A DNA stretch of 24,282 nucleotides from a virus. Shown here one piece after another: positions 1-24,282 of this stretch (positions are counted from its first letter, which is position 1; each line of letters begins with the position of its first letter). The notes under the pieces were generated by a model. That model was given only the letters and a program-made list of their open reading frames with translations. It ran no database searches and was not told the origin of the DNA. The DNA lies in the IMG/VR virus record IMGVR_UViG_3300028626_000223, positions 1 through 24,282 of that record. One strand, written 5' to 3'. The translations under genes and the position numbers were made by a program.

Positions 1-147
1 TTTGATCAGTGGATCCATGTACATTGTAAAGGATGTTCGTGCAGGTATCAGCAGATGGGAGACTTCACTCGTATCGAGATCACGAAGCGGACTGATATGA
101 ATGTACATGACACATGTAGGTGGTGGAACAAATTTTCAGTGAAGTGA
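1..147 (+). CDS. 3' end of a gene truncated by the window edge (FDQWIHVHCKGCSCRYQQMGDFTRIEITKRTDMNVHDTCRWWNKFSVK*), Cys/His-containing hypothetical protein
   Basis: Frame 1 is open from base 1 to TGA at 145-147 and is followed by a T-rich intergenic stretch; translated by hand, not in the ORF track. Confidence 0.5.
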   Translation, partial: FDQWIHVHCKGCSCRYQQMGDFTRIEITKRTDMNVHDTCRWWNKFSVK

Positions 148-190
148 TGTTTTCTGTGGTTAAGCTTAGTATTTATAATCTTGTTTTTCA

Positions 191-220
191 TTTATATGCT
201 AGAGGAAGATTATATATATT
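191..220 (+). promoter_or_regulatory. Putative archaeal-type promoter (TATA-like boxes TTTATAT 191-197 and TTATATAT 210-217, purine-rich BRE-like AGAGGAAGA 201-209)
   Basis: AT-rich intergenic island upstream of a strong SD and the ERCC4 gene. Confidence 0.5.
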
Positions 221-237
221 GGAAGTTTCAAGTTTTC

Positions 238-244
238 GAGGTGA
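238..244 (+). promoter_or_regulatory. Shine-Dalgarno site GAGGTGA
   Basis: 7 nt upstream of ATG 252; the same heptamer precedes minus-strand genes at 16995-17001 and 17542-17548. Confidence 0.65.
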
Positions 245-251
245 TCTCATC

Positions 252-308
252 ATGATTACACACCTTCAGACCTCGTTCCCTGCACCTGCGAGGCGGAGTG
301 ATGGTTGA
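252..308 (+). CDS. Putative 18-aa leader peptide MITHLQTSFPAPARRSDG
   Basis: Strong SD with good spacing; its stop overlaps the first codons of the ERCC4 gene. Confidence 0.4.
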   Translation: MITHLQTSFPAPARRSDG

Positions 309-975
309 ACTTACCATCGATATCCGGGAGAAAGACCCGATGCTCTGCGACCTTGTGATAGAGATTGCGCAGGCTGCAGGGTATGGCTACACGATAGAGA
401 AACTCGCAGTCGGGGATTTCTATTGGCAGGATGCAGACATCAACATCGAACACAAGTCAACGAAAGACTTTCTCTCCAGCCTCATGTCAGGGCACCTGTA
501 TTCGCAGTTGCGTGACATGGCACAGTTCACCCACCCTTACTTGTTTGTGGAGGGGGAATGGCCATATCAGATGCTCATAGGTCGCAACAGACTGACGCAA
601 AAGCAGGTGGCCGGTATGTTGTCAGGGGTGATGTATCATTTCCCCTACGTCCAGTTGGTATACTGGCCGAGCGACACCATGTTTGCACAAGCAGTGGTCA
701 GTCTTCGGAACCGTGCTGATGAGAAAGGGCCGCTAGTGGATGTTGTCAAAAGAACGCCGAGCAAGACGGTCTATGAAGATCCCAATCTCGCAGCCTTTAT
801 GTCCGTGCCGGGTATCGGGGAGAAGAGGGCGAGAGACCTGATTGAAATCTACCGGAACTTCTACTGGTTCTGTGAGACGTTCAGAGAGAACCCGGAAGTG
901 TTCAAGATGAAAGGCAACACCATTCCGAAAAAGAGTTTTGCGTATATGGAAGCGATCACAAACGATCAGGGGTGA
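301..975 (+). CDS. ERCC4 (XPF/Mus81/Hef-family) structure-specific nuclease with C-terminal helix-hairpin-helix
   Basis: Motifs IDIRE, LAVGDF, IEHKSTKDFLSSLMSGHLYSQL, PYLFVEG and HhH VPGIGEKRA. The start is GTG 298 or ATG 301. Confidence 0.88.
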   Translation: MVELTIDIREKDPMLCDLVIEIAQAAGYGYTIEKLAVGDFYWQDADINIEHKSTKDFLSSLMSGHLYSQLRDMAQFTHPYLFVEGEWPYQMLIGRNRLTQKQVAGMLSGVMYHFPYVQLVYWPSDTMFAQAVVSLRNRADEKGPLVDVVKRTPSKTVYEDPNLAAFMSVPGIGEKRARDLIEIYRNFYWFCETFRENPEVFKMKGNTIPKKSFAYMEAITNDQG

Positions 976-2552
976 GATAGAGATACTGCCGGCGGGGAGT
1001 AGAGCGGGGCCATGCCGTATATAATCTCGCCGTCCCCAAACGGGCTTTTTATTGTCATGCTTCGTCCTCCCCACGATGTTGCCGGACCGTATGAATTAAC
1101 TTTTAAAAAGACGTACCCAGCATCTTCCGTATACATTCCAACAAGCGGCACTGTGCCGGGTTGAAGTGGTGAAAGGGTTTGACATACGTCAACTTGTGGC
1201 CCTCCAACTGTAGGCATGTTTCCAACTGCAAGTTCAAGATATGAATGTAATGAATTGTATAATTCCTCAATAGGAACGCTGGACGACTCGTTAAATGTCC
1301 ATGGGACATATGGATAATTCGGAGGGGATGTCCGTTCGTTATCTAAGTCGCCCGGTCCGAAGTAGTTGTAAACCACCTGACGATTGCAAGGAATAAAGTA
1401 TGGATCGTATACGTCCAGTTTGTTAAAATATATGGTTGATGGGCCAGTAACTGAATATGCAGACTTTGTGTATGCAGTGTAGTATTTACTAAAGGTCCAT
1501 AAATATGGTGGATACTGCCCGGAGTAGGTACCACTTCTCTCAGCTTGAGAAGTAGATACGAATACTGGAAGGTCTGTTAATGGGGTATACTTTTTCCGAT
1601 ACCTTATTGCAGCGTTCCCGGGATAATCCGTTATTACCGGGGGCATTGAATTATAATCATATCTTCGAACCCATGAAACAGACCCAGCTTCCAGAGCAAA
1701 GGTCTCCCATTCCCATCCTGTTGAAGCAGGGACATAATTACAAGGGTATTGCAAAACTTCTGTGTTTGGAACAGATGTATTAAACTCATTGATAACAGGA
1801 GACCATATCGCATTTCCTGTGTTCTTATAGTATGTAACAGCAGAGCCAAGGTCTATCCCTGTTGCATTCAGATCCACAGCAAACATCTTTAATATATTAT
1901 CTGATGATGAGACTCCATTTACAATAAGTTGAGGGAAATAAGGAGTGAATTTAAAGGCGTGTGCTCCCTGCACCATCCCAGTATAATCCTTGAAGTTGAT
2001 GTCGGCGATAACTGCTTTTTTGGCAACGTCTACGATATATGAATGATTGTTGCCCCAAACAAAGAACACATCTTCTCCAAGATCTGGATAAGCCATTATA
2101 GGAGCGCAACTGATCCCATCAATCGTCGGACGCGGGGATTTAAAGACAAACTGCCATTGGATTGGGACATTCACATAGTTCCCATGTGACACTTTCCATT
2201 CCATCGATAACCGAGGGTTGTATTTCCCCACAGATATGTCGCTGTCATGTAACCTCGAGAACGTAACAATAGCTCCACGTTCTGAATTGAATTCGTAGCT
2301 CACTAGATACACTTTATGCGATATCGGGCATGCCACAACTGTGCATATATCTCCACAAATCGCAGAGTTCCCATTGTAAACGGGAGATACGCCGTCTATA
2401 TCAGGGTCATAATAGTATGGTCCTCCGGGGCTGGCTAGAAGATATTTAGGAGCCGCCACTTTCTTTGTGTTCGGGTATGCTTTTATCCCTGCACGTGTCC
2501 GTTCATACGTGCCAAACACCCCGTCTTTTGTTAGCACGGAACTGATCGCCAT
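966..2552 (-). CDS. 528-aa Tyr/Pro/Asn-rich protein, last gene of the tail module; candidate distal tail or receptor-binding protein
   Basis: TAATG-coupled to the upstream tail gene; beta-rich, aromatic composition; no family recognised. Confidence 0.55.
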   Translation of the reverse strand: MAISSVLTKDGVFGTYERTRAGIKAYPNTKKVAAPKYLLASPGGPYYYDPDIDGVSPVYNGNSAICGDICTVVACPISHKVYLVSYEFNSERGAIVTFSRLHDSDISVGKYNPRLSMEWKVSHGNYVNVPIQWQFVFKSPRPTIDGISCAPIMAYPDLGEDVFFVWGNNHSYIVDVAKKAVIADINFKDYTGMVQGAHAFKFTPYFPQLIVNGVSSSDNILKMFAVDLNATGIDLGSAVTYYKNTGNAIWSPVINEFNTSVPNTEVLQYPCNYVPASTGWEWETFALEAGSVSWVRRYDYNSMPPVITDYPGNAAIRYRKKYTPLTDLPVFVSTSQAERSGTYSGQYPPYLWTFSKYYTAYTKSAYSVTGPSTIYFNKLDVYDPYFIPCNRQVVYNYFGPGDLDNERTSPPNYPYVPWTFNESSSVPIEELYNSLHSYLELAVGNMPTVGGPQVDVCQTLSPLQPGTVPLVGMYTEDAGYVFLKVNSYGPATSWGGRSMTIKSPFGDGEIIYGMAPLYSPPAVSLSHP

Positions 2553-4294
2553 TAGTAACCGCCTATCTGATACTTTCTTTTTACCGTTGGGCGCTCTTCT
2601 GTTTTGTAATTTGATTCAAGAGCAAGAGCCCCACCGATAGAGATTAAATCGACGTCTTTACTGGTGCTGACGCTGTCTTTTCTTACTGCAGCCTGAAGTG
2701 CATACTCCCCGCTTTTGATTAGTTGCAAGACTTCTGGAGCAATGTTTCCAAACTCTACTGTCATGAGTTTGTTCTGTTCTCGTTTAATAGAGTAGATCAT
2801 TACGTCGTATGTTGACGCTGGTTCTATGTCCTTCGTCGCAGTTTGCAGCGTGAATCTTTTCCCTACTGTAATATCTTTGTCGAAAAAATCCGATGATTTG
2901 TAGGTAAAACTCCCACTCAATATTCCGTTCTGGATATTCGTGAGCACCCCCCAAGCAAGTTTATCGCACCCATCTTCACTGATGATTCCCTTTGCATGGA
3001 TAGTAACTTCAATCGACTTATACTGGGTGGCGGTAGATACCATATTTGGATAGTATGGCTGGATAACAGCCCCCCTCCAATGGGCATATGCGAGGGTATT
3101 CTCCTGACCTCTCCCCAGATACTCACGGGACTCCGGATTAACTGTAGCAAGCTTAATACTGGTTTCAGTAATTTCTTTAGCCTGAATGATTTCAGACCCA
3201 ATCTTGAAATATTTTGTTGCAGGAGAGATATTAGAAAGAATCCCCGTATCTAGCGCCTTAATTATTGGCATAGTTTGTGTGATTAAACACGGTTGGCCGT
3301 ATAGATGAGGGGTATCTCCAGAAGAGAACCATTTCTCACGGGTAATACCAGTCACCCCCCCGTTTGCATCTCCTAAAGAATACGTATTTTCATACCCTAT
3401 GAATTCATTATTGACCCGAAACGTATCGTTTACTCCCCATCCCACTACGTTTCTCATACTTTGCAACCAAATACAATCGGAGTCTCCTAAGTGGGTGAGA
3501 TACATATGTGGGTCTGATGGGGGGAGGATTTCCTCTTCTCCTAAAATGGCGTCATCGCAATCAAGATAAAAATATGCGTTCTTTATTGGCTCTTTATCTT
3601 GCGTTTCCATATCTATGAGGAAGGAGGCGGTCGTAGTATACCCAGAAATCTCTTTTTCAACCCCGATTACCGTTACAGAAGAGTATTGTTTATATAGCGA
3701 CCGGTCTAATTTGAGCCGGAATATATCTTTGTTCTCAACTAGAATAAGGGGGTCTTCAAGTGCGTCTATGATCCCGTCAGATACAATTATTTTTGCCCAC
3801 TGGTTTAAGTATGCGGTCGTCGCAGGTTCACACTCGTATCTCCAATTAAGCCCTGACATAGAGGCGATCGTGTTAAGATGAGTTAGTATCGATCCACTTC
3901 TGAATGCATACCGAATTAGCGGGTTTCGTGTTGCATTATATTCGAACCAGAACAACTCGCTGCCATCCGGATTCTTTGGGAGAAGGGCATAGATCAACTC
4001 ATTCGCTCTCATAATAGGCATCTCGTCTTGGTTGGTTACTACCGTGTCTCGAAGCAAACACAATATGGATTCCAGAGTAACCGATTCTATCCGAGATGAC
4101 ATCGACATGCTGGTTTCTTTTACAACCCCATATAATTTGACGGATTTGTCAACCAGCACCACACGTGTAGCACCTTCTGTGAATTTTCCCTCGTCACTAC
4201 TGCTAGCGACGACCCTATTGAATCTGAACGTGTTAACTCCGTTTAGCGACTCATACAAGGAACAGTTGAATGGGATGATCGGCTTTTCGGCCAT
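2552..4294 (-). CDS. 580-aa tail-tip hub (Tal/baseplate-hub-like) protein
   Basis: Position downstream of the TMP. The N- and C-terminal parts have a hub-like pattern (LNTIASMSGLNWRY, IFRLKLDRS, VTVIG, MIYSIKRE). It carries two inserted E[IF]I...R...H modules. Confidence 0.55.
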   Translation of the reverse strand: MAEKPIIPFNCSLYESLNGVNTFRFNRVVASSSDEGKFTEGATRVVLVDKSVKLYGVVKETSMSMSSRIESVTLESILCLLRDTVVTNQDEMPIMRANELIYALLPKNPDGSELFWFEYNATRNPLIRYAFRSGSILTHLNTIASMSGLNWRYECEPATTAYLNQWAKIIVSDGIIDALEDPLILVENKDIFRLKLDRSLYKQYSSVTVIGVEKEISGYTTTASFLIDMETQDKEPIKNAYFYLDCDDAILGEEEILPPSDPHMYLTHLGDSDCIWLQSMRNVVGWGVNDTFRVNNEFIGYENTYSLGDANGGVTGITREKWFSSGDTPHLYGQPCLITQTMPIIKALDTGILSNISPATKYFKIGSEIIQAKEITETSIKLATVNPESREYLGRGQENTLAYAHWRGAVIQPYYPNMVSTATQYKSIEVTIHAKGIISEDGCDKLAWGVLTNIQNGILSGSFTYKSSDFFDKDITVGKRFTLQTATKDIEPASTYDVMIYSIKREQNKLMTVEFGNIAPEVLQLIKSGEYALQAAVRKDSVSTSKDVDLISIGGALALESNYKTEERPTVKRKYQIGGY

Positions 4295-5358
4295 TATATC
4301 ACCTCGAATTTGCTCGATAGTTTGTATAGACTTTCGACGCGGGTTCTAAACTCTACTGTTTTTGGAGGAGATGCGTCGATTTGTGTGTTAAACCCAATTC
4401 CTATGTAGATGTTATATTTTGAAGTGAAATCGACATGAGGTTGCGCAATGTCATACTTACTTATAAACTCAACATGGGGGGAGATTATGCTGTAATTAGA
4501 TGTGAACGGAACGTCATAGTGGCGCGAAATGATGTTATATATTGACCCGAAATGCCTATAGACCGGGGGGACATAATATGAGACAATTACAACGCCAGAC
4601 CCCCCAGCATATGTCCATGAACCACCGTTTTTGTTCCTACATCCGCCTCCTCCACCAAGCCCATTTGTTCCCGGAGTCGGATCAGAATAATACGAAGAGT
4701 TTAACCACCACCCTCCTTGTCCACCTCCTCCAACGCCGCCATACCCTGTGTTTACCCCGGTATTGTAGTATTTTCCACCACCTCCACCAGCATATGCTGT
4801 AGAGACTCCGGTAATTGTAGAGTATTTTCCCGGGCCACCATATCCGCCACCAGTCCCCCCATGGACATCTGCATTTTCACCGGGGCCACCAGCACCACCG
4901 CCTCCACCAGAGCTTCTATCTGGGTAACTTCCATATACCCCGCCTCTATACCCCTGCCCAGAAACTCCAGACCCCGCAACACTTCCTCCACCGCCACCAG
5001 ATCCTCCATCGTTGCCCCCGCCTGCTCCTCCACCATATGCGACAAGGCCAAACGCTTCTGTGTTTGCTCCATTTTTGTGAGCCCCATCATAGATCCCACC
5101 GGCTCCTATTTTAATAGTGTGCGGGCCTGTAGTAACAGACAAGTTAAAGACTTCTACATACCCGCCTGCTCCTCCTCCACCGTCTCCATACCCCCCGCAA
5201 CCGCCTCCACCAACAAGCAACACCCATGCTTGAGTAACTCCTTCAGGGAACGACCATTCAACTGAATCCTGACCTCCTCCTGCACTAATGCTGGAGGTAA
5301 ATTTTGCAATACGCCTGCCATCAACCGGGTCTCTGGTTTCAGTTACAGTGACCGCCAT
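4294..5358 (-). CDS. Glycine-rich-domain tail/fibre protein with C-terminal F-x-[ST]-x-[YIV]-x-I-like repeats
   Basis: VLLVGGGGCGGYGDGGGGAGGY...IKIGAGG through GGSGVVIVSY is the glycine-rich domain common in phage tail proteins. Confidence 0.7.
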   Translation of the reverse strand: MAVTVTETRDPVDGRRIAKFTSSISAGGGQDSVEWSFPEGVTQAWVLLVGGGGCGGYGDGGGGAGGYVEVFNLSVTTGPHTIKIGAGGIYDGAHKNGANTEAFGLVAYGGGAGGGNDGGSGGGGGSVAGSGVSGQGYRGGVYGSYPDRSSGGGGGAGGPGENADVHGGTGGGYGGPGKYSTITGVSTAYAGGGGGKYYNTGVNTGYGGVGGGGQGGWWLNSSYYSDPTPGTNGLGGGGGCRNKNGGSWTYAGGSGVVIVSYYVPPVYRHFGSIYNIISRHYDVPFTSNYSIISPHVEFISKYDIAQPHVDFTSKYNIYIGIGFNTQIDASPPKTVEFRTRVESLYKLSSKFEVI

Positions 5359-5360
5359 AT

Positions 5361-6041
5361 TTAAACCGGGCCTGACCCGTATATAATTGTAAACTGGTCG
5401 CCAGAAAATCCATCAATAAATGCCGGGACCGTTCTTTGTTTCCATACTGCAGTATACTCGTTTGGGTTAATTTGGCCTACAACAATTCCATCTCCATAAG
5501 AAGACGGAGCCGTGTATAAGTATCGTGTCGCCGGAGCCAGAGCCATAAGCATTGGTCCTGACGTTGGGGTTCCAAATGCAGAAGCCACCGTAACATCCCC
5601 TGTCGTTGTGCTTACATATGTTACCAGTCTTATCGTCGCGGCTTCTGTATCGTGTGTGCAATTATAGATCCAGTCCCCCGGCATGATATATTGATATAAA
5701 GAGGATGAAAAGGTCATTCTTGTTGCAGTTACAAATGTTGCAGTTCCAAGAGATACAGTTGCATTTAGAAGGGACAGCGAGCCGGTTTGACAGATCTTTA
5801 GAGTATCCCCTGCCAATGGCTGACTTGAGATCCATACTCTGACCGATTCCCAGTAATCTACGTTCTCGTTTCTAACGAATTGTTTCCTATAGTCCACCAG
5901 CCCGTTTTGTCTCTGTTCATCTGTAACGTTTGGGAACTCATTATTAGAGACAGATGAGGTCTGAGGAGCAGACAGGTCAATATTGCCACCTTCTTCTGAA
6001 ATAGGGGCATAGTATTTGATTGATGCTGTACTTAGTGGCAT
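5361..6041 (-). CDS. 226-aa tail-associated protein, paralog B
   Basis: GGNI...SSVSNNEFPNV...NG...YRKQFVRNEN motif of a type seen in phage tail proteins; TAATG coupling. Confidence 0.65.
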   Translation of the reverse strand: MPLSTASIKYYAPISEEGGNIDLSAPQTSSVSNNEFPNVTDEQRQNGLVDYRKQFVRNENVDYWESVRVWISSQPLAGDTLKICQTGSLSLLNATVSLGTATFVTATRMTFSSSLYQYIMPGDWIYNCTHDTEAATIRLVTYVSTTTGDVTVASAFGTPTSGPMLMALAPATRYLYTAPSSYGDGIVVGQINPNEYTAVWKQRTVPAFIDGFSGDQFTIIYGSGPV

Positions 6042-6721
6042 TATACTTCCTCAATTTTTAACGTAAACCAGTCGTTTGCATACTGGGGGCACCCGGGAAT
6101 CACCCGGTACTTTTTCCACACGGCTATAGCGGCACCTGCAGGTATTGTAACGGGGGGATATACTACAATTCCTGTCTGTGATTTTGGGTATACATACATA
6201 GACATTGTTGCAGGAGCCACCGCCAAGACCTTCCCTGCCCCAAGGGTACCCCCATATGGATACTTCAGAATAACATGAGTTTCTGTAACTTCTGAAACCT
6301 GCCCTGCAAAGGCCACCGTGTCGTCTGTATAATTAAATACCATCTCGCCCGCTCCGAGTTCTAACCGCAAGTCAGAAGAGGTTTCAAAATATCCTGAAGC
6401 GGTTACAGTTGCATGTCCTGACAATGTAACCGAGTCATACAGCTTTGACTTGCTTCCTGACGGGCACATGCTAATTTCCGTATAAGGGTTTCGAGTAGTA
6501 AGTGCTTCAAAGTATATCACGACCCCATTCCAATCAGATGCGTTTAGGTTTTTAATGAACTGTTTTGAATATCTAGTCGTTCCATTTAGGAGTTCGTTCG
6601 AACTGATTCGATCAAACTCGTTGTTTAGTGTTGAAGACACCATTAAAGATGTGCCAATGCCTCCCCCATCAGTCGCAACCGCCCTATAGAATTCAAACAG
6701 TGCCGGATCAATCTCGCTCAT
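6041..6721 (-). CDS. 226-aa tail-associated protein, paralog A (start revised from 6799 to 6721, MSEIDP...)
   Basis: ATG 6721 overlaps the upstream stop (ATGA); motif GGGI...SSTLNNEFDRI...NG...YSKQFIKNLN. Confidence 0.65.
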   Translation of the reverse strand: MSEIDPALFEFYRAVATDGGGIGTSLMVSSTLNNEFDRISSNELLNGTTRYSKQFIKNLNASDWNGVVIYFEALTTRNPYTEISMCPSGSKSKLYDSVTLSGHATVTASGYFETSSDLRLELGAGEMVFNYTDDTVAFAGQVSEVTETHVILKYPYGGTLGAGKVLAVAPATMSMYVYPKSQTGIVVYPPVTIPAGAAIAVWKKYRVIPGCPQYANDWFTLKIEEV

Positions 6722-7176
6722 GATTGTTTCTCGACGATTTGTAGTGAAAAACTCACGTTGATCGTATCTCCATGCCCCCCGGCACCAGAGACAGTCCACC
6801 GTTCAAGCAGAACGTAATAAGTCCGTTCACCCAATATCAGAGTGTAGGGTACATATGTGTCACTGTAATTCTCTTTTTTGAAGAATCCTTCTGCGTAATG
6901 GTAGGTGGATGAATCTCCAATACCATCGAGCCACGTGGTATTGATTGTTATGGTGTCTGACTCGATGAAGTTCAGATCAAACCCTATCGGTTCCTGATCC
7001 GGCACGGGGATTATAATTGGCGATTTGGACATCGTCCGGGTCCAGTCTGCAATCCCTGCATAACTGGGCCCGGTTGCCGTTTCCAGTGCCCGTTGTAGTT
7101 CCCCCCCTATAGTAGTCTGCCCGATATACAACCTACCTCCATCAACATTCTCAAGGTATACCTCTCCCCGTGCCAT
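6718..7176 (-). CDS. 152-aa distal tail protein (Dit-like), inferred from position
   Basis: First gene after the TMP (TGATG overlap); the size and terminal beta-strand INVSFSLQIVE fit the tube-fold Dit class. Confidence 0.55.
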   Translation of the reverse strand: MARGEVYLENVDGGRLYIGQTTIGGELQRALETATGPSYAGIADWTRTMSKSPIIIPVPDQEPIGFDLNFIESDTITINTTWLDGIGDSSTYHYAEGFFKKENYSDTYVPYTLILGERTYYVLLERWTVSGAGGHGDTINVSFSLQIVEKQS

Positions 7177-10100
7177 CAGATCACCAACCGTCTGCTATCT
7201 GCTACCATCATCTGTTTAAACTTCTCAAAGAGTATCCGGTCGTCTTCCCGTTGCACAACAAACGTGTTGTGATTCGTTATCGTGGTCTTGGTAGTATCAG
7301 TCCGGACATTTGAGTTTGTATTGACCCGCGCAGGTATAATCGCTTCCCCTGAATGCACATTCACGACCCCATCTGATAATATATCTCCACCAGATGCCAT
7401 TGATGGAATATTCAGTGCCCCCTTTGCACTATTGAAGAGCCCGCCAATTCCCGGCAGCCCAGACAGATACCTATCAATAATCTCCATAATGGCAGATGGC
7501 AGCCCTGCGAGGTATTCTCCAAGCGACGCAAATGCCCCGAGTATTGCTTCCCTAACGGTGTCTCCAGCCGCAGCAGCAGATTCCTGCCACGCCGTTACTG
7601 TTGCAATCACAGCGTCAACAACTCCCGTTACTGTCGCAACCACAGCAGATAACACATCTCCTGCCTTTGTAAGTGCATCCGATATCGCTCGTGTTGCGGT
7701 ATCAATTCCTCCAGTGACTGCAGCACCAACTACAGCCGGAGCACCTTGCAGATCGACTCCTGTGTTATATGCAGTGGCCGCAACTGATCCAAGGAACCCA
7801 TACTGGTTCGTAAGGTGCCCCCCTGCATTCGCCTGTTCTGGAGTGAGGTTCAGTCCTGACGCGAGTTTGTCAGCCTCTTCTTTCATTGCAAAGAGGTCTT
7901 TGAATCCAAGTATAATTGGGCCGAGGATTGCTCCTCCTGCAGCACCAACCGGCCCGCCTATCGAACTGCCAGTAACTGCACCTGCAGTTATATCATTTAC
8001 CAAGGATGCGGCAATCCCTCCCATGTCTTCCCCAAGAGGACCAGCGATTGCTTTACCGATTGTTGCACCATCCCGGATCATAGAATCTCTGGCAAAGTAT
8101 CCTGCTACTCCAGCAACCGGCCCGAGTTTCGGGAATCTCGCAAGCAGTTTTGCAAACGCAAATGCCCCTGCAGCTGTCATCCCTCCGGTTGCAAGAGCCG
8201 CCCCGGTGTCTCCTGTTCGCAGGTATTCGGCTCCGCCAGTAAACACCCCAAGACCGGCACTCCCAACTAAAGCTGCGGTCCCGCCCTTTCCAAGAAACTT
8301 GTCTCCGACCTCTGCGACTTTCTTTCCCGCATTTACAACGGTATCTATTACGCCCTTTGCCGCCTCGACCGGCTTTGGGATGAACGCCTTTATTGCCTCA
8401 ACAACTTCGCCAAACTTTGTCTTTATAAACTCCCATAATCCCCCCGCCTTTTCATTTATCCGTTCCCAGATGCCGGCCGCTTTTTCTTTTATCCATTCCC
8501 ACACCCCGCTTGCTTTCTCCTTGAGCCATTCGAACAAGGACCGGGCCCCTTCCTTTATTGCTTCCCATATTGATTTGAACAGGTCTTTGAGGATATCGAG
8601 CATCCCTTTCCCTTCAACTCCGGGAACCGTTGCGACTGGCATGGCGTGCAATATAGAATTCAGAACTGCCAGCCCGAGACCGAGCAACGCAATGATTCCA
8701 AATCCTTCTATAGATATTAAAGAAAGGAGTGTTCTCTGCGATTTGCCTACACTGATTGCAGTCTCAATCTGTGCCTGCTGTCCTTTGACGAAGATCCTGC
8801 CGAGTCCGTGCATCCCTCCTTTAATCGCACCGATGGCAATACCGACACCAGCAATAGGTGCCATGACTGCTCCAATCATCTTACTTGCTACACCAAGCCC
8901 GCCAACAATTGATTTGCCGATGTCAGATGAAAGGAACGAGCCAACTCCCTGTGCAATGGTAGTGATCCCGCCTTTGAAGATGTCACCCGCACCGCCAACA
9001 ATGCCTCCCATCCATGACCCGAAGTCTCCACCTGCACCCGCAACTCCTCCTTCAGCCCGGTGTTCAAACCTGCGGACAACTTCTTTCGGCACGATGAGTT
9101 CGCCGGGTTCAGTAAGAACAGGAACGCTGTCTCCTCCACCATATCCGGGGATCCTCATACCAAGTGCAGCCTTGTACTTTATTATCCTCTGCCCAGACGG
9201 TTGTGGGATTGCCCCGTCTTCTTCTTCTTCTCCCGCAGGGCGATTTACTCGAACCCCTTCAAGTCCAGATGGCGAATCTCCAAACGGCCCGAATATCGCC
9301 ATGGATGCTCTTTTTGATCTCCCCCATATCCTCGACAGTATTCCCGGTCCTTGTTCTGGAGGAGTGTAAGGAGTTCCATTCAGAGCGGCAGTAAGTTTCT
9401 CAAACGCTGCAGCAGCGGCTTCAACGTCCTTCTTCATCTTATAGATGCTGTAAAGTGCAGCGAAAACTGCAACTCCAACAAGTGCGAGCCCTGTGCCAAG
9501 TGCTATCAATTTGTGGCCTTTGAAGAAGTTCCCGAGCCATATGAATCCTCTTGTGATGAGTAAGAATGCGGGGAGAAGCGGGCGGATTATCATGTCAAGC
9601 ATGTATCCCCATCCTCTGCCAACAGCACCCATGCTTTTCTGATACACTTGAGATGTTGCAGTAAGTATCCTCAATACATGAGCAAATATCAACCCTCCGG
9701 TCACTGCATACCGGGTGCTGGAAATCAGCCGGTCAAACTGCATCCCGAGTTTCCCCCCAGACACTTTTGCTTCAGCAACCGGATCATATCGCGGTTCTTT
9801 TCCCGGCCCAAACGCTGGCTGGCCTTCTGCAATGAGATTGAGGGTTTCCTTTACGGTCGTTTTAAACCCGCCTGCGGCATTTAAAAACGCAGGACCGACC
9901 TCTGATCGTATCTCATCAGAAAGCACCTGTGCTGTGACATGGGCAATGCCCCTTGCAGGGTCCGCAACGTATTCCGGAATTGGTGATATTGTGCCGCCTT
10001 CGACATCCTGCTCCATCTTTGTCCCGGTCTTTAAGAACCGTGCTCCCCCCATGGCTTTGAACAGCGGGTTTGGTATGACGTGGAACCCGCTGCCTGCAGG

Positions 10101-13100
10101 GACAAGCATCTCCGGGCCCTCTTCTCCGACGACTGCAGTCTGCCCGGGCATAAGCGGGCCTCCAGACGCAAGATACTTGAATATGTTTGGGATTCTGGTC
10201 CCAGCGGGGACAATAGTTCCTGCTGCAGTTACCGGGTCGAACACCTCATAGGGGAACGCCGTAAGAGAGAAGGCTTTCAGAGCAGGGTGCTCCCGTGACA
10301 TGACTCCTTTCTTTGGCAGTGCAAGCCGGACATCAGGAGAAACTTTTGGAGAGGATAAGAAGTCCTTGATGTTCGCTGCCATCGGGATGAGCGGTTCTAA
10401 CGGGTTCTGTTCTCCCACTGGCATAAACCCCATCTTCAGATACGATGCAACCGTGTCTTTAAACGGTATTGCTTTCAGTTCAATATGGGTAAGTAGGTCC
10501 CCAACCGGCCCTTTCAGCGCCTTTGCAAGAGCCATGCCGATAAGAGTTGGTCCAAGCCCTTTCCCTCGCTCAAGTGCAGCGAGTTCGCCAACATACATGT
10601 TCCATCCGGACCCGCGGTCAGCAACACGTATCGGGAGAACGCTGTCGGTTAATGTTGGACGGTTGAACGATCCGATTGCCCCTGCGATGTTACTGGAGGT
10701 GTCGTAGGCAATCACCTTGTCCATTGGTTGCAGGAGCAGGTCTTTCGCAAGTGAGACAGATCGGTCAGCCACGAGGGAGTTGAGGTATGTGTATTCAGTC
10801 TTGTACTTCTTTCCGAGCGATGCGGCTTTCAATGCAGCGTCTGCTTCATAGGCGAATTCAAACGTCCCTCCTGCGAGTTTTCTCGGGAAAAGCGAAGAGA
10901 TGACATCAGACTGCCCTAGATCGTAGACCATGGCGTCAAATTGCTCGCGGTGATGTGAAATCCAGTCTTTTGAAAGCCCTTTTGTTAAGTATTTTAATTC
11001 AAGCCCTGATACCAGATCCGCCTTGATGGTCCTTGTTTTATAAAACGCATCGCGGACACCATCATATAAGTTTTCTTCTACGGTTTCGAGTGATCGAATG
11101 TCTGCGACCATCCCTTGCCCGCGAGACGAAATCAATTCAGCCTCGTGTGCGCTAATATACCCAAGACGCCCTTTCAACCGGTCTGTTATTTTGACCTTAA
11201 ATAAAAGTTCGTGGAATTCGCGAGATATTTGGGGCAACAGAGACAGGTATTGATATGATGGATCTATGCCTTGTATCACAGCGTCCCCTATTGTATACCT
11301 ATTCTTTGTGACGCTATACGTCATTCCCGGTGCCCTAAATAGTGTCGCCCCTTTTAATGCATCTACCAACCCCCCAGACGTTTTAGAGATGTGTTTATCG
11401 AACGCATCTATTTCTTTTATGAAGTCCGGGTTCGTTTGCCTACTTGTGCGATACGCCCCCCGCCCGCGTAAAAACGTGCGTAATTGCAGACTTGGTTTAT
11501 AATCCTCACTTGTTTTGTAGTCACCATACGGAGTGACGCCTTGGATCTCCTCTAGTGATTCTCCAACCGCTTTTGTGAATTGTTGGCCTATTGAGAATAG
11601 GGGGGCATTTAATGGCGCAAACTTATCATAAATCTCAGAACTCCATCTCAAAAACTTCTCTGAATCAACCTTGTATAAATGATCTCCGTAATCTAACGGG
11701 TGATCCACATAGTTGAAAAATGGAATTTTCAAAGCCTTGGAATATAATGACGGGGTTGACTTTTTGCTTATGGCATTACCAAGATCCCGCCACCCACTAG
11801 AGATAAACGCTTCATACGCCTCTATTGCTGCGTCTTCATTAGATCCAATAAGAAGATCATCAACTGTTCCACCAGCAAGCCGCCGAGGATTAATTATCCA
11901 CTCTCCGGGAGTGAGTTTGCCGAGGACCGAATCCTGATCCCCAGATCCCGGAACAATGCCTCCTTTGTTAAACCCGAGCAGCCGATCAATGATAGGTTTC
12001 CGAACACCGCCTTCAAGGTTCAGATACTTCTGCCAGTTGAGATCGCTCTGCTCACCAAGCACTTCTCCAAGGATCGGTGCAAGTTCATGGTTCAGGGCAT
12101 CTCCGATGATTTCTGCTATGGCTTTCTGCGGTGCTTCATCTTCAGCACTTTTCGGAACAGACCTGATGTCCTGAATGTATTTTTGCCGGACTAATCCGTT
12201 CTTGATCTCCAGCAGCGTTGTGTTGATTGTATCTAATTTTCCAGCGATACTGCTGACACCAGAGGTAGACTTTGCGCCGAACGACTCTTCGATCTGTTTC
12301 CCTATGGTCTTGAGTTTGCCACCGATGTTCTTCTGGATCTCTGCGGTGATGACATAGACCATCTCTTGTGATGCCAGTCTGACCCCATCAAGCATATCGG
12401 TGATCGACTGCTCAATGCCTGACATCCACATTGACTGCATTCCGATGAACTGATCGTATGCATCATCAAGGACTTTGATACGTTCGCGTGCAGACTTGAC
12501 GTAATCGGCTTCAGACTCGGTTGGCACCCGGCTTGCTCCACCAGATGCTCTGTGTTTAGATGGGCGTTTGTCTGGTTTTGATCTCGGGGTCGTTGTCGCT
12601 TCTCCCGTCTCGCCGGTTGCAGCCTTCTGTTTCTTTCTGAACTCTGCGACCTCTTCTGCCGTAAGTTGCTGTTTGCCCCCAATACCCTCCTGCTTTAATG
12701 CCGCTTTCTCGTTCTCAAGATCCTGCTGGGCTTTCTTCCAGAGGAACAATTTCTTCTGGTAATCTTCTTCTGCTGCATCGGCGAGCGATTGAGACACTGT
12801 AGTGTCCCCTGCGTCCATAGCATCGAAGAGAGCAGCTGCTTTCTTGTCAGCATCTTCCATCTCCTTCTGCAGCCGGGCAACGTCTGCTTCAAGTTTCTTT
12901 ATGGTTGCAGTGTGAAGAGACTGGGATTCAACAGCAGGAACGCCAGCAGCCTGTTTCTCTTTGACTGCTGCAACAACCTCTTCCTGAGTTACCTGCTTGA
13001 CTTCCTGCTTGACTTCCACCGTCACTTTCTGTTCAGGAGGTTTTCCGACCTCGACAACCTTGATCTTTGCCCGTTCTTTATGAAGAGCCTGCATCTCCTG

Positions 13101-13601
13101 AATCAACTTGTTCATCAGGGCTTTGTCGTCATCGGTGAGAGAATCGTTGCCGATCATCTCATGGATATGTTCCTGAATCTGGCCGAGTATTGCAGAACTT
13201 CCTTGCGACTTGGTTGCCTTGACGATCTTCAGAACCTTCTCAAAGAAGGCGTTATACATCTGGGCGTAATCAACGGCATAATAGTCCTGCCCCTTTCCAT
13301 ACTGGACTTTCACCAGCCCGGCAGACAGGGCTTTTGTCACCTTGCCTTTCCGAGATGACAGCAGGCGTTCTAGGCGGAGCAGTTCTCCATCATAATCCTT
13401 CTCAAAATTAGAGAGAGATCCTTCTATCTCAAGCAGGGCGTTGTTGAGAAACCCTTTTATCTGGTTCTCGCCAAGCCCGGAGAGTCCTTTTTCAACAAGT
13501 TGCCCGAGTTTCTTTGCACGGCTGGAGATCTGGTTGCTTGCAGTGGTCTTACCTATAGTACTCCGTGCCGTTACGTCTATCTCTGATGCGTTGTCTGTCA
13601 T
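7176..13601 (-). CDS. 2141-aa tape measure protein with embedded ADP-ribosyltransferase-like and GNAT cassettes (start revised to ATG 13601)
   Basis: Longest ORF, directly after the tail chaperone. It has Ala/Gly-rich helical regions, several hydrophobic segments, 11-residue Trp repeats and four AxGG...GE-hydrophobic-P modules typical of TMPs. Confidence 0.92.
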   Translation of the reverse strand: MTDNASEIDVTARSTIGKTTASNQISSRAKKLGQLVEKGLSGLGENQIKGFLNNALLEIEGSLSNFEKDYDGELLRLERLLSSRKGKVTKALSAGLVKVQYGKGQDYYAVDYAQMYNAFFEKVLKIVKATKSQGSSAILGQIQEHIHEMIGNDSLTDDDKALMNKLIQEMQALHKERAKIKVVEVGKPPEQKVTVEVKQEVKQVTQEEVVAAVKEKQAAGVPAVESQSLHTATIKKLEADVARLQKEMEDADKKAAALFDAMDAGDTTVSQSLADAAEEDYQKKLFLWKKAQQDLENEKAALKQEGIGGKQQLTAEEVAEFRKKQKAATGETGEATTTPRSKPDKRPSKHRASGGASRVPTESEADYVKSARERIKVLDDAYDQFIGMQSMWMSGIEQSITDMLDGVRLASQEMVYVITAEIQKNIGGKLKTIGKQIEESFGAKSTSGVSSIAGKLDTINTTLLEIKNGLVRQKYIQDIRSVPKSAEDEAPQKAIAEIIGDALNHELAPILGEVLGEQSDLNWQKYLNLEGGVRKPIIDRLLGFNKGGIVPGSGDQDSVLGKLTPGEWIINPRRLAGGTVDDLLIGSNEDAAIEAYEAFISSGWRDLGNAISKKSTPSLYSKALKIPFFNYVDHPLDYGDHLYKVDSEKFLRWSSEIYDKFAPLNAPLFSIGQQFTKAVGESLEEIQGVTPYGDYKTSEDYKPSLQLRTFLRGRGAYRTSRQTNPDFIKEIDAFDKHISKTSGGLVDALKGATLFRAPGMTYSVTKNRYTIGDAVIQGIDPSYQYLSLLPQISREFHELLFKVKITDRLKGRLGYISAHEAELISSRGQGMVADIRSLETVEENLYDGVRDAFYKTRTIKADLVSGLELKYLTKGLSKDWISHHREQFDAMVYDLGQSDVISSLFPRKLAGGTFEFAYEADAALKAASLGKKYKTEYTYLNSLVADRSVSLAKDLLLQPMDKVIAYDTSSNIAGAIGSFNRPTLTDSVLPIRVADRGSGWNMYVGELAALERGKGLGPTLIGMALAKALKGPVGDLLTHIELKAIPFKDTVASYLKMGFMPVGEQNPLEPLIPMAANIKDFLSSPKVSPDVRLALPKKGVMSREHPALKAFSLTAFPYEVFDPVTAAGTIVPAGTRIPNIFKYLASGGPLMPGQTAVVGEEGPEMLVPAGSGFHVIPNPLFKAMGGARFLKTGTKMEQDVEGGTISPIPEYVADPARGIAHVTAQVLSDEIRSEVGPAFLNAAGGFKTTVKETLNLIAEGQPAFGPGKEPRYDPVAEAKVSGGKLGMQFDRLISSTRYAVTGGLIFAHVLRILTATSQVYQKSMGAVGRGWGYMLDMIIRPLLPAFLLITRGFIWLGNFFKGHKLIALGTGLALVGVAVFAALYSIYKMKKDVEAAAAAFEKLTAALNGTPYTPPEQGPGILSRIWGRSKRASMAIFGPFGDSPSGLEGVRVNRPAGEEEEDGAIPQPSGQRIIKYKAALGMRIPGYGGGDSVPVLTEPGELIVPKEVVRRFEHRAEGGVAGAGGDFGSWMGGIVGGAGDIFKGGITTIAQGVGSFLSSDIGKSIVGGLGVASKMIGAVMAPIAGVGIAIGAIKGGMHGLGRIFVKGQQAQIETAISVGKSQRTLLSLISIEGFGIIALLGLGLAVLNSILHAMPVATVPGVEGKGMLDILKDLFKSIWEAIKEGARSLFEWLKEKASGVWEWIKEKAAGIWERINEKAGGLWEFIKTKFGEVVEAIKAFIPKPVEAAKGVIDTVVNAGKKVAEVGDKFLGKGGTAALVGSAGLGVFTGGAEYLRTGDTGAALATGGMTAAGAFAFAKLLARFPKLGPVAGVAGYFARDSMIRDGATIGKAIAGPLGEDMGGIAASLVNDITAGAVTGSSIGGPVGAAGGAILGPIILGFKDLFAMKEEADKLASGLNLTPEQANAGGHLTNQYGFLGSVAATAYNTGVDLQGAPAVVGAAVTGGIDTATRAISDALTKAGDVLSAVVATVTGVVDAVIATVTAWQESAAAAGDTVREAILGAFASLGEYLAGLPSAIMEIIDRYLSGLPGIGGLFNSAKGALNIPSMASGGDILSDGVVNVHSGEAIIPARVNTNSNVRTDTTKTTITNHNTFVVQREDDRILFEKFKQMMVADSRRLVI
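8385..8570 (-). repeat. 33-nt / 11-aa periodic TMP repeats (WEAIKEGARSL FEWLKEKASGV WEWIKEKAAGI WERINEKAGGL WEFIKTKFGEV)
   Basis: Aromatic residue every 11 aa, the classic amphipathic TMP repeat. Confidence 0.85.
10179..10862 (-). other. GNAT-fold acetyltransferase cassette inside the TMP
   Basis: MYVGELAALERGKGLGPTL (acetyl-CoA loop R-G-x-G-x-G, 10551-10571), then IELKA and VASYLKMGF (FY-x-K-x-GF-type motif, 10425-10442). Confidence 0.8.
10863..10886 (-). repeat. Cassette-boundary motif PRKLAGGT
   Basis: Near-identical peptide to PRRLAGGT at 11865-11888, encoded with different synonymous codons. Confidence 0.85.
10887..11864 (-). other. ADP-ribosyltransferase-like (VIP2/Alt, R-S-E clade) cassette inside the TMP
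   Basis: Ordered motifs DY...LRTFLRG, IKEIDAFD, TLFRA (Arg 11334-11336), GDAV...DPSYQYLSL, ISREF, LLFKVKI, GYISAHEAELISSRG (E-x-E 11136-11144). The STS motif is degenerate (YLS). Confidence 0.68.
11865..11888 (-). repeat. Cassette-boundary motif PRRLAGGT
   Basis: Directly follows the module FNKGGIVPGSGDQDSVLGKLTPGEWIIN and precedes the ART-like cassette. Confidence 0.85.
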
Positions 13602-14150
13602 AAGGATCTCTCTTGTGCCCAACGTTCTCGGGCTGCAGGCAGGGCATGTTCAAAGAACAACCGGTCCATATCAGTCAGCCGACCTAACCACGACGGGGGC
13701 CATCCAAGCAACCGGCACAGTTCGATGTCGTACTGACCTTCAGGCGCCTTTGCGAAAGTTTGCAGTCTGCTTCTCTTTGTTGCCGACCAGCGTATACATC
13801 ATCTCGAGCACTTCAAAGGCAATACCGTCTTCAGTGTCAATCAGTTCCCATGTCTTTGGAACGTTCCATGGAGACTCTTTGCACATGCCGGCAAGCACTT
13901 CATACGTGCTCATCTCCAGCGGTTCGAGACTGTCGCCCTGATTCTGCATCTTTTCCATTACCCGTCGCAGCGGTTTTGGAATGGTCGGCCGGATCTTGAT
14001 CGGGATCTCGTAGACGGTGAGCGTGAGAAACTGGTTCTCTACGTTGTGCAAAAGTTGGCGCACTTCGTCAAAAGAGGTTTGCTCTGCATCTACGTAAGTG
14101 GACAGTTCGTCCTGAAGTCTGGCGTATCTCTCCTCGTTTGTTTCTGCCAT
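13598..14150 (-). CDS. Predicted 183-aa frameshift product (GT-type tail assembly chaperone), +1 shift at TTT-CGC
   Basis: The +1 frame reads FAKAPEGQYDIELCRLLGWPPSWLGRLTDMDRLFFEHALPAARERWAQERSL*. It has no upstream start of its own, fills the whole chaperone-TMP gap, and its stop overlaps the TMP ATG (ATGA). Confidence 0.75.
13740..14150 (-). CDS. 136-aa tail assembly chaperone (gpG-like)
   Basis: Acidic helical protein between the tube and TMP genes. Confidence 0.8.
   Translation of the reverse strand: MAETNEERYARLQDELSTYVDAEQTSFDEVRQLLHNVENQFLTLTVYEIPIKIRPTIPKPLRRVMEKMQNQGDSLEPLEMSTYEVLAGMCKESPWNVPKTWELIDTEDGIAFEVLEMMYTLVGNKEKQTANFRKGA
13752..13757 (-). promoter_or_regulatory. Putative +1 ribosomal frameshift site TTT_CGC
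   Basis: In-frame UUU followed by C allows tRNA-Phe to re-pair on UUC; it lies just upstream of the gpG-like stop. Confidence 0.68.
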
Positions 14151-14191
14151 GATTATTCTTTATCCTTAAAAAGATAAGAATTGTGTGGGCC

Positions 14192-14656
14192 TTATGATCC
14201 CGACATCTCGACCATACGGCCAGTGCCTGACATCTCACGGGTAATGAACTCGTTCTGGTTCATGTTGATAGGCACACCATCAAACACAATGTCGGTGACG
14301 GTATAGGTCTGGGTCTGCTGGGTTTCTCCTGCAGATGCCGGGAGAGACTTGAACGATGCAGTTAGTGAGAACATCGGAGGGACGTTCTTTGTGGCTGACG
14401 TAAAGTCTGAACCCACCACCTGATTGAAGATGGTATCAGCAGCAGCATCCCATTTTGCATACTTGACGGTAACGTTGACCTTCAGACTGTGACGGGCAAC
14501 GGCTGCACGTCGAAGATCTTCCATACCGTAGAGTTCAACCATCTCATACTTTGGTTCCACTGTGATGCCCTGAAGTGCGGCAATCGTCAGTGAATTGTTA
14601 TCTTTGTCCTTAAAATCAAGGGACGCATTGTTTGCGAACCACGCTACTGCAACCAA
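14192..14656 (-). CDS. 154-aa tail tube protein (TTG start)
   Basis: SD AGGTGA 6 nt before TTG; beta-rich tube pattern (ITVEPKYEMVELYG...VNVTVKYAKWD...FSLTASF...YTVTDIVFD...FITREMSGTG); position before the chaperone. Confidence 0.8.
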   Translation of the reverse strand: MVAVAWFANNASLDFKDKDNNSLTIAALQGITVEPKYEMVELYGMEDLRRAAVARHSLKVNVTVKYAKWDAAADTIFNQVVGSDFTSATKNVPPMFSLTASFKSLPASAGETQQTQTYTVTDIVFDGVPINMNQNEFITREMSGTGRMVEMSGS

Positions 14657-14691
14657 TTTTTTTCACCTTATCGGATTATGTGAGCCGGGGA

Positions 14692-14719
14692 GATAAAAAT
14701 ATGAGCCGGATTTCTCCGG
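14692..14719 (-). terminator. Hairpin CCGGA-GAAA-TCCGG followed by a T-rich tract; terminator-like, or overlapping a promoter for the tube gene
   Basis: Starts immediately after the TAA at 14720; 5-bp stem with a GNRA loop, then CTCATATTTTTAT. Confidence 0.4.
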
Positions 14720-15181
14720 TTAGAACAGGCTCTTGAACGTGCAGCGAAGAATGAAGAAGTGAACGACCGCGTCTACTGCAACCCAGTATCCAACATCCAA
14801 ATCGGCTTCAGTCAGCCCTGCGAACGGGCCTATCACGGTGTAGTCATGCTGCCTTAATATGTCATACGCAGTATACCCATACCGGCGAACCGCCCTGATC
14901 GAGTCTGTGGCAACGTCAGGCATCTCGTAGTAAGCGACAATGGTGATAGGGTATTCGTGCATGACAGATTCGGTGTCAGCATAGTTGACCATGTGGTCCC
15001 CGCCTTCCATTGTCGGTATAACGTATGCCCATGGTAACATATGGTTGGCTGCAGGAACAGCCGGCTCTTCGTCCTTCTCCAGAACGCCTAGCAACCCTCC
15101 GAGTGTGGCAGCGTTCGTCTCCAGTAAGGAGATTACCTCGTCTACAACTTTATCAATTTTGTCTGCAGTGTCCCACGCCAT
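14720..15181 (-). CDS. 153-aa tail terminator/completion protein
   Basis: Last neck gene before the tube; LPWAYVIP...YPITIVAYY...FFILRCTF pattern of tail terminators. Confidence 0.65.
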   Translation of the reverse strand: MAWDTADKIDKVVDEVISLLETNAATLGGLLGVLEKDEEPAVPAANHMLPWAYVIPTMEGGDHMVNYADTESVMHEYPITIVAYYEMPDVATDSIRAVRRYGYTAYDILRQHDYTVIGPFAGLTEADLDVGYWVAVDAVVHFFILRCTFKSLF

Positions 15182-15651
15182 TCTCTCTCCCGTATTGCCA
15201 TTGCTTTTCTTACACCGATCTCTGTTCCACGATCTTGGGATGCATTCATCATTGCTTGGAACCGTGCGGGATTAATACCTTTCACTGACCGGGTAACGAC
15301 CCAACGATGAATGAACGAGTAATAGAACTTGAGGGCTTTCTGTTTGGTCGGTGTGATCGGAGCCCCCCGTGGGCCGTAGATACCCGTCCCTTCTGCCAGC
15401 CAGCGGGCATACGGCAGAGCGTTGTAGATCCGAAGCCCGTATCCTCGTTTCTTTTTCTTCCACGACTTGTCGAGATGAGTGAGTTTCTCACCTTTGAACG
15501 ATCTCCATTTCCTGTTGTAAGGGGAGTTCCGGTCAAGTTCTTTGAGGATGCTGTTGGTGATCTGTTCGATGAACACGTTCTCTGTCTTGATCAGTTCTTT
15601 GTCAAGTAACGGTGCCTGTGCTTCAGCAAGAACTCTAACGATGATCTTCAA
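15142..15651 (-). CDS. HK97 gp10-like neck/tail-completion protein (start revised to TTG 15651)
   Basis: Basic protein with NALPYARWLAEGTGIYGP...ITPTKQKALKF...VTRSVKG; the TTG overlaps the upstream stop (TTGA). Confidence 0.7.
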   Translation of the reverse strand: MKIIVRVLAEAQAPLLDKELIKTENVFIEQITNSILKELDRNSPYNRKWRSFKGEKLTHLDKSWKKKKRGYGLRIYNALPYARWLAEGTGIYGPRGAPITPTKQKALKFYYSFIHRWVVTRSVKGINPARFQAMMNASQDRGTEIGVRKAMAIREREWRGTLQTKLIKL

Positions 15652-16118
15652 AACATCTCGCCGCCTTTCAGGAAGAACAGGATGACAAAGATGACGACGG
15701 CAACCAGCACGGAGTTCATAAAGTTGAACAGCCGGTCGGTCCACACCGACGCTCCTCCACGCGAATGCTCGCTTTTCTCAAGGATCTTTACCCGGTCTTC
15801 GATGTCTTTCCATTTGTCTGGGAACCTGCAGTTGTGTTTGACATCTTCAAGGTCGGCAGCATGAGATGCAATAATCTGCATCTGTTCCCGATGCACTTGG
15901 TCCTGTTCATGCATGTGTTCCTCGAACCGGGCGTTCAGTTGTTTGAAGCAGGCAGTCATCGAGGCCATGTCCCGATTCAGCTCAGCAACACCGATCCGGA
16001 TTTCAGTCATGATCTCCTGACTGGTGCATTTGTGAGTCGCGTTCTTCAGGATATCTGCGAATTCGTCGATGTTTGTGATTTCGATTGATTTCGGGTTATC
16101 TAAATCCGCCGCTGCCAA
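15648..16118 (-). CDS. 156-aa coiled-coil protein with one C-terminal transmembrane helix; possible lysis accessory
   Basis: SD AGGAGGT before TTG 16118; heptad-like middle region; hydrophobic FNFMNSVLVAVVIFVILFFL followed by KGG. Confidence 0.6.
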   Translation of the reverse strand: MAAADLDNPKSIEITNIDEFADILKNATHKCTSQEIMTEIRIGVAELNRDMASMTACFKQLNARFEEHMHEQDQVHREQMQIIASHAADLEDVKHNCRFPDKWKDIEDRVKILEKSEHSRGGASVWTDRLFNFMNSVLVAVVIFVILFFLKGGEMF

Positions 16119-16806
16119 ACTGATACCTCCTATACCGTGTGAGCATCATCTCGAGTTCGGGGGTGAAAACCTTCCGATCAACCTCCAGATCAAACATCTG
16201 TGAGTAGTCGCGAACACCAGTGTTCCTGATGGTCTGTGCTTCCTGAAACTTCTTCTTGACGTTGAGGAGGTTTCCTGCAAGTCGTTTGGCAATAATTCTG
16301 ATCTGTTCAAGGTCTTCTGACCCTTCTTCAAACCCTGCCCAGTATTCAATCTTGACGTTCTTGTATCCTTCAAGCGGGACGTTGGTATGGAACCGGACAA
16401 CTCCAAGCCCCTCGTCTTCAAAATACGTAAAGTCCCCGCCAGTGGTTGCACATCGGATCTGTCGCTTCACCCATGATGGCGACGCGGTTTCCATAGCAGT
16501 GTCGGTGTATACTACCGGATCGCCGGTTGCGGATTCCCGCAGGAAAAACAGCCGGTCAGTCTCGGCATACAGATCGCTGTCATACTCAAGGCCGTTCTGC
16601 CCTCTGCCATCATGATACTCTGTGACCAGATGAGAGCCGAAGGTGGGGACTCCACACCAGCGGTGCATCCACCCGGCAATTCCTCTATCGAGTTCTTCCA
16701 CGAAAGATTCCCAGACGGTAGCCGTCATGGTCTTCCCTGCGTCTTTCATGTCGGTAGAGGCGAATCCGGTAAACGCCTCCAGACTCTCACGGTCGAAATA
16801 TATCAT
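16096..16806 (-). CDS. 236-aa head-tail connector/adaptor
   Basis: N-terminal helical hairpin, RWCG...TEYHDGRG, VKIEYWAGF, and C-terminal LTRYRR, typical of gp6/gp15-like adaptors with a beta insertion. Confidence 0.78.
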   Translation of the reverse strand: MIYFDRESLEAFTGFASTDMKDAGKTMTATVWESFVEELDRGIAGWMHRWCGVPTFGSHLVTEYHDGRGQNGLEYDSDLYAETDRLFFLRESATGDPVVYTDTAMETASPSWVKRQIRCATTGGDFTYFEDEGLGVVRFHTNVPLEGYKNVKIEYWAGFEEGSEDLEQIRIIAKRLAGNLLNVKKKFQEAQTIRNTGVRDYSQMFDLEVDRKVFTPELEMMLTRYRRYQFGSGGFR

Positions 16807-16988
16807 GCTGTGGTTACGGCTTTCCAGCCAGTAGATTTCTTAAAGTACAGTATCTCGTTCCCTGGATCTGACGCAATGCTCCCTACAGGTGCGTTGCTGT
16901 CGAGGTCTGCATAGGTGTCTCCAGACCGGACTGTCATGATCCAGATGCCTCCCACTTTCAGATACGTGGAGTTGTAAGGTGCTGGCAT
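16803..16988 (-). CDS. 61-aa small virion (head-associated) protein
   Basis: SD GAGGTGA; APVGSIA...LYFKKSTGW pattern; ATGA coupling to the connector gene. Confidence 0.6.
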   Translation of the reverse strand: MPAPYNSTYLKVGGIWIMTVRSGDTYADLDSNAPVGSIASDPGNEILYFKKSTGWKAVTTA

Positions 16989-16999
16989 CTCCAGTCACC

Positions 17000-17536
17000 T
17001 CACGTTACACTCGGTATTGATCCGGGTGTAGATGGAGCTTTGGTAAAGTCCGGGCCTCTTGGGTCAGGGGGCATTGCTACCCATGTGAACTCAACGTCAG
17101 AGGTCTGGTTGTCTCCAAGGTTGAACGAGTTCATGATATACAGAGTAGATGTGCTGGCATGAGAGGTCGGAGTAGAGCCGAGAGCCCCACGAACAATGCC
17201 AGTCAGAGTCCCGGTAGTTGCTGCTGACCCGGAGTCTGCGCCGACAAAGATAATCTCGTTGTCCCACCGGCAGTAATACCCGCCAGACTTCCGTGCTCCT
17301 GCAACCCCTCCAGTATATGCAATGGAAGTCGCAGTAGGCGCGATGGTCGCAGACTCTCCTGCGGTCAGGGTGTTCCGGGTGATTGTTGCTGCAGCACCGG
17401 TGTTGAGTCGGGCACAGATTACCTGAACCCCGGCGTCGTCAAACACCACGTCGTCGTTCTGTGCAGCACATGCAACGTTCGCGGTTTTGAACTGCACTCC
17501 CACAAGCGGGAATCCGTATTTAGTAACGACTGTCAT
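17000..17536 (-). CDS. 178-aa capsid decoration/minor head protein
   Basis: Directly after the MCP with SD GAGGTGA; Thr/Ala/Gly-rich; contains DNEIIFV...LTGIVRGALGSTPTSH. Confidence 0.62.
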   Translation of the reverse strand: MTVVTKYGFPLVGVQFKTANVACAAQNDDVVFDDAGVQVICARLNTGAAATITRNTLTAGESATIAPTATSIAYTGGVAGARKSGGYYCRWDNEIIFVGADSGSAATTGTLTGIVRGALGSTPTSHASTSTLYIMNSFNLGDNQTSDVEFTWVAMPPDPRGPDFTKAPSTPGSIPSVT

Positions 17537-17541
17537 TCATA

Positions 17542-18873
17542 TCACCTCGTAATCCCGAACACTCCCCCATGGAGAGAGTCGTTTGTAGTAATTGCAGTCT
17601 TGTCAATCAGAGTCTCTGCGGCAGATATCACGAACTTGTCAGACGTGTTGAAGTTTGCAAGTTCTTCGTAGGTATCCTGCCAGAGAGTTCTTCGTGACAT
17701 CAGCCGGGTGTCAATCAGGAAGATGTTCCCGTATGCCCCGGTTGCCATCGGAAGGAATGCGTGCGGGACAAGAGACAGCCCGCCTTCGTTGGGGAACACC
17801 AGATCGAGTTTCTGAACTCCCGGTACAAGAGTCTTGACTGGTTCGCCAACATATCTGATGAAGTCGGTCATCCCCCGTCTAATGAGTCCGAAGGTTGGGA
17901 AATCACAGATGGCGAGGTTGGGCTGAATGCCGTAAAGCACCAGTTGGTTGTAGGTCTGGTCAAGGGATTCGCTCAGCTTCTGGAACGTGTTGCAGTTTGA
18001 AGTGCTGACATCAACATACATCTTTGCGCCGATGGTGCCAGTTCCAACGTTGTTGGTGATAAGCTGGTATGTTCCGGAATACTCGAGGGCTGTTGGTGCA
18101 ACGAACTCGTTTGTGGTAGACTTGATGTTCCGAGTGACACCCAGCATTGCACGTTCACGGAGTGCTCTGATCGCATCCTGTGCCATGTCAACGCGGATTG
18201 CTTTCAGGTCACGGGCAGGAACCTGTGTCAGTCCTGCGAACTTGCTGGCTTTGGTGAGTCGTCCAACCGCATAGAGATACTTGATACTGTCCATCCGGTT
18301 GTAAGACTTCATGTCGGACTCGACCAGAGTCGGGTCTTCTTCGCCGAAAGAGGCACTACCCATGTCTCCATATGGACCGACGGCATCCCAGAGTGCATAC
18401 TTACCCTTGTTGGCTTCAACAGGGATCATTGCCTGATACGGGTATGGCCGCTTGTAGAGGTATGTGACCTGTTCGTCGGCGATGACATGCATCATGTTGC
18501 TGGCGGTAGTTTCTGCCTTACTCACGATCTTGTCAAGATACTGCCGGGTCTGTTTGTCCATCTGTTCCTTGTTGGCCTTGAGGACATGAGCGCACTCCTC
18601 TTTGGTCATATATGGATCAGTGTTCAGAACCGCTTTCTGAATGAGTTCATCAATACCTGGGGGCATCAGCGGCATAAACGCAATCGGGCCGTTGTTACCG
18701 CTCGCCTTTGCAAACCGTCTCTGCACATCTGCTTGGGCTTTTACTATGTTGACCGGGCTACCGTCAGGGATCCCCATCCAGTAAGTTTCTCCGATGATAG
18801 AAACGTCGTCTGCAGATATGTTGTGGAGACCGTTCAGCGACGTGAATCCTACGCTGGATACTTCTCTTACCAT
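17542..18873 (-). CDS. 443-aa HK97-fold major capsid protein with an N-terminal extension of about 119 aa
   Basis: Follows the prohead protease; SD AGGAG; HK97-like core from AETTAS...; C-terminal IFLID...YEELA...KFVISAAETL; probable maturation site K119/A120. Confidence 0.88.
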   Translation of the reverse strand: MVREVSSVGFTSLNGLHNISADDVSIIGETYWMGIPDGSPVNIVKAQADVQRRFAKASGNNGPIAFMPLMPPGIDELIQKAVLNTDPYMTKEECAHVLKANKEQMDKQTRQYLDKIVSKAETTASNMMHVIADEQVTYLYKRPYPYQAMIPVEANKGKYALWDAVGPYGDMGSASFGEEDPTLVESDMKSYNRMDSIKYLYAVGRLTKASKFAGLTQVPARDLKAIRVDMAQDAIRALRERAMLGVTRNIKSTTNEFVAPTALEYSGTYQLITNNVGTGTIGAKMYVDVSTSNCNTFQKLSESLDQTYNQLVLYGIQPNLAICDFPTFGLIRRGMTDFIRYVGEPVKTLVPGVQKLDLVFPNEGGLSLVPHAFLPMATGAYGNIFLIDTRLMSRRTLWQDTYEELANFNTSDKFVISAAETLIDKTAITTNDSLHGGVFGITR

Positions 18874-18877
18874 AGTA

Positions 18878-19318
18878 TCAGGCTCCTATTGCCGCTGCGT
18901 TTGCCTCATATGGGTTATATTCTCCTTCAGATTCAGGGATATAAACCAGCGGGCCGCTCTTGCGGACAATGGTATTCTTCATCTCGTCAACCGCTTTCTT
19001 GAGTTCTGCAACATCGGTTGTCAGTCCATCAAACGCTTTCTTGACGTCGCCAACAGCCTCTTCGACCTTTGCCTTAACAATAGCATCAACGTCTTCGAGC
19101 GTGGCTTTCTTGATATCTTCTGTGATCGCTTCTTCCTTCACTTCTTCAGGTTTGTCAACCGCCGCCTTGACGACGACTGCAAGGTCGCCGATAGCCTTGG
19201 TGATTGTTCCAAGTGAAGCCTCAATAGTATCAAGCCGCTCTTCTGACGTGCCTTTTACAACATCGTCAAGAGGGGTTTCAACTATGGGGTCGTCTGTCTT
19301 CATGGGTTCCGGAACCAT
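18878..19318 (-). CDS. Putative separately translated 146-aa scaffolding protein (internal in-frame start MVPEPMKTDD...)
   Basis: GGTGA-CACA-ATG at the protease/coiled-coil boundary, with a TATA box upstream. Confidence 0.55.
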   Translation of the reverse strand: MVPEPMKTDDPIVETPLDDVVKGTSEERLDTIEASLGTITKAIGDLAVVVKAAVDKPEEVKEEAITEDIKKATLEDVDAIVKAKVEEAVGDVKKAFDGLTTDVAELKKAVDEMKNTIVRKSGPLVYIPESEGEYNPYEANAAAIGA

Positions 19319-19939
19319 TGTGTCACCCTTTAAATATTCATTGCCCGGCCAAGATTTATAAATCAATCCAAGATTTTCAGCAAAAGGAGTATACTCATCT
19401 TCTGCGAGGTGGGATTTGGCAATCTCAAGATACGTGTCCTGATTTACTGCGTTTGTCCCTACAATCGAAATCGACCAGAGATCCAGCGACTTCGTGATGC
19501 ATGGCCCTGACCGCTGGTTTGGAGACACGTGACACTGGCCCGCAGTCTGCTTCCTGCGCCCATAGATAGAAAACTTCGACAGCTCGCCTTTCTCAATCAG
19601 ATCCCATACGTCGTCGGTGTCGTCAGTTTCAAAGATTTCTGCTTCAATATGAGTCTCCCCTGTAGACTTGACCACAGCTTCGATGGCTATGCCTACAGGG
19701 CGTTCGGTGTGTTGAAGGTGAAGAATAGGGTGTTTCATGAAGTTATGAAGCGCCTGCCGCATAGCAGAGGTCTCAATAACTTCGTTCTCTCGATCCGGTT
19801 TGGGGGAAGACACCATCCCCCGGATCCGCCTCCCGTTTCCAGTCGGTTTGAAATCAATCTGGAAGTGAAAAGGCACTGATTTTATTATTGTCTTTAGGTC
19901 GTTGGGGTTCTCCGAGGACATACCATTCTGTTGGGTCAA
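18878..19939 (-). CDS. HK97-type prohead protease fused to a C-terminal scaffolding domain
   Basis: IRGMVSS..PDRENEVI, PILHLQH..PVG, GELSKFSIYG, LWSISIVG..AVNQD motifs, then an acidic coiled-coil. The start is TTG 19939 (SD GGAGG) or ATG 19921. Confidence 0.88.
   Translation of the reverse strand: MTQQNGMSSENPNDLKTIIKSVPFHFQIDFKPTGNGRRIRGMVSSPKPDRENEVIETSAMRQALHNFMKHPILHLQHTERPVGIAIEAVVKSTGETHIEAEIFETDDTDDVWDLIEKGELSKFSIYGRRKQTAGQCHVSPNQRSGPCITKSLDLWSISIVGTNAVNQDTYLEIAKSHLAEDEYTPFAENLGLIYKSWPGNEYLKGDTMVPEPMKTDDPIVETPLDDVVKGTSEERLDTIEASLGTITKAIGDLAVVVKAAVDKPEEVKEEAITEDIKKATLEDVDAIVKAKVEEAVGDVKKAFDGLTTDVAELKKAVDEMKNTIVRKSGPLVYIPESEGEYNPYEANAAAIGA
19355..19362 (-). promoter_or_regulatory. Internal TATA box TTTATAAA within the protease gene
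   Basis: A start site about 25 nt downstream would fall near 19333, just before the SD (19323-19327) and ATG 19318. Confidence 0.5.
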
Positions 19940-20390
19940 AGTGATCCTCCCACACTACCGGATAATAAGCGTCAGGGTTGGCTGCACAGACAAAGTGCCA
20001 GATCATGTGCCCGATCCTGCTTCGCCAATACGGTACTGTTGTGAATAATAAAAGGTTCATTTTAAGCCAATTAACGTATGCTTGTTTGTACCCGTCATCC
20101 ACAACCCCGTCCATCTCGGCATCTTCTATTAGTTGGGCAATGACAATGGCGTTCAGATCCTGTGCCATGTCCATCATCTTGTTGTAGTCGTGATGAGACT
20201 CGTCAAACAGTTTGATGATATCCCCATCTACTTCAATGCCTTTGAAGAACTCCAACAGAGGACGGATTGCTTCGTCAAGTTCTTTCACATACCCATACGT
20301 TTTCGTGACGGTCTTCTTCCCTTCCGGAGTGTTGATGACAACTTCATACTCGCGGATCTCACGTTTATATTTCGCGGGTTCTTCGGTCAT
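19854..20390 (-). CDS. 178-aa hypothetical protein, related to 20387-21055
   Basis: SD GGAGGT and ATGA coupling; shared motifs WLKM...WRSRIG and FDPTEWYVLG. Confidence 0.7.
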   Translation of the reverse strand: MTEEPAKYKREIREYEVVINTPEGKKTVTKTYGYVKELDEAIRPLLEFFKGIEVDGDIIKLFDESHHDYNKMMDMAQDLNAIVIAQLIEDAEMDGVVDDGYKQAYVNWLKMNLLLFTTVPYWRSRIGHMIWHFVCAANPDAYYPVVWEDHFDPTEWYVLGEPQRPKDNNKISAFSLPD

Positions 20391-21055
20391 CCCATACCTC
20401 CACGAATCTTGTTCTGCACATATCCACGGCCTACAGGATACCAGTTCTTCGGTTCATAACTTGCGTCAATGACCCACTCATTCCGCCGTTCGATCAGAGC
20501 GTTATAGAACCAGTTCGTGCATTCTTCCACGAAGTCAGAAGAGTCATATCGTTTGATGAACTCTTTTATCAGAGCATCTATCCACGGTTTCGTTCTCATC
20601 CGCTGATCGTTCTCGTCCCACCACTTATGCAGTTTCCAGAAATATAGAACTCGGTCTTCCCGAGATTTGCACGCCTGCCATTTTGCAGGGTCGAGCATTG
20701 TTACAGACAACCATGCCCCCATCCGTTCACGATATGCAGAGTCCTGTTTCATCTTGACAAGGACATAGAATATCATCTTGAGATACACGCGGCGTTCAAT
20801 GAACGACGGTTTGAACTCACCGTTCTCGATTTTATACTGGAGTTCGTCAGCAAGCGATTTGAGCAGGTCGTAGTTTGGAGGGTTGCCTTCACCGTCATCC
20901 TGCATCCACTCGCGACGAAACTCCATCTCTTCGAGTTTCTCAAGCGGGACTTCGTCGCCGTTGCGGATATGCTCAACAAGCACCCGCATGATTCCGGAAT
21001 CTTTGATGTGGTATAACCAGCCCTCTTTGTTCGTCCATCGGTTCGGCAAATGCAT
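20387..21055 (-). CDS. 222-aa Trp-rich helical hypothetical protein
   Basis: Long ORF in the operon orientation; motifs YLKM...YRERMG and YEPKNWYPVG. Confidence 0.72.
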   Translation of the reverse strand: MHLPNRWTNKEGWLYHIKDSGIMRVLVEHIRNGDEVPLEKLEEMEFRREWMQDDGEGNPPNYDLLKSLADELQYKIENGEFKPSFIERRVYLKMIFYVLVKMKQDSAYRERMGAWLSVTMLDPAKWQACKSREDRVLYFWKLHKWWDENDQRMRTKPWIDALIKEFIKRYDSSDFVEECTNWFYNALIERRNEWVIDASYEPKNWYPVGRGYVQNKIRGGMG

Positions 21056-21094
21056 GGGTATACGTGTGGGCCAGAAGAATAAAAAGAATGGGGT

Positions 21095-21406
21095 TCAGAT
21101 CTCGACGTCGCCGGAACACCCGAAGAACCGTCTCCAGACGGTCTGGGCTCCCCGCTGAATGAAGATGATCAGAACAAGGTTGGTGGCAAAATAGGACGAA
21201 AGTGTCTCCAGTGTTATCTCTGCCCCCTGCACGGAGAAGTATACTCCGACAGCTCCGGCGTATGCAACCGTCACGCCGAGCACCGGCAGGCTGAACTTTA
21301 CCGTCTCTTTCGTCGGATCAAAGTACTGAGTGACCCACCAGTAGAATCCAAACCATACTCCTGATAGAAGGGACAGAAGCAGAGGGTATAGTTGTTCGAT
21401 TGACAT
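21095..21406 (-). CDS. 103-aa membrane protein with about three transmembrane helices; holin-like
   Basis: Three hydrophobic stretches and a short basic C-terminus (WRRFF). Confidence 0.6.
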   Translation of the reverse strand: MSIEQLYPLLLSLLSGVWFGFYWWVTQYFDPTKETVKFSLPVLGVTVAYAGAVGVYFSVQGAEITLETLSSYFATNLVLIIFIQRGAQTVWRRFFGCSGDVEI

Positions 21407-21429
21407 TTGGAAAAGATGAGATACATGGG

Positions 21430-21436
21430 TATTTAA
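21430..21436 (-). promoter_or_regulatory. TATA-like TTAAATA about 27 nt upstream of the holin-like ATG (possible leaderless transcript)
   Basis: Intergenic, spacing fits a start at the ATG, and no SD is present. Confidence 0.35.
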
Positions 21437-21449
21437 CCCTGTGCCGGAT

Positions 21450-22148
21450 TTACATTACGCCAACGTGTTCTGATATAATGTTATCAGGCGTGCTGTTGTT
21501 TGTAATGTTCTCCTGCAGCGACGTGTCGTTGAAGATGAACACATTGCTGAAACTGGTGAACGCAAACTCTGGTCTTACTATTGCTCCGCCGGTAATGTTG
21601 GTTCCAACACCAGCATGATCAGTACCGGTTGTCCGGTATCGGTATGTTGATCCCATCGTCTGCCGCATTGCATCAACAGAATACTTGACGTCTCTGAACA
21701 GGCTGCCTGCACCCGCCCACTGAACCTGCTGCCCCATATCAAGGTCAAGCCCGTTCGCGGTCTTCGCGGTCTCCATCTCAGTTATTGGGAGAACGCCGTA
21801 ATGAGACACAAGAACGCTTTGATGCGGGTCAGACCCTTCTATGTTAAGCGACTCTGAAAACACCCCTCCATTATCGAACCGGGAATATCCGGTCTGGTTG
21901 TAGAAGTTCCCTGCTTCTGCATCCTGATACTCCTTGGTCTGATACTGGAACTCGCCCGGGGCGGTAAGTAAAACACTCCCTGCGTTCCCGCCAACAGTAG
22001 TGTTATCAATCGACGACCCCCAGTTGATATCCGCCGATCTGATTATTGCCCCTACACCCTGCGCAGAAAAGGTGCTTGATACTGTCGCTCCAAGGACAGG
22101 GGTAAGAATAAGGAGAGACGTGAGTATTATTGCCCAGACTACCTTCAT
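21450..22148 (-). CDS. 232-aa secreted protein with a signal peptide and 7 N-glycosylation sequons (start revised to ATG 22148)
   Basis: MKVVWAIILTSLLILTPVLGA signal peptide; sequons NTT, NQT, NIT, NDT, NIT, NNS, NST; no C-terminal anchor seen. Confidence 0.75.
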   Translation of the reverse strand: MKVVWAIILTSLLILTPVLGATVSSTFSAQGVGAIIRSADINWGSSIDNTTVGGNAGSVLLTAPGEFQYQTKEYQDAEAGNFYNQTGYSRFDNGGVFSESLNIEGSDPHQSVLVSHYGVLPITEMETAKTANGLDLDMGQQVQWAGAGSLFRDVKYSVDAMRQTMGSTYRYRTTGTDHAGVGTNITGGAIVRPEFAFTSFSNVFIFNDTSLQENITNNSTPDNIISEHVGVM

Positions 22149-22282
22149 CGTTTCCCCGTGAATACACACCGGATCTCTGTCGCTTTAGACATGAACCATG
22201 CCTTGAACCCAGTTGGTTTCCGTTTCCCTTTTTCTTCTGCATCAAGCGGTTTCTCAAACACGCTGTCGTCAAACGGTGACAT
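22145..22282 (-). CDS. 45-aa small protein MSPFDDSVFEKPLDAEEKGKRKPTGFKAWFMSKATEIRCVFTGKR (not in the ORF track)
   Basis: GGAG 4 nt before the ATG; the stop overlaps the secreted-protein start (ATGA); fills an otherwise empty gap. Confidence 0.6.
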   Translation of the reverse strand: MSPFDDSVFEKPLDAEEKGKRKPTGFKAWFMSKATEIRCVFTGKR

Positions 22283-22349
22283 GCTGCTCCATTGGTTTTT
22301 AAAATCTATTACTCTTTGTGCTAGGCTCTTGGGAGGAACTTGTGAAATA

Positions 22350-22646
22350 TCAGGTTCCTACGGATGATTTGCTTACCCGTGTCGCCTGTGCCCATCCAAG
22401 AATATTTTCACCCTCGTCGTAATTCGCGTTTAAATACGCTTGAATCGCTGCCTCTGACTCATAGACTGCCGGTAACACCCAGTTGATCCGGACAGACTCA
22501 TACTGCCATTCAGTATACTCGTTGCCCATGTCGTCAGTCTTTGTTACACTGGCAATGTCCCAGTTGACTAAAATGTCCAGTTTGCCGCGTTTCAGTGTCC
22601 CGAAATCAGGGGTTATGGTTTGTGGTTCGATGTTGCTCACGGTCAT
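22350..22646 (-). CDS. 98-aa tail fibre partner/assembly protein
   Basis: SD GGAGG; ATGA-coupled to the fibre gene; acidic, of the size typical for fibre chaperones. Confidence 0.6.
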   Translation of the reverse strand: MTVSNIEPQTITPDFGTLKRGKLDILVNWDIASVTKTDDMGNEYTEWQYESVRINWVLPAVYESEAAIQAYLNANYDEGENILGWAQATRVSKSSVGT

Positions 22647-24280
22647 AATATGGCCTCCAACCGCCCGCCAACATCCGCACGGACATACGCGGGCCCATTA
22701 TACGCACTACGGAAACCGACCCCCGCCTTCGCGCCATCCCTCCAATTACCACCGGCCAGCAGGACACCCGTCTGGCTGATGCCAGATTGATGACTGTAGA
22801 AGTAATCTGTTAGATACGTATTGCTCGCGCCGGATAATGCGCCCGGTACAAACATAGGTCCCAGTATGTTTCCTGAATCTCTCGCAAGTGCCGATACGTA
22901 TCCGTGGCAATAGTCCCCCTGGTCAGTTCCGCTGATGTTATCCACTCCGTTCAGTGGGATCGGGCTGGTGATCGACTCATATGATCCTGACGCCATGACA
23001 TCTGCAATCGTTCCGGTTCCATCACGGTTGAGGATTCTGTGAGATGTATCAGTTGTATTGTAACCGGGAATAAACTGCCAAACATTGCCCCATAGGTTTT
23101 CTATCCCTCTCCATGATACTGCCTGCACGTCTGTCGTTCCAACACTAGTACCGTTTGGTCGCTCAAATGCAGCAGCAGACCCAGATGCTAGCGGCCCTGT
23201 GTTTGCAGTATTTGTATATCCTGGGCCTACTTTGCTCTGCGAGTCAAACGAGGCATACTCGATATAAAACAACATTTGAAGCAAACAGAGCGTATGGAAA
23301 TTCATCAACCCCCATCCGGCCCCGATATTGTTGCCCCTTGATTCGAATGTTGCCATTGTCTGATTTGCTAGAGGAGTAGAGCCGGATTTGCTCCCGAGTT
23401 TACTCGATCCTGCATCATGAGCGTCGTAGGATCCGACATAGATTTGTTCCGCTGGTGACGCAGAATGCCCTCGTTGATAGAACGCCGGATGGAGGGAAAA
23501 CCCACTCGATGGTTCAGGTGAGACCAACCAATACCAGTCTCCATCATCGTAAATAAATTTGTCGTAAACTCTAGGCACTCGGGTCATAATGTAATCGTTT
23601 GTCAAAGTCAGCCCGTCGCCGCGTGCATTTGTACCGAACGTTGGCACACCAGCGGCAGAGAGTTGACACCGCCACATCTGGCCCCAAATCGCATGGGAAT
23701 CGAAAAATTTACTCCACCCGCCCAGATAAGGGGACGAAATCTCCTGTAGATCTTCATCTATTCGGGTAAGCGTGGGAGAATTGCTGGCAGAATTCCATTT
23801 CACGCCAATTATATCATTTATTCTCGGGACGCCTTTGAGGAAGTGGGAACGGGGTATTTTCCGATGTGCTGCAGCGGATTTGTCATAAATGGGTATAAAA
23901 TCGTCTTCTGCGATGGTTGTTTCAGCAATCAGATCGTTCGTCGCTTGCTGTGATCCGATTGTACCTCGGACGGTTGCTGCGTCTGCATCGTCAAGTATGG
24001 TCCGGGCAAATGCGGTTAAATCGGTTACTCCTGCCTGATCCTCTCCGGTAAAATATGGGAGTTTGTTTGCGTCACTTGTCACCCCTGCCAGAGCGGTGAG
24101 AGTCGCGTCTAATGGCTGTTTTGACGCAAACTCAATCCCCGACTTATCAGACTTTAACGCAAGCACTTGACCACCCGTTGCATCGTCAATACTCGGTAAT
24201 GCCTGTCCATTCCATTTCTCAATTGACCCACCACTGGTCAGAGTATACACGGGTGTTGCTGCGTTGTTGGTGCAGTTAGT
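22643..24280 (-). CDS. Tail fibre / receptor-binding protein with a C-terminal C-type-lectin-fold (Mtd-like) domain; 5' end lies beyond the window
   Basis: The frame stays open to the window edge (TNCTNNAATPVYTL...). It has the fibre repeat KQPLDATLTALAG...KLPYFTG, then WRGIENLWGNVWQF and the terminal GGNW...G..AG.....GGRL motif. Confidence 0.85.
   Translation of the reverse strand, partial: TNCTNNAATPVYTLTSGGSIEKWNGQALPSIDDATGGQVLALKSDKSGIEFASKQPLDATLTALAGVTSDANKLPYFTGEDQAGVTDLTAFARTILDDADAATVRGTIGSQQATNDLIAETTIAEDDFIPIYDKSAAAHRKIPRSHFLKGVPRINDIIGVKWNSASNSPTLTRIDEDLQEISSPYLGGWSKFFDSHAIWGQMWRCQLSAAGVPTFGTNARGDGLTLTNDYIMTRVPRVYDKFIYDDGDWYWLVSPEPSSGFSLHPAFYQRGHSASPAEQIYVGSYDAHDAGSSKLGSKSGSTPLANQTMATFESRGNNIGAGWGLMNFHTLCLLQMLFYIEYASFDSQSKVGPGYTNTANTGPLASGSAAAFERPNGTSVGTTDVQAVSWRGIENLWGNVWQFIPGYNTTDTSHRILNRDGTGTIADVMASGSYESITSPIPLNGVDNISGTDQGDYCHGYVSALARDSGNILGPMFVPGALSGASNTYLTDYFYSHQSGISQTGVLLAGGNWRDGAKAGVGFRSAYNGPAYVRADVGGRLEAIL
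22652..22786 (-). other. Putative DGR variable region
   Basis: 45 consecutive codons with no third-position A, versus 14 of the preceding 45. GC is about 65% versus about 48% just upstream. Putative variable sites are mostly NNT codons. Confidence 0.7.
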
Positions 24281-24282
24281 GA

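Follow-up and report, generated by a model that had tools for sequence, protein, structure and literature searches.

Exchangeable enzyme-like cassettes between repeated modules in a tape measure protein from an uncultured tailed virus with a probably archaeal host

The window analysed here, a 24,282-nucleotide stretch of viral DNA, carries on its minus strand an open reading frame at positions 7176-13622, which gave 2148 aa when counted from the TTG at 13622 (ORF list and translation). The true start is more likely the ATG at 13601 (2141 aa), which matches where the related proteins start, and the window's own protein was read from this ATG as member P0002 of the family described below. The initial annotation had taken the product for a tail tape measure protein (TMP), and this was confirmed. 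Since the ORF matches TMP profiles (phrog_1272 with E 1e-14, phrog_58 with E 4.7e-10 and further TMP PHROGs, all inside aa 1291-2136, in the C-terminal half), lies in a syntenic tail gene cluster, contains 11-aa repeats and shares a C-terminal module with lambda gpH, it is a TMP. No Pfam TMP family, and nothing else relevant, was found when the ORF was searched against Pfam. The gene is the largest tail gene; it is preceded by the major tail protein gene and two small chaperone-type genes and followed by distal tail/baseplate genes, an order kept in 7 contigs (the window and 6 related ones). The virus is uncultured, tailed and siphovirus-like, and its host is probably archaeal. The features of the ORF are the following:

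11979-13601, minus strand: N-terminal Lys/Glu-rich region, probably helical (aa 8-548; from composition)
11865-11978, minus strand: module M1 (aa 549-586), FNKGG...DSV...LTPGEWIINP, then junction RRLAGGT (aa 580-586) (module HMM)
10884-11864, minus strand: cassette 1 (aa 587-913, 327 aa), globular-type, R-S-E ART-like by motif only (TLFR, Y.YLSL, HEAELI..R)
10863-10883, minus strand: junction RKLAGGT (aa 914-920) between cassettes 1 and 2 (motif positions; DNA homology breakpoint)
10179-10862, minus strand: cassette 2 (aa 921-1148), GNAT-fold acetyltransferase-like (ERGKGLG, the R-x-x-G-x-G acetyl-CoA motif; YLKMGF)
10020-10178, minus strand: module M2 (aa 1149-1201), KYLASGGPLMPGQTAVVGEEGPEMLVPAG ... 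ARFLKTGT (module HMM, aa 1148-1177)
9423-9725, minus strand: conserved hydrophobic core (aa ~1300-1400) with the strongest TM-like stretch at aa 1369-1396 (Kyte-Doolittle scan, alignment A3)
9045-9176, minus strand: module M3 (aa 1483-1526), YKAALG..GGGDSVPVLTEPGELIVP ... HRAEGG (module HMM, aa 1487-1515; seed alignment)
8631-8909, minus strand: Gly/Ala-rich hydrophobic stretches (aa 1572-1664) (Kyte-Doolittle scan; region spanned by the PHROG TMP matches)
8431-8531, minus strand: 33-bp (11-aa) tandem repeats, G-x-W-E-x-I-K-E-K-A (Tandem Repeats Finder)
7179-7409, minus strand: module M4 and C-terminal tail (aa 2072-2148), MASGG...HSGEAIIPA (module HMM, aa 2072-2100)

The 33-bp repeats look like a typical TMP ruler repeat, and their copy number differs between relatives, with extra copies in P0003, P0005, P0008 and P0010. 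Strongly hydrophobic stretches were found at aa 1369-1396, 1572-1601, 1631-1664 and 1987-2012, all C-terminal to both cassettes. The two enzyme-like segments, which end at aa 1148, thus lie N-terminal to the hydrophobic part of the protein, as had been claimed, and the claim that they are non-ruler, globular-type segments between motif-bounded junctions was likewise borne out.

The protein had been divided in the initial annotation at eight short motifs of A-x-G-[GT] type, and all their coordinates are correct: HRASGG (aa 357-362), FNKGG (551-555), PRRLAGGT (579-586), PRKLAGGT (913-920), KYLASGG (1149-1155), YKAALG (1483-1488), HRAEGG (1521-1526) and MASGG (2075-2079), as are the lengths of 334 and 236 aa, GG to GG, of the two segments. 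The partition as such held in part: seven of the eight motifs belong to one system, made up of four module copies and a short junction motif, RxLxxGT, but the repeat unit is not the bare A-x-G-G. It is a larger module of about 30-50 aa, FxxGG ... GE-h-h-h-P, often followed by R-x-L-x-x-G, and the module HMM found it at aa 549-581, 1148-1177, 1487-1515 and 2072-2100. HRASGG falls outside this system; it is unmatched by the module HMM and sits in a variable Lys/Pro-rich linker, where the GG is missing in some relatives, and we do not regard it as a module copy. M2, conserved in all 13 proteins of the family, is taken to be the ancestral module. M1 is missing from the cassette-less relative P0013/L007, whose DNA homology to the window ends at aa 544. 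The position of M4 corresponds to that of the C-terminal module of lambda gpH; in gpH and in most of the approx. 30 unrelated viral ORFs matched by the module HMM a single module was found, about 80-120 aa from the C-terminus.

The junction motif RxLxxGT occurs three times in the window TMP against 0.048 expected, a number reached in none of 20,000 shuffles, and in the 12 family proteins scanned it is confined to the cassette boundaries and to the position after M2. The two PR[RK]LAGGT copies are the same at 7 of 8 residues, and since every codon differs between them, the divergence points to selection on the peptide. The junction peptide is kept at each cassette boundary, in proteins down to about 26-35% identity. 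Variants in the relatives (LENGT, LKDGT, LATGT, LKTGT, LVTGT) indicate that R-x-L-x-x-G-T is conserved but the GG is not, and the distant P0014 has RRLASGT and RYLAKGT at equivalent sites and HLAGGT at a third junction.

The identification of the second segment as a GNAT acetyltransferase was upheld, with moderate strength, by fold, motif and language-model evidence. The AF2 model of cassette 2 reached a pTM of 0.62 and a mean pLDDT of 56, with 60-82 in the C-terminal half and core. Nearly all of the top approx. 50 PDB matches listed by Foldseek are GNAT acetyltransferases or GNAT-fold toxins, the best of those listed having an E of 0.049 and a probability of 0.91, and VIA gave Z scores of 7.2 to NAT10 and 7.0 to Naa60 over 125-148 aligned residues. 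In the ESM Atlas the GNAT families form the nearest clusters (0.93), and the top PDB profile match is the acetyltransferase 2g3a, aligned at motif A. R99, G100, G102, G104 and YLKMGF are invariant between cassette 2 and its 34%-identical homologue in P0014, and this homologue has a weak match of its own to Pfam Acetyltransf_7 (E 0.15). Cassette 2 itself matched nothing in Pfam at E<=5, including the GNAT models, and a search of PF00583 against the record at E<=10 returned no candidates. The fold is GNAT-like, and with moderate confidence cassette 2 may be described as a GNAT-fold acetyltransferase-like domain and putative enzyme.

In case of cassette 1, the proposed assignment as an ADP-ribosyltransferase (ART) stood as a conserved R/S/E motif pattern, but it found no match in Pfam, in the PDB or by profile. 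TLFR, Y-x-Y-L-S-L and H-E-A-E-L-I..R follow one another as the motifs of R-S-E ARTs would (strand-1 Arg, Ser-Thr-Ser-type, [QE]-x-E), and R177, S208 and E241 are invariant in the 4 homologues (32-38% identity), a pattern read by eye and without a statistic; one of the four has E-L-Q, with Q replacing the second Glu of E-x-E. The AF2 model, built from this 4-sequence alignment, was unusable (pLDDT 32). Cassette 1 gave no Pfam match at E<=5, and no PDB match either by sequence or with a profile of the ART-like alignment. The nearest ESM Atlas clusters were LPD38 (score 0.96; recognition low), but ART-PolyVal (PF18760, H-Y-D type) and LPD38 (PF18857) gave no candidates when searched against the record at E<=10. 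A scan of metagenome contigs with the ART-like alignment confirmed no relative, a word-indexed search with it among longer proteins, which was capped at 2000 aa and crowded out, gave a negative of no weight, and no ART-PolyVal sequences for a profile comparison were found among 401 genomes. Cassette 1 is therefore called ART-like here at the motif level only.

Two word-indexed protein searches gave the identical set of 12 relatives which, together with the window's protein, form a very small family of 13 proteins (protein clusters) from uncultured viruses, with TMP lengths of 1581-2286 aa. The N-terminal region is 72-89% identical among the relatives, and with the close ones the identity is 77-89% up to aa ~588-602. 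The orthologue alignment suggested in the initial annotation was run, and in a single slot 0, 1, 2 or 3 differing cassettes were found, in 8 architectures among the 13 proteins. The cassette types are the ART-like domain, GNAT, HD, a second R/S/QxE-motif domain, a JAB-motif domain and one domain left unassigned. DNA breakpoints between relatives lie at aa 544/545, 587, 916 and 1151 and coincide with the motifs: L006 and L002 differ from the window by a clean indel of cassette 1, homology to GNAT-only relatives restarts at aa 916, and homology to cassette-less and ART-only relatives restarts at aa 1151. P0005 matches the window with 100% identity over aa 1149-1480 and nevertheless has no cassette 1. 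The predicted exchange of cassettes between relatives was thus found, and aa 545-1150 behaves as an insertion hot spot for what appear to be globular enzyme cassettes. Purifying selection acts on the cassettes, with dN/dS values of 0.08-0.16 for GNAT and 0.25 for the ART-like variant; the N-terminal backbone has 0.11.

The HD cassette was recognised in a relative by a Pfam match (E 2e-4, 22 bits) right at the cut-off. The JAB-like motif, H-x-H-P...S-x-x-D, is confined to the cassette of one relative, which had no Pfam match and no PDB profile match, and the second R/S/QxE domain had no PDB match by profile. The small R/S/QxE cassette of P0010 and P0012 was tried as kin of cassette 1 and rejected (hhalign probability 0.2%, no relation). 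An exhaustive HMMER search with aa 556-1155 over 1.84 billion representatives gave 4 matches, all of them TMPs, so that it provided no free-standing homologues with which to deepen the cassette alignments. In the phage GenBank collection no match was obtained by megablast with the window, by tblastn with the TMP or by tblastn with each cassette at E<=5, and the cassette region matched nothing in the PDB by sequence. A scan of viral contigs with the post-cassette core recovered no further family members; its matches were unrelated TMPs that contain the ubiquitous module.

TMPs leave the tail at infection, and those of lambda and T5 are cleaved (PMC12617516). We propose that the TMP described here has a cassette hot spot, that the enzymes are delivered by the tail and act on the host, and that the junctions are obligatory linkers, a model in which our trust somewhat outweighs our doubt. 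Three module copies belong to the backbone already; in the cassette-bearing relatives a fourth (M1) stands ahead of the cassettes, each of which follows the short peptide R-x-L-x-x-G-T. Within the few TMP copies of a virion the cassettes would be assembled into the tail lumen, and at infection they would leave with the TMP, ahead of any viral gene expression. Three or six folded domains of 25-37 kDa at one axial level would not fit into the approx. 4-nm lumen, therefore the cassettes would have to be packed unfolded. After ejection into the cytoplasm and refolding they may act as catalysts that draw on acetyl-CoA and possibly NAD+; their targets would be host proteins or small molecules, and their purpose take-over or counter-defence. 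The junction motifs would serve in this process as obligatory linkers, hinges or cleavage sites.

Cleavage would have the leading part if the protein were a true polyprotein, as the initial annotation proposed, with the R-x-L-x-x-G-T/LAGG junctions as proteolytic sites at which viral, host or self-catalysed cleavage frees the cassettes, in the tail or after ejection. We consider this rather doubtful. The retention of the junction peptide at low overall identity, while the codons differ, is in line with it, but a hinge, a packing motif or a chaperone-binding motif would show the same conservation. The lambda TMP is cut in a Gly-rich region that immediately precedes its FATGG module (PMC12617516), and processing was also proposed for the polyvalent proteins discussed below (PMC5512222); however, neither the window nor the related contigs yielded a protease or MPTase-type domain. 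Pfam revealed no peptidase family in the window TMP and its relatives, and the record lists no Pfam match for the neighbouring structural genes of these contigs; a HELGH motif was found only in P0015, an unrelated TMP. The JAB-like cassette would also speak for cleavage, but it belongs to a single relative and is without Pfam or PDB support. Because the relatives do not keep the GG of an LxGG-type site at their junctions, ubiquitin-like LxGG/JAB cleavage was ruled out as a general rule.

The cassettes could also act in the producing cell, as parts of a TMP precursor synthesised late and in quantity. Virion or host proteins would then be their targets while particles are assembled, and they might be cut away ahead of tail assembly or in its course. 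Lambda gpH does shed a fragment in assembly (PMC12617516), and the excessive size of a folded domain for the tail lumen would pose no difficulty here. Nevertheless, this is very unlikely: the cassettes are located mid-chain between conserved backbone parts needed for the ruler, therefore their removal would need two cuts and a re-joining, and the rapid turnover of unrelated enzyme types fits host conflict better than assembly. We give as little credence to the explanation that the inserts are non-catalytic, either length spacers that alter the tail or degenerate domains kept for binding or structure. Tail length is set by TMP length, which varies widely in the family as given above, no cassette but HD, at the cut-off, reaches a curated Pfam threshold, and in one ART-like variant a putative catalytic position is occupied by Q. 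Against this, the acetyl-CoA motif residues and YLKMGF are invariant between the 34%-identical GNAT copies, the ART-like copies all share R, S and E, purifying selection on the cassettes equals that on the backbone, and the 11-aa repeats, already variable in copy number, would be simpler spacer material.

The nearest known concept to the delivery model appears to be that of the phage 'polyvalent proteins' (Iyer et al. 2017, PMC5512222). These are injected and combine ART, GNAT, RadC/JAB and LPD domains, GNAT typically standing beside ART (PMC5512222; PMC7824862), and their delivery with the DNA and processing into units were proposed (PMC5512222). As there (ART, GNAT, RadC/JAB, HD-type, LPD), several unrelated effector-type domains are joined here in one large virion-linked polypeptide, and the architecture is strongly variable among orthologues. 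Polyvalent proteins are, however, head or MuF/portal-linked, N4 vRNAP-like or conjugation proteins, whereas the present cassettes lie inside the tail ruler and are flanked by a TMP-specific module. Polyvalent proteins were not described within a TMP, and 'tape' is absent from the main text of PMC5512222. Their ARTs belong to the H-Y-D type (ART-PolyVal), to which cassette 1 has no match, and their hallmark zincin-like MPTase peptidase was not found by Pfam in the window TMP and its relatives.

Cell-wall hydrolase domains are known from the TMPs of mycobacteriophage and staphylococcal phage, and T5 pb2 has a C-terminal peptidase (PMC12617516). There, too, the TMP has an enzyme domain within it or at its end, which is delivered as the TMP exits the tail, as proposed here. 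These hydrolases act on peptidoglycan outside the membrane, whereas GNAT, HD and ART-type domains depend on cofactors or substrates of the cytoplasm; the presence of up to three cassettes and their swapping between close relatives also set the present proteins apart.

The Alt protein of T4 is an injected R-S-E ART that is packaged in the capsid. In MuF toxins a VIP2-like ART is fused to MuF (PMC7302621). With both, the delivery proposed here would have in common that a pre-made protein-modifying enzyme enters the cell with the DNA, but T4 Alt and the MuF toxins are packaged in the capsid and not in the tail lumen, they are not part of a ruler, and cassette 1 is ART-like by motif only. Provided that the cassettes are delivered, pre-made enzymes have in the tail ruler a route to the host cytoplasm ahead of viral gene expression, a second one beside that of capsid-packaged T4 Alt, MuF toxins and N4 vRNAP. 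The hosts of the virus group are probably archaea from anaerobic digesters, and early take-over and counter-defence have hardly been described for this group. The conserved junction peptide and the naturally occurring variants with 0 to 3 cassettes would offer a direct experimental handle on the carrying capacity of a TMP, on the passage of globular domains through a 4-nm tube and on the role of the widespread FATGG module of lambda gpH. The system also suggests how phage tails or tail-like injection devices might be designed to take up cargo.

The FATGG...GE module of lambda gpH, which the initial annotation had named, is real (aa 733-762 of 853), and gpH shares the longer pattern FxxGG...GE-F-V...R-L-x-x-G over aa 733-790. 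In lambda, gpH is processed to gpH* and gpHC by a cut in the Gly-rich region directly before the module, which removes a C-terminal piece of approx. 14 kDa (PMC12617516); in PDB 9e7m gpH is modelled at residues 818-849 only. gpH has one module and no enzyme domain, whereas the window TMP has four modules and cassettes. It would be a wider claim, and in our judgement an unlikely one, that the FxxGG...GE / R-x-L-x-x-G-T module serves TMPs in general as a portable 'cargo adaptor', by which unrelated archaeal and bacterial tailed viruses build cytoplasmic enzymes of any kind into the ruler, pass them in unfolded form through the tail and a membrane channel and release them by junction cleavage, the TMP being a programmable polyprotein injection substrate. 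A second instance might then be P0015, an unrelated PhageMin_Tail TMP of 2890 aa with five modules bracketing non-ruler segments, one of these modules being 46% identical to M1.

The protein on which the analysis centres is encoded by the following open reading frame:

7176-13622, minus strand: tape measure protein (TMP) ORF, 2148 aa, the longest ORF of the window

On one side the ORF borders two small genes of chaperone size and on the other a series of genes of distal-tail size, and the C-terminal half of its product matches the TMP families phrog_1272 (E 1e-14) and phrog_58 (E 5e-10). The ATG at 13601 is the start in the relatives and also the end coordinate chosen in the initial annotation. 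A 33-bp tandem repeat in the ORF gives rise to 11-aa tryptophan repeats in the protein; the unit G-x-W-E-x-I-K-E-K-A occurs in about 3-4 copies in the window and about 9 in the relative P0003. By composition, the 2148-aa TMP contains no cysteine.

The initial annotation had described short glycine motifs that partition this TMP, with two enzyme-like segments N-terminal to its hydrophobic part. This observation was largely confirmed, and the arrangement is more regular than first described. All motifs were found in place on the translation, the distances of 334 and 236 aa were correct, and the two segments do precede the hydrophobic part, since all strongly hydrophobic stretches lie C-terminal to them.

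Seven of the eight motifs belong to one larger unit, a module of about 30-50 aa consisting of F-x-x-G-G, a short variable stretch (often P-G-x-G-x-x-D-S-V) and G-E-h-h-h-P, often followed by R-x-L-x-x-G. HRASGG (aa 357) is no module copy and sits in a variable linker. An HMM built from the module copies detected four copies in this protein (aa 549-581, 1148-1177, 1487-1515 and 2072-2100; M1-M4), one copy per ORF in 30 unrelated viral contigs, mostly about 80-120 aa before the C-terminus, and five copies in P0015, an unrelated PhageMin_Tail TMP of 2890 aa. In P0015 the copies bracket non-ruler segments, one with a HELGH zincin-like motif and another with a weak LPD14 match (E 0.02), which suggests that module-bounded inserts also occur in other TMP families. 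Lambda gpH carries a single copy (aa 731-762 of 853), the FATGG...GE module named in the initial annotation. No Pfam family covers this stretch, and in the Ur-lambda tip structure (PDB 9e7m) gpH is modelled at residues 818-849 only, with the module outside. Within aa 700-790 of gpH the FATGG...GEFVF...YRLMRGYATGG module directly follows a Gly-rich stretch.

Relatives were sought by word-indexed searches of 5.8 billion proteins and an exhaustive HMMER search of 1.84 billion representatives. Only 12 were found, plus the distant TMP P0014. Over the N-terminal approx. 580 aa their backbones share 72-89% identity with the window protein, and the slot at aa ~545-~1150 varies among them. In the window it holds cassette 1 (aa 587-913) and cassette 2 (aa 921-1148), which are ART-like by motif and GNAT-like, respectively.

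Cassette content of the slot in TMPs of the family
P0013: no cassette, no M1
P0004-P0009: GNAT alone
P0011: ART-like variant alone
Window TMP: ART-like + GNAT
P0003: GNAT, duplicated linker + module, ART-like variant
P0010: GNAT + another, unassigned domain of 174 aa (aa 809-982)
P0012: three cassettes, with unassigned ones at aa 516-655 and 663-874
P0014 (L005:4366-6411, aa 486-1167), the most distant member: three cassettes, HD (Pfam E 2e-4), GNAT and an unassigned domain (aa 924-1167) with a JAB/RadC-like motif

The motif of the third P0014 cassette is H-N-H-P...S-x-x-D; neither Pfam nor the PDB gave support for this domain. In DNA comparisons with relatives of the GNAT-only type, homology to the window ends at aa 587 and restarts at aa 916; in the comparison with the cassette-less relative it ends at aa 544 and restarts at aa 1151. 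Cassette 1 is missing from P0005, although this protein and that of the window are 100% identical over aa 1149-1480. The slot contents, the DNA breakpoints and P0005 together demonstrate that the motif-bounded slots are filled by different domains in different relatives, and the exchangeability of cassettes between relatives suspected earlier was thereby borne out. The dN/dS values were 0.08-0.25 for the cassettes and 0.11 for the backbone, and by this measure the cassettes are under purifying selection, as the backbone is. The C-terminal half of the TMP (window 7176-9400, aa ~1410-2148) is also mosaic, with at least 2-3 alternative versions among relatives of 25-93% identity depending on the stretch, so recombination in the gene is not limited to the slot.

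The junction motif R-x-L-x-x-G-T occurs three times in the window TMP (aa 580, 914 and 1195) against 0.048 expected, and none of 20,000 shuffles reached three. The two PR[RK]LAGGT copies share seven of eight residues while every codon differs, which favours selection on the junction peptide over recent duplication of the DNA. Among the 12 family proteins that were scanned, the motif is confined to cassette boundaries and the position after M2. Only the R, L and G-T are conserved in the relatives, the GG not being kept. P0014 follows the same scheme: RRLASGT comes after the HD cassette, M2 is followed by RYLAKGT, and a third junction carries the variant HLAGGT.

The GNAT reading of cassette 2 is supported by fold, motif and ESM Atlas; cassette 1 resembles an ART in motif order, and profile and structure searches gave no match for it. 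In cassette 2 the E-R-G-K-G-L-G loop and the Y-L-K-M-G-F motif are both invariant relative to the P0014 copy (34% identity). The AF2 model had a pTM of 0.62 and pLDDT of 60-82 across the C-terminal half. Among the top Foldseek matches listed against the PDB nearly all were GNAT acetyltransferases or GNAT-fold toxins, with a best E of only 0.049; VIA-align scored NAT10 at Z 7.2 and Naa60 at Z 7.0. The nearest ESM Atlas clusters were GNAT families at 0.93 with good recognition, and the best PDB profile match was the acetyltransferase 2g3a, aligned at motif A. Curated Pfam models did not match cassette 2. We consider a GNAT fold highly probable.

In cassette 1, an Arg (TLFR), a Ser (Y-x-Y-L-S-L) and a Glu (H-E-A-E-L-I) follow one another as in the R-S-E ARTs, and R177, S208 and E241 are invariant in four homologues of 32-38% identity; in one of these the second Glu is replaced by Q. 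AF2 gave no usable model (pLDDT 32), and ESM Atlas pointed with low recognition to LPD38; this domain of polyvalent proteins is restricted to phages and has no assigned function (PMC5512222). On its motif pattern, cassette 1 is a candidate ART, at slightly below even chances. P0010 and P0012 share a further, shorter cassette type in which R-x-G, S-W-[ST] and Q-x-E are conserved; hhalign revealed no relation to cassette 1, and no PDB match was found.

TMPs occupy the tail lumen and exit at infection, and lambda gpH* forms a trans-envelope conduit; the TMPs of lambda and T5 undergo cleavage close to the C-terminus (PMC12617516). The gpH to gpH* cleavage has been placed somewhere within the Gly-rich stretch that immediately precedes the FATGG module (PMC12617516). 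If the C-terminus is first out as in lambda, the cassettes would trail the membrane-inserting part, since the hydrophobic stretches are all C-terminal to them. Three or six folded domains of 25-37 kDa would be too big to lie side by side in the lumen, so it is assumed that the cassettes would be packed unfolded and refold later. GNAT, HD and ART chemistry requires cytoplasmic cofactors or substrates. The R-x-L-x-x-G-T junctions may be hinges, or cleavage sites at which a polyprotein would release its cassettes, as the initial annotation had proposed; no protease was recognised. That unrelated enzyme types turn over while the backbones stay nearly identical is a signature of host-virus conflict.

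Among described systems, the nearest to the cassette array are the injected polyvalent proteins of phages and conjugative elements, which combine ART, GNAT, RadC/JAB and LPD domains and in which GNAT often adjoins ART (PMC5512222; PMC7824862). Tape measure proteins are not mentioned there (PMC5512222); here the domains sit in the TMP itself. The enzymes known inside TMPs are cell-wall hydrolases (PMC12617516), and in the literature searched no report was found of a TMP with ART, GNAT or HD domains. On these grounds the window TMP can be read as an array of polyvalent effectors incorporated into the tail ruler. It is akin to known kinds, the polyvalent injected proteins and the TMPs with embedded enzymes, and the natural series of 0- to 3-cassette variants makes the system experimentally tractable.

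The 24,282-bp IMG/VR viral contig has an estimated completeness of about 49%. Nothing resembling it was found in the GenBank phage collection, and almost none of the other structural ORFs (window 966-7176 and 13740-22169) has a PHROG or Pfam match; the virus group is very poorly charted. In related contigs the tail genes are closely followed by genes for an MCM helicase and an ERCC4-type nuclease. The loci with host clues are:

L002:22387-26103
L003:17632-22645
L006:20523-24239
L057

The putative capsid protein (window 17542-18873, 443 aa) matches a contig from an anaerobic-digester MAG of Euryarchaeota at 54% identity and a contig binned as Actinomycetota at 47%. The helicase and nuclease genes and the Euryarchaeota match indicate that the host is probably archaeal. 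A 535-aa tail fibre/tail protein gene (22643-24250; phrog_5302, E 1e-53) stands apart from the other tail genes, at the window's far end and upstream of the head genes.

Follow-up and report, generated by a model that had tools for sequence, protein, structure and literature searches.

An uncultured tailed virus, probably of archaea, with a very divergent GNAT-like cassette inside its tape measure protein

Results

In the window, by which we mean the whole 24,282-nucleotide stretch of viral DNA analyzed here, the minus strand at 10164–10862 appears, on balance, to encode a very divergent GNAT acyl-CoA N-acyltransferase cassette that is carried within the tape measure protein (TMP) and delivered with the virion to modify the host. 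The parts of this reading differ in strength. Homology of the domain to the GNATs is very likely, and its catalytic competence is probable. Delivery followed by early action in the host is argued by analogy and is tentative; we hold it with slightly more doubt than belief. Because neither the window domain nor its relative in another TMP, P0004, reaches the Pfam gathering scores, the domain is assigned at superfamily level only.

The cassette lies within a tail gene

The coordinates of the TMP gene and its parts are given in Table 1. An alternative ATG seven codons into the ORF gives a 2141-aa form, which is P0005; this cluster is 100% identical over the cassette region and is found on 11 contigs, and because the architecture is repeated in independent assemblies it is no assembly chimera. 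PHROG tape-measure families cover aa 1290–2136 (phrog_1272 is the best, E = 1e-14; phrog_58, E = 4.7e-10; others also match), and the gene stands within a row of tail genes on a viral contig. The region 10179–10862, which the earlier note had described as an acetyltransferase cassette inside the TMP, translates openly on the minus strand into 228 aa (aa 921–1148 of the one 2148-aa ORF), and its placement in the TMP is confirmed. The plus-strand frame of the same region is riddled with stops, so the feature belongs to the minus strand.

Table 1. Features of the TMP gene in the window (aa, residues of the 2148-aa protein)
Feature	Position	Strand	Support or remark
TMP gene, 2148 aa, TTG start	7176..13622	(-)	Single uninterrupted ORF
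TMP motif copy 1, GGIVPGSGDQDSVLGKLTPGEWIINP, aa 554-579	11886..11963	(-)	Pattern scan; end of the charged, helical N-terminal region
Junction peptide RRLAGGT, aa 580-586	11865..11885	(-)	Leads straight into the GNAT cassette in relatives without cassette A
Cassette A, aa 587-913	10884..11864	(-)	Window-specific extra module, lower GC
Junction peptide RKLAGGT, aa 914-920	10863..10883	(-)	P0004 equivalent, RRLASGT, stands before its GNAT cassette
GNAT-fold domain (very likely homology), aa 921-1106	10305..10862	(-)	Fold searches (model residues ~2-192), ESM features; N-terminal half, aa 921-1023, pLDDT <50
Predicted acyl-CoA-binding core (beta4, motif A loop, alpha3, beta5, alpha4), aa 1008-1072	10407..10601	(-)	hhalign, dN/dS, shared with P0004
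Motif A, predicted pyrophosphate-binding loop R-G-K-G-L-G, aa 1019-1024	10551..10568	(-)	Fits Q/R-x-x-G-x-G/A
Beta5 His-Ile-Glu, aa 1046-1048	10479..10487	(-)	H and E invariant
Motif B YLKMGF, aa 1061-1066	10425..10442	(-)	Invariant in all homologues
C-terminal extension of cassette, aa 1107-1153	10164..10304	(-)	BLASTP alignment with P0004 runs to piece residue 234
TMP motif copy 2, GGPLMPGQTAVVGEEGPEMLVP, aa 1154-1175	10098..10163	(-)	Ends the GNAT cassette; kept in P0004 as GGPLRLGQSAIVGEEGPEMIVP
Hydrophobic glycine-rich TMP body	8631..9518	(-)	Kyte-Doolittle scan, motif scan, PHROG tape-measure matches
TMP motif copy 3, aa 1495-1512	9087..9140	(-)	Motif scan; within the hydrophobic body
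TMP motif copy 4, GGDILSDGVVNVHSGEAIIP, aa 2078-2097	7332..7391	(-)	Position of the single copy in ordinary TMPs, e.g., lambda gpH

A motif of the lambda gpH type, GG-x(n)-G-x-V-H-x-GE-x-V, occurs four times in the window TMP by pattern scan (starting at aa 554, 1154, 1495, and 2078), and its copies bracket the cargo region. In lambda gpH itself, the scan found one copy (aa 736–760, GGFTGTGGKYEPAGIVHRGEFVFTK) and there is no enzyme cassette; as in gpH, one of the four copies in the window TMP sits near the C terminus (aa 2078–2097). Processing of lambda gpH to gpH* takes place by cleavage close to its C terminus, and the additional copies in the window TMP may be points of cleavage, docking, or recombination. 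Searches of the window TMP with Pfam and PHROGs found neither a peptidase family nor any enzyme for cleavage or signal for release. The TMP body contains three membrane-span-like segments by the Kyte-Doolittle scale (aa 1369–1396, 1572–1601, and 1631–1664).

The virus is an uncultured tailed virus of the siphovirus type. An archaeal host is plausible and indeed probable from its archaeal-type genes, which include an ERCC4-HhH gene in the window and full MCM in relatives. Host labels taken from bins were rejected: one TMP fragment is labeled Methanoregulaceae and another Omnitrophota, and both labels come from binned contigs of about 1 kb that are unreliable.

Sequence evidence for a GNAT relationship

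The strings on which the earlier note had based its GNAT assignment are present in GNAT order: YVGELAALERGKGLGPTLI at aa 1011–1029, HIELKA at aa 1046–1051, and YLKMGF at aa 1061–1066. The motif A stretch (aa 1011–1038) reads YVGELAAL-E-RGKGLG-PTLIGMALAKAL, which has the form of GNAT motif A, and the motif B stretch, THIELKA ... TVASYLKMGF, carries the beta5-alpha4 signature "..Y.k.GF". The R, G, and G of motif A do not vary in any of the ten homologues, not even in P0004 at 35% identity (RGQGIG), and the same is true of the beta5 H-x-E and of YLKMGF. E1048 is the candidate general base and Y1061 the candidate general acid; this Glu/Tyr pair sits where RimI/Naa-type protein acetyltransferases have their catalytic positions.

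Curated models did not recognize the window domain directly. Pfam acetyltransferase models gave no match to it even at E values up to 10, the gathering thresholds of PF00583, PF13508, and PF13673 were not reached, and a six-frame search of the contig with PF00583 found nothing; the Pfam Acetyltransf check that the earlier note had proposed was therefore negative. None of the NCBIfam and PHROG acetyltransferase models was significant on the window domain, and phmmer of the domain against the PDB gave nothing meaningful. The link to the superfamily is seen in P0004. The window domain matches the P0004 domain with E = 1e-8 by phmmer (1.84 billion representatives) and 7e-19 by BLASTP, and the P0004 domain matches Acetyltransf_10 (PF13673) with E = 5e-4 (20.5 bits versus a cut-off of 23.6) and Acetyltransf_7 (PF13508) with E = 0.011 (16.5 bits versus a cut-off of 27).

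A profile comparison pointed the same way. The cassette alignment was compared by hhalign with a home-made profile of 29 genuine, PF13673-positive GNATs, giving a probability of 83.3%, E = 8.6e-6, and a score of 42.4, twice the highest score among 100 column-shuffled controls (21.2; 2%); a reversed control gave 17.0. In the hhalign register, RGKGLG lies on the GNAT consensus RRqGIG, E1048 on the Glu of "LEVR", and YLKMGF on "fY.klGF" (both within "LEVR..N.aA..fY.klGF"). Greedy hhalign also placed VIAYDT..IAGAIGSF onto the beta2-beta3 hairpin with low confidence, and no similarity between the N-terminal arms of the window domain and P0004 was detectable by BLASTP. Several weak matches converge on a single motif A/B stretch: phrog_1249 acetyltransferase (E = 0.05), the NCBIfam AAC(6') model (E = 0.12), and acetyltransferase 2g3a, the best match of a PDB profile search (E = 0.53). 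ESM language-model features gave GNAT at 0.93, with all ten of the best family-bearing matches falling in a common family or clan.

Structural evidence for a GNAT relationship

The alignment behind the AF2 model amounts to about two independent sequences effectively; with so few relatives recovered, the alignment is shallow and the model mediocre, at a mean pLDDT of 56 (65–88 for residues 110–236 of the modeled piece and <50 for residues 1–109). In the model, a helix follows immediately after the motif A loop, with a strand at residues 130–137 and a helix at 141–149. The best-modeled part is the C-terminal extension (pLDDT 70–88). This stretch of about 45 aa is conserved with P0004 and has no GNAT counterpart, the GNAT alignments stopping near residue 192. 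The GNAT domain, at ~190 aa, is longer than minimal GNATs.

Single scores from the fold searches all lie within a range in which chance matches also occur (Foldseek E ≥0.03, Z ≤6.5, TM ≤0.47), and the matches themselves were as follows: those listed by Foldseek against the PDB were all GNAT-superfamily or uncharacterized proteins (top probability 0.96); VIA-align wide returned Naa60 (Z 6.5), FeeM (Z 6.3, 134 aligned), TofI (Z 6.2), and LasI (Z 5.4) and, lower, AcrVA5 (6iuf; Z 5.0) and TacT3 (6g96; Z 4.9); and GNAT-clan families made up eight of ten rows of an ESM Atlas shape search, in which the FeeM/Acetyltransf_5 rows had TM 0.45–0.46 with 144–150 residues aligned and the pure Acetyltransf_1 rows TM 0.38–0.39 with ~122 aligned. 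AcrVA5 and TacT3 score no better than many other GNATs, so neither a specific kinship nor a common target is indicated. The cofactor-binding half (beta4-alpha3-beta5-alpha4-beta6) was found in the model and by the fold searches, at modest scores. The N-terminal arm has pLDDT <50 and is unlike that of P0004, so the support extends to the cofactor-binding half and not to a complete GNAT fold. Structure prediction, the other check proposed in the earlier note, thus returned GNAT folds almost exclusively, but from a mediocre model with an N-terminal half of pLDDT <50. The GNAT assignment itself is supported indirectly, through P0004, hhalign with its controls, the fold searches, the ESM features, and the coincident weak matches, and fails by the direct Pfam HMMs.

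Relatives, selection, and cassette exchange

An exhaustive phmmer search of 1.84 billion representatives recovered two clusters only. No free-standing homologue was found in that search or in a near-length profile search, which returned a single TMP fragment. A pattern scan of IMG/VR gave no further relatives and tblastn of GenBank phages gave none; GTDB genomes yielded one 1.2-kb fragment, and JGI metagenomes yielded four near-identical copies. The GNAT domain is so far known only inside TMPs. The dN/dS is 0.02–0.04 in the predicted acyl-CoA-binding core, the lowest in the gene, 0.13–0.25 for the whole cassette, and 0.06–0.39 in other TMP segments, which are strongly mosaic.

The cassettes form a set whose members are gained, lost, and rearranged among relatives; the GNAT is the one that is always present. 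Seven close relatives, P0003 among them, lack cassette A and carry the GNAT alone, and a 37%-identical copy of cassette A in P0009 is placed after the GNAT. The order of modules is A then GNAT in the window TMP and GNAT then A' in P0009; P0004 has HD and GNAT with a third module. Near-identical viruses differ by >300 residues of inserted TMP cargo, and TMPs of 1831, 2148, and 2286 aa occur among the relatives. The GC content of cassette A is 42–47% and that of the rest of the gene 50–55%. A recent insertion of the GNAT was considered and rejected: its GC content (52–54%) equals that of the rest of the gene, and the deviant GC is confined to cassette A.

Among the exchangeable cassettes, the only assigned folds are the GNAT in the window and the HD module in P0004 (E = 2.9e-4, slightly below the cut-off). 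Cassette A had no Pfam, NCBIfam, or PDB match and no near-length homologues, and its AF2 model (pLDDT 31) is useless; on these grounds, its identification as an ADP-ribosyltransferase was rejected. Its ESM features matched only unnamed viral clusters and one 49% LPD38 cluster. The third P0004 cassette (HNHP...SIPD) was considered as JAB/MPN, a reading that found no support.

Discussion

In the reading that we favor, the TMP, with a folded domain of ~25 kDa in it, would be loaded in the tail lumen and expelled at infection, when its hydrophobic C-terminal body would insert in the host membrane. The cassette region would then follow into the cytoplasm, either still joined to the TMP or cut from it close to the motifs on its flanks. 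A GNAT requires acyl-CoA and so must act in a cytoplasm; once in that of the host, the domain may use host acetyl-CoA or another short acyl-CoA to modify a macromolecule of the host, a protein amine being the likeliest acceptor, and the modification would precede any viral gene expression. Candidate targets put forward in the earlier note are Cas or other defense proteins, archaeal chromatin proteins, and tRNA. The case for delivery is drawn from the TMP context and from the precedent of phage P23-45.

Four other explanations were weighed. That the segment is no GNAT, and has come to resemble one by chance within an ordinary fast-evolving part of the TMP, fits the negative direct Pfam test, the weakness of every single-method score, and the mean pLDDT of the model; it is disfavored and very improbable because independent methods agree on both superfamily and register, the hhalign score is double that of the best shuffle, and no other stretch of the gene is as constrained. 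A GNAT-derived fold that is catalytically dead and serves as a structural spacer, a plug, or a module binding CoA, nucleotide, or a host or tail protein is unlikely. The extreme divergence from every curated GNAT model would suit such a fold, as would an N-terminal acceptor arm that is unmodeled and not conserved and a conserved C-terminal extension of ~45 aa with no GNAT counterpart, and the TMP context alone brings structural selection. The strongest constraint, however, falls on the R-x-x-G-x-G loop and the Glu/Tyr pair, where dN/dS is lowest, and a spacer would not keep these across 35% identity.

If the domain is an enzyme, it could belong to the long-chain acyl branch (FeeM, AHL-synthase, or Acetyltransf_5 type) and transfer a fatty or large acyl group onto a component of the membrane or envelope by the TMP channel. 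FeeM, TofI, and LasI cover the model most widely, the Atlas rows of this type have TM 0.45–0.46, and the domain, at ~190 aa, exceeds minimal GNATs. The additional aligned residues, though, come from a region modeled at pLDDT <50, all sequence signals are of the acetyl-CoA type (Acetyltransf_10, Acetyltransf_7, AAC(6'), and phrog_1249), and the domain keeps an intact canonical CoA pyrophosphate loop, all of which make this explanation quite improbable. An active acyltransferase could instead work late in the producing cell on the TMP, on tail, virion, or host proteins, and be a mere passenger in the virion. Cells alone offer acetyl-CoA, and synthesis of the TMP takes place late in infection, in a cytoplasm; late action and injection would be suited equally by the residues of catalytic type and by the strong purifying selection, and the TMP has yielded no cleavage enzyme or release signal. 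We nevertheless judge late action to be rather unlikely. A late-acting enzyme gains nothing from fusion into the ruler protein, the domain occurs inside TMPs only, with no free-standing homologue in either of the searches described above, and the accompanying cassettes (HD in P0004) follow the logic published for virion-delivered polyvalent proteins.

Non-ruler modules are familiar in other TMPs. Mycobacteriophage TMPs have embedded cell-wall hydrolase motifs (Rpf-like, peptidase) that act on the envelope; these are likewise additions to a ruler protein but, unlike the window GNAT, need no cytoplasmic cofactor. GNATs are also known from conflict between viruses or toxins and cells. AcrVA5 acetylates Cas12a, and phiKMV Rac, cited in PMC7824862, acetylates the RNA polymerase alpha subunit. 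In AcrVA5, Rac, and the TacT toxins, the GNAT superfamily serves to inactivate a host macromolecule by acetylation; the difference is that these proteins are free-standing and made after infection rather than carried in the virion, whereas the window GNAT is a cassette of the TMP.

The earlier note had regarded a cytoplasm-acting enzyme in a TMP as unexpected, which was overstated, as the general theme is already published both for GNATs in injected polyvalent proteins (PMC5512222) and for a TMP-fused RNA polymerase (PMC10770324). The TMP of Thermus phage P23-45, gp96, has 5002 aa and an N-terminal two-barrel virion RNA polymerase that transcribes the pre-early genes, an activity that has been shown (PMC10770324). 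It is an experimental precedent for TMP cargo and, like the proposed GNAT, a cytoplasm-acting enzyme within the TMP polypeptide, at work from the very beginning of infection; its cargo is N-terminal and its host bacterial, whereas in the window the putative activity belongs to a GNAT-fold cassette that lies internally, with repeated motifs on either side.

Polyvalent proteins carry GNAT domains together with other exchangeable effector-type domains, are thought to pass into the host along with the DNA, and arose by repeated, independent domain accretion; they include two GNAT families, both of a RimI-like clade, one of which typically adjoins an ART domain (PMC5512222). The window TMP resembles them in combining a GNAT and exchangeable cassettes in one long polypeptide, and the positions of its Glu and Tyr fit the RimI-like type. 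It differs in that no processing metallopeptidase was found in it (the MPTase type is frequent, but not universal, in polyvalent proteins), its cassettes are fenced by TMP motif repeats, and the virus looks archaeal. The polyvalent GNAT families also have free-standing members, whereas none is detectable for the window GNAT family. Carriers of polyvalent proteins are head- or portal-associated or are delivered by T4SS, with a paucity in archaea, and tape measure proteins have no occurrence in that paper (PMC5512222).

A bolder reading, which we regard as doubtful, is that the TMP of an archaeal, probably methanogen, virus is a modular injected polyprotein, with an ever-present GNAT and optional modules such as cassette A or an HD hydrolase as its cargo enzymes. 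The motif copies that fence this cargo would then be points of processing and recombination, and the GNAT would acetylate an archaeal chromatin, defense, transcription, or translation protein at entry. If true, this would extend the delivery of pre-made effectors to the viruses of archaea, among which polyvalent proteins are reported to be scarce.

The length of a TMP sets the length of the tail, and the difference in cargo between near-identical viruses means that either their tail lengths differ or the ruler ignores its cargo. If the GNAT cassette is active and delivered as we propose, the ruler of a non-contractile tail would double as the carrier of ready-made host-modifying enzymes in an apparently archaeal virus. 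The domain would represent a compact enzyme family, so far inside tape measures only, and would open a concrete, testable route to learning by what means tailed viruses of archaea seize or disarm the host cell within seconds of the start of infection.

The tape measure gene and its cassette

The earlier note had placed a GNAT acetyltransferase cassette inside the tape measure protein (TMP) of this virus, whose 24,282-bp IMG/VR contig has an estimated completeness of approximately 49%. Plus-strand translation of the cassette gives many stops; the minus strand is uninterrupted and belongs to a single ORF. Every string quoted in that note was found in the minus-strand translation, in the order stated. 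This ORF encodes a tape measure protein: amino acids 1290–2136 match PHROG tape measure families (best E 1e-14), and the glycine-rich body contains three membrane-span-like segments. The gene belongs to a run of tail and head genes, whose products include a tail-completion-like protein, an XkdF-type protease, and a tail fibre. The 354-aa protein encoded downstream probably belongs to the distal tail or the baseplate. The GNAT-TMP fusion is real, because independent assemblies gave the same protein on 11 contigs.

Coordinates of the tape measure gene, its internal elements, and neighbouring features
Feature	Position	Strand	Details
Tape measure ORF	7176-13622	-	2148 aa
GNAT cassette	10179-10862	-	aa 921-1148
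Cassette A	10884-11864	-	aa 587-913; GC 42-47% vs 50-55% in rest of gene
TMP motif, four copies	7332-7391, 9087-9140, 10098-10163, 11886-11963	-	motif scan
354-aa protein downstream of TMP	4294-5358	-	Pfam Gly_rich_2 E 1e-13; phrog_2295 E 4e-30
ERCC4-HhH nuclease gene, adjoins tail genes	298-975	+	PF02732 E 2.2e-13

Relationship of the cassette to GNATs

The Pfam search proposed in the earlier note gave no acetyltransferase match to the window domain, even at E values up to 10, and a six-frame search of the whole contig with PF00583 was also negative. The domain is very isolated: an exhaustive phmmer search against 1.84 billion representatives returned two clusters only, both TMPs, one 92% identical and the other P0004, the TMP of a distant relative, at approximately 35% identity. 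The P0004 domain is homologous to that of the window (BLASTP 7e-19) and was matched by Pfam Acetyltransf_10 (E 5e-4; 20.5 bits, below the cut-off of 23.6) and Acetyltransf_7 (E 0.011). When the alignment of cassette homologues, equivalent to two effectively independent sequences only, was compared by hhalign with a profile of 29 PF13673-positive GNAT ORFs from 26 bacterial genomes, it scored 42.4 over 52 columns (probability 83.3%, E 8.6e-6); 100 column-shuffled alignments scored at most 21.2 (2%), and the reversed alignment scored 17.0. Sub-threshold matches on one and the same stretch came from the phrog_1249 "acetyltransferase" (E 0.05), the NCBIfam AAC(6') model (E 0.12), and the PDB acetyltransferase 2g3a, the top profile match (E 0.53). 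With language-model features, GNAT clusters ranked first (0.93), and the 10 best family-bearing matches all share family or clan.

No individual score is strong, and pure chance could be invoked for the resemblance, but this is unlikely because several lines of evidence agree in both family and register. Homology of the domain to the GNAT superfamily is very likely, as P0004, hhalign, the fold searches, and the language model indicate, whereas direct Pfam models did not recover it.

In the hhalign comparison, R1019-G-K-G-L-G1024 is in register with RRqGIG of the GNAT consensus (the CoA pyrophosphate loop), E1048 of T-H-I-E-L with the Glu of LEVR, and Y1061 of S-Y-L-K-M-G-F with the Tyr of fY.klGF. 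E1048 and Y1061 fall where RimI-type enzymes have their general base and general acid, and are candidates for these roles. The consensus-aligned residues, together with H1046, are invariant in all 10 homologues. Between close relatives, dN/dS for the core (amino acids 1014–1075) is 0.02–0.04, the lowest among TMP segments, compared with 0.13–0.25 for the whole GNAT cassette and 0.06–0.39 for other TMP segments. Judged by sequence, this GNAT-type cofactor half has intact motifs and is under strong purifying selection. The N-terminal half of the domain varies between the window and P0004 and has pLDDT below 50 in the predicted model, which fits the usually variable acceptor arm of GNATs. Amino acids 1107–1153 (approximately 45 residues) form a conserved extension without a GNAT counterpart.

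Structure prediction, also proposed in the earlier note, gave an AlphaFold2 model that was built from a shallow alignment and is mediocre overall (mean pLDDT 56; below 50 for residues 1–109 of the modelled piece and 65–88 for residues 110–236). Among the Foldseek matches listed against the PDB, only GNAT-superfamily or uncharacterised entries appeared (best probability 0.96, E 0.03). The top matches in VIA-align, a Foldseek-independent search, were Naa60 (Z 6.5), FeeM, TofI, and Naa10/50, with AcrVA5 and TacT3 further down, and 8 of 10 rows in an ESM-Atlas shape search were GNAT-clan families.

Proposed action

Within our homologue searches, the GNAT domain was found inside TMPs only. We propose that the TMP would be expelled upon infection, its hydrophobic body would insert into the membrane, the cassette region would arrive in the cytoplasm, and there the domain would use acyl-CoA for the modification of a host molecule, with a protein as the most likely target. 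By analogy, such a mechanism is reasonable, because GNAT domains have been described in injected polyvalent proteins, one family usually adjoining an ART (PMC5512222), and because the pre-early genes of phage P23-45 are transcribed by a virion RNA polymerase that forms part of its TMP (PMC10770324). The principle of injecting cytoplasm-acting cargo, or a GNAT, is already published. Our literature search found no paper on a GNAT inside a TMP; tape measures are unmentioned in the polyvalent-protein paper, which notes the paucity of such proteins in archaea (PMC5512222).

Alternatively, the domain could act in the producing cell or have a structural, non-catalytic role. It could also take its acyl group from a long-chain donor, since matches of the FeeM/Acetyltransf_5 type span more of the model, but the extra coverage falls in the model's unreliable half.

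Host

Syntenic contigs of three relatives encode a full-length MCM helicase (OB, P-loop, and lid; PF00493 E 3e-83) two genes beyond the ERCC4-HhH nuclease, and such a set of replication and repair genes is characteristic of viruses of archaea. The MAG-bin labels of two related TMP fragments of approximately 1 kb conflict (P0013, Methanoregulaceae archaeon; L006, Candidatus Omnitrophota bacterium); they are weak host evidence, and one or both must be binning artefacts. The P0013 label fits the archaeal gene content. The host is likely to be an archaeon.

Cassette array, mosaicism, and ruler length

The motif GG-x(n)-G-x-(V/L)-x-x-GE-x-(I/V)-P occurs four times in the window TMP (amino acids 554, 1154, 1495, and 2078), whereas lambda gpH has one copy (amino acids 736–760). 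Three of the four bracket the cargo region, and the copies could serve in cleavage, docking, or recombination. The GNAT cassette, with the R(R/K)LAGGT junction peptide on one side and motif copy 2 on the other, is a movable cassette and the constant member of an array. Seven close TMPs carry it without cassette A, the additional 327-aa cassette directly upstream of it in the window; in P0009, from another relative, a counterpart 37% identical to cassette A lies behind the GNAT. P0004 (2157 aa; L002:2911-9384) has three consecutive cassettes: an HD-type phosphohydrolase-like one (PF01966 E 2.9e-4, 21.5 bits against a cut-off of 22; HDIG E 0.016), the GNAT with RGQGIG ... YLKMGF, and a 240-aa module with an HNHP...SIPD motif, for which searches gave no match.

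The GNAT cassette has the same GC content as the rest of the TMP gene; cassette A is poorer in GC, which suggests that it arrived later. Its conserved motifs (TL[FI]R, S..P..S.EF, and YIS.HE.E) are ART-like in appearance. Family, PDB, and fold searches with cassette A gave no support (model pLDDT 31), and its ESM features led to unnamed viral clusters and one cluster with 49% LPD38.

TMP segments prove extremely mosaic when the window is set against L003, L004, and L005, contigs of relatives, with dS from 0 to >2 within one pair, and these sequence comparisons indicate frequent recombination inside the gene. Against L005, dS is 0 for amino acids 1900–2148 and >1.5 for other segments; the C-terminal 850 amino acids of the L004 TMP are almost unrelated (dN 0.4–1.0), yet the GNAT core is identical.

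TMP length ranges over 1831 aa (P0003, another relative), 2148 aa (window), and 2286 aa (P0009). Near-identical viruses differ by 300–450 residues of cargo within a protein that supposedly sets tail length. Such differences mean either that tail length varies or that the ruler ignores the cassettes.

Follow-up and report, generated by a model that had tools for sequence, protein, structure and literature searches.

The tape measure protein (TMP) of an uncultured tailed virus, probably one with an archaeal host, contains a discrete, optional and rare module with sharply defined boundaries and a statistical kinship to ADP-ribosyltransferases (ARTs), in which the catalytic Arg and an E-x-E motif are in register with those of the known enzymes. 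On balance, we favor the view that this cassette is self-contained, horizontally exchanged cargo that was inserted into the TMP in frame, and whose C-terminal ~185 residues would adopt a very divergent version of the R-S-E (Alt/VIP2/C3, PF03496-type) ART fold.

A giant tape measure protein as the carrier

The window, i.e. the whole stretch of 24,282 nucleotides that was analyzed, encodes the carrier protein on its minus strand:

7176..13622, minus strand: TMP gene, 2148 codons from TTG (open reading frame list and translation)
7179..10172, minus strand: conserved TMP core (40% identity over aa 1151-1639 to P0003, a second giant TMP; hydropathy scan; PHROG TMP matches)

In the gene calls of the public collection this gene starts 7 codons later, giving a product of 2141 aa. 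The 2148-aa product is a TMP by its profile matches, gene position and hydrophobic segments. A PHROG search recovered ten matches, six of them to TMP families, and these latter fall on aa 1150-2136 in the C-terminal half of the protein (phrog_1272, E 1e-14; phrog_58, E 4.7e-10). When the same open reading frame was compared by tblastn with cultured phages, the matches were annotated TMPs only. The gene is placed between tail-chaperone-like genes and distal tail genes, a synteny conserved in related contigs, and the hydropathy scan revealed segments in the core that resemble membrane-spanning ones (aa 1369-1396, 1572-1601, 1631-1664 and 1987-2012). The related contigs also encode an archaeal-type MCM. 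Within this TMP family the 11-residue W-x-x-I-K-E-K-A repeats differ in number: we counted ~3-5 units in the present protein, whereas the close relative L010 has at least 9.

An optional cassette at a duplicated junction motif

Upstream of the conserved core the protein presents a succession of elements:

11865..11888, minus strand: upstream junction motif PRRLAGGT (aa 579-586)
10863..11864, minus strand: optional cassette (aa 587-920; 334 residues, comprising 326 aa and the second junction motif)
11553..11864, minus strand: N-terminal ~104 residues of the cassette, outside the ART alignment and only partly conserved in P0003
11001..11552, minus strand: ART-like core (aa 691-874; hhalign alignment to the PF03496-verified ART profile)
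10863..10886, minus strand: downstream junction motif PRKLAGGT (aa 913-920)
10173..10862, minus strand: GNAT-like cassette (aa 921-1150; weak profile matches)

A preliminary description made from the sequence had delimited a distinct, ART-like cassette inside the TMP at 10887-11864. This segment of the minus strand corresponds to TMP residues 587-912 and coincides exactly with the interval between the two copies of PR[RK]LAGGT, the first of which closes a widespread TMP motif, GG..PG...GE..[IV].P. Its distinctness is likewise borne out by comparison with L010, whose TMP lacks the ART-like cassette and shows a single copy of the junction motif followed directly by the GNAT-like cassette (91% identical between the two viruses). 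The difference is thus an exact, clean indel of 334 aa flanked by the duplicated PR[RK]LAGGT. A shift in base composition also marks the cassette, with a GC content of 44.1% vs 51.2% in the remainder of the TMP gene and a GC3 of 43% vs 49%. Together, these observations establish it as a discrete, optional module inside the TMP. The two copies of the junction motif keep the peptide and differ at the level of DNA. Two near-identical strains show three non-synonymous and no synonymous codon differences in the cassette, which are too few to interpret either way.

Since tail length is set by the length of the TMP, and this very family varies in its repeat number, such an insert might have no enzymatic role and serve chiefly as a spacer or length element, through which tail length or the packing of the TMP is adjusted. 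We consider this highly improbable, because the insert is neither repetitive nor coiled-coil-like, displays conserved enzyme-like blocks and a foreign base composition, and has its junction motif in common with the neighboring enzyme-like cassette. The latter element, directly downstream of the ART-like one, shows weak matches at the same place to PHROG_1249 acetyltransferase (E 0.055) and to the NCBIfam AAC(6') model (E 0.12). Adjacent ART and GNAT domains within a single polypeptide have been described as a theme among the phage polyvalent proteins (PMC5512222).

A family of two members

A phmmer search of 1.84 billion representative proteins recovered a single other protein with the cassette, namely P0003 (E 4.8e-16), in which it occupies the same relative position, immediately before the conserved core, and shows 33-36% identity to the version studied here. 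The blocks conserved between the two in our two-sequence alignments of the cassette and P0003, A1 and A4, which were used as profiles, are those with the ART motifs, i.e. the active-site blocks. Word-indexed searches with the cassette returned its own cluster only or nothing, and neither the cassette nor the A1 alignment found a match when viral, metagenome and genome contigs were scanned. The N-terminal ~104 residues matched nothing in the Pfam, PHROGs and NCBIfam libraries; that they are helical and select the target, as the preliminary description suggested, is conjectural, and so are the targets it named.

The FRG, SWS and QHE strings of P0003 had raised the possibility of a further ART-like cassette (B) in that protein, which we rejected for its hhalign P of 0.067-0.069 and poor register; it is also without similarity to cassette C.

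Profile-profile comparisons point to ADP-ribosyltransferases

The ART identity proposed in the preliminary description divides into a part that the evidence upholds, namely a profile-profile alignment with the catalytic Arg and the E-x-E in register, and a part that it does not, namely recognition by curated profiles. The ADPrib_exo_Tox and ART profiles to which that description had pointed yielded no match at E <= 10. Likewise, Pfam searches at E <= 10 gave no relevant match, whether made with the whole cassette, with its core, with the alignment or with the homologue P0003, and the PF03496 model, for which the cut-off is 23.4 bits and the positive control T4 Alt attains 124 bits, found no match across the window. 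Nothing relevant to the cassette emerged from PHROGs, NCBIfam or a sequence search of the PDB, and tblastn searches of phages and plasmids with the ART-like core (E <= 10) returned noise only. HMMER searches with A4 across five T4-like genomes were without a match, and the cassette was not ranked among 2989 open reading frames searched with an Alt-family HMM built here. A language-model search of a protein atlas retrieved only unnamed or LPD38 clusters at chance-level scores (0.83-0.85) and no ART.

Comparison of profiles with profiles gave a different class of result. With hhalign, A1/A4 aligned to a profile of 14 Alt-family sequences with a score of 24.4 (P 0.0087) over 157 colinear columns, a score reached by none of 200 shuffles and by one of 190 natural segments. 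We broadened the profile to comprise the Alt family together with the phage c-st C3, the mycobacteriophage PBI1 VIP2-like enzyme and the HVTV-1 ART, all of which are matches of PF03496. Against this broadened profile the score was 36.2-36.6 (P 4.4e-5 to 8.7e-5; probability 60-69%) over 152 colinear columns, and the controls peaked at 23.1 in 180 natural 326-aa segments and at 19.5 in 150 column shuffles. On scanning the TMP in windows, those containing the cassette scored 28.4-28.8 and all others at most 16.8. When the PBI1 enzyme, itself a bona fide ART, was compared with the Alt profile, it attained no more than 20.3, which means that scores of the cassette's size occur among true ARTs. The similarity is detected by a family-wide profile only: comparisons of the cassette profile with single ARTs (C3, PBI1 and HVTV-1) were not significant (P 0.33-0.58). 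Further ART sequences sought for the profile in GTDB genomes, plasmids and IMG/VR were none or close Alt relatives only, and a word-indexed search with the Alt domain likewise recovered near relatives only. Hence, the C-terminal ~185 residues of the cassette are significantly and colinearly alignable with the Alt/VIP2/C3-type (PF03496) ARTs, a relationship that we draw solely from the comparison of profiles with profiles.

These results also bear on the idea that the cassette has no relationship to ARTs and represents an orphan domain, in which the ART motifs and the HH score are coincidental and which acts in envelope or S-layer attack, on the receptor side or in assembly. Such a reading gains from the lack of support in sequence profiles, PDB sequences and the language model, from the low pLDDT of AlphaFold2 models computed from two-sequence alignments (32.3 for the whole cassette and 30.3 for the core), from an HH probability below 70%, and from one unrelated capsid segment that scores 24.8 against the narrower Alt-only profile. 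Against it, broadening the ART profile lifted the score from 24 to 36 and left fewer false positives, all 330 controls were exceeded, colinearity is kept across four motif blocks in which the catalytic residues coincide, and the ART+GNAT neighborhood fits a described theme. We accordingly hold the orphan-domain reading to be decidedly unlikely.

Active-site motifs and the question of catalysis

The motif strings that the preliminary description had read from the cassette are all found in the minus-strand frame and in the order given there: YKPSLQLRTFLRG, FIKEIDAFDKHI, TLFRA, DPSYQYLSL and ISAHEAELISSRG. In the profile alignment, three of the sites correspond to the positions that define the active site of this ART clade:

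11334..11336, minus strand: Arg763 (TLFRA), which falls on the catalytic Arg in the TLYRS of T4 Alt
11241..11249, minus strand: Y792-L793-S794, aligned to the S-T-S motif, with the first Ser replaced by Tyr
11136..11144, minus strand: E827-A-E829, aligned to the E-M-E of Alt

The cassette resembles the Alt/VIP2/C3 clade in the order and spacing of the helix motifs Y...LR and I..[IL]D.[AF]..K, in the strand bearing the catalytic [YF]-R, in the S-L-x-P-x-I that follows the S-T-S position, and in the E-x-E with its succeeding hydrophobic strand and Arg. The aromatic residue and catalytic Arg are F762-R763, and the Arg is invariant in P0003 (TLFRG). The SLLPQI after Y-L-S corresponds to SLYPNI in Alt, and the E-x-E is followed by LISSRG in the cassette vs VILPRG in Alt (HEAELISSRG vs NEMEVILPRG). 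As for the differences, the cassette is missed by the PF03496 model, the S-T-S of the PF03496 ARTs is Y-L-S in it, and the loop ahead of the E-x-E is ~5 residues shorter than in Alt and C3. All the known members that we aligned have Ser at the first position of the S-T-S, where both members of the cassette family have Tyr (Y-M-S in P0003), and the caveat about this substitution in the preliminary description therefore holds in the profile alignment. The E-x-E is present and in register with the E-M-E of Alt, as had been proposed, but P0003 displays E-L-Q at these columns; as P0003 has Gln at the position of the catalytic Glu, the two members of the family do not share the motif. A register shift by two residues would put S794 at the first Ser, and is not favored by the profile alignment. 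An alternative reading of AHEAEL as an HExxH protease motif was rejected, for there is no second His and P0003 has SDELQ.

The cassette could descend from an ART and no longer catalyze ADP-ribosyl transfer. It would then be a pseudo-enzyme for the binding of NAD+ or of a host protein, or else an ART with altered chemistry, such as one with an R-Y-E-like site or one that only hydrolyzes NAD. Consistent with such a fate are the Y-[LM]-S in both family members, the E-x-Q of P0003, the failure of all curated profiles, and the dispensability of the cassette in L010. However, the Arg, both Glu and the hydrophobic strand with its Arg are intact and in register in this virus, and the blocks kept at 33-36% identity are those of the active site. 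Further, a strand-2 Tyr is the normal NAD-stacking residue in the H-Y-E-class ARTs (PMC5512222), so the Tyr of the cassette need not abolish NAD binding. We view the loss of transferase activity as rather unlikely, and take the cassette to be probably an ART-fold cargo module, the activity of which is uncertain.

Comparison with known systems

Virion-packaged ARTs such as T4 Alt are textbook examples of host reprogramming at entry; to our knowledge, those known travel in the head, and the papers searched contained no ART cassette in a TMP. Mycobacteriophage TMPs, for their part, carry embedded enzyme motifs such as those of cell-wall hydrolases. The known virion-packaged ARTs include T4 Alt and the MuF-VIP2 fusions (PMC7302621; PMC9503650). 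Alt is a virion component and hence available at entry (PMC5512222); as a part of the virion like Alt, the cassette would be available at the same moment. Unlike Alt, which is a separate head-packaged protein, the cassette is embedded in a TMP and the host is probably archaeal. In the MuF-VIP2 fusions, exemplified by gp4 of Microbacterium phage Percival (PMC7302621), a VIP2-type ART is likewise mounted on a structural virion protein and is absent in the homologue from a close relative, but the carrier is a head (MuF) protein and the domain is easily recognized by profiles, whereas the cassette is a very divergent internal TMP insertion.

The polyvalent proteins (Iyer et al., 2017; PMC5512222) offer a parallel in architecture, being large virion-associated proteins that string together exchangeable enzyme domains, just as ART-like and GNAT-like elements are adjacent here. 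They differ in that the carrier here is a TMP and the ART is R-S-E-like rather than H-Y-D; our Pfam search found neither a processing metallopeptidase (MPTase) nor an LPD match, and the words 'tape measure' are absent from that paper. Among archaeal tailed viruses, gp115 of the halovirus HVTV-1 ('zeta toxin') is a 1313-aa protein of the morphogenesis module that ends in a PF03496 domain (E 3.5e-11); the ARTs of HVTV-1 and HCTV-5 are mentioned in PMC8651126. Unlike the cassette, gp115 belongs to the head module and has a canonical S-T-S and A-D-E as its acidic motif, and the two show no pairwise similarity (hhalign P 0.33). Finally, the contractile injection system effector Sle1 (PMC13277306) resembles our system in having a TMP scaffold whose functional domain can be exchanged and is set free on ejection. 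However, the functional domains of Sle1-type effectors and hydrolase-bearing TMPs work on membranes or the cell wall and none is an ART, whereas the cassette would need cytoplasmic NAD+.

Mechanism and implications

ART and GNAT enzymes both depend on cytoplasmic cofactors, namely NAD+ and acetyl-CoA. For the cassette we infer a fold, catalysis, delivery to the cytoplasm and a target along the following lines. The TMP would occupy the tail tube and be the first to exit the virion at infection, and its C-terminal hydrophobic segments would contact the host membrane. The N-terminal half, with the ART-like and GNAT-like cassettes, is assumed to then enter the cytoplasm, where both cofactors are available. 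There, the module might ADP-ribosylate at least one host protein and thereby favor the early stage of infection, as T4 Alt does; provided that the E-x-E works as it does in Alt/VIP2, the modified residue would probably be Arg. A stronger and more tentative version, possible though in our estimation doubtful, is that the TMP of this archaeal virus serves as a plug-in delivery vehicle, in which an unusual R-Y-E-type ART and a GNAT form an exchangeable pair at the conserved PR[RK]LAGGT junction. The two enzymes would enter the cell before the DNA and act on archaeal proteins of transcription, translation or defense. If this were true, the virus would provide the first case of an ART effector delivered by a TMP, as well as the first entry-stage host modification of such a kind described for Archaea.

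If the interpretation of the cassette as exchanged ART-fold cargo is correct, its presence in a virus with replication genes of archaeal type would further suggest that ADP-ribosylation at the stage of entry takes place in Archaea, of which we found no description in the papers searched that mention both archaeal viruses and ARTs. Given that this cassette family is invisible to every curated profile, comparable cargo is probably under-annotated in metagenomic viruses. More generally, the TMP would then be a modular effector-delivery platform, with an ART installed at a junction of gain and loss beside a second cofactor-dependent enzyme.

A tape measure gene in a probable archaeal tailed virus

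On its sequence matches, the largest ORF of the window, which is a 24,282-bp IMG/VR contig with an estimated completeness of 49%, is a tail tape measure protein (TMP). Residues 1150-2136 are matched by ten PHROG families, of which six carry a TMP annotation (best E 1e-14), and in tblastn searches the C-terminal half matched, among cultured phages, only annotated TMPs. The features of this locus are:

7176-13622, minus strand: TMP gene, 2148 codons
10887-11864, minus strand: ADP-ribosyltransferase (ART)-like cassette, TMP residues 587-912
10173-10862, minus strand: GNAT-like cassette directly after the ART-like one, TMP residues 921-1150
298-975, plus strand: ERCC4-family nuclease gene
L005 (a longer contig of the same virus) 22408-24402: MCM helicase gene, just beyond the ERCC4 gene on the longer contigs

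Contigs with the identical TMP also carry a full-length archaeal-type MCM helicase and the ERCC4 nuclease. Among the matches of this MCM to known structures, archaeal MCMs (E 4.8e-124 to 1e-102) rank above eukaryotic MCM2-7, which makes it probable that this tailed virus infects archaea. Downstream of the TMP lies a gene for a 354-aa protein (4294-5358, minus strand) with a Gly_rich_2 domain (PF21722, E 1e-13), the sole Pfam match among ten structural genes in this neighbourhood. The TMP itself contains 11-residue W-E-x-I-K-E-K-A tandem repeats (8412-8501, minus strand; residues ~1690-1740), with three units under a strict pattern (about five by eye) as against nine in a close relative on a metagenome contig (L010, 1-4104), a difference that may represent a ruler-length polymorphism of the tail.

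A discrete and optional cargo unit

An 8-residue motif stands exactly at each border of the ART-like cassette, as PRRLAGGT (residues 579-586) on one side and as PRKLAGGT (residues 913-920) on the other. In the L010 relative, whose TMP is 75% identical upstream and 91% identical downstream (92% at the DNA level), a single PRRLAGGT is followed at once by the downstream sequence, such that a 334-residue unit, comprising the cassette and one motif copy, is precisely missing. The GC content of the cassette is 44.1%, as against 51.2% in the remainder of the gene. A diverged copy (33-36% identity) occurs in a second giant TMP, the 2173-aa P0003 found in three Logan assemblies, at the equivalent position immediately ahead of the conserved core; there it is preceded by extra unrelated cassettes bordered by PRYLENGT and PRRLEGGT. 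The cassette is thus a discrete, optional cargo unit within the TMP.

Beyond P0003, an exhaustive phmmer search of 1.84 billion representative proteins recovered no copy, and pattern scans found none in IMG/VR, JGI metagenomes or GTDB genomes; two word-indexed searches of a 5.8-billion-cluster collection added nothing, the second being weak evidence. Between two near-identical strains the cassette differs in three codons, all non-synonymous and too few to interpret.

The following GNAT-like cassette shows weak acetyltransferase matches at its motif-A region (PHROG_1249, E 0.055; NCBIfam AAC(6'), E 0.12) and has a 91% identical counterpart in L010, placed directly after the single junction motif. 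The PR[RK]LAGGT junction directly follows one copy (~11889-11966, minus strand; residues 554-579) of a 26-45-residue motif, GG..PG...(D)S/V...GE..[IV].P, seen by eye at three further places in the TMP (near residues 1153, 1490 and 2095); on 117 unrelated metagenome contigs, TMP-like ORFs matched through this motif alone (45-65% identity). It could be a processing site or a tube contact. P0003 (L002:4136-10657) has two more motif-bounded stretches ahead of its cassette copy (residues ~510-885). One looked ART-like by eye (LWAFRG / SWS / EQHELIS), but this assignment is not supported, as hhalign against the ART profile gave only P 0.067 with a poor register.

Probable remote kinship to ADP-ribosyltransferases

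The motif strings by which the preliminary description had recognized an ART were all found in the TMP frame in the order claimed. Its reading holds in part: the cassette aligns significantly with members of PF03496 at the profile-profile level, but is absent from curated profile matches, with nothing at E <= 10 to PF03496 or ART profiles, the check it had named, nor in Pfam, PHROG, NCBIfam or PDB-sequence searches. A language-model protein atlas returned neighbours at chance level only, and two AlphaFold2 runs with just the two-sequence input gave no usable fold (pLDDT 32.3 and 30.3).

For the profile-profile comparison, a two-sequence cassette profile was aligned by hhalign to two templates. 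Fourteen Alt-family domains of T4-like phages made up the first; in the second these were joined by the C3 exoenzyme of phage c-st, a VIP2-like protein of mycobacteriophage PBI1 and an ART of halovirus HVTV-1, each located via a PF03496 match above cut-off. The Alt-only template gave a score of 24.4 (P 0.0087, probability 4.6%, 157 aligned columns). None of 200 column shuffles attained it, and a single one of 190 natural 326-aa segments did, a capsid protein. With the broader template the score was 36.2-36.6 (P 4.4e-5 to 8.7e-5, probability 60-69%, 152 columns), while control maxima were 23.1 for natural segments (n=180), 19.5 for column shuffles (n=150) and 12.4 for the reversed profile. Broadening the template thus raised the cassette score and lowered the false positives, which is the behaviour of real remote homology. 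When the TMP was scanned in segments, those that included the cassette were the only ones to stand out (28.4-28.8 versus <=16.8); as a calibration, the genuine ART of PBI1 scores just 20.3 against the Alt profile. We consider an ART-fold origin likely; the statistical evidence that it is an ART of the Alt/VIP2/C3 type, highly divergent and atypical in its active site, is good but not conclusive.

hhalign register of the cassette against T4 Alt
FIKEIDAFDK: IEKAIDNLDSAFK
TLFR(A): TLYR(S)
Y-L-S-LLPQI: S-T-S-LYPNI
HEAELISSRG: NEMEVILPRG

The caveat raised earlier over the S-T-S motif is borne out, with Tyr replacing the first Ser in both family members. The acidic motif is E-A-E in this virus versus E-L-Q in P0003, and the hhalign probability of the match stays below 70%. 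The chance that the cassette is an active ADP-ribosyltransferase is close to even, if anything a shade under.

Proposed delivery and relation to known systems

NAD+ and acetyl-CoA are both cytoplasmic, and the simplest model is therefore one in which N-terminal TMP cargo enters the cytoplasm. The TMP would be ejected ahead of the DNA, its C-terminal hydrophobic segments would anchor in the membrane, and the N-terminal cargo would thereby be brought inside.

Among the protein-modifying domains of phage polyvalent proteins, ARTs are reported to be the most frequent, and in these proteins one GNAT family typically neighbours an ART within the same polypeptide (Iyer et al., 2017; PMC5512222), a pairing like that of the adjacent ART-like and GNAT-like cassettes here. 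ARTs are likewise joined to head-side virion proteins in MuF-VIP2 fusions (PMC7302621), and Sle1-type effectors carry exchangeable functional domains on a TMP scaffold (PMC13277306). HVTV-1 gp115, a 1313-aa head-module protein annotated 'zeta toxin' (L119:8623-12564 = KC117377 68622-72563, between the head-assembly and prohead-protease genes), has a C-terminal PF03496 ART domain (E 3.5e-11) and appears to be a multi-domain effector packaged in the head of this cultured archaeal virus. The text of Iyer et al. (2017) does not contain 'tape measure', nor does a 2022 survey of viral NAD/ADP-ribose systems (PMC9503650) contain 'tape'; in the 14 papers found to contain both 'tape measure protein' and 'ADP-ribosyltransferase', neither term occurs in any title or abstract. 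The enzyme class and the logic of virion delivery are already known; what is new is the TMP as carrier, and probably the host domain, and the sequence family is an orphan.
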